Shown: positions 1-64,000 of the stretch, piece by piece
Layout of the letters: each line of letters starts with the position of its first letter
How positions within the stretch are numbered: the stretch's first letter is position 1
NCBI GenBank assembly: GCA_965649765.1
Contig: OZ287756.1
Span: forward strand, 21,452,001 to 21,516,000
DNA: 64,000 bases
Direction of reading: 5' to 3'
Source of the DNA: Bispira polyomma
Lineage: Eukaryota
Position numbers and translations under genes: made by a program
Notes under the pieces: model-generated
Told to the model about the DNA's origin: nothing
What the model saw: the letters and a program-made list of their open reading frames with translations, nothing else
Database searches by the model: none

Positions 1-130
1 TGCTTTAATATTATTAAACTCTTTTAAGATGACAAAATACTTACTGCTTTGATCTTCTAAAGAAACTGGTATAAATACTGGGGTGTATGAGAGCATACAA
101 TGGGTCTTTTATTTATACTCAGGACTTAAC

Positions 131-1478
131 ATGGGAAAGACGAAAACAACTATTCACAGCATAGCTAAGGCGAAGAAACCAGCAACAAGACGAGCCAAAG
201 TACTGGCAGTAACGGAGGACACGGTTCAAAAGGTATCTAATTCTATTGACCACGCTTCGTTCACCAATACCCCTGCCATTGTTTCAACGAGTGTCCGCGT
301 TCTCCAACAGGAGATGAAAGCCAGTACTATGTCATTACCCACACTCGGTGAACCCACGACTTCACAATCGGGCTCTGAGGAGATGCTCTCCATACTAAGA
401 AGATTGAAGTCATCCAATATTTCATTATCTCAACGAATCGAACGAGTGGAAGCTCAGGCAGCCTCGAACGGGCCCTCATTGGTATCCCCACAAGTACACA
501 GTATTGAGGAACAACCACGTCTTCTTAAGTGCTGCTCACATTGCTCCATTACAATCTCAGTCTTCACTTTCTTCATTACACAGGCTGAATGGAGGTCAAA
601 CCTCGCAGTGGACAAGCCAACTCGGACTGGGGGGAACACAAGGCCTACCTACACAAGGTCTGATGCCACCAGTAACACACTCGGGGTTAAGCTCCTTTCT
701 CACTGCGCCGACACAACCACAGGGCATGAACTCACTTGAATACCAAAGGGATGGGATTGTTCCCAGTGTAGATACCTTAAGAGCAATGCCCAGTGTCCAG
801 TCAGCCGTCTCTCGCCAGCTAGCAGAGTATGAAGCACTGGCTCACAGACACCTTTTACAAGGTAAGGTGAATCCTAGAACTAAGTCGGGCCGGTTCAACA
901 GCACGGATGTCACAACTGTGGATGCTCAATTTCGGTGGCCCAATGAGGGATGGGTAGGGGGATCTGCGCAGAAACGCCCGACCTATGATGAATTGACCTT
1001 ACCGCAATGAGCGGCCGGACACATCTTGAACGCGCTTCAGCTTCAAGACAATGTTCTCATGCGCAGTATGATGCACCAACTAGTATTTGCATTGAGAGAT
1101 GCTGCCTTGCTCCCGTGGCCAGTCGTCAGGACAGGCTGGGCCCTCAATATGCAGGAAGTGGAGGAGGGTCGGCTGTCCTGGCAGGAGAATACACAGTGGG
1201 CGTTAAACAGATTAAATGCGTCACAACTCGCGATGGCAAACAACAGCCACCGTCATAACTTTAACACAAGCCAAGGGGTGAGCTCGAATGAGGGGAAGAT
1301 AATAATATGTAAACTATTTAACAATGGAAAGTGTTCTTATAAGTCAGATCATGGCAGTTACAAGCATAACTGCTGGCATTGCAGTAAGATATTAGGGAAG
1401 GAACAGAATCACCCAGAATTTAAATGCTACCGAGCAAATTCCAACAAACAAACTGAGAATGGTAATATTAATAAATAG
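131..1478 (+). pseudogene. Gag-like ORF1 of YR retrotransposon (one frameshift near 500-600, TGG>TGA at 1008-1010)
   Basis: ORFs 83-739, 504-1010 and 1026-1478 join into one protein homologous to 61935-60724(-). C-terminal CKLFNNGKC...HNCWHC...HPEFKC finger array. Confidence 0.8.
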
Positions 1479-1541
1479 GGGGTCATTCGGCCACCAAAAC
1501 CACAGCTAGTAAGTAGTAAGTTAGAAACATGTAAGGACAGA

Positions 1542-4268
1542 ATGAACAATCAGGTAGTTGTTAAGAAAGATGAATTAGCAGAGGCACAGCAGCAACTATG
1601 TGACGTTAAGTATAACACCTCACAAGTAAATGAACATGTAGAACATATAACTGATAAAATTATTGTAAAACCTATAATTCAAGAAAGCTGTATGCGTTAT
1701 AATGTGAATAGTATAGATGTAAAATCATGTAATGTCGTTAATGTTGAAGATGTTTCAGATAAAATTGTCAGACCAGCAGTCGAGAGTATGCATGTACAGC
1801 TTAATCCACCTGACAGGGGCGCTTACAAGGCAGTCAAGGGCTATAAGGTTCAGTATAACAGATCTGATAGCGCTAATGATCTGACATTGGTTAATGGCCA
1901 CACGAACAGCAGCAGAGAAAATGTTAAAGTAAAAGTTGATGTGACAAATTGGAAAATTATACAAAATTGGGGAAATACAGCACTTCCAATAGTGTATATT
2001 TCGAGCAACAAGGCACTCTTCTGTCAAGAATGGGATGCAAATGCTGGTGTTCATTGTTATAGGCCTATTGAATTTGTTCCTGAGGGTTTTCTCCAAATAA
2101 TACACTCATTTGAAGTTATAGTTGCATATAAGGCAGTGGAGAATGATACAAGTAAAGTGAATAGACCACTATCAGTGAAAGATAGGCTACAAGCCAAGAA
2201 TGCACAATTTTTTCATAAAAAAGATGTAATGTGTATGAGAAGATTTAATCTGGACTATACCAGTTACATGCTAGAGATAATTGATAGTCTGATAGAAAAG
2301 TGTAATGATAAAGTATGTGAACTGGACATTAAGGCTATTGACAAAATGACAGAAACGACTTTAATGAGCAGGAAGACGGCAGGGAACTGGACTGAGGAGA
2401 CCACAACAGGTAACACACGTTCGCCTTGTGAATTAGTCACAAATCCGTCTTCTTCTGAACAATTTAAGGAAATTATTATTACTGCAATTATTGAGCCTGG
2501 CAACAGGAATATCATTGACTGTAATGATCCTGGAAAAACCATAGGGTTCATAGCACTTTCACCCGCAAGATTTGCTTTCTGTGGGCCTGATAGACAGGCG
2601 ATACATATTCCATCAATTTCAGAAATTTTCAGAATAGCCAACATTATTAAGAGTACAGGTATGGCTAACTACAGACGGGCCAGAATACCAATCAGTTCTG
2701 GCCTGCATCTGGAAGCCTGGGAAAAATTACTTGAACACTACCCAGATCAACTGCTTTTGCAGTATATCAAATTCGGCTTCCCTCTGTCACTTGAAAACCC
2801 AGAGGGCATTGCTAACAATAAGGTACAAAACCATTTCTCAGCATTACAACATCCACAGGCTGTCATGCAGTACTTAGAAAAAGAAAAATCATTAGGGGCT
2901 ATGTTAGGGCCAGTAGAAGAAATTAAGGACTTACAGTATAATTGCTCAGCATTATTAACCACGCCTAAGGATATTACGAAGCGACGGGTAATACTAAACT
3001 TGTCCCATCCATATGGGGCCTCGTTAAACGACAATGTAACTAGGGACAAATTTGATGGAGTATCTTTCGCGCTAAGATTCCGCAGCATTGACAATATTAC
3101 GCAAGCGATCCGACAAACTGCGAACCCAGTATTATTCAAAATTGACGTTGTGGGCGCGTTTAGGAATTTAAGGGTGGATCCAGTCGATGCTGTAAAACTA
3201 GGAATATTTTGGAATAATAAATACTATCTTGATCCAGCTATTGCATTCGACTAGGTCCACGGCAGCGTGGCGTTTCAGCATTGCACGGACGCAATAACAT
3301 CTTATATAGGAAAGCAGGGCTTTAGAGTGTTTGGCTACATCGACGATTACATATGCGTTGCGTCAGGCAAACGCGCTCAAGCAGGGTTTGAAATATTGCA
3401 TGATTTAATGACTAGGCTCGGCTTACCCATGAATGCTGATAAACTTACCCCACCCACGACGAAACTAACATGCTTGGGCATAGATTTCGACGTTATAGAA
3501 GGTACAATCAGTATCCAACCTGAAAAACTAGCAGAAGTATATAATACTTGTGTAGAGATTTATGATAAAAGTTATATTTCCAAAACAAAATTTCAGTCCC
3601 TACTGGGACAACTTCTTTATATACACAAGTGTGTAGCTCCAGCTCGTATTTTTATTAATAGACTTTTAGCAGCTTTCAGAGGAAATGGGGCTAGTAAAAG
3701 GTTCAAGGTCACTACAGAAATGAAAGCTGACCTTCAGTGGTTTAAAAAATTCCTCCCAAAATTCAATGGCATTATATATATTCAACATACGATTATATCT
3801 TTCGCGAACGAACTACATGTCGATGCATGTCTCACAGGATTTGGGGGCGTTTGGAACGATGAAGTATATGCTACCCCCTTTTATGACATTTTCAATGGTG
3901 AGCTAACGATAGTACACTTGGAAATGCTCAATATTATTATCGCCTTGAGAATTTGGGCCGAAAAATGGAAACGTAAGAAGTTGAGCATTCACTGTGATAA
4001 TATGGCTGTGGTTCTGGTGGTCGATTCACAAAAAACTAAGGATACTTTTCTATCATTATGTTTAAGGAACATTTGGTTAATTACAGCAACTTATGACATA
4101 ACTCTTGAGATAAAACACATTCCTGGTAAAGATAATGTAATTGCTGATGCGTTATCCAGGATCTATTCAATAAAAAATCCTAATGAAGACATTTTACAAT
4201 CAATTAGAGACAATTATATATGGAAACCAGTACCTATCGAATTTTTTAACCTAAATTTATCAATTTAA
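1542..4268 (+). pseudogene. Pol (unknown N-terminal domain + reverse transcriptase + RNase H), premature TAG at 3252-3254
   Basis: FKIDV..AFRNL, AIAFD*VHGS (copy 2 has AIAFGWVHGS), YIDDY, CLGIDFD, HVDAC, IHCDN, ADALSR. The two ORFs are in the same frame. Confidence 0.92.
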
Positions 4269-4274
4269 TTTCAG

Positions 4275-5250
4275 GTGCCACTCCGTTCACTCAACAATTC
4301 ATGGACTCTGCCTGGACCCGTATGAATACAGCCTTAAGACCAAAAACAAATGCAGCATATGGGGGTCAATTTAAGACCTTTTTAGCTTTCCTTCAATTTT
4401 CAGGCATTTCGCACATTACTGTGCATGCCATTATAGCTTTCTTAGAATATCTGGTTCAAAACCAGTTGTCCCCAGGTGCAATTAAAAATTATATGGCTGC
4501 ACTAAGATTCACTGCAAACAAATATCACTGGGACTTATCCCCTTTCATACACAATTCTGTGGCACTTTTCTTGAGAAGTTTATCCCACAACTCCAACTTT
4601 AGGCCAAAACCTAAAGGAATTTTCACTATTCACCAACTATTGCAAATCTCAGTCACTTGTGAGATCTTAGATGATCCTGTCCTCTTTAGAGCAATTTTTC
4701 TTGTAGCCTTTTTTGGTTTCCTGCGGTTATCAAACTTGGCACTTCATGCCAGGTCAGCTTTTGACCCTTCCAGGCATTTCCTTAGGAGGGATGTGGTTTT
4801 TGGTCATCCAGGGGCTCACATCATCATTAAATGGGCAAAAAATTTGCAAAATAGAAGTGACACCCACATATTACAAATTCCACAATTAGAGAACAAGATT
4901 ATTTGCCCAGTTACTGCTTTAAAACACTGCTTCAATCTAGAACATTAAGGGGTGGAGACCCTCTCTTTGCCACCATTAGAAAACCACATGATACAATAGT
5001 GGACTCTCACGTCAGAGCAGCCTTGCAAAAAATTCTGCCACACATTGGATTACAATATAGTACACATGGCTTCCACACCTTTAGAAGGTCGGGAGCCACC
5101 TTTGCCTTCAATCACAACGTATCCCTTCAAAATATTATGTCACATGGCCTTTGGAGATCTTCAGCAGTATGGTCTTACTTACAAAAAACATCCCAGACTG
5201 CTTATGTCGTCCCCCTTATCTTTGCCTCTGCTATCCCTTCCGTTCTTTAG
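4275..5250 (+). pseudogene. Tyrosine recombinase/integrase (frameshift near 4920); probably a spliced exon starting at 4275
   Basis: Catalytic set R (FLRLSN), K (IKWAKN), HTFR, HGLW, Y (VWSY). Acceptor tttcag at 4269-4274. Confidence 0.9.
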
Positions 5251-5482
5251 TTTGGCTTGGGGCATTAAAATTTTACTTATCTTAAAGCAATTTTATGATA
5301 TGTTAATGTCAGTTGTAGAATATATATATATGTATGCTAACATGTAAAAAATAAACACTCAATCGAAATCTTTTATTACCTCTTCACCATCGCAATAAAT
5401 ATATCAGAGCTGGAGATCAAACTTGACCTTTCTCAACTCATGACCTTGTAGCTTAAAATCTTGTTTTCAACATTTGGGGACT

Positions 5483-5592
5483 GTGAATGTATACTCTCTA
5501 CAGATAAATCATTAAATGTACACATTCAACAAAATGGCCATTAAATGTACACAATCAACAGTTGGTGCCATGGAATGTATACATTCAACAGT
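5483..5592. repeat. Short degenerate tandem repeat (core aatgtacacattcaaca, about 4 units)
   Basis: Motif recurs at about 30-33 bp spacing. Confidence 0.6.
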
Positions 5593-6034
5593 TACGTACT
5601 TTCAGTAAAACATATATATAGTTAAACATTTAGTATTCAGAAGAATGCTTTGGTGTATTGCCACAATGCACCAAAGAGGGCATTATAGCCCCCACAAAAT
5701 TACTCGAAGCAGCAGGGGACTCCCCAAGCCTCTGTTAATGCCAATAAGTAAATATGATATAATATAAACCAAAGTTCATGTTACTGATTTATTAAATTAT
5801 AACCATACTAGCTCAATTAACTATTTATGATAATAGGCATACTTCATCTTACTAATTTCTATACGAGTTATAACAGCAATACTAGCATTGGCATAAATAA
5901 ATTGACTATATTTTACATGGAAACCACCCATACATGTAAAATCCATAACATACATAACAATGTGAGAAACTAAAATAAAAATTTACATGAATGTATATAA
6001 ATAGAACAACAAATTTAAACAATTTGTTCACTAA

Positions 6035-7697
6035 GCCTGGGCTTCCTTTCAGCACAATCCGACGTCGACCGATTTGTAGGTGTCCGATTCGATCAGACGT
6101 TGGCCGATGTAGCATTCCTTTTATCCCATATCTTCTATGTAAAATAAAATAAAATATTTTTTTGTTTATATTTATTGAAAAATCTGACAGTCTGCCGACA
6201 TCTGACCCGATCTATTGCAAATATAATGAAAGGAAGCACTTGCACCACATATTGGTGGCGGTGTCGGTTTCTTCATCAGATCCTTCTTCAGACCACATAA
6301 AATAGAGTCTCCTGTCTATCAGTCCTTTGAAAACATGGTGGTGTCAATTGGGCTTCATGGCCGCTCACTGTTGCTTGCCTGTGTCTATCGCCCCCCAGGA
6401 TCATGTACCTGTAATTTTTTAGAAGAATTCATGTCTTTTGTTGGTTTCCTGTCATCTATTAACAGTTTGTATCATGTCTGTGGTGACTTTAACATCCATG
6501 TTGATGCACCAGTTAGTGACGGTCATAAATTTATGACCTTTCTTGATTCGTGTGATCTAAAACAGTCAGTTAGACAACTTACCCATCTGCATGGTCACAT
6601 TCTGGATCTATCTCCTAGTAATCAGGATACTATTGTGGATATCAAAGTATGCAATTTTATATCTGATTTTGCATTAGTCAAATGCACAATTGCCTCTCCT
6701 CGGCAGATGGCATATTCCAAATATAGTGCATTATAGGAGGTACCACCGTATAAACATGTCTGACCTCCACACTGATCTCAAGAATACTTCCTTCGTTAAA
6801 TCACCAGCCAATTCTGTAGCCAAACTTTATGAACAATACGCACATGACTTGGGTGATGTACTAGACAAGCATGCACCACTTGTATCTAGAATGTCAAAAA
6901 AAATTCTGTGCATTGGCTTTCCGATTCATACCGACGGGCAAAGTCTCTCAGGCACCAATATGAAAGAACTAGGCGAAGGGCCAAGAATCCACTTAATAGA
7001 AGTCGATTTCGTTGCCAGATTGCTCGGTGCATGTACTTGTTAACGAGGATAAGTTGGAGTATTACAGCAAACTTATCTCAGACAACAGTCACGACACTAG
7101 AAAGCTATGGCAGCTATTCTTAAGAAATTGCATTGGCTCCCTGTTGAACAGCGTTAAGTGTTTAAAAGAGCTACACTTGTTTATAAGTTTCTTCACACTA
7201 GTTTTCCAAAGTATTTTGCCCCATATCTTACAGTATTTCTTATAATACCAGATGCAGTCAGAGTGGTAATAATTTACTTGTAGTTCCAAAGTTCCACCCA
7301 TCTACTCAAAAGTCAGTTAAACAGTTTAGTCACAGCTTTGCTTTTGATGCTCCCATTGCTTGGAATGCTCTTCCTGCTGTGATTTGTGCGCTCCCCTCAC
7401 TAAGAAGCCACCTTAAAACCCACTTGTACACCAAGGCATACCCACCTTAGTCCCAATCATCCCCCGGTGTGCTCTGTGGTCCTCGACCCTTTTCTGTCCC
7501 TGGATATTGAAATTGGATTACTGTCTTTTGTGCTGTTGTACCTTGGAGTCCCCTTCGTTAAGGGGAGATTAAGCACTATAAAAGTCTAATTACAATTACA
7601 ATTGGTAGTATTGTGTAAGGAGCCAAAAAAATCAGCTGATGTTGGCCGATGTCGGCCGACGTCGGCCGACAAAAACATGCTAAAAGGAATCCCAGGC
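6035..7697. mobile_element. PIF/Harbinger-like MITE interrupted by an L2-like LINE
   Basis: TIRs GCCTGGGCTTCCTTTCAGCA / TGCTAAAAGGAATCCCAGGC, TAA target duplication at 6032-6034 and 7698-7700, subterminal gtcggccgac repeats. Confidence 0.75.
6257..7600 (+). mobile_element. L2/CR1-type LINE remnant (AP endonuclease, RT deleted, 3' end)
   Basis: GGGVGF, CVYRPPG, CGDFNIH, HGHILDL motifs; ends HLYTKAYPP*; (AATTAC)n tail; attggt at both 6251-6256 and 7601-7606. Confidence 0.85.
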
Positions 7698-8632
7698 TAA
7701 AAGAATGACCTTGCTTGTGATACAAGGCCTAGAAATATAAACTTACGCAATGGCTATTTACTTTAACACAGGCCTGATAAAAGTTACCACTTAAAACAAA
7801 AAACTACTACATGGGCGTCATGATCGACAATGCTGGATATATATAAGAAGAAGGGTGTTATATACACCAGGGTTTGAACCCCTTTAAGCTGATAAAAGGA
7901 GGGGAGATTTGGAATTTTTAACTTTTGGCCAAAGCAGTCAACTGTGTCAACCCAGTCAATGCGTCAAAACTACTGCACATTATTGTCAATATAATATTAA
8001 AATGTTTTTTTTTATTCAATTTAAGCATTAATGTCAGGGCGAAAGAATAGCCTAACATGATTATTCACTGTTGATACAAGTTAGCAATTGAGTCACAAGC
8101 AATAAATCGTTGTTGTTTTTTCGCCCAGCATATTTTTCGTATATTTTATAAAATTACAAATCTAAGGAATGCATTAGGAGTATAAGGAGCCCCTTAACCT
8201 TAATATTAGCAACAATATCTCAAGAGGGAGGATAAACAAATTTTAAGCAAAACACAACATTCAAGAAAGCTATCAAAATGAGTTATCTGCAACTTGAAAG
8301 CATAGGTTTGTGGAAAACCTACTCCACCCAGTACAAACACAAAATATATTAGCACCGAAATCACTGGCACTCGATGATCTCATTTCAAGAACCCATAACA
8401 CGCTCAGGTGGCGGGGCCCAACACATGCACGAGGAGGTCAACAAAAGCACCCGAGGATACAGATAACTCAAGACAATGCAATCCAGGATCCACGGTGTAC
8501 TGTCACACCAACCAATGTGTCTGTCCTCAACTGTGTCTACAACTACATTGAATAAGAGCTAAGTACTGTATGGAATACTCCCCCTGTGGGTTTGGGGAAG
8601 AAGAATAGGCGTAACCAATCCTCCAGCGTGTC

Positions 8633-9697
8633 ATGGCCAAAATGTATGCTGCACAAAAGGGAAAGTCCAGTGATAGAATAATAACTTTATTCTTTGGGAT
8701 TTTTAGTACTTTCCATGCATCTGGATATGTCATTGGAGATGTGGTGTCAAACACAGTGCTCCGTAATGCTCCACCAGAGAACTACACAGCACCGAGCCAG
8801 GATGTTATTGAAGACAACTGTGGAATGAATGACTGTCCATGGAATGTGGTCAACATCACTACACTGGATGAACCTTCAACTAGTGTGGTCTGGAGTCTGG
8901 TGGCTGTCTATGACATTTTTACGGTGTTATCTATACTTGTCAGCATTTTCCTACTTGATCCACTCCCAAAATACCTGCAAAAGAAACAAAAACCTGTCAA
9001 AGAAGATATTGGAACATTACTGTTATCTGTGGTAAGGCTCTTGAAATCACACAAAATGCTGCTCCTAATGCTATTCAATACTCATTCTGCCCTCTACACA
9101 GCTTTTAAAAATGCAGATTTCAACCGTTCCTGGGTAACCTGTTCCTTAGGTATCTGGATAGTGGGCCTAGTGAGTATACCACATAGTGTAATAGGTGCAA
9201 TCTCAGCATTTGGTACAGGTTTCATTTCCAAAGTGATAGGGCGTGTAATACCAATGGTCATATCCACAATCTTTGGCATTGTTTCCTTTGCATGGCTGGC
9301 CATCTGGACAATTAACAGTGAGGATACCTGGACATTTTTCACAGTAATCTCTGCTATGGCTTTACATGATGGGATCCTGGAACCAATCCTACAATCTATG
9401 CATGGAATAATGTTTCCAGATAATATTGAGGGTGCTTATGGTTGTTACAACTTTTTTTGGTGTTTGGCTGCAGCTATTACATATGCTTATAACTATTTTG
9501 TATGTACTGACATCAAGCTCTATATCCTCTTCATTAGCCTTACTTTAGGATCATTCAGCTTTGCCATTCTTGAGTGGGAATTAAAGAGAAACAAAGATAA
9601 ACAAGTGAATGCTGATTTGGATGTTAAGGTTATACATGAGGATCAAATGGGTGCAAATAATGAGGGGTGCACAGAGGAGAGATATACTAAGTTTTAA
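8633..9697 (+). CDS. UNC93-like multi-pass membrane protein (MFS-fold), lacking about 140 N-terminal aa in this window
   Basis: CGMNDCP lumenal loop, ADFNRSWVTCSLG and YAYNYFVCT motifs; collinear with the paralogue at 13449-14940(-). In-frame stops lie just upstream of 8633. Confidence 0.8.
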   Translation: MAKMYAAQKGKSSDRIITLFFGIFSTFHASGYVIGDVVSNTVLRNAPPENYTAPSQDVIEDNCGMNDCPWNVVNITTLDEPSTSVVWSLVAVYDIFTVLSILVSIFLLDPLPKYLQKKQKPVKEDIGTLLLSVVRLLKSHKMLLLMLFNTHSALYTAFKNADFNRSWVTCSLGIWIVGLVSIPHSVIGAISAFGTGFISKVIGRVIPMVISTIFGIVSFAWLAIWTINSEDTWTFFTVISAMALHDGILEPILQSMHGIMFPDNIEGAYGCYNFFWCLAAAITYAYNYFVCTDIKLYILFISLTLGSFSFAILEWELKRNKDKQVNADLDVKVIHEDQMGANNEGCTEERYTKF

Positions 9698-12600
9698 AAT
9701 GAAAGGATTTGGATCTTAAAATTAAAAAGCTAATCAAATGACATGGTTCAACAATCTAGAAGGGTCAAAATTACATGGCCATTTTGTTAAGATCTAAAGG
9801 AAAATAATGGTTCTATAAAGTAGGAATGACATTGTTTTGTAATGTATTTTGATCAGTTTTGAATAATTACATTTGGGCGATAAATTTAGCAACCATGTAA
9901 TCTAGTTCATTTGAATGACTTCTGGTTGAGTGAAACGTGTATATACTTGAAGTAAAGTATTTTTGTGATTATACATGAGACATCCTCAGGAGGGTCATAA
10001 GTACATTGATATTTTGTTAGAATGTAAATAAAAATAAAATTGTGATAAAAACTATGAATACCAGTGTTTGTCATGTGTGTATTTTGTCCATTCTAAGTTG
10101 AGTTGTGCTAAACATTTGGCAACTACATAATCTAGTTCATTTAGTAGTTTGTGGCTTGTGATTGAGTAGAATGTGTATAGATATGTATGTATTGGTGAAA
10201 TGCTCTTTTTTCTGAACTTACAAAGTAGATAGAGTGTTAACATGCTAAACCATTTATGCTCAACCTGGATGCGGTGGATTTTGACTCAATGCCCAATAGG
10301 ATCTAAAATAGTATTTAATGTACATGGAATAAAGGCTGGAACAGTATACCCTATCGGTCCAAATATCAGGTTCCATACTCCAAAAGCAGTTACATGTATG
10401 TGTCTTTAATATTAAAATTGAACAATATCGTATGTTAATTAGACTCACATAATAAGCATCACATGTATATTTTCCATACAATATACATTAGCCTTCACGT
10501 TAAGCATGTAACTGATGATCAACATAAAATAAAGTATAGAGTTTTTTGCATTGACTGCCCATCTCACAATTATAATGCAAACGCAAACCTTATGGCAAGG
10601 CTAGGTTCTCTGCCCTTTAAAGTGAGAGTTCTAGTACACCATCGTCAAAGTCTTTTCTTCAAGTAAAGTTAAAAACAGTCTCTGATTGATTTGTATGAAA
10701 TGAATAATGAATAAATTCTAGTTTGACTTCTGAAACATCCAATATTGAAATAGAAAACATATGATAGAAAACATATCTACATGAAATAAAACCTTACAAA
10801 AAGTTGGCAGTGGACATGCTGAAGGCCAGTTGTCGGTGAAGCAGAAAACTTTGACTAACTACCATGCTTACGATTTGCTTGTGACAGCCTACAAACACTT
10901 TGTGGCTTGATGTGTCATTGTATCCTTCACTGGATGAGATCAGCCGTAGTCGATAATCTTAGGTATAGACATGTCATCAAGATTTAGATATGTCCCTAGA
11001 GAGAAGTACCTTTACTCCACATAATAGCAATTTATGAACGGATATATTTTGCATACAACTTCAGTTTGTGCCACAAGTAATTTCAGAATTTGTTTATCAG
11101 TATTTTATTAATTTGTGGTCCAGTCAGTCTTTAATGCAATATTAACGTTATATGTTAGGAGTGCTGGGGTCAGTTTTACAAGAGCTCCTAGACTCAGCCA
11201 GCTGGACTTAGCCCACCTTGAGGCATAACCACAATTTTGAATATCATAGACGTTTTGTTATGCATTATTTTCCAAAAAAATACCATTAAATCATTACAAT
11301 ATATACAAGAATAAATATTAATTAACTAAAGTAAATCACAAATGAATTCTGAAATACAAGTGCTCACCAAAGAAAAACAAAACTGCTAGAACTAAGAACT
11401 GTCATTTTGTATGTGTATTTATCAGATAACGGAGTCTAAATATTTGATATCATATTATATTATGAAAGTTAATTGAGTACACTTTAATACATATTTTAAT
11501 ATCAATAGCTTAAAATAATAAAAACAACTGCATTAGACATTTTCCCTGTTAAGACATTTTCCTTGCTCCATTTTCTCCTTAAATTAGTTATGTTGAAACA
11601 AATTTTGGACCCAGTAGTACCCACCCAATAGAAATGTTTATGTCTGACAATATGAATAAATGTGACTTATGTTTTATACACAACTGGCCAAGTAATAAGG
11701 GCAACTATGTGCATGTATGACTAATTACATTGTGTTCATTTAGACTGAATAGTAATCTCTGACGTTGCAAAACCTGTATGTTATTGAAAATGCTATAAAA
11801 CTTTATTTCAATACCTAATTAAAGCATTTTATCTAAACACGGAATATTGAAACAATGAATATAACTGATTATATATCAATTTGAATAAGTACCCTAAAAC
11901 AGAGGCTTTGATGCTTTGAAAGGGTTCAAATGAAAGGGTTCAAAAGTTTAATAAATAAAGGTTATAATTCATGCCTTTGTGTGTCTTAAATGCATTAATT
12001 AAGATAAGGTTCGATACTAGGTCCAATTACAGAGTGTATTTTGGAAAAATATCAAGTCCACTCTATTTTCCACTTCAACATGTCTTCGGGACAATACAAC
12101 ATGCTTACTGTGTGTGTACAGTCATTATGTATGAGGAGTTGTTCGTTGTTATCTAGTTGTTAATAAATAACTCAAGGTACACATTTACTGTATATATGTA
12201 CAAGTTTAATTAAAGTAGATCCTATATCAGTTTCAACTAATGGAATATTGTAACACTAATATTTTAATACCTATAATCCCCTGACTTAGCTTTTCAGAAG
12301 CCATAGTGTGAACTGGATCTCTAGACACGTTTTGATAATGACAACTTTGCCCTTCCACCTCATCCTATATTTATGCTCAGTCAATCTAGCTTATAGTCAG
12401 CACCATCAAATATTACTACTCACCTAGGAATAGGGGGAGGGGAAGGAACTATGAGCTTAGTGTGAACCTGAGATGAAGAAGTGAATGATTGGCACCAGAC
12501 TTCTGGTCTTGCTTTGTCTTGTGATTATCTCATAAGATCCCAGTTGGATTATGGTTGGCTTGTGTTGTTTTCTGTAGTTCTGCATGCAGATCTTACCTCG

Positions 12601-13448
12601 GGACATTACAGTCTATTTGGAACCAGAATAAGTTTGAGAGCTTTTCTCACAAGACCAGTGCGGTCTTTAGTTTGAGGCAAATGAGCCTTCATTAATTTAA
12701 GACAGGGAATTTTTTTCTTTACAGTAAACATTAAAACTCCATAATGAACAAAATAATCATGGAAATGAAGTAACCTTTAATCCTAAACATCAATACTTCT
12801 ACACTAGTAGATCGAATGCAATGTTATTTGTAGTTTTCGCATGATGAAGATTCTCATATTGTAGCTGCTTTAACATTTTCTACACCGTATGCATGGAAAT
12901 GTGAAAATTTCATAGTTGTTTAGTACAGCAAATTCCAAAAAAATATGATAATTTTTTTTGCTACTTTTTCTCTCTACATTCTGTTGTCGCCTATACACAA
13001 ACTGTGCTTTGAATTACACTTCTATAATGCTGCTCCTTATGAACCTTGATGTCATAAGCTGGTATCGCTAAAACTACACATCTTTTTATACATTCATAGA
13101 TTAAAAGTTAACATAAACAATAAACAATTATGTGCTTGAAAATGTTTCATGCGCTGAGAGCGTTGTGTACAATTTTGTGTGTTGGTTCTCAGAAACGGGC
13201 AGATAAAAACTAATTTAGTGTTAAACTCTTTATTTTAAACATATCAGGTAGGTAGGCTTACTCGTGACACTACTACGTATATGTTTCATTTAGTTACGAA
13301 ATACAGAACCCAATCTATACATTTACTGTATTTGTAGAATGTTGACAACAATATATTTTCAAACAGGTTATGGATAATAAAAATATGGCAATGTCTGTAG
13401 TTAAATCCTGTTCGATCAAATATTACTGATACAGAATCAAATACAGGG

Positions 13449-14940
13449 TCAATATTTTGTGTATTTACTTTCCTGAATATCATTTCCCTCATTGTCAATC
13501 CCTAATACAGCCATGTCCATACTGTCATTATCTATTTTATTCTCCAAGTTAGAGTTATCCTTTTGGTCATTCTTGGTAATATCCCATTCAAGCAGAAAAT
13601 AGCCCATGTAGCCCACTGTAATCGTACCATGCTGTATGTAGACTTTGATGTCGGTGCAGACAAAGTAGTTATAACCATATAATACTGTGGCTATAAGACA
13701 CCAGAAGAAATTATAACACCCACAAGAACCTTGTTCATTGCCTGGGTAGGCTATGCCATGTAGAGCTGTCATAATCGGCTCAAAGATACCACTGTGCAAT
13801 GCCATGCCAGATATCAACAGAAAGTACACCCAAGTGTCATATTTATTCACTGGCCATAAAGCAATACTTGTCATTGTCACTATGGCTATGGTTAAGGAGA
13901 ATGCCATCAGCGGGGCTCTTCCGGTATACCTTGCCAGCAAGCCTGTTGTGAAACCTAATACTGAGCATATGATACCACAGACCATGAAGAGCAGTCCTAC
14001 CATCCAGATACCTAAGCCACATGTTATCCAAGATCTGCTAAAGTCTGCATAGAGGAACACTGAATATGAAGAGGAGTACACATTCATCATGATCAGGAAC
14101 CAAATCCTTTGTGTCTTTACCAGTTTGATGACAGATAGGAGCAGTCCACATAGTTCTTGTAAAATTGGACCACTCTCCTGTTGAAGGTACTTTGGTATTG
14201 GATCAAGAAAAAGTAAACCAATAACAATAGACATGACACTGAATACTGCATACACGGCTAACAATGTCCAAACTACTTTTTCTGGTGGATCTTCAAAAGC
14301 AGTGATGTTAATCTCAACCCATGGGCAGTCATTCATCCCGCAATATTTCTCTATGTCTTCATCTGATGGCTCAGTGTGGTTCTCCGAAGAGACTGTGCTA
14401 TGGACTGTGTTTAATATAATGTCTCCAAATACATACCCTGACATAAGGAAGGTAGAAAATAACCCAAAGAATAAGGTAGCTACTTTGTCTACCAATTGAT
14501 TGGTTTACTTTGCATATTCTTTTGCCATTTCCATGGTATATGAACAATGTGCAATCCAGACTGGTGCTCCAAAAAGATCAACTAAGATGGAAGATGGAAT
14601 CATTAGTGCCCAGATACCAATTCCAATAGCTGCCAGCCACAGTAAGGAGGGTGTCAATGATATAATGATAGTCCATTTATAGCCACAAATCCAGATCATC
14701 AGTGGGGCAAAGAACAAAACTAGGCAGGGCAAATGTACCATAAATAACGCTTGTGCTAATTGTACCAACCCCATCCTCAGCATGTAGACTGGATTGAAGA
14801 GTAAGTATCCCATTATAGCCTATATTTGTTAGAAAAAAAAGTGTATCTAGCACTAAAATGTTTTTGATTATGTTTCCCTTTGTAATCTCGTGATTTAAGT
14901 TTTCACCTTGTGGTGAGAAAGAATTTTCTTTAAAACCCAT
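13449..14940 (-). pseudogene. UNC93-like gene, intronless CDS, with a +1 frameshift (about 14717-14720) and TAA at 14505-14507
   Basis: KNILVL...LQSSLHAEDGVG N-terminal UNC93 motif. Three ORFs join into a protein of about 495 aa. Acceptor tatacag|G directly precedes the ATG. Confidence 0.85.
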
Positions 14941-16945
14941 CCTGTATAAGAAACGTTTGCAAAAAATAGTAGATTATGGAAATGTTGGACCCCTAGCTAC
15001 AATGCAATGACACTCTCATTCACTTAAAAGAAAACAACGTCTTCTCAACATAATACACCTTTTGACCCGTTCAAGTAGTTCAGGATAAAGTATTTTTGAT
15101 AGACTTGTGAATAAGGTTATACAATTATATACATAAATTCATCTCATATTGAATGATTGAATAACTGTATTTATTAAAATAAAGCATATAATTTAATACA
15201 TCATACCTAGATCCTTAAACTACTGCTAATCCTTTCCATAAACATATTTACGAAATAAGATAAAGGAATGCTGAAAATATTTCTTTACTTTTATTTATTT
15301 TTTTTTCTCTAAATAATTATTTTAAGCTCTATCTATTGTCACAGTCATGTTAGAAATCTACCAAACTCCCAAAGGTACAAACTCAGTAAAAAAAATTACA
15401 AGCTCAACCTTCTATATTATTTTATAGATATACAAACAGATGTGTATTACTATAGTTAATATAAAAATCAGGACACCATAAACACTTTTATTAGCTATCT
15501 TTTTTTATTAAAAATGTACATATTACCGCTATTGAATTCTAGAAAAGACCCATCAAATTAATAAACTTATGAATTTTTACCAAAAAGGAAAGTGTTTACG
15601 TGTCAAGAAAGAGCTAAATGCACAGTGTGTGGTGACAATGGGTCATTTCTGCGGACAGCATTACTGTGATCATCATTACCCTTATTTTTCTCAAACACTT
15701 ACCTTCCCCATAAGTGGCAAAAATGTATCAATGATTGAATTAGGGTTTGTCTTGTGACTGGTCACTCTGGTCAGTATGCATAGCACGACCACACTCGGTC
15801 AGAAAAAGTCAGTTTTTTTACAAAACAAGCTGCTGCTACAAAATATGTTAAAATCTGATACAGCATAAGTCAGGTAATACAAAACAAGCGGTTGATACAA
15901 AATAATGCAGAGCATGGCCATGACTTACAAGAGTTCCTGAAGTCATTTTACCCTAACAATTTACATTGATAATTCTGAAACATCTGGGTTCTCAGATTAA
16001 GTGGAGAGACTCCACCAATGTTTTCACAACTTTGCGACGAACAACAAATTGAAAAAACAAAGATTGATGGCTCCTAATGACAATTAATGACACTAATTTG
16101 GCTCTGGTGGAATGGTCTTTGTCTTGTTCTTTTGGTGGGAGATGTTACAGTTATTGTGTATAATGCATCAAATAGTAGTTCTGAAATGATTTGGTACAAC
16201 CCTCAGCAATGGTTAAATTTTAAATTTACTTGAAGATTTGCAAAATATAGTTTAATGAATTGCACTCCAAATCCTATAAATAGACTCCATAAAAAGAATC
16301 AGAAGCTATATTACCATGGTGATTGGTCTTACCATTTTATATATTGGTAATGATTGTGGATGTTCATAGATATAGCACTTTAAACCAAGCAGGATTTATG
16401 GAACATCTTACAGACAATGCATGCTTCAACTGTGCCTTAGTTCCACAGACTCCTCCTACATACATCATGCCAGACCAAAAATATGATCGTAGGGCAATTG
16501 AGATGTATATGTCATGCAATTATTTTATTATGTATTATACTTGAACTAGTAGTTATACTTAATTAAATTCCATGGTAATATATATTAGTTAACGAGAGCC
16601 AATTAATGCTAGATATCTTCAAGTGCAACAGCTTTAAGCGTTAGGCATATAGCAAAGCCCTGATTCAAATCATAGTAATGATCAAGGTAGTGGATAGCAT
16701 TGAGGAAAATAGCTTCAGAGGATATGGAGATGGGAGTGATCTGTGAGATGGGAGTGATCTGTTTATTGTTAATTGGCATAATGCATCAAATAGTATCCCT
16801 CCATCCCCCCCGACACTTGGACAAACTGTATATAAAAAGTATAAAAAGTGTACAATCTTTTTTATAAATTAAAAGTTTCAATATTTCACGCTCGGATAGT
16901 CTATAAAAGTTGACATATTAAACTTAAAAATTCATGTATGCATAT

Positions 16946-19900
16946 CTATGTGGTGACTATATCCCAATTTATATCTTGTAAAATTTGTTTCACTTCGTGG
17001 TCAGTTCCCTCAAATGATCCAGTAAGTATAACATTATATATTTCGAATTTTCTCTTGATAATATGTCTAAATTCTAGAAAAGCTATATCTTTTTTATTTG
17101 TCCTGCAGTGATTTATGTACCACTTACCATAAACTATGACAAAATTTACTATGACATTATCTGGTATTACTTTCCCTGTCAATCCAATGCCAAACAACAC
17201 TTCACAAATCGACAGTTTAATCCTAAGTTTTAAATTTAAGGCCTCTGTTAACAAACTTTCAACCAGCTCCCAAAATTGTTTGCTGTATGCACACAAGTAA
17301 ATATGATGCTCTAATGTGTCGATACAGGCACAAAAATTACAAAACGGGTTTTCTCTAATATTCCATTTATACAGATTATAGTTACAGTTTAAGGTTCTAT
17401 TAACGATCTTATACTGGAATGTTTGTAAATAGGTTTCCTTTATAGTATAATGTATTGCATTAAAAATACATTTCCAGGGAGCGACTTCTAAAGAAGGGAA
17501 TAAATCTATCCATGTGTCAATAGAAGTAGGTTCTTTTAATTTTCTACTAACTACTTTCCAGTATAGGGCTTTATTGCTCACTTTGCTAAAGCTCATCATT
17601 TTCCCTTTTATCCTTATACAAATATTGTGATACTGCTGCATACCCAGAGTAATTGTCTTTAACCTTTGTTTCCATGATTTTGGTATAGCGCTACACAAAA
17701 TATTATAATTGTATAAACTAATATTCCAGTTGAGTTGACTTTTTAGGTTTTGAAATTTTAGAAGATGTCCCTTATCATCTACAATATCTTTTATTGTTAT
17801 ATTCTTTGTATTGCTCTTTAATAATTTAAAAAGCTTCTTTTCTAGGGGTTTGCTGTCTGAACATATGAATTTGTTGTCAAAAATGTATTCATTAAATATT
17901 TCCTCCAATGTCTCTGGAGGTCTGCTGTTAATTACATGCCAGCATTCCAATACCTGTTTGTGAAAAACATTGCGGCCTTTATCACAGTAAGACAATGGTA
18001 ATTTATGTTTAATTAAATCTCTATCAATATTTAACTTATACCATGTTAATGACGCCCATTTGGGCATTTGAGTATCATTTGAAATTAATCTTTTAATCCA
18101 TTTTATTTTAGCACAAATATGAATACTAAAGATATCAGGCATTCGCAGCCCTCCTGAGCTGAAGTTAGATAAAATAGTTTCTTTCTTTATCTTAGCAGGT
18201 TTTTTGTCCCATAAAAAATTGAATAACATTTTATCTATTTTCTCTAGTAAATTACTTGGACAGTAGCACATTGACAAGATGTCACTAATCTGAGGTATTA
18301 CCAGAGTTTTTATAATCATCACCTTCAGATCTTTTCCATAGATTTCAATCTACTGTCAAAATTTAGTCTGGTCATTTCCACTTGGTCAAAGGAGAACCAT
18401 ACTCCTAATGTTTTAAAAGCTTCATGACTGGCATGAATCTTGCCAAGTTCTTTTGGGAGTTTTAACGGTTTTAATTTACATTTCCCTATAGGTACTACTG
18501 TTGTTTTTTCTAAATTTATTTTTAGACCAGAACATTTTTAAAAATTGTTCAATGATGAAACTGATTCTACTAGTGAAGTAATATTACTTAGAAATAAAGT
18601 TGTATCATCTGCCAGTTGGCATATTTTGTATTCCTCTTTACCCACGTTAATTCCACTGATTGCCTTATTATTTCGAATGTATATAGCCAAAATCTCTGCT
18701 ACTAAAAGGAAAAGTAGTGCTGAGATAGGACACCCTTGTCGTATTCCCCTAGTGATATTGAAATATTGTGAGAAGTAGCCATTATTGCAAACACAAGACT
18801 GGATATTCTTGTAAAGTATATTTGTCCACTTTAAGCATTTAGAAAGGAAAGACCATTCTACACTATCAAATGCTTTTTAAAAATCAACAAGTACTAAATA
18901 GCCCGGTAAGTTGCTTGTATCAGTGTAAGATATGATATCTTCTATAATTCTAACATTTTGTCCAATGTATCTATCTTTCAGATATCCAACTTGATCATTA
19001 TTAATCAATTTGGGCAGAACTTTTTGAAGTCTGTTAGATAGTGCCTTTGTTAATATTTTGTAATCTGTATTCAAAATACTAACAGGCCTCCAGTTACGTA
19101 GGTACCTTAAATCTTTACCTTCTTTTGGAATAAGTTTGAGAATACCTCTTCTTTGATCATCTGTCAGTGTGCCACTTTCAAGAGAGTAATTGAAGCTATT
19201 AAACAATATATCTTTAATATCAGGCCAAAAAAACTTACATAAATTAGTTGTGAACCCATCATTGCCAGGTGTTTTGTCATTAGATAATTGCTTTAATGCT
19301 GTTGAAATTTCTTCCATCATTAATACTTCATCACAAAATTGTTTCTCTAAATTATCCAATTTTGGGATATTTTGGTCAGTAAGAATGATTTTTTCAGTAT
19401 CATCTGTCTCCCTAATCTTTGACGAATAAAGATTTCGTAAAAAAGCTTCTGTTCCATCAAAATAACATCTGGCTCTGTAATTTCATCGCCATTAGATTTT
19501 ATTAGTTTCTTTATATATTTAATGTTATAATTTCTTTTTTCTAAATTGATGAAATATTTTGTATTCTTTTCCACCTCTTCTACCCACTGAGCTTTTGATC
19601 TGAGAATAATACTGTCTGTCTTTATTTTTTCTAATTTTTCCCACCTTGATTTGGTTTCATAATATTCATTCAATTTATCTGGGTTTTTATTTATCTCTTT
19701 TTCTAATGTTTCTAATTTTCCTAAAATTTCCTTTTCATTCTCCCTTGTTTGCCTTGACTTTTGTTTTGCAAATATAATTGTTTTCGTTCGTAATTGGCAT
19801 TTCACAAAGTCGCATAAAATATTTTTATTTTCCATTACTACATCTGTTTTAATAGCCTCAACCTCTCTCTTGATCATGTCAATGTAATCCTTTTCTTGGA

Positions 19901-20722
19901 GTAATTTATTATTAAATTTCCAATAACTAGGACCTCTCTGATGTGTATCTAATATTTGGATTTTCAGTTTAATCACGCTATGATCAGATCTATTACCTGG
20001 TTTTATAGTACATTCTATGACCTGATACGTAACATATTCTGATATCAACCAGAAGTCTTATCTAGACTGTATAAGTCCACCTCTTGACCTTTCTCGTCTT
20101 GTAAATTGTAACTCATTTGGGTGTCAAAATCTCCATATGTCCACTAAGTTTAATTCCTCCATTAAACTTTGTAACTGTTTTGTATATCGAGAAGTCACAC
20201 AACTCACCCCTCCCTTTTTGTCTAAAACACAGTTAATTTGAGTGTTAAAGTCCCCCCCTAATATTAGGTTGCCTGAACTATAACCTTGTAATAATTCTCT
20301 TATATTTGACAAAAATTTGATTTGGAGATCTATGTGGTCCTTTGTTGAGGCATAAATATTTATCAGTACCATGGATATATCTTCAATTTTACAGTTAATA
20401 AGAAGCATTCTACCTTTATCATCTTTAACTACTGTAATTATTTTAAAACTGAATCTTAAATTCTCAGGAATTAATATGGCCACCCCTCTACTCCGAGATG
20501 TTCCATTGGAAAAAAAATTTCCCCTTTCCATTCTTTCCCCCAATTTATCTCCTCTGCAGCTGTGCAGTGTGTTTCTTGTAGAAAAGTAATACCAGCATGT
20601 ACCTTTTTCAACCACTGAAATATATTTTGACGTTTTTTAAATTCTCTCAGTCCCCTACAGTTGAAGGAATTGACCACTAATTCATCAGTTTTAATTGGTA
20701 TTTTGTATTCTTGATCTTGCAT
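16946..20722 (-). mobile_element. L1/Tx1-clade LINE ORF2 (endonuclease + RT + C-terminal Cys region), degraded
   Basis: FNCRGL, FLQETH, GGDFN, SDHS, KTPGNDG, NWRPVS, ADDTT, GGLRMPD, CNFC..IDTLEH motifs across frameshifted ORFs. Confidence 0.92.
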
Positions 20723-21913
20723 CTTGATAAACTTTTTTTATCCTACAATTCCCATATGGAAAAATTTTGATATAATAATAATGTAAATTTACATGTCTTG
20801 TAAATCACTTTAGTTATAACTGTGACCACATCAACATACATACATGACCATTTCAGTATCAAATATTGTACACCTGAATAAATAAACCATAATATGCATT
20901 TTATACATAACCATTTTAGTATTGAATGTTGTCCACATAAAACAAAAAACATGAAAATAACAAATATTACATAAAACAAGTATTCTATACACTCTGTGCA
21001 TTCTATACATTCTGTCAGCATTAGCTAACATGACAAGGAAAATGCAGTGTATCATGTTTTTAGAGTACATCAGTTAGTACAGACATTAAACACAGTACAT
21101 GTATAAATACTGTACCTGTATCCAAATATTATTGAACTATTTGCTATTTGAACTTTTCTTTTAACTACTACTATTAATTAAACTAATTTTAACTGTCCCA
21201 TAAGATAAACTATAGCATATGTTGCATTAAAAAAAATAGATAACCCACAATATTTGCCCTATTGAACTTTAATAATAACTAGAAGCTAACTCTAACTAAA
21301 ATAATTTTAACTCTCCCATAAGATCAACTATAGTATATGTTGCACTAAAAAAAATAGATAATATTACGTATATAAAAATTTTAATAATAATTAGAAGCAA
21401 TCAACATATAAGTATAGGTACAATTTGTACATAAGCTGCAGTAAGTGTGCAATTTCAACATTTCAACATGCAACATTGTTTTCTGACTATAAATTCATAG
21501 TGTTTTAAATATTAGCCTCAATATTAGCCTGAATTTGTCCACTATAAGTATCAAGCACTCTTTACATTATACTTGAGAATAGTTACCACAATTACTCTGT
21601 GGTTGTTCACTTTTATAGACTTATTAATACAAAAAAATAAAATTACGTACATGTGTACTTTATGGTACTTATAACAATTTTGTTAATTACATTAAGCATT
21701 TCAACTTTAAAAAAAATACTTAAAACTGTTGACTAAGTTTAATAATTTTAATAGTAACACTGACGTGACAGTAGGCTGTAGCCGGATGACGAAAGCCGAC
21801 AAAAATTTTATTTAAACGGCTTTGAGTCAAGAGATAAATATTCGAGCAGCACAAATGACAAGGTAGAAATTGACCTCTGGTCGGAAAGGGCGCTAGTTAT
21901 GGTAGTAAAGGTT

Positions 21914-22201
21914 TGATGGATATTTAGCGATGGATTAGAAATGTAGCCAACAATTGCCAAGTGGAGTTCATGTCGGTGTATGATAGAGATGAAAGAAACA
22001 GTGAGTTCTGAGATGAGGGATTAATGGATGATGGAATAGATCTGACAAAAGAGCGCCTGATGGATATTTAGCGATGGATTAGAAATGTAGCCAACAATTG
22101 CCAAGTGGAGTTCATGTCGGTGTATGATAGAGATGAAAGAAAAAGTGAGTTCCGAGATGAGGGATTAATGGATGATGGAATAGATCTGACAAGAGAGCGC
22201 C
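21914..22201 (+). repeat. Two-copy 144-bp tandem duplication
   Basis: Near-identical units start at 21914 and 22058. Confidence 0.9.
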
Positions 22202-25013
22202 TAACTCGGATCTGAAAATCAATAGAGTTGAAAGGAGCACAGGTAAGGGTGGATAGAATGGTTATATGGCCACATATGTGTTGGGTATGTGGAGCATATA
22301 AAAGGAATTGTCAGGAAATCGGACATAGGGAGATGGAAGTATGTGATAGGTGTGGGAGAGAAGGCATCATAGAGACGTATGTTGGCATCTGTATTAAAGG
22401 TGCAAAGGTTGTGGACGGAGGGGGCATAGTGGGGGAGGAACAATAAAGGGATGTGTAAATGGTTCTGACAAGGCAGTAATAAGGGAAATAATGTAATCGA
22501 GAAGAGAAATTTAATGGACAAAGGAATAACAAAAGTGCAGAAGACTCAAACAATATCAGTTTCAAAATCAGTTTCTGATAGATATAGAAAAAGCAGGAAG
22601 CGGAAAAATAAAGAAAATCTAGGATCGGTTGTTAAAACACCAAGTAAGGATAGAAATAATTTACATATCGCATATGCTAATGTTCAAGGGAAGTTGGAAT
22701 CAGATACGGTGACAACAACATTACAAATTCAGGCCAGTTAAGGGCACGAGTTAAGGGATGAACATAAGGTCTTGACTATTCCGGGATATTCAAAATTTAA
22801 AACGGGGAGGAAGGCAGGGGATTCTAAAGGAGGAGGGATTGCCATATGGGTAAAAGATAGGATCAGTATGTATAAAGTAGAGGGAGGGGCAGTTGAACCA
22901 GAGGAAAATTACAGCAATAAAAGATTATGGGTTAAAGTGATACTGGATAAATGTGTAGTCATGGCTTTAGGGATAGTGTATACACGACCTGACTCTCAAA
23001 AGAGTAGACAGGAAAATAGAGAATGAGCAAACACATTGATATATGAGATGAAAAAATTTCAACAGAAAGGGGAAAATGTTGTAATTATAGGAGATTTTAA
23101 TGGACATATTATGAGGAGCAGTGAGGGGCAAGATATTCGAAAAGAAATGTCAATGGAAAAATTTTATTGGGCATTGTTGAGGGTGACAATCTGTTGATTG
23201 TCAATGAGTCCAGGAAATGTAAGGGTAAATGAACATGGATGAGTAGGGCCAACCAAACGGTTATTGATTATGTGTTAATGGATGAATATATATATGCAAA
23301 ATTGATAAACATGAAAATAGATGAGGAAGGTGAAAATTTGGAGACAGGGTCAGATCATAGTTTAATTAAAATTAAGATTGAAGTAGGACAGAAAATAATA
23401 CAAAAAATGGAAACAAGGAAGCGTTGGATTATTAATGACAACACTAATTGGAATAAATTCAGGGAAGTTTTAAATAAAAAATTGAGAAAGTGGAATGAAA
23501 ATTGTAACCAAGTGGTCAATAAAGCGGATTGTTATGAAATGATTTATGACAAGCTGAGACTTGCAATTACAGATACAACATTAGAAACTGTAGGATATAT
23601 TACAACGTCAGCAAGGGATCTAAAGAAGATCAATGTGTCAAGGGAAAATTTAGTGGGTTACAGAAGCACAGGAATAAAACAGCAACACAATGGCGTCACG
23701 CAAACAGAGTGAATACACCAAATACTATGGCAAAATGGATGAAGTACCTGCGACTCAGTAAAAAGGTTAACGACCACGTAAAAAAATAGCTGAAAGGGAT
23801 CACAAGAAGAAAGTGAGAGATGTGTTGGAAGGGAATAAGGGAAATATATCCAAAATGTGGCAACACCTTAGATTTAAAGATGCTTCCACAGAAATTAATC
23901 TGATATTAGATCAGGACAGTGTTATTATTCATCCTATCAAAATAAAAAGGGTTATAGAACGGTATATGACGAAATTAGGGAGGGATGCAGAGCCACAAAA
24001 TGGACAATTAAAACACACAAATATTAATGCTCGCTCCAACAAAGCAAGTGTACAAAGGGATAAGATCTTTGGGAATATATCCCGAAAAGATCTAGAATTA
24101 GCGTTACGACAACTAAAAAGGAAAAAGGCAATAGGGCTAGATGGGATACCAAATGAGTTTCTGATAGAAGGAAGCGGAACATTGAATGAATGCTTAGGAT
24201 AGATGTTTAATTTGTTGTGTACAGAAAGAGAGACACCACAGGTATGGAGTGAAGAAATGGTCAAAATATTACATAAAAGGGGAAGGAAAACAAATCTGGG
24301 CTACAATCGAAGCATAGCAATAACGAATAACATAGGGAAAGTTTTTACAAGGATAATTGGCAGACGTTTGAGAAGTTTCACAGAAGAAAATAATTGGCTA
24401 TGTGAGGAACAAAATTACTTTAGGAAGGGTAGAAGTATAATGGATAACTTATTTGTTTTAACATCCGTAATGGAAATGGCAAAGAGACAGGGTCGGGAGC
24501 TGCATTTGGGATTTATAGATTTAAGGAAAGCATATGATAGAGTAGATCGGAACAAGTTGTGGAAAACACTCCAAAATTTAGGATTACATGTGGACGTAAT
24601 AGGTATGCTACCACAATTTTATACAGTCAAACAAGGATGTGTGTTGTCAACCCCAACTTTTTTCCCTGTTTAATAATGATATTTTGACTGGGGTGAAGGA
24701 TGGAGGGGTGGACTTTGGGTAAAGATGTAATACCAGGTTTACTTTTTGCAGATGATTTAGTCGTAATGGCGGAAACTAAAGAACAGTTAGCAAAACAGCT
24801 GGAAGGTCTGGTTGAATAGGTCACTGTGAAAGGCTCGGAAATTAATGTAGATAAAAGTAAAGTAATGGTAGTAGGGAATAAAAGGACAAAAGCATCAAAC
24901 GAATGGATGTTTAAAATCAGAATAAGACAAATCTTGAAATAACTCAATCATATGTATATCTCGGGATGAATTTAGGATGCAACATAGTTTTCGCAATACA
25001 TAAAATGAAAGCA

Positions 25014-25264
25014 CTGAATTTGAATTTGAATTGAGATATTTAATGTCCACATTAGTACCTGTTTAGGTTATATTGGGACGGGTAATTGGAAATGCTGGAA
25101 GAAACATTGCATAAAGTTGATCAAGGTTATGCACTGAAACCAGCAGCCCACAGTAAGGAACTACCACCTTTCCCACATGGGCATCGACGGGAGTCAACCC
25201 AGAGGTGAGAGACCAGTGATTGTGAAGCGCAATGCTTGCTAACCACTAGGCCACCTCGGCCGCT
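25014..25264 (-). mobile_element. tRNA-derived SINE inserted in the LINE
   Basis: A-box TGGCCTAGTGG head, (ATTCAA)n tail, 9-bp TSD atgaaagca at 25005-25013 and 25265-25273; related copy at 44183-44343. Confidence 0.85.
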
Positions 25265-27937
25265 ATGAAAGCAATAAAGCGGTTAAGTACACTATTTAAT
25301 ACTTTCAAGTACAGAGCAAGGTTGCTAGGTAAGAAGATAACATTGTTAGAGAAGCTATGGTTGAGCATACTCAAACCGAAAATGTTGTATGGACAAGAAG
25401 TAATAGCATATGATAAAGAATGGATGAATAGGATGGAATTGCTACAGCATAAGATAGGATGATACATATTGGGTGTGCATACAGGGGTGTCAGCAGCAGG
25501 AGTGAAGGCAGAACTGGGATGGGGATCCATTAAACAGGATATTTTTAAAGCAAAGTTAAACATGTTTGGTAGAATAGAACAAACAGACAGAAACAAATGG
25601 ACGAATAAAATAATGCATTTCTTGATTCTCAATGGAATAAAGACTCCTTGGTTGCAACAGGTTGGTCCAGCTCTTGGAAAAATAAATTATCAGGAGATTT
25701 TTTTGCTATCATGGCAGCAAGATCTAAAAAGCAGCGAGGAAGTGGGGAGGAGAAAAAAATTCAATGTAATGAAGTTATTCAGCACCACCATGAGATTGTA
25801 TCCTTAAAGTAATTGGCACATTAGATCATGGAATGTTGATGGAACTAAGGAAGGGAAAAGTTTTACCCACTTAAAATTGGGAGATATTGGGAAATGGACA
25901 AAGGAGGGTAAGCAATGCCCAGCATGTGACATGATCACACTGTCTATAATATAACATGTTTTTCTAGAATGTGAAGCAGGACGACAGAAATCATAAGCAT
26001 GGGATAGATCTGCAGGTGCAGCGTTAACATCAATAAAGGATGTCCAGAAGTTTTTGCAACAGGTGAACTAGAAGTCTATTTTCCAAATATCCAGGACTAT
26101 GTGTAACTGGTATAAACTGTCTTTAAATGAAGGAGTAAAATGGACAGGGAATGATAACTGAAAACAGAAGCCCAACATAAAAAGAAATCATCGTTGCTAT
26201 GACAAATGAAAGAAAAAGGTGATAAAGGGATTGTGAGTATTGGATGATTAATGGATCAATGGATGAAGGATTTTGGAAGCTGTGGTAATAATGGAGCAGG
26301 ACACAATCTGTGATTGGAGTCCACCTTCCTACGGAGGAAGCATTATATACCTATAGAAGGCATATAGACCTAAAACTAAACTAAACAAAACTAAACTTAG
26401 AAATTTAATTTTGTCTTTTGTTTGTGATTGCCCTGGCTGTTAGTATGGCTGTTTGGTCTGTTTTAGGAAGAGTGATGTGTTTGTTGATGTAAAGAGCTGT
26501 GTGTAGGTTAGTTAATCACTAGCTAGGATGGTAGATGGTTAATCCAATTAATAAGTGACTGGTTTGAAATAGCTTAATGGTATGATTATAGTAACCATTT
26601 GTTATATATTTTTATTATCCTTTTCAGTTTCTTATACCAAGTTAGTGTTGCTCAGTTATAACAGTGTAGTGATATTGTGTCATTGTTTACAGTAATTCTG
26701 GAAATGGTTTATTTTGTTTTTTATGTAATATTAAATAGAGCTGTTTAACTGTGATACATTAAACTAAGCTGTGATCTACTTTCCCAGTTATTTATTGTTG
26801 GATCAGTTGAATAGTTTGTAGTTGTCAGTTTAAGTGTATATAATATATCCTATTTGATTGCCTTGTTCTGAGACAAACCTCATTGTTGTAGGTGCTTTTG
26901 TGTATGGTGTGTCCACCCAACTGTGTAATGCTCCTGTGAGTAAGTGGTGACCGCCGGACTGGAATGTTAGACAACAATAAAGTTTTTTAGTCAAGCCATA
27001 CTGGTCTTACTCAAGAAGTTGCATCCCCTGGTTAAGTACGATCCATTTATAACATCAGAAGGACCCGGCAACACTGACATTATATTTTATTCAATTATCC
27101 ACATTGAGCCAGTGCAAACTTTGTCAATGACTTTGCAAATAATACTTTGGATGGACAGTAGCCTTTGTAGTTTGCCTTTCTTTAAGTCTTGGAATCGAGA
27201 GTTACAATATTAAAGGCAGCTACTGATCAAAGCATTTGCAATTATCACTGCTCTTTCATACTACAGGTGTATAAAAATACACTTTTATAAAATGTAAACT
27301 GATCACATTACATGGTTATTTTTCCCTACAGCTTACCTAAATTGTTAGTTGTAAAATGGAAAACCGAATTGTGCAAACAAATAGAAATGGACAAAGGGAA
27401 CTATAACCTCTCTGGCAGAGATGAACATTACGGCTTAGCAATCAAAACCAAAAATAAGAGTACACTAAATGAAAGCTATGTAATGAACTGTTTAAAGTTA
27501 TTGCTTTATGTCTTTATGTATACACAAAAGCACCTACTTTAAGCCCAAACAAAAAAAAAAATAGTTTAATTTATTATCTACTTTTTCATTTCTAAATTTC
27601 TTCCATCACTGAGAGTTATCAATTTGTTTCAATGATACACCACACCAGCTGGTATTCACAAAGAGTCTTTAATTTTTGTCTCAAGCAATTTGATTGGCTA
27701 AAATATTTTATCAAAGAATCTGATTGGCTGAGGCTAAGAAAATTCTAAGAGTTTCATTCTAAGAATGCTTGTGAATATGGCTCTAGCAGGAGAAAAGTAG
27801 TTATACATTGATAAACACTCTATTCAATATGTACATACCTCTGTCCAATATTCTACATGTTTGTACACAAAAGTTTTTCTATATTTTTGTACATGAAGTA
27901 TTTTTATACACAGAATTCTATGGACTTTTATTGTTTA

Positions 27938-28113
27938 TTAACTCCTATAAAAAAACTGAGATACAGATATGTATTTTTTAAAGATACATGTGTGTGTATT
28001 TATTGTAAAAGTGTTAGCTTAATTTGTTTAACTCCTATGAAAAAACTGAGATACAGATATGTATATTTTAAAGATACATGTGTGTGTATTTATTGTAAAA
28101 GTGTTAGCTTAAT
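27938..28113. repeat. Two-copy 90-bp tandem duplication
   Basis: actcctat...gtgttagcttaat repeated, starting at 27941 and 28031. Confidence 0.9.
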
Positions 28114-30209
28114 CAGTAACTCTTGTATCCACAAGAACAAATAAATATGTAGATACGCTGACATTTTGGTGGTGTTAATCATACCGGGAGATCAATAGTT
28201 CTGCAGAGGTGGCACTCATGTACCAATCCAATAAGTAAATATACCCAATAATTTTGTAGATCGTTTTATAACAAGAAAGGGGGGGGGGGGGGTCACATAA
28301 GTACGTCATTATGATAAATGGACTAAGCCGTTTATATGGATCCAAAGAATTCTGTCTGTATAAGAAATTGTTGCTATTATGAAATCGTGTGAGCGTGTTT
28401 TTATACACAGATATTTAATTCATGATATATATAGTGCAAATAGACATTTCATTTGCTTTTCACATGACATCTTCTATTCTTTTTGTTTTTTAAATAATCA
28501 AAGTTTTAGAATTAGAACAAAATAAGATTTGCATATTAAATGTTTTTAGCATTTCATAGAAGAGTTTACATTGTAACGTACTATTGTTTATTGTTGTTAC
28601 TAGTTTCCACATATTTTCAAAGAATGGTTCAGATAATATACTGTTCAGAACATGTTTTGGAGTTCACTTTAGGAATTTGGCCAGCCCTCCGTCATTGCCC
28701 TGAGCTCTGGCTGTGCCCTCCAACGCATGTACTTAACAGTAAATATTACAACATACAATTTAATTAAATATATTATATACTTTGTAATTTGGACTTCTTT
28801 ATAAATCTAGCAATATACAACTCAACATCTGTCATAAAGGTGGTCTTTGTAGGTAATACCTTAGCTAAAACTTTATGCATGTATATTTTTACAGATAAAC
28901 CCAGAGTGTACTATACCTACCCTTGTAGATGGTGACAGCAAAGTGTGTGAAAGGTATAGATATAATGCAAACCTTTCAAACTTAGATGTAATTGACAAAC
29001 CAAAAAGAACTCGATAATGAGTAACTTTAGTATTTTTCTTCCAAACTAGGATCCCAGCTCGGCCCTGAGTTGCAGGGGGAAATTTTGGCAGCACACTTTC
29101 TAACGGCTGGTGGTTTGCAAACCAAAAATCCTTGATCAACTACCCTGCATTGATGTTCTCTATCAGTGGACTACCTGTTGGGATAGGACACAAAATGTAT
29201 TCAAAGTAATGTTAAATCCCAACCAAACTAAAAAAGCTTCCCATTAAATAGTGGCATAATTTCCAGTATTAACCAGATTTAGAGGGGGGAGCTCGAAGGT
29301 GTGGCAACACAATAGCCTTTAACCCATACTCATGGGTTGGAATCTTAGCTCTAGCATACATGTAAGAATGCTGGCAGGAGGCTTGCTGACAGATGGTGGT
29401 TTCACAGTGCAGGAAACTACTGGTTTCCGCCACCAATAACTAGTTATTGTGAAAGTTTGAAAGTATTCGTTAAAGTACTTTCCCACATTAAGATGGTATC
29501 ATTACCATATCTGGGAAAAACTTATAGGTAGTGATGTCAGAAACCAAATAACCCATTCCACTCTTAAGAGTTGCAGAAACACTGCCTTGTGTTATGCTTT
29601 CAATCATGATAAAATTACTATATATCGTGGTTTGGTATTCCTTAATTCAACTTATCTTTAGATTTGCCGAGTATGTAACTTAGGTAGTGTTGACTACTTA
29701 TCTTGGTTAACTGATGTGATTTCAAGAGTAACCAACTTTAAGAAGAGTCATATGACAAACAAAATGCAGGTAGAACATTTGATATAGATAGGTACATGTA
29801 GATAGGTTACCTTCTGTGATGATACAGAATTGTAATTTGTTTGAAAATGCCTTAAATACATATTAAGCAAAATATTTTGTACTATATATCCTCAGAGCAT
29901 CTATGTTGTATTATTTTCCAAAAACTAACAATATCTACTGATAAATTGTCATATTAATTTTAGGCCGTTAATTATGTTGCACCATATTAGTACTTGCAGT
30001 AATGTCAGTGCATCGACAATTCTCTACAAACTATTACAGCCGCCCCATGATGCAGCATTTAGTGGACAAATACAACCCTGGACATAAAATATACCAAGAA
30101 GAGATAGAAATACGTACACTGGTAGACAAGTACCTTGCTATGGATGAAGCCTTGGGAAGCAGCTCCATTGCAATGAAACTGCTACACACTTCTCCATCTT
30201 AGATAACAC

Positions 30210-30485
30210 CAGGGGCGTAGCTAGCATTAACGCCAGTACGCCCAGGCGTACCAATTTAAAGAAAAAATTTTAAAAAAATAAAAATTCTTTTTATTCTGTT
30301 TGTTTTAGTAGTAACATAGATTGCTACTCCTCAAGTAAAACAAAATATATATTTTTTAATATGTTGATTATGTTGATGTCTCCCCTCCCCACGAATGGAA
30401 TTTTTGGTAGGACAAAAACGAACCTAATATATTGGTTTAATTTTAATGTGGGAGTACCAGATGAAAAATCCTGGCTACTCCCCTG
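30210..30485. mobile_element. MITE with CAGGGG TIRs and 5-bp TSD
   Basis: CAGGGGCGTAGC...GCTACTCCCCTG with AACAC on both sides; shorter inverted relative at about 40972-41132. Confidence 0.75.
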
Positions 30486-31171
30486 AACACAATTGCACAG
30501 TTTCTAACTTAATGTAGATTCACACTGAATCTGGGATCCGGATCAATATACTTATCTGAAAACGGATATTGTTTGTTTCAGTTTACACTCAAATTTGACA
30601 CAGAATGTTAGAAAAAATGGGGGTTTTGTTACATTTTTCACTTTGTGTGTTATATCTAAAGAAATAGCTAAATCAAGTGAGAAAATACACTACGAAAGTT
30701 TATATTCTTCCTATTGGGAGATACTAAATTATATATTTTTTGCCACATTGCAAGTACTTGGTAAGGATTCATCTTTTGTGTGAAAGCTTACACTGTTTTA
30801 TTTGTGTCATAATTATACAGATCCACAATCCGGATCTGGATCCAGCCTGTGTGAATAGACCTTTACTGTATTACACCCACTATATAGAGTCTTTTACCAG
30901 TAATATTGCTTCAGTTGTATATTTTTGTGCCATATGTTTGATCTAAATTTCTCCAACCCTATTTCCACATACTTATCTGCCATGTCACTTTACCATAAGT
31001 TAACTGAAGTGACTGATCCCATATAATTTTCATGGTTACCAAAATAATGTGTGGCATTTCAGGGGAACACGCATGCAGTGACTCACAGCTCCGGTCCATA
31101 ATAATCTTTTCCACCAACTGGTTTCTACAACACTGCATATGCACCTTTTGATGAAAGCTATGTTTCTCTTA

Positions 31172-32663
31172 TACCCCTGTTCCACTTAGCCAATCATAGC
31201 TTCCGACCGACCAAATCTAAGGATCGGGAGCCACTAGGGGGTTCAATTGGGAGGATCAAGAGTTGCTTCCGAGTTATCTTTACCTAATCGGGTACTCAGG
31301 AAAAGAGGCCTTCAACCTGGTCAGCAACTTATAGGAACAGGCTAAACAGGAAACTGGATTCAGCCATTTTCAGCAACAACCACAACTGTATCAAACATTA
31401 CAACAGCTGAGTACCTCCTATGGCATGGGGCCACCTACTTTTGTCCCAAAGCAGCAACAGCAACCACAACAGTATGTGAAGTACATCAATTAACCATCAA
31501 TCAAACCACAGATGCCACGGCCTCCTAACCCATCACCAATCAAGACAGTTCAACGATCACCAACACCAAGTGGAAGTGTTGTTAGTATATCTAGCATAAC
31601 TGGGACTATTCTGGCATTATACAACCCTGGGTCAGTCAAGTTAATGGTTATAAATATGGGCATAGTCCTAGCGGATATAAGCTACCAGAAAATAGACAGG
31701 CCTTCACATTTTGTGCATCAGAACACAGACACAACCACCACAGCCTCCTCCTCAGCCACCAGAGCCTCCTGTAGTTGACCCTCCTAGTAGAAATATTTTA
31801 AATACATGCCCCCTTAAATGGAAGTCAGTACATGTATTTATAATATTTCTACTTGGAGTGGCTATTATTTATCAGAGTTGTATTTGAAGGGCAATAAAAA
31901 ATAATTTTTTTTTTGTGGGGCTAGTTTGCTTCTTGTGAGGGTTCTGTTCATTTAACAAACAGCTCAGATAATGTTTTGGGAACATTAAAGTGGCCCTAAA
32001 AAGGGCTGATTGGTTTTTCTTGCAGCTCAGCTTCATATTCTGTCGCTCTGCCACGGCACTGCCTCGTCATTGAGAACGTACCCCATTAGTAGCTCCCTCT
32101 GCTCTTTCACTGTCCTGCTTGGATTTCTGTGGTTAGGAAGTTGGTGGTCTCATTCCAGTGCCTCCTGTGCGATGGGTGGGTCTCTATTCTCTTTGTAGAA
32201 CCATCTTGACAATTCAATCTGTATGGATTTGAGTTGATCAACCTATATATAGGGTTTATAGGTGACAATTTCAATCTTGGGCATTTTGAGGTTTCTGCTG
32301 ACGTTAATTACCACGATTTCTCGGAGTAATCCGGGTGCCTCCTCGAGTTATCGGGAACCACACCGAGTGGATCGGGTGGCCTTCCTGAGTTATCTTAATG
32401 ATCGTGACCAGTACCGATTTATCACCCCCGAATCGGAGAGCTCAGGGCAGCCATTTGTGCATTGGGAGGTTAAATTGGGCCAATTGTTAAGATCTATCGG
32501 GGGCCCTCCCCTCGACTTATCATCCCACTCGGGAGTCTTCACAATTATAATTATGTGATGGAGATTTACCAACGCTTTTCTTCAAAAATCGGGAGCAAAT
32601 GCTGCCGTGCCCCCGATAGCATCATCAGGAGACCCGATCAATCGGCTAAGTGGAACAGCCCCA
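31172..32663. mobile_element. Non-autonomous PIF/Harbinger-like DNA transposon
   Basis: TIR core CTGTTCCACTTAGCC at both ends, TTA at 31169-31171 and 32664-32666, no transposase ORF. Confidence 0.7.
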
Positions 32664-33902
32664 TTATGTTATCATGCACTGTTTAGAATATGTGCACTTA
32701 GTGTCAAACAATTTACACTTTAAACGGAGAAGTAGAAAAAACAAACAAACACCAATTACAATTTGAACAGAAGGAAACACCTTATGACAAAACATTATTA
32801 TTATTCTGTTCAGACACAGGAGATCATTTCATTTATCTCAGCCAAAGTTAGCATAACTGGCATAACACAGTCTATTTATACATAAACTTGAACTACTATC
32901 ATTTAATGCTAAGAACAAACAAGTTGAGATACAAATATTATCACTTTTTATAACACTCTGTATAAATAAAAAAAAATGTCTAAATGTCTATTTGACTGAA
33001 CATTGACAGGGAAGTCTTTATATATCAGCGGTAACAATGCAGAGTGAGTATTGAAATATAACTTCAATATTTTTCTGACACATTTATGCACTGATTATAA
33101 AAGTTATTTGTCCTATCTGAAGAGGTATCCCGCAGCACAGAGAAATCCAAATTCCCAAGCTCATAAAGTTTGTCACGTGAGAGGCTAACTTAAACAAATA
33201 CTTCTCATGAATGTGCATGGTGTTAGTTATAGTTCTCAATGTCTTTTGAAATTTGTTCCTGGTGCAATTCTTTTTATAGGTTGGTACCGAAGTACCCTGT
33301 TCTTGGATTTGAACTTAAATTTATTTGGGTTTTACCTCGCTGTAAACAGCTTAGGTCATATCATGACAGCCAGATTTAATGGTAAAAGAAACAAGTACCT
33401 AAGCTCTGTTAATCACCGAGTCACGGCAAGTATCTAGCAAAATTGCCCACATGAATGAACGAAGAGGATTCTAACCCACATTGGTGAGAGACCAGTGAAT
33501 GTAAAGCAGACGTTTTTACCCACTATACTGCTTCCTACTGTTCTAGGATTAATGTTAACGTTAATGTTTACTTTCTGAAACAAATATGACCCAAGAAAAA
33601 TGAAAAAAAAAATAATGTTGTGAACAAAGTACAGCCAATTTAGATTGATACAACTAAAATATTGACTTTTGTAAACCATAATTCACAATCTGTATATGGT
33701 AATAATAATGAAAGTGGTGTTTCTATCCTGTTCGCTTAAGAATATTGGGTACTTTGTTACAAAATTATTATATTTTAAATTTGAGTGTAAAAATGCTAAC
33801 GTAGTACACACAAGGACTTTGAATACCCATTGATATTACTATAGTCTCAGTGTATATCCTGTCCAAACAACTCTGTTGATAACCACTGTTAGTTATTGCT
33901 TC

Positions 33903-34391
33903 TCATTGTTGGAAAGACCAAACATCTGGCCTGGGGAATAAGGTAAACAGAGGAATGATAACTCCACAGAGATACATCAGGAAAAAGATCCGGTCACAGA
34001 CACGGCTGATGTTCTTCCACTCCAAAGCAACCTCCTTGGATTCACGGGTTTCTTCCTTTTTCTTGTTGGCCATCTCATTTATTCGAATGAGTAACTGTTT
34101 TACCTCATTGATGCTGCAATGCAAGGACTTGAGGGTGCAGTTATTAATATTTACAAAAGCCTCGGTTTTACAGTCACATGACCCACATCCGTCCATTTCA
34201 TTGGATGTCGGGGTGTGATGATCTTCACCTGTGGTTGGACTCTGGTTCAATAAAGATGAAGATTCCTCTTTGTGGTTAGATGTGCATGTGACTCCCGGTT
34301 TTCCTTTGCTTCTGGTTTGCTTATGCACTGATGAGCAGTACATGTTGTCCTCAAAAATGCATAACAGCTTTGCAAGGATACGAAGGAATAT
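33903..34391 (-). CDS. Cys-loop (nAChR-like) subunit, last exon: intracellular loop, MA helix, M4
   Basis: EWKNISRVCDRIFF...; acceptor aaacag|ATA, phase 0. Confidence 0.9.
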   Translation of the reverse strand: MFLRILAKLLCIFEDNMYCSSVHKQTRSKGKPGVTCTSNHKEESSSLLNQSPTTGEDHHTPTSNEMDGCGSCDCKTEAFVNINNCTLKSLHCSINEVKQLLIRINEMANKKKEETRESKEVALEWKNISRVCDRIFFLMYLCGVIIPLFTLFPRPDVWSFQQ

Positions 34392-34813
34392 CTGTTTGCA
34401 CAAAGAAAATATTGATTCAGCACATACTTTGGTGTGACCAAGGGTGCACTGTTATTCAAGTTATAATTATTCTAAACATGTCTAAGCTAATTATATATAC
34501 ATATTTCAAGAATTTTTAAGTATTTTATTTGATAAAAGTACATTTATGTGATTGTACTTTCAACTGCATTTGGCATTTAAAATACATCAATATATTTTTG
34601 GGATGAATTGACTTAATGATAGCCTGATGACATATAAGTGTTATAGTTATTCTCACAAAAGTTTACAATATAGAATATCTATGTCTAGGAATCCCAATTT
34701 AAATGCAATTCCAAGTCCACTGCATTCCAAGCACTTTACATATAGTAAAAAATGATGTATTCAATATGTGTTAGTTTGACGTTTAAATGACTTAAATGTT
34801 TACCATCTCTTAC

Positions 34814-34932
34814 AATTTTTATTAACTTGGGTGCGCTCCTCTTTTTCTCACTCAGTTTGTTGATGTTGACCACCAGTGATGACAAAAATATGGACACCAT
34901 AATGAGTACCATGTTGAAACAGTAGTAGAGAC
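34814..34932 (-). CDS. nAChR-like exon: M3 (GLYYCFNMVLIMVSIFLSSLVVNI...)
   Basis: ttttag|GT ... ATT|gtaaga; phases 1 to 0 match neighbours. Confidence 0.9.
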
Positions 34933-35120
34933 CTAAAACAGTGTCATATTGAAACTAGTAAATACCTAAAACAGTGCCATATTAAAATAGTATTGTAAAA
35001 CTAAAACATACAGTGTCATATTAAAAGAGTAGTAAATAGCTAAAACAGTGTCATATTGAAACACTAAAAGAGACCTACAACATACAGTGTCATATTGAAA
35101 CAGTAGTAAAGACCTAAAAC
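34911..35120. repeat. Minisatellite (about 33-39 bp, about 6 units) built from the M3-exon splice acceptor
   Basis: Unit agtagtagagacctaaaacagtgtcatattgaaac repeated; the first unit overlaps the exon boundary at 34932/34933. Confidence 0.8.
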
Positions 35121-35509
35121 CTGGATTTGCATATTGAAATAACAAAGAGTAACAAAGAAGATAAAATAAAATTTTGGATAAGATTAAACAAATATAACAT
35201 ATGAATAAACAATTGAAAAATAATAAAGCACGCTTTGAATATTAGATGTATTTGGGCTTCACCAGGTTATGTATATTTGAAAGTTCTTTGAATTCTATTA
35301 AACTACGGTAGATCTTACATTTTTTAAATTTTCAAATTGGGATTGTATTTACAAATGGGCTTAGTCTAGACATTGTTCTAAACCTAGCACAAAGGTGTGC
35401 TAGATCTAAGAAAAAGTAACGGCTTAGCCATTTTGTGAACACAGCCCCCGGGTCAAATATTAATACAATTATTTTAAGAGTAATTCAACTCTCAGTAATC
35501 TATACAGAC

Positions 35510-35596
35510 CTAACTTTGGCACGGATGAGGCTGTAGGTGGAGCTGCCTCAACTAGGATCAATAACAGGAGGAGAAAGCTGGAGAAAAGACTCATGG
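35510..35596 (-). CDS. nAChR-like exon: M2 (AMSLFSSFLLLLLILVEAAPPTASSVPKL)
   Basis: ttttcag|CC ... G|gtctgt; 87 nt, phase 1-1. Confidence 0.88.
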
Positions 35597-35870
35597 CTGA
35601 AAACAATGGGATTTACAAGTACTGCAGCCTCTATTATCCAAACATGTTGGAAGAACAGGGGTGGTATTTACAAACAGGCTAAGCCCAGACTTCGTCTTAG
35701 ATCTTGTATGCTTTTGTGCTGGATTTAGGACAATGTTTAGACCTAGCCTTTTGTAAATAGCGCCTCAGGAGTTTGTTAGGATAATAGACATTTTCTAAAA
35801 TAGAACAGGCATTTGTTTGTAAAGCAATAAGAAAACATTGCTTTGAGAGTGTGGAAATCAGTTCATAAAG

Positions 35871-36190
35871 TGGTCTCTGTGGCCTAGCGGTTAGAGTATC
35901 AGACTTTGGATCTAGGTGATCTCACAGCCCTAGTTCGATCCAGGCTGCAGGGCTCGACATGGTACCCTTGGACAAGGTAATGTACACAAAAGTTGGGCAT
36001 TCTCTATGTGTATAACTGGGTACCTAGCTGCTAATGTGTGTTAGTCTTTGTGCGCTGTATGTGGCAGCATGGCTAGTATGCTTCCTGCGGGTGAACTATT
36101 GGTTGACAAGTGGAAGAGTCTAGGCTAAGGGGGGGATGGGGGGGGGGGGGGGGTAAACTGTAAAGTCGGCTAAGACCTTAATAGAGGTAA
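35871..36190 (+). mobile_element. tRNA-derived SINE
   Basis: A-box TGGCCTAGCGG, B-box AGTTCGATCC, core ...gtataactgggtacc. Confidence 0.7.
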
Positions 36191-36683
36191 TATCAGACTA
36201 TAAACCTACACACATTTACAATGTTGGAATAATAGATGTTCAGATGATATAACTCTTTGGTACAGATTTGGTAAAACCCACTAAATCTAAGATATTCTTC
36301 CTTCCTTGTGCTATTTGTCCCGCACATTTTGGGCTTCAAAATCGCTGACGATCCTTTACATGATTCAAATATGTAGTCCGGAGACCAAGTTTTGTTAAAA
36401 GAAGATAACATAGCTATGGTTAAGTGTGGAGGTTCTGTTGAAGAGACAACTAACTTACAATTAATACTTTTGAGTTAGTACATTCAACATATATACTGGA
36501 CTGCAATTTAGACTACCAATGTGCCATTATAAAATTGCATAAGTTCGAAATAATAAGAAATGCATCATTTTAATAAGCATACTGAAGCTGTCACTAAAGA
36601 ATAAATACTATGTATATTTTAGCCAAAACAAACAGACAGTACTATTTTTGCATACTTTACCAAAGTTGTTTTTAAACACCTAC

Positions 36684-36860
36684 CCAAACCAGTTCTATCC
36701 GGTCTTTCTGGTGGTAAAATAAACACTACTAAGGTTAAGGTCGCCAGGAAGATACAGGGCAGGGTCAAGATATAGCTAGTAAACGCGAGTTTACGTCGAA
36801 CCCGGAGTTCAAAACTGAGTGCAGTGAATCCTCCTGGTGGCTGTTCTATGGTCTCAGTCA
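36684..36860 (-). CDS. nAChR-like exon: loop C, M1, M1-M2 linker (...RRKLAF...LPC...LPPERPDRTGL)
   Basis: tttcag|TG ... G|gtaggt; 177 nt, phase 1-1. Confidence 0.92.
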
Positions 36861-38898
36861 CTGAAAGGATGAAAAAGTAATTTTAACATGACAAGGCTGG
36901 AATAGTAATTCTGATTAGCTGAACATTACGGTAAAATTAACCATATACACATTATACACCGGCTGACTCGTAAGTAGTGTACTTGGTGCCCATGGATATA
37001 TAATTCCTTTAATAACGTGCTTTTGCAGTAAATAGAGCAGGAATCGGGTAATTTATTTTGATTTGTTGTGTTAGAATTGGAACAACACATTTCAAAGCTA
37101 TGATATATGCTAATGTTTACCACTCTAGCCTTTGTGTTACTATGTCTCCAATCGTGGTAAATATTACCATATATCCTGGTCTGTGACAAAATTCAGGCGC
37201 TTCTGGTTCTGTGGAATATAGGCGAAAACTCTAAATGTTGAACACCAAAAGGTATGTATGGTAACACACCAAGCTAGATGTACTGCGTTTTTATCCTGTT
37301 ACAATTAAAATATTTAAACCATATGACAAATACTATATGGTCTGTGACAAAGTTTAGGTACATAAGACTATGACAAATCCTATTTATTAATTATTAAGAC
37401 AGAGGTCTTCAATTTTAACCGACGCCTTGCCTAATACCTTTTTTAATACAGGCTCTGGGACGGTTTTTACTAGCAGAATTAGCCAAGTTAAGTCTTAAGC
37501 TTAATTCTACCAAAAAAGTATATCAGTTTAAGCCTAAGACTTGGCTAAGTCTGTTACAGGATACGGGCCCCAAAGAATACTGAGGTAGAATAAGGCAAGC
37601 CCAGTGAATTACCAAAACAATTGGATGTTGAATATGGACTTTTGATTCACTTCTTCACATTATATCTTTTAAATTTGTTTGTTTTTAGGTGCATTATTAG
37701 TGTGAAAAGATGGCTTTTTTCCGTTTGGCGTTATTTTAAAATTCCTAATCTAAAAATTTTATGTAAGTTGTATATAGCAAAAGTATTTAAACATAAACTT
37801 ATCCTAAACTGCATCAGAATTTCACATACAAGGTCAAAAACACATAGCCTATATCTGACCTTAACGGTCATATGAAATTAATAGTGACTGTTAATGTCAC
37901 TGCAAACCATGATGCATGGCACTTCAGGCACCAAAATTCACAGCATTACGGTAGTTCGATTTTTTTACCAATTATAAACCTTTTAAATTTCTAGACATAA
38001 ACCAAATCACACAATATCAATACTTAGGCTAGTTCCTGTCCTTTCCATTGTGTAGTCATTCCAAATTCCAAAATCAGCAAGCGAACATCGGAAAACCCAC
38101 TACCCAATTGATCGAAGGAAACAGAAATTGTCCCTTTGAACAGTTACAGCAATTGGTAGTTTGACAAACTGATCAAGTCGAATAATTCTGAACTATAAAA
38201 TGTCGATAAATTGGCTATGGACAATACAGCATTGACCGTATTTTGCACTGACATTAAACATATTGTATGGTATTGGTACCATTATATGTGTAACTTTTTG
38301 TTAATGGTTAGAGTATTTTATATATCTCCGTTTACAATATTCAGCCAAACCTCTAAACTATTGGCTGACATGGTACCACACTTCACTTAGTTGTGTGATA
38401 GATTCGACTTCATAACTACAGTTAAAACAACTGCTTATTATATGATTTTAGCTTAATCTAGGTTAAACATTACTTTAAGCACATCTTGTGTCACATCACG
38501 ATGGATAGTTCACTGGTGAAGGAAGTCAGAGCCGGGTAGTAGATCATACATTCTGGCTCTGCAAACCACTGAACCTCAGCAAGTGTACTGCAAACTTTCT
38601 AACATACGTGCCTGGACTGATATTTAAACTTACGACAAATGTGTTATCACAACACCGCAGAGGCTCCTAATATACTACAAGAACACTGACCAGTAAACAG
38701 TTTCTTCACAATTGATGAATTTACTTTGGTTTTATATCCTAGGTCATATCACGACACTTAGATTCAATGGTAAATTATAATGATAAAGTACCTGAGAAAC
38801 TTTCCCACATAAAAGAATGAACGAACAGGAACCACTAGGCCAGGATGACCCCTACTACAGAGGTTGTAGATACCATTGACACTAAGTTATTTACTTAC

Positions 38899-39037
38899 CA
38901 GTATTAGAGATTTCCCACTCAGAAATCTCTTTAAAATCAGCCTGGAATGTCTTCAGGTCCAGACCTCCTTCTGCAGGCATGGTGAGGTTAAACTCCAGGT
39001 TATTGTGAGTCCAGGACCCGAACCACATGTGACACAC
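38899..39037 (-). CDS. nAChR-like exon: end of Cys-loop, loop B (VCHMWFGSWTH...SEWEI)
   Basis: cacag|GTG ... G|gtaagt; 139 nt, phase 0-1. Confidence 0.92.
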
Positions 39038-39051
39038 CTGTGAGAAGACAT

Positions 39052-39475
39052 AGCAATCAACAGAAATAACTTGTGGTGGCTGGGATTAGAACTGGGGCTC
39101 TTTGGATCTTAAGATTAATAGTCCAGTACACCAACAGTTGAGCTAAAGGGGAAACCCCAGAAGTCTGAATGTTTGATGTACTGATATACATGGATATTAC
39201 ATGCCTCTCCCTGACGAAGACCTGACCTCAGGTCTTATACTACGACCACATTAACTCTGCTAACTTACTTGGCTTATGCGAGAAGGATCTTGCCACTGAA
39301 CTCCACCATGTAAACAACAGGAATAACTTAGGTCTGCTGTAAACTTATAAAAGAGGCTTGCTTCTGCTAGGATTCGATCCTGGGTTGTCATGGATAAAAT
39401 TATTAGGTTGTTTTAGCTAAAGGGGAAACACCAGAAGCCTGAATGTTTAATGTACTGATGTACACGGATGTTACA
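39052..39475 (-). mobile_element. TRIM-like miniature LTR element
   Basis: Direct repeats 39475-39309 and 39201-39052 both start TGTAA; PBS TGGTGGAG (39308-39301); purine tract AGGGAGAGG before the 3' repeat. Confidence 0.65.
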
Positions 39476-39506
39476 ATATAGATAGGTAGATTATATTTCA
39501 GACTCC

Positions 39507-39853
39507 AGGGGCCATATTCACAAAGATTCTTATTATTAGAAGTACATTATTCTTAGCATTACAAATATTCTTACAATTTTCTCAAAAAAAATTTCAGACT
39601 AAGAAATTTCCAAATATAATTCTAAGAATAACAATTTTCAAATTGATTGTATTTTTTTTCCTAGATTAAAAAAATGAATGAGGCTAAAATCAAAGAATGG
39701 TACACCAATTTAAAAAAAAAATCTAAGATTAAGAAAGCAACAAATGTTAAAATTTTCATTCATCGAAATTTTTTTAGAAACTTCTTAGATTTAGACAAAT
39801 TTTAAGAATAAGAGTAATTCTGAGAAAAAAGAATCTTTGTGAATACGGTGTAC
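39507..39853. mobile_element. MITE (TIR tattcacaaagattctt / aagaatctttgtgaata)
   Basis: Inverted ends; related elements at about 27650-27783 and 35657-35768. Confidence 0.6.
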
Positions 39854-41721
39854 AGGGTATACAGATATAATTAAGATAGAGACAAAAATAGAAGACAGAA
39901 ATCAACAAAATAGATTTCCCCTTAAAAATATAGGTTAGTTCCACGCACTGTTTTCTCTTGTAGTTAAAAGGGTTAAAAGAATAATTTACAATCGTTGTAA
40001 AACTAGTCATAGCTGTACAAACTGCACTCATCAAAAAGAAAAAAATACAGAAAGAGCATTTATTGTCACTGCAACTAATTAATTGTAAATCATTTCAGAC
40101 CTGCAACAAAAATTGGAAACATGTAAGCAGAGATTGTTTTTGTTCTAATAAAAAATATTTATTTTTAATGAAAATAATTTGTAACTTGACTAAAAATAAT
40201 TTCAGACCATCAATGAACGTCAAACGTGATAGGTTTTAATGCCAGTAATTGTTACAGTTAAAAACAAAATAATTTCAGCCTAGCAATAATTGCTAATTAG
40301 CACTGACTGTTTTAATGGCCAATCCATTTCTGTATCATGTACATATTTGCAATTAATTAGGATTTTAAAGCAAAACCAACACCTGCTCCTCCTAGAATTG
40401 GGGGGAAAATGCTTTTTTTTTTTAATGTGGATAGGTCATTGAGTTTATATATTTTTATACATAAAGTGCATGAATATTTTTAATCAAGGATTGGTCATGT
40501 GCTGAATGATAACCCTCGGTTCAAAATAATAGCAAAGGCAACATACTTTTTTTACCTTGAGTGTACTAGTTTTTACAAATATGCATGATTTACTAAATTG
40601 GTTCTGAAAGCTTAACCTTTTGAACTTTTTAAACTACAACTTTTACAGTCCAAATAAGGGTGTCACTGCTTCACCGGCACTAAATTGATTTATTTAGAAA
40701 ATTTTGATAGTGTTGAATGGATTAATGATTCATGTAAACTACTTGTTCCTTGAGAATCGATACTCGTACGACATAGCATTGGTAATCAGTTAGCTAATGC
40801 TATGTTCACATATTGTCCAAGTATGTTATCCTCCAGTGTACATTGTGACATTACCGGGAGTTGAATCCAGTTGATGACCTGATCACCAGACCAACTCCTG
40901 AAGCACTAGACCATAGAATAATCGGATAATACTGCAATACGTCCACAGCAAATATTTGGGTAAACTTGCTTTAGGGGAGTAGCTAGGATTTTTATTTCGG
41001 TATTCTCCAATTTATCCATGAATTATATTCGTGTGTGGGGTGGGGGACTGTCATTACACATTTATTTTTATTTTTCCTGTCATTAAATTGGTAAGCCTGG
41101 GCGTATTGGCTTCTACACTAGCTACGCGCCTGCAGGCTGCTTAATCCATTTCAATTGAAATATGTATATGTCCATACTATCGTCTGGAGCTTGTTAAATA
41201 TATTAAGACAAATAGCCAAATGCATGATTTTTTTTATAGATGTTAATGGTACAAAGATGGTGGTTTTAACTCGGCACACCCCTGGCTAAACTTGGTAAAC
41301 CTAATTGATTAAATATTTGCTTCTGTACAATAATTGACTGACATTAACTATTTCGACAGTTATATTTTTATAGCATCTAGCAGGGGACAGGATCTGTTAT
41401 TTGCTGTAATTGTCTGTCAGCAAGCAGTCATACCCCAATTATGTACATGTAATTATATCATCTTTTACACGCCAGGCTGCTCTAAAATGCGGAGGTGTGT
41501 GTTTTAGTGACTCCAGCTATCTTTCAGTTCACACCAATACTTCTTTCACAGTCATGAAATGGCTTCTCTTTAACTAATACTGTTTCAGGCAAGTTCAAAA
41601 ACCGCATTGATTCTTTTAAAGCTAAGTGTCCTCGGTTAAAACTCGTCCTGAGTTGCCATCACCACCCAGTATACCACGTTCTCTACTGTTATATAAGGGA
41701 TCTGAGGGATGGTTTACATAC

Positions 41722-41854
41722 CTGTTTATCAAAGGGGAAGTCAGTGACATCAATAGAGCAGGAACTGCTGAATATTTGATGTGGAAACCACTGTACTCTG
41801 CCATCAGGATATACTATAGCAAACACCTTGCGGGTCTCAGTCTTCACATCAGCT
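41722..41854 (-). CDS. nAChR-like exon: ...DGRVQWFP...[15 protein letters not shown]
   Basis: gtgtag|A ... CAG|gtatgt; forms the C-x13-C Cys-loop with the next exon. Confidence 0.93.
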
Positions 41855-43184
41855 CTACACAATGCAGGAACATTTACAAATAGTTGGGTTTCACGTCGTT
41901 TTCAACAGGTTATATTTTATGTATTATCAAGACGGCCAGATTTATTGATGGACGAATCCAGTGGCTGCAGCACAGTAAACCAATGGCCTAAGACAAGTAC
42001 CTGGTCAAATTTCAAACTCAAAAGAACAAATGGTATTGGAACCCAGATTGGTCAGAGGCCAGTGATTGTGAATCTAACACTTCTAACCACTGGGCCCCTG
42101 TAAATATTAAAACAAACAGTCATTGTCACTCAGTGTTTTGTTTAGTTTGGTTTTACTTTTTAAGTCTAGGATACACAGGTCAAAGGTTGACTTTGATAAA
42201 TGGTTTACATTTGATGTTTTCCCCAGGATATGCTCCTCCCTACCATTCCCTCCACTGCATATTAAAAATATATTTCTTTAATGATGGATTCCTTTCATAG
42301 CTATCTCCTGGGTATTGGCTGACCTTTTGATGTTGATTTTTTCCTCGTGTGTCCAAACAGAGAAATGTGGGCTGAACCTTAGAACCACTTCACGCTTTTT
42401 AAACTTGAGTTATGGGGAGACTTTAAGGGATTGACAAAACAAATTGCTATTCTCAATAAACTTCCTCCCAGTAGGCACAATATGAAGGTTAGCATCCTGC
42501 CGTTGCTTCTGTGTTAAATATTTGATGCAAGGATATTTAAGCTGATGTATTGTCAGTTGATAATGGTGAGATTTATATCTACAGCGAAAGACAAAGTACT
42601 GACATTTTAAAACTACAGGCGGAAACAATGGACAACCAACTACTCATGAAATAAATAGGTAGGTACGTTTAGAGAACTAAAGAACAATCCAATTTTACTC
42701 TAGTGAAATACTATCTATCAACTGTATGTCAAGTCCCAGAAAGGGCACCATTTTTCATCTCAAACAACATTAAGGAAGGTTGTCCCATATTTTTTCTTGT
42801 AATAAGCTTGCATATTTTATTGTTAGTTCATTGTCCTGTGGTTATGCTACCTGGCAGTTCTTGCTTTTCACTTGCGGGTGCCCAGTTTATATGATTACTT
42901 TAGCTTTACTTCCAGTAAACAAATATAGTGGTAAAAGGGCAAATTTTCCACGAATTTTTTTAAGAAAATGCAGCAAATTTATGTAGTTATAAATAAATGT
43001 ATTTCCAAATCAGAATCCATGCATTTATTGTTTTAATATTGCAATTGGTGTCAACTTTGACGGAATGTTTGAATCAGATAGTTGGTTACCAAAAATAGGA
43101 CTCAGGTATATTATAAAACCATTATGGTATTATTGTATTTTATTCTATATTTTATTTTAAACATGCTTTATTGATGCGAGGCAT

Positions 43185-44166
43185 CTTCTGGATCAAATTG
43201 TACCTTGCTCTTAGAACCCAAAAAATCAAATTGGGCGACCACTTTTCATCCTCTTTTAACCTACCATTTGGAGTACCCCAGGGGTCGGTTCTCGGCCCCT
43301 TACTGTTTACCCTCTACACCCATCCTCACAGTGCAGTCGTCAATAATCACAAGGTTAAACATCACATGTATGCTGATGACACTCAAATCTCTCTCTCTCT
43401 TAACACTCAGAATGCCAGAGACAACCTGGATTTACTTGCCGACTGTCTCTTCTCAGTTCAGGCGTGGATTAACTACTTCAAACTGAAACTAAACCCTGAC
43501 AAAACTAATTGGAAATAAGAAACACAGTGAATACTTAAGATCACTTTTCCCAATCACACTGCTGGACAATGAGATTCAACCTTCAGACCAGGTCAAAAAC
43601 ATAGGTGTCACTATCGACCCTGGTTTTTCATTTCTTCCTCACATTAACAACATCCGCCGCTCCTGTTACTATCGCATTCGGGCCCTAAAAAGAATCAGAA
43701 ATTATATGTCACTAGATTCTGCTATCACTGTGGCCAACGCTCTTGTAAGTAGCCGCCTTGACTACTGTAATTCTCTTCTGTATGGAGCCAATAAGTCCCA
43801 CATAACCAAGTTGCAGTCCATTCAAAACTATCTAGGTAGAGTCATTTTTCGTTTGGGAATCGTTTGATGTCACTCCATACCTCAAGAAACTTCACTGCCT
43901 TCCTAATCACTAACGAATTCTTTCTATTCACTATCAACAGCCTCACTAACCCGCTACTGAACTCTCCTTCAGCAGCCTTAAAAGGGGAAAAAGACTCTCT
44001 GTTTCCTCTAAAAAAAACACCAAGAGGGTTGGATCTAGAGCATTCTCGGTTGCTGCCCCTATGTTATGGAACAGTATTCCAGTTGAACTTAGACTGCTTG
44101 AAACACTTTCTGATTTTCAAAGAAAGCTTAAAACCTATCCCTTCAGGCTCGCCTATCCGGGGTAGT
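43185..44166 (+). mobile_element. L2/CR1-type LINE 3' fragment (RT)
   Basis: GVPQGSVLGPLLF, MYADDTQ, KLNPDKT, SRLDYCNSLL motifs. Confidence 0.9.
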
Positions 44167-44182
44167 CTTCCTGGTCGCTGAT

Positions 44183-44343
44183 ACAGTTGATCAAGCTTTT
44201 GCACTGAAACCAGCGGCCCACAGTAAGGAACTACCACCTTTCCCACATAAGCATCAACAGGATTTGAACTCATGCCGCCCAGAGGTGAGAGACCAGTGAT
44301 TATGAAGCACAATGCTTGCTAACCACTCGGCCACCTCGGCCCC
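44183..44343 (-). mobile_element. tRNA-derived SINE (same family as 25014-25264)
   Basis: Near-identical head and body (cagtaaggaactaccacctttcccacat). Confidence 0.8.
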
Positions 44344-45123
44344 CATGTGTCCAACATAACCTGGGTCATCGTTAGTTGGGAATTGGGAGTTTACACCAGA
44401 CCTACTCCTTCAACCGGGAGTGGAACCAGTGACCTACTGATCACCAGACAACCAGACCAACTCCCTAACCACTATGCCAGGGGAGACCACAAATAAATAT
44501 ACATTACATTTATACATAGATGCTCACATATTTATGGTAAATAAAGCATTATACATTAATGCAAAAGTAATATATTATCCCTGAAACTGACAACTGTTTT
44601 TTTAAATATTTTAACAAGTTGTTTTTGTTGTTTTAATCAAGAAAACTGGTTTAAAAGGTTCCATATTGCAAACATTAGATGTTGTACGTAGAGATATTCT
44701 GCTGAGCTGACGGTGTTTCATTCGTCTTTCATATTTTACATTGATGAATAACACAATTGCGGAACAAGTGGTCCTTTGTCAATGTATTGTCATCAACTTG
44801 GCATTTTAATAAATATTTAATAGTGAGAAATTACAAACTTGATGGAGGTATCTTTTGCTAGTTCAGTATAATACAACTATTGGGTAATGGCCAAAAGTAG
44901 TCATTTATATTTGATTGAAACAGCTAAAAAATTGCCACAATAAAAAAGGCAATTCAGCAGGTGGCTGGCCAGCTGATTTGAACACCCATTGGATTTGGCT
45001 ACAGCCGTGGCTAGAACAGCGGGTAGTCATCAACATCACTCAGTATGCAGGCTATAATGCAGGTTATAACATGTTCCCCGAATTTAGCTTACTTAAAAGT
45101 GTGTATATGATGTGATTACTTAC

Positions 45124-45233
45124 GTATTCAGCAGCATGACATCGGGAATCCATATTTCGTCAGCCACAAAGCGTAGCTTCTGTATGCCTCCGTAATGGTC
45201 CGGGTCCCAAGTCAGGTACTGGTCCACCCAGGA
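45124..45233 (-). CDS. nAChR-like exon: loops D/A (SWVDQYLTWDPDHYGG...IWIPDVMLLN); upstream exons not located
   Basis: 110-nt exon, ttctaag|TCC ... AC|gtaagt, phase 0-2. Confidence 0.93.
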
Positions 45234-47049
45234 CTTAGAAAAAAAAACCAAAATAACAGTTTGTAATGGTAAAACTACTTATAATTGCATTACTAGTGTC
45301 TTCAGAGAGGGATTCACACAAAAGCAACTTGGGAACACTGCTTTTGATAAAATCAAATCTGAGCAATGAAGTGACTGATTTGCTTTGTGGAATGCTTTGT
45401 GGACTGTAGGTAAAAGTGGTTAACTATTGATATTGAAACGAAAACCTTAGAGCAATAGATACACTTGCAGAGATACATCGCTTAGCATGGTAATACTCGA
45501 ATTTTATATTCCAGATCAGCATGAATAATGACATATTTTCACAAATGCTTTACCTCAAAAATTGGTTTGAGATCTATCACGATTTTGCTGAGGCTTTGTA
45601 AATCATTGAGTAGTGGTTACTCTACATAGTAGCTCCGATGGCCACTTAAAATGGTTTTTTGCTATCTTGCTATTTGCTTCTATCCCCACTGACAGGCTTA
45701 GAATCTTGGGATTATCAATAAGTGGTTATCCTCAAGCCTATATTTGTAAGGGCAATACTAGTATTTTTAGTGCAGTCAAAAAATGGTGAAAATGTAAAAG
45801 GAACTGAATAGACTATAATTAATTAACTTAATAAATTTAATAACTTATTAAATTACTGACCTAAACAATGTTAAAAAGAAGCAATCTGTTTCGATTATTT
45901 ATTAAAATACTATATGGTTCTAGAAATAATAGATGTTCTTTGGTGTAAATCCTTTTTACACCTTCTGCATGTGTTACATTGCATTTCATGTAATAAATAA
46001 AGTGATACATTTTCTAATATATAATGCAACTTGAGACAAGTAGTAACTGTATTCTAGTTTTTATTCTAAAAAAAATTCTCACAACTTTAATTAACTACAG
46101 AAACCTATTTAGTAAAGAAAGGAGAACGCCAAAAGATGTGCAAGTATTTGAGACGAAAATAAGATCATGAAATAGAACATCCATGACTCTCCATAATTCT
46201 GCATACATTTATGTTTCTAAATATTGCTTACTGCGTCTCCACTTTATTAGATTGTTTAATCACATGTGAATTAGTTTTACACTCAACAATTCTATTTAAC
46301 TTACTTTCTAGAGCAATCTTGACCCCAAGAATTGAGTAAATTTATTGAAAAAAATATCTGGTGTGATGCATTTTCTAAAGCGAAACAACAGAATTAATTA
46401 ACCAATCGAGAAGTTCAAAAAACATTGCCAAGGTATCACTTCCTATTGTTTTATGCAACGCTTGTGTTTATGCAAATAAAGTTAAACCTTTTATATTCAT
46501 ATTTTTTTTATTTTTAATCAGGTAAACTCCAAATATTATCTATATAAATGTTCACAAACTCTTTAGGTAATAAAGTGCCTACTGTATTTCATTAACAATA
46601 TATCTGAATACTTCCAAATAACTAAAAAAATCATCAGATATCAGAGTTGCAGTGATGGAACCGACTGCTAACAAGGGCCTAAAGGGGTTAGTAACGTAAA
46701 CACACAAGTGCATCACTGATTTATTTGATTTAATTTTCGCCTAAAAACACATTATGGCAGCCTTAAAATCATTATAGTGATGTTTTGAACTGTTTTTTAT
46801 GAATATACAATTTAAAACTGTAATCGTTTAACAGAAAGTGATTAAAACACATGTATGACAAATCTGATATTGTGACGTATTGTGCAATTTCATGGATTAT
46901 TAAATACATTTACACACACAAAATACTGCCAAAATCATGTCTCTACTTATAGCTTTCTGATAATATTTTTTAGTTTAATACACAATTCTCTATCAACTCT
47001 GTCAATGTTCTCAGGGCACAAAAGACTTCTTTTATAAGCCTTCAATTTC

Positions 47050-48655
47050 AATTTCACCAAACTTCAAAAACTAAAGATTATTGTATTACTGTTAGTCCTT
47101 GTTTTATTATTAAACCATTTTCCTCAACAAGATAAATCAATGTTGTATTTCATTAGTTATATTCAATTGTATATCATTTGTCTCAATTCCAAATACAATT
47201 TCAGAGACAGAATATTCTCAAAGGTCATATATATTCATGACCTTGTTGATCCACCTCTTTGTTTCCAACCAAAAGACTTTGTGCAGTAATATAGATGATG
47301 TTTAATAATGTCAATCAATCCACAATAGTTACAGAATGAGCTGTCTTTAATCTTCCACTAAGTAAATTGGAGTTACAATTAAGAATTCTATTTAGAATCT
47401 TGTATTAGAATGATGGAAATAGGATTCTTTTATAAATATATGTATTGACCCAAAAATGTTGTGCCATGGGGCTACTACCATTTATCTATTGCTGTTGGTT
47501 GTTGCAATTTATTATTGACCACTGCTCAATAGAGAATATTCTTTTGGCCTTTGTAAGATCTGTCAGTGTGTCTTTGACCATTATTTTGGGGATTTTCCTT
47601 AAATTTGATTAAAAATCGGTTTACATTTGATTTTATCTATCAATTATAGTATTTAGCTTAGCTTTTGCGTTTTTTCCTGTCCCCTAAAAAATCAAACATT
47701 CGGCCTACTTTTTGTAGTATGTGTAAAGGGCAATAGCATACTGATAATTGGTAACATATCTGCGTCAAAATTAAAGTTTTTGATAATAATATATTACCTT
47801 TTAAAGACAGGTTTCGACTAGTCCATTTTTGGTTATTTTCTCTATTGCACTAAGTTTATTTTGATAATTTAAAGTAATAGCTTCATTGATATTATATGAA
47901 AACCATACTTCCATTATTTTAAAAACAGTTTGATTTATTTTTTTTACTTATTTGTTTTGGTAATGTTATAGCTTTTTCCATGTAAATTTTAAGACCAGAT
48001 CATTTTTAAAAACTCGAAGAATTGATATTTATTTGAAATTAATCCAACATAACAAGTAAAAACTGTGGTGTCATCTGCTAAGTGACAAATTTTATACTCA
48101 GCCATCTGCAACTAGTATAAATAAAAGAGCGGATATTGGACATCCTTCTCTAAGGTTTCTGCTTAACTAAAAGTAGTTTGAAAAGTATCATTTATTATTG
48201 ACATATGATTGTATATATGTGTACAGTAATTATATCCAATTAAGAAATTTGGTCCAAAATTGAAGGCTTCCAGTGTTTTGAAAAGGAATGGCCACTCATC
48301 CCTGTCGAAGGCTTTTTTAAATCAAGTAAGACTGTATATCCCGGTATATGTTTTAAATCTGTATAGGACATTAAGTCTTCAATAATTTTGACATTTTCAC
48401 CTGTACATCTTTCTTTAATATACCCACTTGGTCAGTTTGAACCAATTATAATCTACTAGCATGGGCCTATGTTACAATTTTATAATCTGTGTTAAAAAGG
48501 CTTACTGGGCTCCAGTGTTTCAAATGCAGTAAGTCTTTGTTTACTTTTGGTTTTAGATTCAATATGCCTCGTTGATCATTTGAAAAAAAGGTTATTTTTA
48601 AATAAATATTTAAAGCTATCAAACAAAATAAGTTTAATGTGTGGCCAAAAAAATT
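47050..48655 (-). mobile_element. Tx1/L1 LINE remnant (RT to C-terminus), highly degraded
   Basis: Collinear with 16946-19359: WSPVSLFNTDYK, GCPISALL, ADDTTV, NLSLK, YKILNRILNCN remnants. Confidence 0.75.
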
Positions 48656-48679
48656 ATAAAAGTTTGCGGGATGGAGAGA

Positions 48680-50230
48680 AGATATATACTACCCAACAGA
48701 CAATATCAATATGGGCAGCTAGAAACTTGTCATGGAAAGGGAAGATAACTATATTAATAATACCGAAGTTTATACATTTATTTATATCTATATACACACC
48801 TGACCACATACTAGATAGAATCCACTCAATGTTGTTCAAATTCCTATGGAAAAATAAACCCGCAAAGGTAAAACAACAACACACAATCATGGAAAGGGAA
48901 GATAACTATACTAATAATACCGAAGTTTATACATTTATTTACATCTATATACACACCTGACTACATACTAGATAGAATCCACTCAATGGAAAAATAAACC
49001 CGCAAAGGTAAAACAACACACAATCATTAGTAGCTATGAAGAGACAGGGCTAAAGATGCCAGACATTTACAGCATACACGTATCACAAAAAATAAAATGG
49101 GTTAAATCCTTACTGAACAAAAATCATAAAAGATGGAAAACCCTTGTTCATTCATTGATCAATATAGATAAAAATCTCTTAAAGTTTAGACTCTCTGATG
49201 TGTATCTCGAAAATACCAACTCTAGTATTTATAAGCAAATGCTCAAGTGCTAGTTCTCTTTCAAAACGGAACCCCCAACCTCAATCGAAGACATTATAAA
49301 TGAGTATATCTTCTACAATACTCTCATTATGAGGGGTAATCGATGCTTAAGCAAAATAGCTTGTAATAACAAAGACCTGGTTTACAATCTGAAAAAACTC
49401 GATCTACTAAACCACAAGCAAGACTTTCTCTCCTTTGAAGAATTTAGGCTAAACTTTAAATGGAAAATAGACAAGTCTTATGAGGGAATACTACAGGCTA
49501 TTCCAGTAGAATGGAAGAAAACAATTAAAAAGTTGGGCGAAACTACTATGTTAAATAAAAGAGGCAGAATATATATCAATAGAGGAAAAGTAATAAAACC
49601 TCTAGAAAAAATTACCTGTAAGGACACTTAGTGGACACTAGTTGGGAAAAAAGCAAAACACCCACCTCGATAGATACATGGGTTGACTTATTCCCCTTCC
49701 TGGAAAGTATAGACTGGAGCTTAATATTTCGATTAGCAAATAAGGTCACCTCTGAAACTTATTTACAAACATTTCAATACAAAATATTGAACAGAGTATT
49801 GAACTGTAACTATAACTTACACAAAAAGAGCATAATAGAGAATGCCCTTTGTAAATATTGTAATGGAAACAACATTGATACCTTGGAGTATCACTTAATC
49901 TACTGCAAATAAACTGTAACCTTTTGGCAAAAGATTAAAACCCTATAAGCTGAAACTTTTTCAGTGGACATACAACTCAGCACCTGTGAAGTGCTTTTTG
50001 GTCTACCATGGCCGGACAACACACTTTCCTAAAAAAAATACGTAATCTTCTGGGAAAATGGTTTATAAACAACAAAAAAACAAATAATAACTCTATTCTG
50101 ATGGATTTTTTATTAATCTTAAAAAAGAAACTACAAATACTAAAGATTATCTATAGAAATAAAAAGAAGGACACTACTTATGTGCAATCGTTTGGTAAAA
50201 TCTTAAAAAAAAAAAAATTGTCTGTCTAAA
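48680..50230 (+). mobile_element. Tx1/L1 LINE 3' fragment with internal 157-bp tandem duplication (48731-49027)
   Basis: RNLSWKGKI, KPAKVK, GLKMPDI, TFQYKILNR, CKYC..IDTLEY motifs. Confidence 0.85.
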
Positions 50231-50559
50231 ACAACTAGACAATATTGCAAGTAATCAATTCAGATCAGTTGTCATAAGTTATTCCACTGTGGAGGTAATA
50301 CTTTTAGCCAACATGTATGTGTGAAAATCACAGATATGGGTGAAATAGTACAACATTTCTGAAGTCACTTCTTACTGTTTTACCTATATTGATAAAAGTA
50401 ATACTGAATATCTATCAGTTTCTACAGTGAAATCCAACCAACAGTACCATAATGCAAATATTCTGACTTTACCTTTTAGATGTCTTAAATAATAAACTTG
50501 TTTGGTCAAAGGTATGTTTGCACATTCTACAGTTGCTCATTATATTTGAACTTAGTTTA

Positions 50560-50750
50560 GTTTCACATTGCTTTTAAAAGCTTAGATCATATCACGATGG
50601 TCAATTTTATTGGTGGATGAACCACTGACCTATGGCAAGCAACTGACCTACTTTTCCACACGAAGAAACAGATAGGATTCAAACCCACATTGGTAAGAGG
50701 CTATTGGTTCTAAAGCAGGCCCTTCTAACCACAAGGCCGTCACAGCCCCT
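50560..50750 (-). mobile_element. Degraded tRNA-derived SINE; similar remnants at about 33310-33530 and 38455-38670
   Basis: ggattcaaaccc B-box complement and ctaaccac...ggcc A-box complement; shared ggtcatatcacg body. Confidence 0.55.
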
Positions 50751-53700
50751 ACTTAGTCGATACTACTACAAATAAGTACAAATTAGTTGTGTACTCAATT
50801 AAATAAAATGGTCACTTGAAGAATAAACATAAACAACATTCAAGTATTTGAATCATTAAAGAGCTACTAAAAAGTTTTTTATTTCTTTTTGTTTATTTAT
50901 TACAGTGACTTGCAATAATACAATTACATCAATTAACCATTTCAAACCCAAGAATAAAAATTTGTCAGAAACTAAAGCCAAATTACTAAAGTAAAATAAA
51001 AATTTTAAAAGGAAATTTGCTGTGCTAACAATTTTCTGTTGTGGGAAACAGAAGAAAAATAAAATAATATTTTGGTGCTTGCTGACATATATAGGTTCTG
51101 GGAGTAATTAATGACGTCAGCTGATAGTCGACAACCTAGGATAAATATGAATAAATTGAATTGCCCGGTCCTAAATTAGTTCTATGCCACTTTAAAGACA
51201 GAATGATCTCCACTGGTTGTTATGATACAGCTGTGTATTTAATACCAAATATATAAATAAAAATAAACAGCTCAATAAAAGTTAAACCAAGTTATTTACA
51301 ACAGACTTATTTTGATTTTATTGAAATTGAATGTTTAAAGGGAACAGTGTGATCCACAAAAACAACAATAAAGACTGTTTATCTTGAATGCCAACATGTC
51401 TGATTTTTAGGCCAAATCCCTGAAAATCAGTGGAGCAGTATAACATTGAAACTCTGGAGCACTGGAGATAAAGACAATGCTAAATCGGTTCACATGCATG
51501 AAAGCAATTAACTGCCATAAACTTTTTTGACACAGGCATCCCTTGGTGAGAGACTTTGGAAATATATGCATCTTAATGTAGATATTTTTGGTTTCAATTG
51601 TTTCCATTAGAATAAAGCCTACTGGGAGAGTTATAAATTACATTCTTAAAAAGTGCCTGTTTTTCCATTCCAATGTATTATTTATTTTATCTTGTTGTTT
51701 ATCAAGGGTTGTCTAAACTACAAAAGAAATAAGACCATATAAACATAAAAAAGAATGAAAAAAAATGTACCCATTTTACAAGGTTTATTGAATTTTCATG
51801 TAAACGAATCTGGCAAATTAAACCCTTTCTATTGTATTTATACAGAATGACAATGTTAAGACCATTCTATTATCTGATTTTATTAAGCTTTGTCCCTCCA
51901 ATTGTTTGGATAATCAAAGTGCCACTGTATTATGTAATATTTTTTGTTTCAACTGTTGACTGCGTTTACCAAAAGGATGGTTAAGTTATTGTGTGACTAA
52001 CATGTTCTATAGTAATTGTTATCAACATCAGACACTTACAAAAGTATTAACCTAAAACATTTGAATGTTTAGATTCATTACTTGATATAAATATCAAAAA
52101 TATTTGTCTCAATTTGGTTTTTATTTATCAATTCCAAAAGTTGGACTGGTGATCAGAAGGTTCTCAACTCCAAAATAGTGCCATAATGCTTACTGAGGCA
52201 TAAAATCCTTCATCAAGATGTAAACATGGCTTTGCTAACTGATGACAACCAATGCTATACATTTTAGGACTATTCTCTCTCTGAGAACCTATATAAGAGG
52301 ATATATAAGTTTGGTGTCATAGATCGAGTATTCTGTCCTTACTGATGCTTTGATTTACTAAGGGTAAGCACGTCATGGGACAGAGCGGCCTCCATAAGCA
52401 AAATGTTGTAAATCAAAATCGGCATATATAGAGATAGATTCTAGTAAAAATAAATACATTTTCTCATTCCTAAAATATGATAAATTAGCCGATTTTTCTG
52501 TTATTTTATTCCGATACGGTACATATAAATTAATATAAAATAAAAACTAAAACCAAACATATAGGTACAACACTGTCGGCCATTTTATGTCAGTCTAAAT
52601 TTACAACGTTTTGCTCATGGTAGCCGTTCTGTCGCTTTTCATGAGACCATCATCAAAATAACATCAAGGAATCTTGCTGAATAGGGACAGATTATTCGGT
52701 CTAGGTGTCATATAAATGCTACAAATAATAATATAGCCAGGTTCTTATTAAAATGGATAGACTGGTTTGGAGAAATATAACTAATAGGAAACAGATTTTC
52801 GCCTAATTCTAAAGGGAGTAAAGTTTGGGGTTTGGGCTAAGTGCACATGTCTTTTTTGGTTCAACAGATTGAAACAGCAATGGTCAAATCTGTTCTCAAT
52901 ATAGACATAAAATTTCTAAATATAATGGCCTATTTGGTGTTTGTTTAACACTGTAGTTTCATCACAAGTGTGTCTGTCTACTAATATATGCCTTGCCTTT
53001 CTTTTTATTTAAGATAGTTTAGTAGGAATTAAACTAAGAGAACATAGCTTTTGAGCCAAAATACTATATAACTGGATGTATATATTGTGATAAGTGGTGT
53101 CATAGCTTGAGACAGTAATGGGCAAAACTATTCTCGAGATGGACATTAAATTTGTAAAAGCAATATTTCATTTGGTATTTTATTTATAATTTCAGCTTCA
53201 TCATGAGTATGTCATTTTACTCATGCCTTGATCTTCTTTGAATAAGTGAAATAACTTAGCTTTGAATTTATTTCAGTGTAAGATTATATCTTCATTTCTG
53301 ACATTTTCACATAAGGATACGCTTAAGCTTTTGCTCCTCAAATTGTGAAGGCAATTAGTTTATGGAAATTGTTGTTAAAAGGGAAAATTTGACAGGTAAC
53401 GCCTGCACACAAAAACTTGCACCATTGTTTTCATGTTTCCAAGGCCATTTATATTAAATTACTATCTAAGTAATTGAAGGCAAGATGTGAAAAAATCTCT
53501 TACAGTTTATTATTGTAATAATACATTTCTTTGATAAAATCATCTATTTTATTACAAGGATGTTTCCACTTTGCTATCCTATCTTAGCCCTTTGTAATTT
53601 ATAACAGAGCTGTGGGGCTCAGTAATTGTCTACGAATACCACACTCTATCTACAATCGTAACCTTACAAAAAGACTTATATAAAGTTGCATAGAGTAATA

Positions 53701-55349
53701 TTAGCAAATGGACAGAGTAAAGAATATCAAATTTACCGTGTGTCATGTTTTCTAGATATTTAGTTTTGTAGATATTTTTATTTTAAGTTCCTTCGTTCTT
53801 AACATGCACACATAATATGAGATAATTTTAGTAATTAATAAAAAATTGCCAAGATTGTACAACCTAAAGATGTTAAAATAAAATATAAAATAAGTCATAT
53901 TCCAATTTAACAGAGAACTTTTGTTGGCAATTTTGTGTTGGCACATAGTGAAAGTGCTCAGTTGATTCCTCTAGAACATATACAAATAATTTTAAGAAAC
54001 ATGGAACCATGTTTTCCCTCAAACCTATTGATTTTACAGCCTAAAGAGGCTATTAACTGGCCAACGTGGGAGTCAAAATAAATAAAATTCAATGAGAATA
54101 AGCAGGGCTATATGCACACCCAGTAGGTATTTTTTTTTAAAGTTTAATGAGAGGGTTTGTTTGAAATTGTAGCCTCTTGCAAAACATCTAGTGTATCACT
54201 TAGATTACTTACTTTAATTAAAAACCCAGATTAAATATCTTCATATCAAAAACAAAGAATTTAGAAAGATTCATTTTACAACAAGACTTTGAGTGTCATT
54301 CTCATCATCATTAGAACTATCGGTTTACCATGGTATTTTCTCCTAACCAACTGATTTATTGTTGTAAATACTCTGGTTTCTTTAAAAAATTTATAATTAC
54401 ATGCTTCGAAACAATAACAGGTGCTTGTTATAATACAGCTATATGTAGATAATGTCAACTATATAAATAAAAAAAAAATAAGTAGGTTATATTCAACATT
54501 TAAGTTACATTCCATCTTTTAAGAGTAAACTTTTGTTGTCAAAAGTGTGTTTGCAAATTGCAAAAGTTTATTCCACTAGAACATATAACAATGAGTTTCT
54601 TGTTTTAAATTTAGTTATTTCTTTTTCAAAAGCAGCTTTATTCACCCTGTTTTCACATGATATAAAGCAAAAACAAATTTTAAAAAAACCCTGAAAGTTT
54701 ATTAGTTTGATCACCATGAAACAATATTTTCATTTCAAGAAATAGATTGAAACAATAAAACACTCAAAAATTTCTGCCATTCAGGAACTACTGGACAATT
54801 TTATTTTTCTACATTTATTATAGTGTGATGCCATAATACGATTACATTTATTAAATACACATTAATGACTCATATATGTCACTTTAAATGGAAAATAATA
54901 ACAGGTGGTTGTTACCGTACACCTATGTATTTACTTAATCTTACTTTACTGAAATGGAATGTTTAAAGGAAATAATGTGACACAGAAAACCCCAAAGGCT
55001 GTTTATCTAAAATTAACAAGTGTACTATGTTTTGCAGGCGAGTCCCTAAACAGTCTCTAACAGTAAAGATAAAAACAATGCTGAATTGGTTCAGTATCAT
55101 AAAGTGATAGTTTTTGGCACATGTATCATCACATAATAGGAGATGTGGGAAATATTTATACATCTAAATGCAGATGTGTTGTTTGTTTTGTTTTGTCTGG
55201 CCTAGGTTTTTTTAATTCATAAATTGTTCTTCAACATTTTCCATCAGTATAAGGCATATTGATAGGGTTGTAAATTGCATCCTTCATAAAATTCATGCTG
55301 TTTCATAAGGCAAAAAGTGTGACTTTCTAGGTAAATTACTGTATGTTCA

Positions 55350-56950
55350 TAAATGGTGTCTGGAAAGAGGAAGTATATGCCCTCCTTACTTTAACATTTA
55401 CAATCAAGCGTTGACAATTGTTCAGCTTGAGATGTTAAACATTATTCTCGTATTGCATGTCTGGGCGCCCAAATGGGCGCGTCAGCGTACTCTTTCACTG
55501 CGATAACTGGTCGTAGTTCTGGTTATGAACACTCAGAAAACTAGGGACACCTTTTTAGCCTTATGTCTAAGGACTATTTAGCTTCTTGCTGCCACTCGAG
55601 ACATAACTATATAAATTCAAAATATTCCAGGCAAACATAATATCATTGCATATGCTCTTTCCAGAATATATTTTGCTAAGCCAGCAAATGCTGAATTATT
55701 ACAAAACTTGTACAATCAGTATCGCTGGAACAAAGTCTCCATACAATATTTCAACCTGAAATTATCTATGCAATTTCAGACATAACCAGATCCACAAAAC
55801 CACTCATTCAATCTGTCTGCAACAGAATTTACACAGCTCTAAGACAACCTCGAAGACAACCACAGCATACAATAACTAATTCAAGACTTTCTTGGCTTTT
55901 CTGAATGTGGGAGGCCTACAACAAATTAATGTTGCTTCAGTTCTAGCTTTCCTGGAATTATTGGTACAAAATAACCTATCACCTTCAGTGTTTGGTAACT
56001 ATCTCTCCTCTTTTAAGTTCATGGCTTACAAATTACAGTGGGACATGGCTCCCTTCACTCATAATTGTTTTGCTTTGTTGACCAGGATTATAACCATTAA
56101 CCCTTTTCCGTCCTAAACCAAAAGGTTTATTTGATGTAACTCAGTTTACACAAATTTCACAGGCTTGTCAGATCTTACAGGATCCAGTATTATATAAAAG
56201 AATGTCCCTCTTCACATTTTTCAATTTTCTAAGGCTTCCAAACACAGCCTCTCATTCTGGAGCTTCTTTTGACCGTTCTGGGCATTTTCTTAGGAAGGGT
56301 ATAGTTTTTGTCCCACTAGGAGCTCATGTCATCTTAAAATGGGCAAAGAATTAGCAGAATAGAACTTGAACACACATTATACAAATTCTTTTGCCTCAAA
56401 ACCATCTTCTCTGCCCTGATAGGGCACTACTATAACTTATCTTTTCCAGGCCACTGGTCACACACTCACCACTGTTTGCAGCCAATGTATCTCAATTTCA
56501 ACCAATTGTCCAATCTCACATGAAGTTGGCTTTACAAAATTTGTTAGAACAGATAGGTATTCAATGTCAATCACACAGCTTTCATACTTTCAGAAGGTCA
56601 GGTGCTACATTCGCCTTCAAAAGAAACGTATCTTTGCAGAATTGTATCTCCAACAAACATCTCAGGCTGCTTCAATGGTACCTCTCACTTTTGCAACGGC
56701 TATCCCCTCTTCTTAGTTAGCCTTGGGGCTTAAAGTTTTATCATATATAATGTTAGCTTCTCTTATTTTATCTTTAAGCATCTTGAACTTCACCACTACT
56801 GGACTGTACATAGCAAGTCCCCACAGGGGATTGCTAGTTTAGTCCACACCACACATTATATCTAGCCTATAACTATAGCTAATACCTTAAAACCTTACCT
56901 AGTAAATGCTATGGCCTAATCCTTTCCTCTGTCCATCCACCTGGGGAGGG
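55350..56950 (+). mobile_element. YR retrotransposon copy 3, 5'-truncated (RNase H tail, YR, 3' region), heavily degraded
   Basis: GVWKEEVY, LEMLNII, HCDN, ALSRIY; YR HSFHTFRRSGATF; stop at 56714-56716. Confidence 0.88.
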
Positions 56951-57004
56951 AGGGGGGGGGGGCTTAATGCTTAAAAATTTATTTAAACATCACAAATTTT
57001 TACA

Positions 57005-60000
57005 GCCCCAAGCCAAACCTAGGAGGAGTGCGAGATGGCAGAGGCAAAGGTTAAAGGTACCACTGAGGCAGCTTGTGAAGTATTTTGTAAGTATGTCTAC
57101 ACAGCAGATGACCTCCACAGTCCGTGGGCCATAATGTTCTGGAGTGAGACGTTTTGGTTGAATACAAAAGTGGCTCCCGACCTTCTAAAGGCATGGAATC
57201 CGTGTGAGCTATGTTGAATGCCAATGTGTTGTAGAATTTTTTTTTTTGTAGAGCAGATCTTGCATGTGAATCAATAATTGTGTGATATGGTGGAATTTTT
57301 GATGCAAACAGTGGTGCCTTGTCCGAAATTTGTCTGGATGAAAGCAGTTTCTTGAGAGCTAAGACTGGGAAGATGTGAGAATTGTCCAATAATGGAATCT
57401 GAATTATATGAGTGTCAGTTCGATTTTGTAAATTTTTGGCCCATTTTAAGATCATATGAGCTCCTGGGTGACCAAAAATGACATTCTCTCCCAGGAAATG
57501 CCTGGTGTTGTCAAAGGCTGATTTTGAATGAGGTGCTATATTTGATAACCTCAAAAACCCAAAGAAGGTTACTAAAAAGATAGCCCTAAAGAGTAAAGGG
57601 TCATCCAGGATTTCACAAGCTCTAGATATGAGAATAAGCTGTTCTATGGTAAAAATGCCTTTGGGTTTCGGTCTGAAAGCCGAATTATGTGTAAGACTCC
57701 TAGTGAATAGTGAGACTGCATTGGGTGTAAAGGGAGTAAGATTCCAATTTAACTTAGATGCTACAAGTTTCAGAGCTGCTAGGTAGTTGTTAATTGCTCC
57801 TGGTGATAACTGGTTCTGCACCAGGTACTCCAAAAAAGCAATAACTGAGTGTACATTAATGGTAGCAATTCCTGTGAACTTAAGAAAAGCTAAGAATGTC
57901 TTAAATTGTGCATTGTATGCTGTAGTTGTCTTTGGTCTTAAAGCTAGGTCAATTCTGGCATTGGCTGAAGCCATCAGAGCTTGGCTGATGCATGTAGAGC
58001 CTAAAATTATATAGATACGTCCAAATTGAAGTATTCAATTGGTACTTGGTGCCATTTAAAATTACTGTCAATTTTATTTATAAGCTCTTGATCTGATGCC
58101 TTGTCTGAATACAATCTAGATAATGCATCTGCAACTACATTTTTCTTACCAGGTATATGTCTAATTTTAAGAGTAATGTCATAAGTAGCTGTTAGTAACC
58201 AGATGTTTCTTAAGCATAAGGCCAGGAAACAATCTCTGGTTTTTTGTGATTCGACAACCAGAACCACAGCCATATTGTCACAGTTGATCATTAGACTACT
58301 ATATCTCCACTTCTCAGCCCATACATGTAAAGCAATAATTATATTTAACATCTCCAGATGTACGATTGTCAATTTTCCGTCAAAAATGTCGTGAAACGGA
58401 GTGGCATAAACCTCGATTCCAAACGCCCCCAAAGCCTGTGATTCAAGCGTCTAAGTGCAGCTCGTCTGCATATGGTATGGCATCATGGTTAATAAAGTTT
58501 ATACCGTTGTAATGTTCTTAGAACGTTTTAAACCATAGCAGGTCATTTTTTATTTCACTAGTTACTTTAAACCGTTTATTTGCATGTCCAGCTCGAAATT
58601 CAGCCAATAGTCTGTTGACAAAGGTTCGGGCTGGGGTAACACATTTATGAATATATAGGAGCTTGCCTAATAATGATTGGAATTTGTTCTTAGATATATA
58701 CTGTTTGTGTAGGACCTCAATGCAAACGTCATATACTTCTTTTAACTTGTCTGTTTGTATACTTATAATTCCTTTAGTAATATTAAAGTCGATTCCCAGA
58801 CAAGTAAGCTTGTGCATTGGTGGAGTTAATTTATCTTGGTTCATTGGGAGGCCTAGCTCCTGTAGCAAAGTATGGAGCTTGTCAAAGCCTTCCATAGCTC
58901 TATCCTTCTGAGTAACGCAGACGTAATCATCTATGTATCCAAATACCTTAAAGCCCTGTTTCCACATATGAGCAGTGATTGTGTCCGTACACCGCTGAAA
59001 AGCCGCGCTTCCATGAACCCACCCGAATGCAATTGCAGGGTCCACATAGTACTCATTTTTCCAAGAAATTCCTAGCTTTATTGCGTCCACACGGTCAACC
59101 CTGGCCACGTCAATTTTGAACAAGGTGGCGTTTTCTGTATCCCGTATGGCTTGTGTGATGTCATCAATTGTCGGAAATTTTAATAGAAAAGACATGCCAT
59201 CGAATTCGTCCCTGTCGACGTTGTCATTAAGCGAGTTGCCATATGGATGGGACATGTTACAAAATTATTGCGTTTATTAATATCTTTGGGTCTAGTGAGA
59301 AGTGGCGAGCAATTGTAGTCTGAAGTTTTTACTTCCTTAACTGGACCTAACATGGCCCCTAGATCAGTTTCTTTTCTAAGATATTCCCCAACCTCATAGG
59401 GATACTGTAGAGCTGAGTAATGATTCTTTACCTTAACATTTTCTAATTCAGTAGGAGTCCTTAAACATAGAGGGAAACCAAATGTGATATATTGGAGTAA
59501 TAGCTTGTCAGGATAATCCTGAAGCATGTGCTGCCAAGCTTGTGTGTTCAGTCCAGAACTTAATGGTATTCTAGCTGATCTATAGTTTGGAACTCCTGTT
59601 TGTTTTATAATTTGAGCAGTTGTAATCATGTCTTCTACTGTTTTTATATGTATTGGCTGTTTATCTGGTCCTTGAAATTCAAAGTCAGTATCTGATAGTG
59701 CAATGAACCCTACAGTCTTATCTTTGTCATTAATGTCAGTGACCACCCTGTTGGTTGGTTCACTAGCCTTAACCATATAAGTCATTTGGGAGAAGAATTC
59801 CGAACACGCAGGGTGAGCATATTTTTCATCACAATAACTTACTATGGTTTTAGTAGTGTCAGAGCTACTATGTCCATTCTGTACAGCCTCGCCTGTTGGC
59901 TTTACATTTACATCAGTATTGACTATATTTACATCTTCACAATGTTCAATTAACTTGTCAATTACATTTTCTACAAACTGAGTATATGTTTTACCATTTG

Positions 60001-61935
60001 AATGTAGATACTTCATATCTCTTTGGTAAAAATAAAAATTATTACTGGCTTGCTTCTGTTGCTTAGCTGAAATATATTCAATGCCATCCATATTTACAAT
60101 TGGTATCTTGTGGTTTTTACTAATCAATGTTTCAAAGACATTAATAATATACAACATACTGTTAGGTTTAAAGTCCAGGAGAGTGTAGCATTGCCATCCA
60201 GTGACCTTATCAGTATAAGTATAATAAAAACCTTTTGCCAAATAATGAGGTTCTTCCATGTGAATGATTGGAAAATTTTTGCCTATAGCCATATCAGGTA
60301 AAGACCAATTGGTCACACTAATTTTTACTCTGATGGCCTCCCCATCAGTGTGGTCATTCTGTATGTGGCCTGTATGACTTTTGTCAGTGAAATTTTTATA
60401 TATCCCACGGCAGTTGAGGCTACACTCCCCACAGTCCAACTTGACCTTCTCTTGCACCCTGGTAGGTGGAAACATTTGCTGCTGACTCTGGAGAGACTCA
60501 ACATCACCATAAGTGTTCTCTGAAATGTTCTCATATATCACATTTGATAACAAATTGTTATTACAATTTAACCTTTTTTCATTAGTTCTCACAAACAAGT
60601 TATTTTTAAAACTTTCTTTTTTATACAATTAATGTTGTTTTTACTTGAAAAAATGTCATTAACTCTTAAATCTACAGTATTGACCAATGTTCCTTTTTGC
60701 TTAACTGGTTGTCGAATGTCTCCCTAGCTGCTTTTTACATTTTGACTGACAGATTGCTTACTTGAGTTTGCCTTAAAACATTCAAATTCAGGGTGACCAG
60801 ATTCTTTTCCTAAAACTTTGGCACAGTACCAGCATTGATGCTTATAATTTCCATGATCATTTTTGTCACTGCATTTACCATTGTTAAATAGCTTACATAT
60901 TGTTTTCTGTTCTGTGTCATTGGACGTACCCTGGTGATGGCTATTAACCATGGCTAACTGAGACACGCTCATTCGATTCAGCGCCCATTGCGTGTGATCT
61001 TGCCCCGTCAAGCGTCCCTCCTCAACTTCATGCATGTTTGACGCCCATGCCGTCCTCACCACGGGTCAAGGTAGCGACGAAGCGTCTTGAAGCGCGAATA
61101 CTATCTGGGTCATCATGTTCCTCATGGCTGTGTTGTCTGCAACAAGGAGTGCGTTCGAGATTTGTCCTGCCGCCCATTGTGGTAGCGACAGGTCATCATA
61201 GGCGGGCCGTTTACAAGAAGAAGTGGTGACATTCGTTGCTAAGCAGCCCTCGTTGGGCCAACGGTATCTTGGATCAACTGTGGCAACATCAGTCGAATTA
61301 AACCTGCCAGACTTAAGCCTCTAGTTCTGCTTACCTTGGGACAGTTCCCTCTGCGACTGACTCATAACTGACTCATAACTGGCTAAATGACGTGTAACTG
61401 CTGACTGCACGTCAGGCACGGAGCAAAGGGCCTCTAGGTTGGGCACAATACCATCTCGGTTGTATTCGTGGTGAGTGGGCCCCAGTAGTGGTTGTTGTGA
61501 GATTCCGGTTTCCAAAGGCGGAGTGTAACGTGGGAGAGGTAGGCTGTTGGCCGTGAAACTGCCCCGTCTGAAAGTTGTAGCACTGCTCATGAACTGATTA
61601 GAATTACTGGCCGAGTCGGTGACTGTAGCCCTTCTCGCTTCAACTTTCTCAAGCCTAGATTCTAATCTTTTCAGTATTTCTAACATCTCGTTAGGTGGAT
61701 TTACTGGTGGCTGTGAAATAATAGGTGGCTGTATCATTTGGGGATCTGCCTGGAACAGAGCAGCACTCGATGTCGAAGTTAATGGTTCATCAACCTCAGC
61801 GAGGTGGCTACGAAGAGCCCTAACAATATTATCAGTTACCTGTGAACCGTCTGTTCCACTTGTGGCTTTCAACACCTTGGTTTTACGGTTGGCTGCTTTC
61901 TTTGCCTGCAGAGGGGTTTTACTCATCTTACCCAT
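57005..61935 (-). mobile_element. YR retrotransposon copy 2 (gag 61935-60724, pol about 60723-58007, YR 58000-57019), inactivated
   Basis: Same gene order and motifs as copy 1; stops at 61321, 61066 and 57097, plus several frameshifts. Confidence 0.92.
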
Positions 61936-63088
61936 GGTTATAAACACACAAATCCAATAACACCTTCCTTATAATATGGTAAAAGATAAAATGTAATGTT
62001 TAAAATAATTCACTAACAACAAATCTTGTAAAAATCTCCATGTAAGTTAAAATAATTTTCACTTGTTCGAAATCAAATTCAATATGGCAGTATAATGCCA
62101 AGAAAAACCGGGAAATTTTAATTAATTCTGCAATGTGATTGGCCCTAGAATAGCTATGGTAAAATGAGGATAGCTATACCTAATTTTTAATTAAGGTGGT
62201 GTGTTATATTTAACGTGGACTGAGATAGCAGTCTCCTAAAGTAGACGTGCTTAGCACATTAGAAGTTTCAAAACCACCACCTCCCCTTTAACCACAACTA
62301 GTAGTGCACTTTCCATGAATGGGAGGATTTTTCTATAAAGTCTTCAGGGATATTTACATTACCAATTTTAACTGTTCATGCATTGTCACACTGGGCTGAC
62401 CGCTTACGCCGCCGGCCGTGTGGAGGGATTCTGTCTACTTATTCCCTTCCCTGGGCATAAAATTGGGGGACCATGGTGGAATAGGGGCCCTGAGAGGAAG
62501 GATTTACCTCTGCTAGGTGGTTGGTGTCCAAGGCCGGGGGTTTCAGCGGTGGTCAAGGTTTCACCATGCTGGAACATTAAAGGTTTCAACTCGGAATGTA
62601 AGGAATATTTGTGTAGCGAGTGTCACTTGAGGGCGCTTTATATTCATAAACTGATAATTGTCCACTTAAGATTGAAGTATTGAGTTGTAACATAGGGGCA
62701 ACCATTTACATATAGATCATTATGTGTTGTTTATGGCTAGTCCTTGCCAGTGAATATCAAAAGGGACAGCAACGTTGATTTAATGCTACATTCATGTGGC
62801 TTGTGCAGTCTGACAAATAGTAGCCTGGATAAGGCACAAATGATTCTGTTGGTCTTCATGCTGTAACAAAGGGTTCCTTTATAATTGGTCCCTTTACATA
62901 TGCCTTTTTACCTGTATCTTTTATTTGATTTTACATGTTTAAATTAGTGGATATTGCACTTCTGTTGTTGTATCACTTAATGACAGGGTGATTATTTATA
63001 ACATATTAACATACAGGCAAGGTGTATATGGGTAGACAGACACACTGGTGATAAAGCTATTATGATAAACAAAACATCAAATGAGCCA

Positions 63089-63297
63089 CAGTCCACCAGA
63101 GGTGAAGTTCAAGATACTTAAAGGTAAGTTGAGGTAAGTTTCAAGGTAAGGTAAAGGTAAGTTGTTGGAAGGTAATACAAGTTTAATTACAGACAGTAAC
63201 ATATTCCTTTTGAGGTTTTATTTTACAGGTTAATATTTATGTACAGGTTGATAATAATAGAAGTTAAAATTGAATATGATAACATTTCAAGCCCCAT
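63089..63297 (-). repeat. Non-coding YR-element terminal repeat (homologous to the post-YR region of copy 3)
   Basis: tggggcttgaaatgttatcatattcaattttaacttctattattatc and ctttaagtatcttgaacttcacc..ggactgt match 56724-56807. Confidence 0.7.
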
Positions 63298-64000
63298 ACA
63301 GGCTATATATAACAATAAACGGGTTTCAATCACCCAAAATAAAGCATGGTATAAACCAAATTGTCCTACATAACACTCTTACATATAGGCTCACTTAAAC
63401 TCTCCCTCACCTCAAATTGTTAAGGCAATTAGTGTATGGAAATTCTTTAAAGGGGAAATTGAACATATATAACCGTACCAGACAATAAAATAAATTGTGC
63501 TATTGTTTTTATGTTTTCCCAAGGTTTAGCCATATTGAATTACTATCTCAATCAATTAAGGCGTGCTGTGTAGGAACCTCTTGCAGATGATTGTAATAAT
63601 AGAGGGCCTTGAGAATATCTTCCTTTACTTTAATACTTTAAAAGGAATTTAAACCTTACCCTCATTTGGTTTCTTTTGAACCGAACTCAGAGTTATAGTA
63701 CAGGGTGTGTAATAGTACGAAGGGATTTCCAGACTTTTGCACATTTATTTTCTATAAAAAACTGACTCAGGATTCATATGTGAAAAAAAAATTAAAACCA
63801 TTATTTTAAATAGACACCCCAAGCCAAAAATCAAAATATTTAATGTTAAGTATAAATTGTCAGATGATAAGTTATTACATATTCACAAATTGTGAAATAT
63901 CCCACTATCAGAATGTTTTTAAGATCTGTAAATATGAAAAAAACGTACATAAGATTTTTCAAATTGCTGACGATACCATTGCAAATGGACAGACTTAAAA

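Follow-up and report, generated by a model that had tools for sequence, protein, structure and literature searches.

Conserved splice signals in Ngaro-like retrotransposons of Bispira polyomma point to a tyrosine recombinase made as a Gag fusion

The window, i.e. the whole analysed stretch of 64,000 nucleotides (positions 21,452,001 to 21,516,000 of contig OZ287756.1), contains three copies of a retrotransposon encoding a tyrosine recombinase (YR), with the features listed below (a slash within a motif marks a predicted splice junction).

131..861, plus strand: copy 1, 5' part of gag, predicted coding region of exon 1, with a frameshift near 516-526
859..867, plus strand: copy 1, predicted 5' splice site (phase 1) on the Q-G-K codons; first intron base 862
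862..4274, plus strand: copy 1, predicted intron of 3413 nt, containing the 3' part of gag (Cys/His-rich end) and the whole of pol
1476..1478, plus strand: copy 1, amber stop TAG of gag, in the same frame as pol
1479..4268, plus strand: copy 1, pol frame with a variable linker, a conserved domain without Pfam hit, a reverse transcriptase (RT) plus RNase H
1485..1497, plus strand: copy 1, 5' arm of a predicted long-range RNA duplex, +7 to +19 past the amber stop
4014..4026, plus strand: copy 1, 3' arm of the predicted duplex, RNase H codons L-V-V-x-S
4266..4275, plus strand: copy 1, pol stop TAA followed by the predicted 3' splice site TTTCAG/G, phase 1
4275..5250, plus strand: copy 1, tyrosine recombinase, predicted exon 2, with a frameshift near 4864-4948
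5257..5485, plus strand: copy 1, split direct repeat B1, by similarity to the intact sister copy L032
62044..62258, minus strand: copy 2, A1 repeat, identified through its similarity to L050
61329..61337, minus strand: copy 2, predicted donor, intron from 61334
60705..60726, minus strand: copy 2, gag TAG (60726-60724) and 5' arm of the predicted duplex (60717-60705)
58249..58261, minus strand: copy 2, 3' arm of the predicted duplex within RNase H
58000..58009, minus strand: copy 2, pol stop and predicted acceptor at 58001/58000
57031..58000, minus strand: copy 2, YR exon, with a frameshift near 57243
55355..56777, plus strand: copy 3, a 3' fragment with the end of RNase H, the acceptor at 55779/55780 and a broken YR

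All three copies are broken. Copy 1 carries, besides the two frameshifts, stops at 1008-1010 and 3252-3254, and could thus not itself make a full fusion protein. Only parts of the split repeats are retained in the window; in the comparison with L032, the A1 and A2 repeats of copy 1 were not matched. Judged by repeat anatomy and domain content, the window copies are decayed Ngaro-like YR retrotransposons. The genes for gag, RT/RNase H and YR follow each other in this order and in the same orientation, with Pfam matches to RVT_1, RVT_3 and Phage_int_SAM_1 and a Phage_integrase match below the cut-off, and the motifs R.SN, H..R and HG.W...Y are found in most family representatives. The gag gene had no Pfam hit and is labelled by its position and Cys/His-rich end. 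Split direct repeats of the type A1...B1 A2...B2, both pairs with 88-100% identity, were seen e.g. in L032, L037, L052, L058, L061, L062, L065/66 and L070. In three intact pol proteins, a methyltransferase search gave no Dam hit at E values up to 1, and pol ended about 35 residues past the RNase H-like match. A DIRS1-like element does not fit: the repeats are direct and split, six loci showed no long terminal inverted repeats, and pol has no methyltransferase. PAT-like elements have compatible repeats, but their DIRS1-sister pol comes with a methyltransferase, which this pol lacks. The DIRS-order label of the earlier note is narrowed here to Ngaro-like.

The same gene order and split repeats (A1-gag-pol-YR-B1-A2-B2), an RT/RNase H without methyltransferase and a YR in the -1 frame slightly overlapping the end of pol are given for Ngaro elements in accounts in PMC3783388, PMC3266345 and PMC8547959. 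Unlike in known Ngaro elements, gag and pol share one frame here, split by an amber stop, and A2 is followed by a spacer of about 0.7-0.9 kb and then B2. Xenopus Ngaro has a fourth ORF encoding a hydrolase, whereas no conserved fourth ORF was seen past YR in 13 tails of 1.5 kb.

The splice sites proposed for the window in the earlier note were confirmed in position and phase. In copy 1, the donor CAAG/GTAAGG lies at 861/862, base 861 being position 1 of a gag-frame codon, and the pol stop TAA at 4266-4268 is followed by TTTCAG/G at 4274/4275, base 4275 being position 2 of a YR-frame codon; the YR ATG is located at 4301, 26 nt past the acceptor. Copy 2, on the minus strand, shows the same phases, with the donor CAAG/GTAAGC at 61335/61334, the acceptor TAA-TTTTAG/G at 58001/58000 and a predicted intron of 3334 nt. 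The CAA-TTTCAG/ of copy 3 at 55779 is likewise in phase with the YR frame, with ATT at the position of the Met codon. For the genomic copy L037 (G000:C1:15348515-15357015), the predicted junction is 2558^6023 in locus coordinates.

The conservation of these signals was assessed on 62 genomic copies from 21 families with 58-79% identity between families, picked among the matches listed for mostly long open YR frames. As the families are related, the counts are not independent; copy 3 was left out of the 62-copy counts since a frameshift had mis-registered its anchor. The donor G/GTAAG was present in 55 of the 57 copies with a donor call. Of 55 copies assessed for phase, 51 have it in phase 1 relative to the gag frame upstream, and exon 1 was free of stops and 3n+1 nucleotides long in all eight copies checked. 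The GGT and AAG codons of the donor stand out as the only uniform codons in the 24 Gly and 20 Lys columns that are conserved, the next best reaching 15/20 for Gly and 18/21 for Lys (the donor GGT count is 19 and not 20, one having been a chance alignment in the decayed L086). G/GTRAG occurs at this site in 19 of 21 representatives, and no other of the 4050 aligned column-by-phase positions has it in more than 3 of them. Among 22 gag homologs, 20 have QGK or a one-residue variant thereof upstream of an SGR motif.

The acceptor TTNYAG/G was found 6 nt past the pol stop and in phase 1 in all 62 copies, with positions -6, -5, -2, -1 and +1 invariant and position -3 always a pyrimidine (C in 54, T in 8). 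The A of its AG is the third position of a YR-frame codon, at which six different residues are encoded (S 38, V 7, T 7, P 7, A 2, L 1). Since the AG lies past the pol stop and at a wobble position under these six residues, it is explained by neither protein. A metagenome contig with 45% YR identity (L091) has TTTGCAG/G in the identical register and phase, and [IML]I[SVP][GD] is present in 19 of the 21 ENA homologs long enough to span the site. The polypyrimidine tract, which is short and coded by pol, counts against the acceptor. With its conserved donor GT, conserved acceptor AG and matching phases, the predicted intron has the form of a spliceosomal GT-AG intron. Donor, acceptor and phase are thus kept at the nucleotide level in 21 families, beyond what the proteins require.

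No conserved start codon was found for YR. The first in-frame ATG is at codon 9 in 10 of the 21 families and past codon 25 (codons 26-79) in the other 11, and the SAM-like N-terminal domain starts at about residue 16; upstream in-frame ATGs in three families count against the predicted fusion. These results support the proposal of the earlier note that the integrase would be made from a spliced gag-YR RNA; two findings named there as contrary to it, unconserved signals or phase and a conserved YR ATG, were not obtained. Neither the 269 YR homologs nor a search of longer proteins yielded a Gag-YR fusion, which is weak counter-evidence because these records resemble plain ORF calls on DNA, and a search of viral contigs returned nothing. 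For families B and A, no intron-less genomic copy turned up in the best 40 scored matches of either; for the family of L058, the best 40 matches were all full-length, so that half-matches could not appear. The long open frame of L071 turned out to be an expanded gag and those of L073 and L074 pol-YR frameshift decay. For the element of L037, three runs of unclear type contained no donor-to-acceptor joint among 15 of 17 joints; the runs look like DNA, with even coverage of the whole element and loose ends at the repeats, and do not bear on expression.

The stop codon of gag is TAG in all 52 copies where it was located, in frame with pol, and is followed by G in 50 of them. The first 80 codons past the TAG are free of stops in 18 of 21 families, as compared to 0 of 21 in each other frame. 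Bases past the TAG are complementary to RNase H codons that lie about 2.5 kb downstream, with compensatory changes. In 17 of 21 families, no other segment makes a better duplex partner than this RNase H stretch; cognate arms pair at 10.6 of 12 positions on average versus 9.0 for non-cognate arms (0 of 20000 permutations, phylogeny being ignored), and position +14 is paired in all 21 families by five pair types. The covarying pairing suggests readthrough, and the duplex probably forms and stimulates it. The in-frame gag TAG and the covarying pairing between post-stop bases and RNase H are additions to the earlier note. A donor at the gag stop was rejected, GT following the TAG in only some families. 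As a refinement of the earlier note, pol is likely made by amber readthrough, not by splicing.

We weighed several ways in which YR and Pol could be made. In the view of Poulter and Butler 2015, which PMC13003380 quotes, YR of Ngaro elements is expressed by -1 frameshifting, and this published alternative had not entered the earlier note. Here, ribosomes would undergo a programmed shift to the -1 frame where pol and YR briefly overlap and so produce Gag-Pol-YR, which we consider unlikely. The YR is indeed in the -1 frame, and its open frame runs over the end of pol by 4-29 codons, counted upstream from the acceptor Gly (by 8 codons in 14 of 21 families). An X XXY YYZ heptamer lies in the overlap of 24 of 62 copies; 9 of 21 families have it in one copy or more, and the family of the window copy has it in 6 of 7 copies, including copy 1 itself (4253-4259, overlooked in the earlier note). 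In 12 of 21 families, however, no copy has the heptamer, and these include the young, high-copy families of L058 and L066; the overlap in the latter measures about two pol codons and has no slippery site. Moreover, the heptamers come from L-N-L/F codons, and frameshifting accounts neither for the invariant non-coding YAG past the pol stop nor for the gag donor; it could act as a minor second route beside splicing. It is very unlikely that the splice sites are genuine but have other partners, with another upstream exon or an internal promoter feeding the acceptor, or that YR uses its own AUG or non-AUG start. The ATG at codon 9 in 10 families fits such a start, and the pairing of donor and acceptor rests on matching phase only, but both sites are phase 1, the early ATG is missing in 11 families, and neither another conserved donor in the 4050 positions nor another conserved phase-1 acceptor in the linker was found.

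For pol, a second splice from the same donor to a YAG 19 nt past the gag stop, instead of readthrough, appears rather improbable. Most families have a phase-1 YAG at +17 to +19, and several have a TTNYAG about 800 nt upstream of a GFIA motif. The +19 acceptor was nevertheless rejected, as 3 of 21 families have a base other than G there; two of the three have an A facing a TTG codon, so that the pair is kept and the AG lost. In addition, the tract upstream of the +19 YAG is A-rich, the sites at -800 do not fall into one aligned column and are missing from several intact families, and the frame is open from the gag stop onward. The motifs could, finally, be a side effect of protein conservation or have arisen by chance in AT-rich sequence: codons for QGK can contain GGTAAG, and an F-Q codon pair in RT also carries TTNYAG in 18 of 21 families, so this motif alone can be protein-driven. 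Against this stand the codon uniformity unique to the donor site and the position of the acceptor outside pol, under variable YR-frame residues, by which this reading is already largely refuted; we give it hardly any credence.

Splicing of the gag donor to the acceptor past pol, as judged from the conserved signals, is thus highly probable, and we hold with good confidence that Gag is made by termination, Gag-Pol likely by readthrough and YR likely by splicing as Gag(N)-YR. In this scheme, one transcript would give three proteins: Gag by normal termination, Gag-Pol by readthrough of the conserved amber codon, and, from an RNA in which the donor within gag is joined to the acceptor just past the pol stop, the predicted Gag(N)-YR fusion. 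This spliced RNA would lack the Cys/His-rich end of Gag and both duplex arms; both arms are intronic, which may let the duplex determine the splice ratio as well. Whether the N-terminal Gag part of 187-331 residues would bring the 325-residue YR into the particle seems to us evenly balanced. The full three-way programme for an animal Ngaro element, with YR only as a spliced fusion and Pol by readthrough driven by the 2.5-kb duplex, is slightly favoured. In the papers that the literature search covered, neither splicing nor readthrough was described for Ngaro or DIRS elements.

Parts of this scheme have counterparts elsewhere. In copia, a spliced subgenomic RNA sets protein ratios by making Gag and dropping pol, whereas here the splice would make the integrating enzyme. 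Readthrough in murine leukemia virus (MLV) is stimulated by a local pseudoknot, as opposed to the predicted duplex with an arm 2.5 kb away. MLV shares the amber readthrough for Gag-Pol (as described in PMC12789967) and, in its SD' RNA and the P50 product, a gag donor by which the Gag N-terminus is fused in frame to integrase sequence; P50 is reported to be packaged in virions (PMC10496198). P50 is, however, accessory and carries the last 116 residues of a DDE integrase, whereas here the whole YR would need the splice. Foamy viruses, in the account of PMC12789967, also make an essential enzyme from a spliced subgenomic mRNA, but this is Pro/Pol rather than integrase alone and is not fused to Gag. 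In tombusviruses, readthrough needs pairing of stop-proximal 3' RNA with a partner about 3.5 kb away, which according to PMC3234231 lies in the 3' replication element of an RNA virus, whereas the partner predicted here consists of RNase H codons of the read-through ORF itself. The review view of Ngaro, a -1 frameshift for YR (PMC13003380), differs from the conserved splice signals for a Gag(N)-YR fusion described here.

The predictions give exact, testable coordinates for the junctions as well as an RNA duplex with covarying arms; the clade concerned is high-copy, was recently active and is represented by relatives in other assemblies. To our knowledge, the expression of the enzymes of YR retrotransposons has been guessed rather than shown, and we know of no retrotransposon with readthrough by a long-range duplex as in plant viruses. 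If true, the scheme would overturn the assumed -1 frameshift and add long-range readthrough control to retrotransposons. The integrase would be mis-annotated, with a wrong start and about 190-330 Gag residues missing, which bears on its reconstitution or study, and the fusion would explain how the recombinase of a protease-less element enters the particles.

The earlier note had proposed for the window's Ngaro-like tyrosine recombinase (YR) retrotransposons, copies 1 to 3, that an intron reaching from gag to YR is removed to give a spliced subgenomic mRNA, and the donor, acceptor, spacing and phases on which it relied match the sequence in all three copies; copies 1 and 2 have both splice sites in phase 1. 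All three copies have decayed. In copy 1, gag shifts frame near 516-526 and YR near 4864-4948, and stop codons lie at 1008-1010 and 3252-3254; copies 2 and 3 are broken as well. The latter two are surrounded by remnants, at 63169-63305, 62414-62541 and 56791-56846, that are ~75-86% similar to B repeat, spacer and A repeat sequence from the family of host-genome locus L058, which suggests nested or solo terminal repeats. Other features of the window are:

8615-9697, + strand, long hydrophobic ORF of 360 aa
13449-14504, - strand, long hydrophobic ORF of 351 aa, inverted paralog of the former
16946-20636, - strand, LINE-like fragment
23233-24673, + strand, LINE-like fragment
6230-6736, + strand, LINE-like fragment
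48496-48960, + strand, LINE-like fragment
33903-34451, - strand, ORF with a hydrophobic end segment

The two hydrophobic ORFs share 73-78% DNA similarity in places and look, by eye, like exons of multi-pass membrane transporters. The LINE-like frames, also seen by eye, are presumably those of LINE endonucleases or reverse transcriptases, and the end of the last ORF may resemble the final helix of Cys-loop receptor subunits.

In the 1.04 Gb host genome, the YR query gave at least 150 matches and a diverged YR query 124 listed matches. Sixty loci, picked across bands of identity and for the most part having a long open YR frame, were fetched (40 from the first YR search, 18 from the diverged-YR search and 2 from a gag search) and, together with window copies 1 and 2, these 62 copies form 21 families at an 80% cut, with 58-79% identity between families. 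Intact copies encode, in this order, gag (~410-540 aa), an in-frame stop, pol (~910-990 aa) and YR, the latter in the -1 frame relative to pol with a small overlap. Their direct repeats, arranged A1...B1 A2...B2, are often 99-100% identical and thus point to recent insertion. Pfam detected RT, RNase H-like and phage-integrase domains and no methyltransferase in the elements, and passages describing Ngaro in PMC3783388, PMC3266345, PMC6681497, PMC9210276 and PMC8547959 agree with this anatomy; judged by repeat layout, domains and lack of a methyltransferase against these descriptions, the elements fit Ngaro. A pol block of ~130 aa upstream of RT (window ~1930-2300, + strand; motif V.VTNW...P[IV]..GFY...DYT) is alignable over 13 copies and has no Pfam match. 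Locus L037, of family B, carries 93-nt (31-codon) tandem repeats in the N-terminal part of gag (1950-2257) and in the pol linker (3400-3585), and locus L071 has an expanded gag frame of 675 aa. Eight equal-scoring gag matches in the host genome at G000:C3:15669729-15880210, seven of them spaced ~29.4 kb, represent a tandem segmental array that contains an element, and G000:C10:32419455-32497491 holds four family-B copies as two mutually inverted pairs 15.1 kb apart.

In line with the note's proposal, donor, acceptor and phase are conserved beyond the window, across the 21 families. A donor call was obtained in 57 of the 62 copies, the other five being without alignable gag or donor region; 55 of these calls read G|GTAAG and two carry single substitutions. 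In 51 of 55 copies assessed, the donor is in phase 1 as read from the gag frame before it; the other four are frameshifted. Of the conserved Gly columns (24) and Lys columns (20), those of the donor are the only codon-uniform ones, with GGT in 19/19 real Gly codons (the GGT of locus L086, a chance alignment, was left out) and AAG in 20/20. The residues directly 3' of the donor differ in identity and number, and G|GTRAG occurs in at most 3/21 families in every other column (4050 tested). At the other end, the six bases past the position of the pol stop (TAA in 56, TGA in 5, mutated in 1) are TTNYAG in all 62 copies, with G as the next base and the site in phase 1. Since the hexamer falls outside pol, and the YR frame places its invariant A at the third position of codons for S, V, T, P, A or L, neither protein explains it. 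TTNYAG alone is no proof, as F-Q codons within RT also produce it in 18/21 families; the weight of the acceptor comes from its non-coding position and phase rather than from the hexamer itself. No acceptor beyond the predicted one was found in these elements.

The suggestion that YR does not need its own start fits the finding that an early ATG is not conserved: the first in-frame ATG is codon 9 in 10/21 representatives and codon 26-79 in 11/21, and three have an upstream in-frame ATG. Because the N-terminal SAM-like domain of YR starts near residue 16, many young families cannot produce a complete YR by starting at their own AUG. Exon 1 was open and 3n+1 long in 8/8 copies checked, giving predicted fusions of 187-331 aa of Gag and 324-326 aa of YR. 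In relatives, the single metagenome match (L091, 45% identity) keeps the register of the acceptor, here TTTGCAG|G, and reaches its first ATG only at ~codon 28. Of 120 YR homologs from ENA, 36 begin only at residue 40 and 21 reach over the site, 19 of which read [IML]I[SVP][GD]; QGK or a one-residue variant precedes the SGR motif in 20/22 gag homologs. Such evidence at the protein level is indirect. Weak searches gave no intron-less copy among the host-genome matches listed and no Gag-YR fusion among protein homologs.

Alternatively, YR may be translated, perhaps as a side route, by programmed -1 frameshifting in the pol/YR overlap, which a passage of PMC13003380, quoting Poulter and Butler 2015, considers probable for Ngaro. 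A slippery heptamer is indeed present in 24/62 copies, 9/21 families and 6/7 copies of the window copy's family, but it is missing from every copy of 12 families, and the overlap is down to ~two pol codons in the family of locus L066, represented among the matches listed by 22 copies with 97-100% YR identity. Moreover, frameshifting accounts for neither the donor nor the acceptor signal. In loci L073 (4696-6963) and L074 (4834-6642, minus-oriented), the end of pol bears a small indel that joins pol and YR in one frame; as sister copies lack it, this is likely decay. Splicing of Gag(N) to YR, as predicted from sequence, has strong comparative support in these Ngaro-like elements.

The gag stop, located in 52 of 57 copies with anchors, is TAG in 52/52, with G as the next base in 50. 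In the pol frame, the 80 codons after it contain no stop in 18/21 families, as compared to 0/21 in the other frames, even though this linker can barely be aligned. In 17/21 families, the 40 nt past the stop find their best partner in the RNase H codons A-V-V-L-V-V, 2.46-2.83 kb further 3', as compared to agreement on one site in at most 4/21 for control windows from the linker. This long-range complementarity, absent from the earlier note, is conserved and covaries between arms ~2.5 kb apart:

1485-1497 and 4014-4026, + strand, predicted duplex arms of copy 1
60717-60705 and 58261-58249, - strand, predicted duplex arms of copy 2

Scored in a fixed register (+8 to +19), cognate arms form 10.6 of 12 pairs, compared to 9.0 with partners of other families and 1.6-6.3 when shifted; the cognate sum was reached by 0/20000 permutations, uncorrected for the relatedness of families. 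Position +14 pairs in 21/21 (T:A 8, A:T 8, C:G 2, G:T 2, T:G 1), +17 as C:G 16 and T:A 4, and +19 as G:C 17 and A:T 2. By analogy with the amber readthrough of MLV (in part of PMC12789967) and the long-range readthrough of tombusvirus (in part of PMC3234231), we infer that the duplex would stimulate readthrough of the gag stop, although it may instead take part in splicing or packaging.

No splicing or readthrough model for Ngaro/DIRS elements was found in the literature searched, some primary papers lying outside it, nor by terms for either in PMC7192593, PMC9341512, PMC4157794, PMC5633606, PMC3783388, PMC3266345, PMC9210276, PMC6681497 and PMC8547959. The closest precedent for the predicted fusion is P50 of MLV, a spliced Gag(N)-integrase-C-terminus fusion present in virions, according to an excerpt of PMC10496198. 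In the proposed scheme, unspliced RNA would yield Gag and, by occasional readthrough, Gag-Pol, and would also be the genome, while a fraction of the RNA would be spliced once, losing the Cys/His-rich end of Gag and pol, and would be translated into Gag(N)-YR, whose Gag part would drive co-assembly.

Follow-up and report, generated by a model that had tools for sequence, protein, structure and literature searches.

An in-frame UAG between gag and pol in a Ngaro-like retrotransposon family of Bispira polyomma, and a covarying long-range helix that may favour its readthrough

How is pol expressed when the gag frame of a retrotransposon ends in UAG and pol follows in that same frame? The window (the whole 64,000-nucleotide stretch of DNA that was analysed) raises this question with two element copies, for which the sequence-only reading had suggested stop-codon readthrough. 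The features discussed below are as follows; helix positions are counted from the T of the TAG, +4 being the first nucleotide past the stop, and a slash in a splice site marks the junction.

127..5485, plus strand: copy 1, a decayed Ngaro-like tyrosine recombinase (YR) retrotransposon; the 5′ A repeat is missing and the 3′ end is the B1 repeat
131..1478, plus strand: gag, broken in copy 1; its C-terminal CCCH/CCHC-type zinc-finger region ends ~10 codons upstream of the stop
859..867, plus strand: predicted splice donor AAG/GTAAG in gag, phase 1, conserved; the intron would start at 862
1473..1479, plus strand: AAA-TAG-G gag stop context, a candidate leaky stop; the TAG itself is 1476-1478
1479..4268, plus strand: pol, in the gag frame, with a variable linker, an unnamed conserved block, RT and RNase H; internal stop at 3252-3254
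1485..1505, plus strand: putative proximal helix arm of copy 1; core +10 to +22, reaching about +30 in the copy 1 subfamily
4006..4026, plus strand: putative distal arm of copy 1, within the RNase H codons (CDNMAVV)-L-V-V-x-S
4266..4275, plus strand: pol stop, then predicted T-rich acceptor TTTCAG/G before the YR, phase-compatible with the gag donor
4275..5250, plus strand: tyrosine recombinase ORF (PF02899/PF13495/PF00589), with a frame change near 4948
56973..62256, minus strand: copy 2, decayed, of another subfamily (cluster 14)
58249..58261, minus strand: putative distal arm of copy 2, 2.4 kb from its own proximal arm
60705..60726, minus strand: gag TAG (60726-60724) and putative proximal arm of copy 2 (+10 to +22 = 60717-60705)

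Judged by gene order, domains and split repeats, the window copies are Ngaro-like, a class assignment accompanied by an RT tree without named Ngaro references. Pfam gave matches to RVT_1, RVT_3 and Phage_int_SAM_1, with Phage_integrase below the cut-off and the YR downstream on the same strand; no match to a methyltransferase, protease or DDE integrase was found in three open pol ORFs (E<=0.05). A methyltransferase after RNase H separates DIRS/PAT from Ngaro according to PMC4157794, PMC6681497 and PMC3783388, and pol ends here ~35 aa past the RNase H match. These papers describe for Ngaro-like elements the order of gag, RT/RNase H and YR and the A1...B1, A2, B2 repeats that are seen here. Split direct repeats in this order are present in 10 of 12 extended copies (one further copy is partial and one has none), with A repeats of about 190-230 nt and B repeats of 150-240 nt, and inverted repeats are absent in the four copies inspected. 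In contrast to those descriptions, the present elements carry a single gag-pol reading frame interrupted by UAG-G, a covarying long-range helix, a YR reached via predicted splicing, and 0.5-0.9 kb between A2 and B2.

Both window copies are broken outside the gag-pol junction and have lost parts of their repeats. Copy 1, which is 94.9% identical over 5403 nt to a fuller copy (L065, whose repeats are those of L189), is interrupted by stops at 1008-1010 and 3252-3254 and by the YR frame change. For the family as a whole, 120 genomic relatives were fetched, falling into 20 clusters (54-82% identical), and 19 cluster representatives were chosen among the TAG copies. Relatives with long gag ORFs have 400-535 codons counted from the first Met.

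As the sequences stand, gag and pol of a large family in this genome share their reading frame, with one UAG between them. TAG occupies the homologous place in 113 of the 120 relatives, being the first in-frame stop in 108 and lying behind an upstream break in five; the other seven have TAA (two), TGG (two), TTG (one) or TAT (one) at the gag end, or have it deleted (one). That gag and pol share a frame across one UAG had been offered as a check, and it holds in all 17 copies, from five clusters, whose frame is open for 850 or more codons beyond the stop; TAG-G is found in 17/17. In copy 1, the TAG is indeed followed by 21 open codons, the first ATG being codon 22 (1542-1544), and the frame is open for 591 codons past the stop, into the RT domain. 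The reported 17/21 identity between the two copies after the TAG was reproduced, as was the overlap of the copy 2 gag frame with the pol-frame ORF at 60628-59180 across an A-rich run; the open stretch described for copy 2 is present but measures 44 codons, not about 43. The proposed conservation of UAG-GG was not upheld, for only the +4 G is common, and +5 is A in 11, T in five and G in three. TAGG is seen in 106 of the 113 stops in position. Among the representatives, A at -3 occurs in 19/19, TAG in 19/19 (a selection criterion) and G at +4 in 18/19, with AAA-UAG-GUA in 5/19.

The pol AUG is not conserved, as had been anticipated. Clusters differ in where the first ATG is most often found, from codon 10 to codon 62, with codon 68 in part of cluster 12, and all first AUGs precede the earliest conserved block of pol. 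Twenty copies, namely the 19 representatives and one more of cluster 12, were examined for stop-free codons past the gag stop. In seven lineages, 55-76 of these precede the first AUG (shuffle P 0.0013-0.0047 each), and the other two frames carry 4-11 and 6-16 stops per 60 codons (15 of the 19 representatives, with a stop-free gag frame). The first ATG is just 9-34 codons downstream in 11 of the 20 copies, for which the test is therefore uninformative, and a stop precedes any ATG in two, belonging to clusters 9 and 15. Both cluster-9 copies have TAA at codon 4, where a stop is found in 5/108 TAG copies. Codon-level or amino-acid selection was not seen in the linker, substitutions being spread over codon positions, and the linker beyond the proximal arm varies freely in length.

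Covariation downstream of the UAG, another check proposed at the outset, was found as pairing with a distal site: positions +10/+12 to +22 are complementary to the RNase H codons L-V-V-x, ~2.5 kb downstream. In the core (+12..+22), 198 of 209 cluster cells are paired, compared with 171.7±3.5 after permutation of the partners (maximum 187 of 20,000) and 22-115 in slid registers. Moreover, at least 19 joint changes fall on the same branches of the tree (null 5.3±1.9, maximum 13 of 50,000). The pair types are C-G 10/U-A 9 at +12, A-U 11/U-A 6/C-G 1/G-C 1 at +17, C-G 11/U-A 6 at +20 and G-C 14/A-U 3 at +22, and pairing falls off at +9 and +8 (2/19 and 4/19). The predicted helix is 11-14 bp long and starts 6-8 nt past the stop, with a mean inter-arm pairing probability of 0.77-0.98 at +11..+23 and 0.21 at +2. 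For 15 of 19 clusters, no other site in the whole 7-kb locus pairs as well as the one in RNase H, and a control query from +60 matched it in 1/19. The helix is weak in clusters 9 and 15, where this site ranks 4 and 12; in cluster 13, a 3-nt insertion is matched by extra pairs. The sister group of database proteins P0001-P0075 mostly has Q-V-V at the distal site. Within the window, the proximal arm of copy 1 and its own distal arm give a predicted duplex of -37.8 kcal/mol, and the copy 2 arms form 13 consecutive Watson-Crick pairs (-23.8 kcal/mol). On these comparative data the long-range helix is very probably real.

A local hairpin, GGUC-AUUC-GGCC, had been pointed out earlier; copy 1 is able to fold it (z -1.7), in overlap with the proximal arm, but it is no family feature. 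As a stimulator, a local hairpin was rejected at mean z values of +0.46 (90 nt) and +0.12 (150 nt) for 21 sequences with 60 shuffles each, in a fold test that models no pseudoknots. At codons 4-6, a displaced CARYYA and an amino-acid motif were also considered and discarded, since complementarity to the distal codons explains them; the look-alike CAA-CTA/CCA (+13..+21) complements those for Val/Leu.

Among known systems, the junction resembles type III signals in having UAG-G in frame with a downstream ORF and a covarying predicted helix from +10/+12. PMC3234231 describes for tombusvirus CIRV the same UAG-G (type III) and a proximal/distal (PRTE-DRTE) pairing, over about 3.5 kb, and PMC3159437 gives AAA-UAG-GUA for luteovirus CP readthrough (BYDV), with distal pairing at 700-750 nt suggested. 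In contrast to both, the present family lacks a conserved local stem-loop, the 11-14 bp long-range helix is the stem itself, and its distal arm is supplied by the RNase H codons of a chromosomal retroelement. According to PMC3159437, readthrough stems are preceded by 7-12 nt spacers, and the extended 3′ stem of alphaviruses and furoviruses is likewise a simple stem, of 10-12 bp, 7-12 nt past the stop and with compensatory changes; it accompanies UGA-C and closes loops of 100-150 nt, whereas here UAG-G and a loop of ~2,500 nt are found. The TMV-type (type I) CAR-YYA after UAG is absent, +4 being G. MuLV and Candida Tca2 share the arrangement of a retroelement with gag, stop and pol in one frame. 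The purine-rich 8-nt spacer and compact pseudoknot of MuLV were not found, +7..+12 being neither purine-rich nor conserved and no local fold exceeding shuffles (pseudoknots are outside the fold model). For Tca2, with an in-frame gag-UGA-pol and a predicted pseudoknot, PMC2194720 records that the local sequence gave no readthrough in yeast, that a junction promoter was found and that remote elements were proposed.

Other relatives have a different stop at the junction. A pol scan of metagenomes gave 13 loci, eight of which have a testable junction, and all eight show a single in-frame UGA; in L193 and L198 the first Met is as late as codon 99 and 114, after 98 and 113 stop-free codons. (A metagenome scan by gag alignment returned 196 pattern matches, none confirmed.) The long-range helix was found in 0/8 of these UGA relatives, and is therefore not required for the in-frame arrangement.

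The YR appears to be reached by a separate route. The Gag-YR splice suggested earlier is backed by a predicted donor and acceptor that are conserved and phase-compatible: a phase-1 donor lies 593-617 nt upstream of the gag stop in 22/22 long-gag copies scanned, and of 17 fully open copies, 12 have their longest frame beginning at acceptor+2, while in the other five pol ends early, the acceptor is changed or the YR is broken. The predicted 3.4-kb intron contains both helix arms, the proximal one ~620 nt past the donor and the distal one about 250 nt ahead of the acceptor. Three contig sets of unknown kind from one study, compared with L182 (three runs) and L187 (two runs), gave no joint at the predicted donor or acceptor among the 15 of 18 and the nine joints listed, and among the 40 candidate spliced genomic copies scored (of 105) none ends at the donor; neither result weighs for or against the splice.

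The shared frame, the identity of the stop, the stop-free linker and the complementarity with its compensatory changes are observed; we infer that the helix forms in unspliced RNA and raises readthrough. Frame retention together with the covarying distal complementarity makes it likely that the stop is passed now and then, and readthrough of the UAG by ribosomes at low frequency is likely. That the helix stimulates it is reasonably probable. The model as a whole, one-frame gag/pol with low-frequency UAG readthrough presumably helped by the A-rich 5′ side, the +4 G and the long-range helix, is likely. In this model, the helix would lie at the mRNA entry channel of the ribosome while the UAG is in the A site; most ribosomes would stop and release Gag, and a few would continue to give Gag-Pol. 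The spliced RNA (donor 862, acceptor 4274) would lack the stop and both arms and encode Gag(N)-YR. The original readthrough proposal holds up unevenly: the frame, AUG and covariation results favour it, while its stimulator details, the local hairpin and purine-rich spacer, have fallen away.

The helix could also be real and act in splicing, where it might shorten or mask the 3.4-kb intron, or else in packaging or reverse transcription, with readthrough, if any, due to stop context alone. Since both arms lie in the Gag-YR intron, a role in splicing is conceivable, and the UGA relatives retain the in-frame stop without a helix. However, the 5′ edge of stable pairing is fixed at +10 to +12 in 19 clusters, cluster 13 included, unlike the remaining linker, which is free in length, and this alternative appears rather unlikely.

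Pol might instead be translated separately from the first downstream AUG, through a junction promoter, internal entry or termination-reinitiation. That this AUG always precedes the earliest conserved block of pol fits, and the Tca2 junction promoter, as presented in PMC2194720, is a precedent; the runs of 55-76 stop-free codons that seven lineages show ahead of the AUG, those of 98 and 113 in L193 and L198, the fixed frame, the variable AUG position and the near absence of UAA would all go unexplained, and we consider a separate start improbable. A variant in which translation restarts from a non-AUG codon directly behind the stop is possible. Splicing could also yield Pol, either from the phase-1 gag donor to a YAG at +20..+22, giving Gag(N)-Pol, or with TAG/G as the acceptor. 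In 14/19 clusters there is an in-phase YAG whose last base is +22 or +25, and TAG/G fits YAG/G. The AG is, however, the complement of a Leu codon and becomes AA where Leu is TTG (clusters 9, 15 and 17); cluster 17, whose pol is fully open, lacks an in-phase YAG up to +76. Each of the two sites is preceded by 12 nt with 0-5 T, against the T-rich YR acceptors, TAG/G is phase 0 and thus out of frame with the sole conserved donor, and in the UGA relatives the stop offers no AG, which leaves a spliced Pol quite improbable. Finally, A-to-I editing could turn the UAG into a Trp codon if ADAR were recruited by the long-range duplex, a route modelled on the amber/W editing of hepatitis delta. The duplex adjoins the UAG and TGG accounts for two of four sense-codon variants at the stop; yet A-to-G is also the commonest ordinary change, the A of the stop does not belong to the conserved helix (mean inter-arm value 0.21 at +2), and the route is closed to the UGA relatives. 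Editing is accordingly very improbable.

Low-frequency readthrough helped by a distant helix would have wider bearing. In plant RNA viruses, stimulators that promote readthrough over kilobases are established. Among the papers searched by keyword, none reports a long-range readthrough helix in a retrotransposon, or readthrough or frameshift signals in DIRS/Ngaro elements. The literature searched does not address downstream ORF expression in DIRS-order retrotransposons, for which the present model offers a full scheme open to testing, in which termination yields Gag, readthrough yields Pol and splicing yields the recombinase. It also provides a concrete model for Tca2-like cases, in which reporters with local sequence gave no readthrough and suspicion fell on remote elements; short junction reporters would yield a false negative. 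The 19 natural proximal/distal pairs are ready compensatory alleles for studying how a helix affects termination at the mRNA entry channel.

A broader joint reading, which we narrowly favour, is that the Gag:Pol ratio is set by helix-switched UAG readthrough with feedback and that the Ngaro-like gag end is a recoding hotspot. If so, Pol would come only from full-length unspliced RNA with an intact pol, and each ribosome reading through would melt the distal arm, a built-in negative feedback. The gag end would have been swapped among UAG readthrough, UGA readthrough and -1 and +1 frameshifting, as a hitherto unrecognised hotspot. The RNase H-site helix was not found in 19 copies of the +1/-1 families, the partner in L261 lying 53 nt beyond the motif. 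In the sister families of this genome, other signals of a recoding type occupy this same position: a +1 overlap at GTT/CTT-stop is present in 26/60, and A_AAA_AAC plus a hairpin, resembling a -1 frameshift signal, in 7/60.

The contig that holds the window (C9) belongs to a 1.035-Gb eukaryotic assembly. The two decayed Ngaro-like elements under study are located as follows.

Tyrosine-recombinase (YR) retrotransposon copies in the window
127-5485, + strand: copy 1; gag with C-terminal zinc-finger region, RT/RNase H, tyrosine recombinase
62256-56973, minus strand: copy 2; gag with C-terminal zinc-finger region, RT/RNase H, tyrosine recombinase

The sequence-only reading proposed UAG readthrough from gag into pol, and its coordinates for copy 1 hold: the gag TAG is at 1476-1478, in frame with pol, and the frame is open for 591 codons, with the first ATG at codon 22 after the stop. 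The copy 2 TAG (60726, minus) and its 17/21 identity to copy 1 were also reproduced; its gag frame is open as described, for 44 codons instead of about 43. Since both copies are broken elsewhere, other genomic copies were needed for the test.

With the gag C-terminus as query, 150 of 6305 candidates in the same genome were scored and 120 fetched (the 30 omitted were mostly tandem/segmental duplicates or matches with several stops). These relatives form 20 clusters with between-cluster identities of 54-82%. In 113 of the 120, the first in-frame stop lies 7-13 codons past the finger match, and is TAG in 108 (TAGG in 106) and TAA in five. When odd cases are read by eye, TAG occupies the homologous place in 113/120; the other seven have TAA (two), TGG (two), TTG, TAT, or a deletion. 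Three of the copies with a sense codon (L082 and L105, TGG; L127, TTG) are all broken further downstream. TAG-G is present in all 17 copies, from five clusters, that remain open for at least 850 codons after the stop, which bears out the expectation that intact copies are in frame across one UAG. Two further ORFs reach 800+ codons but begin elsewhere than at the TAG: in L092 a deletion removed the junction, while L137 has 99%-identical siblings in frame.

The pol AUG is not conserved, as readthrough had been expected to require: the commonest first ATG ranges from codon 10 to 62 by cluster, and some cluster 12 copies have it at 68. Ahead of this ATG, 55-76 codons are free of stops in seven lineages, namely clusters 1, 12b, 13, 14, 18, 19, and 20 (13/14 and 19/20 being related pairs), with P values of 0.0013-0.0047 each in dinucleotide shuffles. 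The stop-free test says little for eleven tested copies with an early ATG, and two further copies have a stop before the ATG. No amino-acid conservation was seen in the linker of aligned family copies, and it appears to behave as a tether whose sole need is to stay open.

Counted from the UAG, the positions most conserved across the 19 cluster representatives include -3 A (19/19) and +4 G (18/19), together with +16 C and +21 A (19/19). A small hairpin in copy 1 had been put forward as the 3′ element; it was discarded, because local folding 3′ of the stop is no better than in shuffles. Covariation downstream of the UAG is present at long range. A partner scan found +10 to +22 (proximal arm) complementary to the RNase H codons following CDNMAVV (distal arm), at a median distance of 2,527 nt downstream. 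This site is the top partner across the whole locus in 15/19 clusters; a control query reached it once. Pairing was scored in 91 copies from 19 clusters (94 TAG copies with the motif, minus three with a degenerate anchor), moving the cluster 13 register 3 nt to allow for its insertion. Here, 198/209 core helix cells are paired, compared with 171.7±3.5 for permuted partners (maximum 187 of 20,000) and 22-115 for slid registers, and the mean duplex energy is -23.8 for own pairs vs -17.0±0.9 for permuted partners. Pair types swap at synonymous positions and also with the amino acid following the valines, +12 being C-G with Gly/Arg and U-A with Glu/Asp/Asn/Lys. On the gag tree, at least 19 joint changes affect both arms, against 5.3±1.9 expected (0 of 50,000 null runs) under a simple null of independent, branch-length-weighted placement. 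There are ten G-U cells and five A-C cells, an excess that points weakly to a sense-strand helix. Pairing declines at +9/+8. The arms form 13 perfect pairs in copy 2; in copy 1 they form an uninterrupted run of 10 pairs with an extension of 11 more. Clusters 9 and 15 show a weak helix. Judged from these comparisons, the gag-UAG-pol arrangement with its 3′ signal is a real, conserved feature. Database proteins of the sister group (P0001-P0100) mostly have Q-V-V at the distal arm vs L-V-V in the UAG clade; if this group has the helix too, its proximal arm should differ to match.

The frame, the stop and its context, the open linker, the covarying complementarity, and phase-compatible splice signals are the observed basis for a mechanistic model. 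In this model, the helix would form on unspliced RNA and sit at the mRNA entry channel during UAG decoding, letting a near-cognate tRNA compete with release; spliced RNA, having neither stop nor helix, would make Gag(N)-YR. The accessible text of PMC3159437 states that known readthrough stems begin 7-12 nt past the stop, that adenines at -1/-2 aid readthrough, and that the luteovirus context is AAA-UAG-GUA, which is found exactly in 5/19 representatives of the UAG clade. CIRV requires pairing across about 3.5 kb (PMC3234231, accessible portion).

The splice proposed alongside readthrough is compatible with the sequence signals. The candidate phase-1 donor, ~600 nt upstream of the stop, is the only one common to all 22 long-gag copies scanned, and a T-rich putative acceptor follows the pol stop. 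In 12/17 open copies, the YR frame starts two bases inside the predicted exon, in agreement with phase 1; a phase-compatible gag-YR splice is predicted.

Beyond this family, a metagenome scan found 13 loci at 36-45% identity. In 8/8 with a readable junction, an upstream ORF and pol are in frame across a single TGA; the upstream ORF matches the gag profile in seven (two weakly), and in two loci the first Met does not occur until codons 99 and 114 past the TGA. UGA-C context occurs in four of the eight (L193-L202), and the RNase H helix was found in none of the 8. With a metagenome relative's gag as query, 150 of 7058 candidates in the Bispira genome were scored and 60 sister-family copies (L206-L265) fetched for variety. 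Pol lies in the +1 frame behind a GTT/CTT-stop in 26 and in the -1 frame in seven, which combine A_AAA_AAC with a -15 to -23 kcal/mol hairpin; 18 have other junctions, mostly -1 overlaps, and nine could not be classed. Some -1 overlaps have no canonical slippery site (L252, L253, and L262, GTC-TAG; L257 and L261, CTT-TAA). By analogy with the known heptamer form, we infer that these are frameshift signals, and the GUU-stop +1 site could represent a new class of shifty stop. The gag end thus looks like a recoding site across the lineage, which favors fusion over independent pol initiation.

Such initiation, as by the junction promoter found in Tca2 (PMC2194720, accessible part), is improbable. 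Slightly less credible still is pol production by splicing into an in-phase YAG at +22: this YAG is present in 14/19 clusters, but it vanishes once the Leu codon is TTG, is missing from a cluster with open pol, and has no pyrimidine tract. A-to-I editing of the UAG has the two TGG copies in its favor, yet the A of the stop falls outside the helix, and we consider such editing very improbable. That the helix serves splicing or replication is possible, though less likely than not; such a role is compatible with readthrough. Several points count against the reading proposed here: codon 4 is TAA in both copies of cluster 9, the helix is weak in two clusters and missing from the UGA relatives, and gag-pol junctions of this kind can fail in reporters, as the accessible part of PMC2194720 describes for Tca2.

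Young copies carry direct repeats in the order A1...B1 A2, a 0.5-0.9 kb spacer, and B2; in L181-L192, the sequence between A2 and B2 is common to copies. No methyltransferase, protease, or integrase match was found in three open pol ORFs of the family. Repeat order and these absences agree with the published definition of Ngaro (accessible parts of PMC4157794, PMC6681497, and PMC3783388), so the family fits a Ngaro-like assignment. The UAG clade, with nine of its clusters included, is monophyletic in the RT-RNase H tree (support 0.987). No recoding signal in DIRS/Ngaro elements was found in the accessible text of PMC8547959, PMC7192593, PMC6681497, PMC3783388, PMC4157794, PMC12440569, part of PMC5009743, and the preprints 10.1101/2021.08.05.455354, 10.1101/2021.04.08.439009, and 10.1101/2022.06.16.496473.

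A pol block of ~120 aa upstream of the RT N-terminal region (window about 1915-2300; alignment A1 columns 220-345) is conserved in all six aligned open pol ORFs and has no Pfam match. Elsewhere in the window, 55355-56388 (+) is what remains of another RNase H-YR element, the third and more distantly related; it lies tail to tail with copy 2 and is 64% identical to the fetched copy L065. Facing uninterrupted ORFs at 8615-9697 (+) and 13449-14504 (-) both match the MFS_1 transporter. LINE-like pieces at 6230-7043 (+) and 16946-18349 (-) have a zf-RVT match below cut-off and carry, by eye, what we take to be endonuclease-type motifs.
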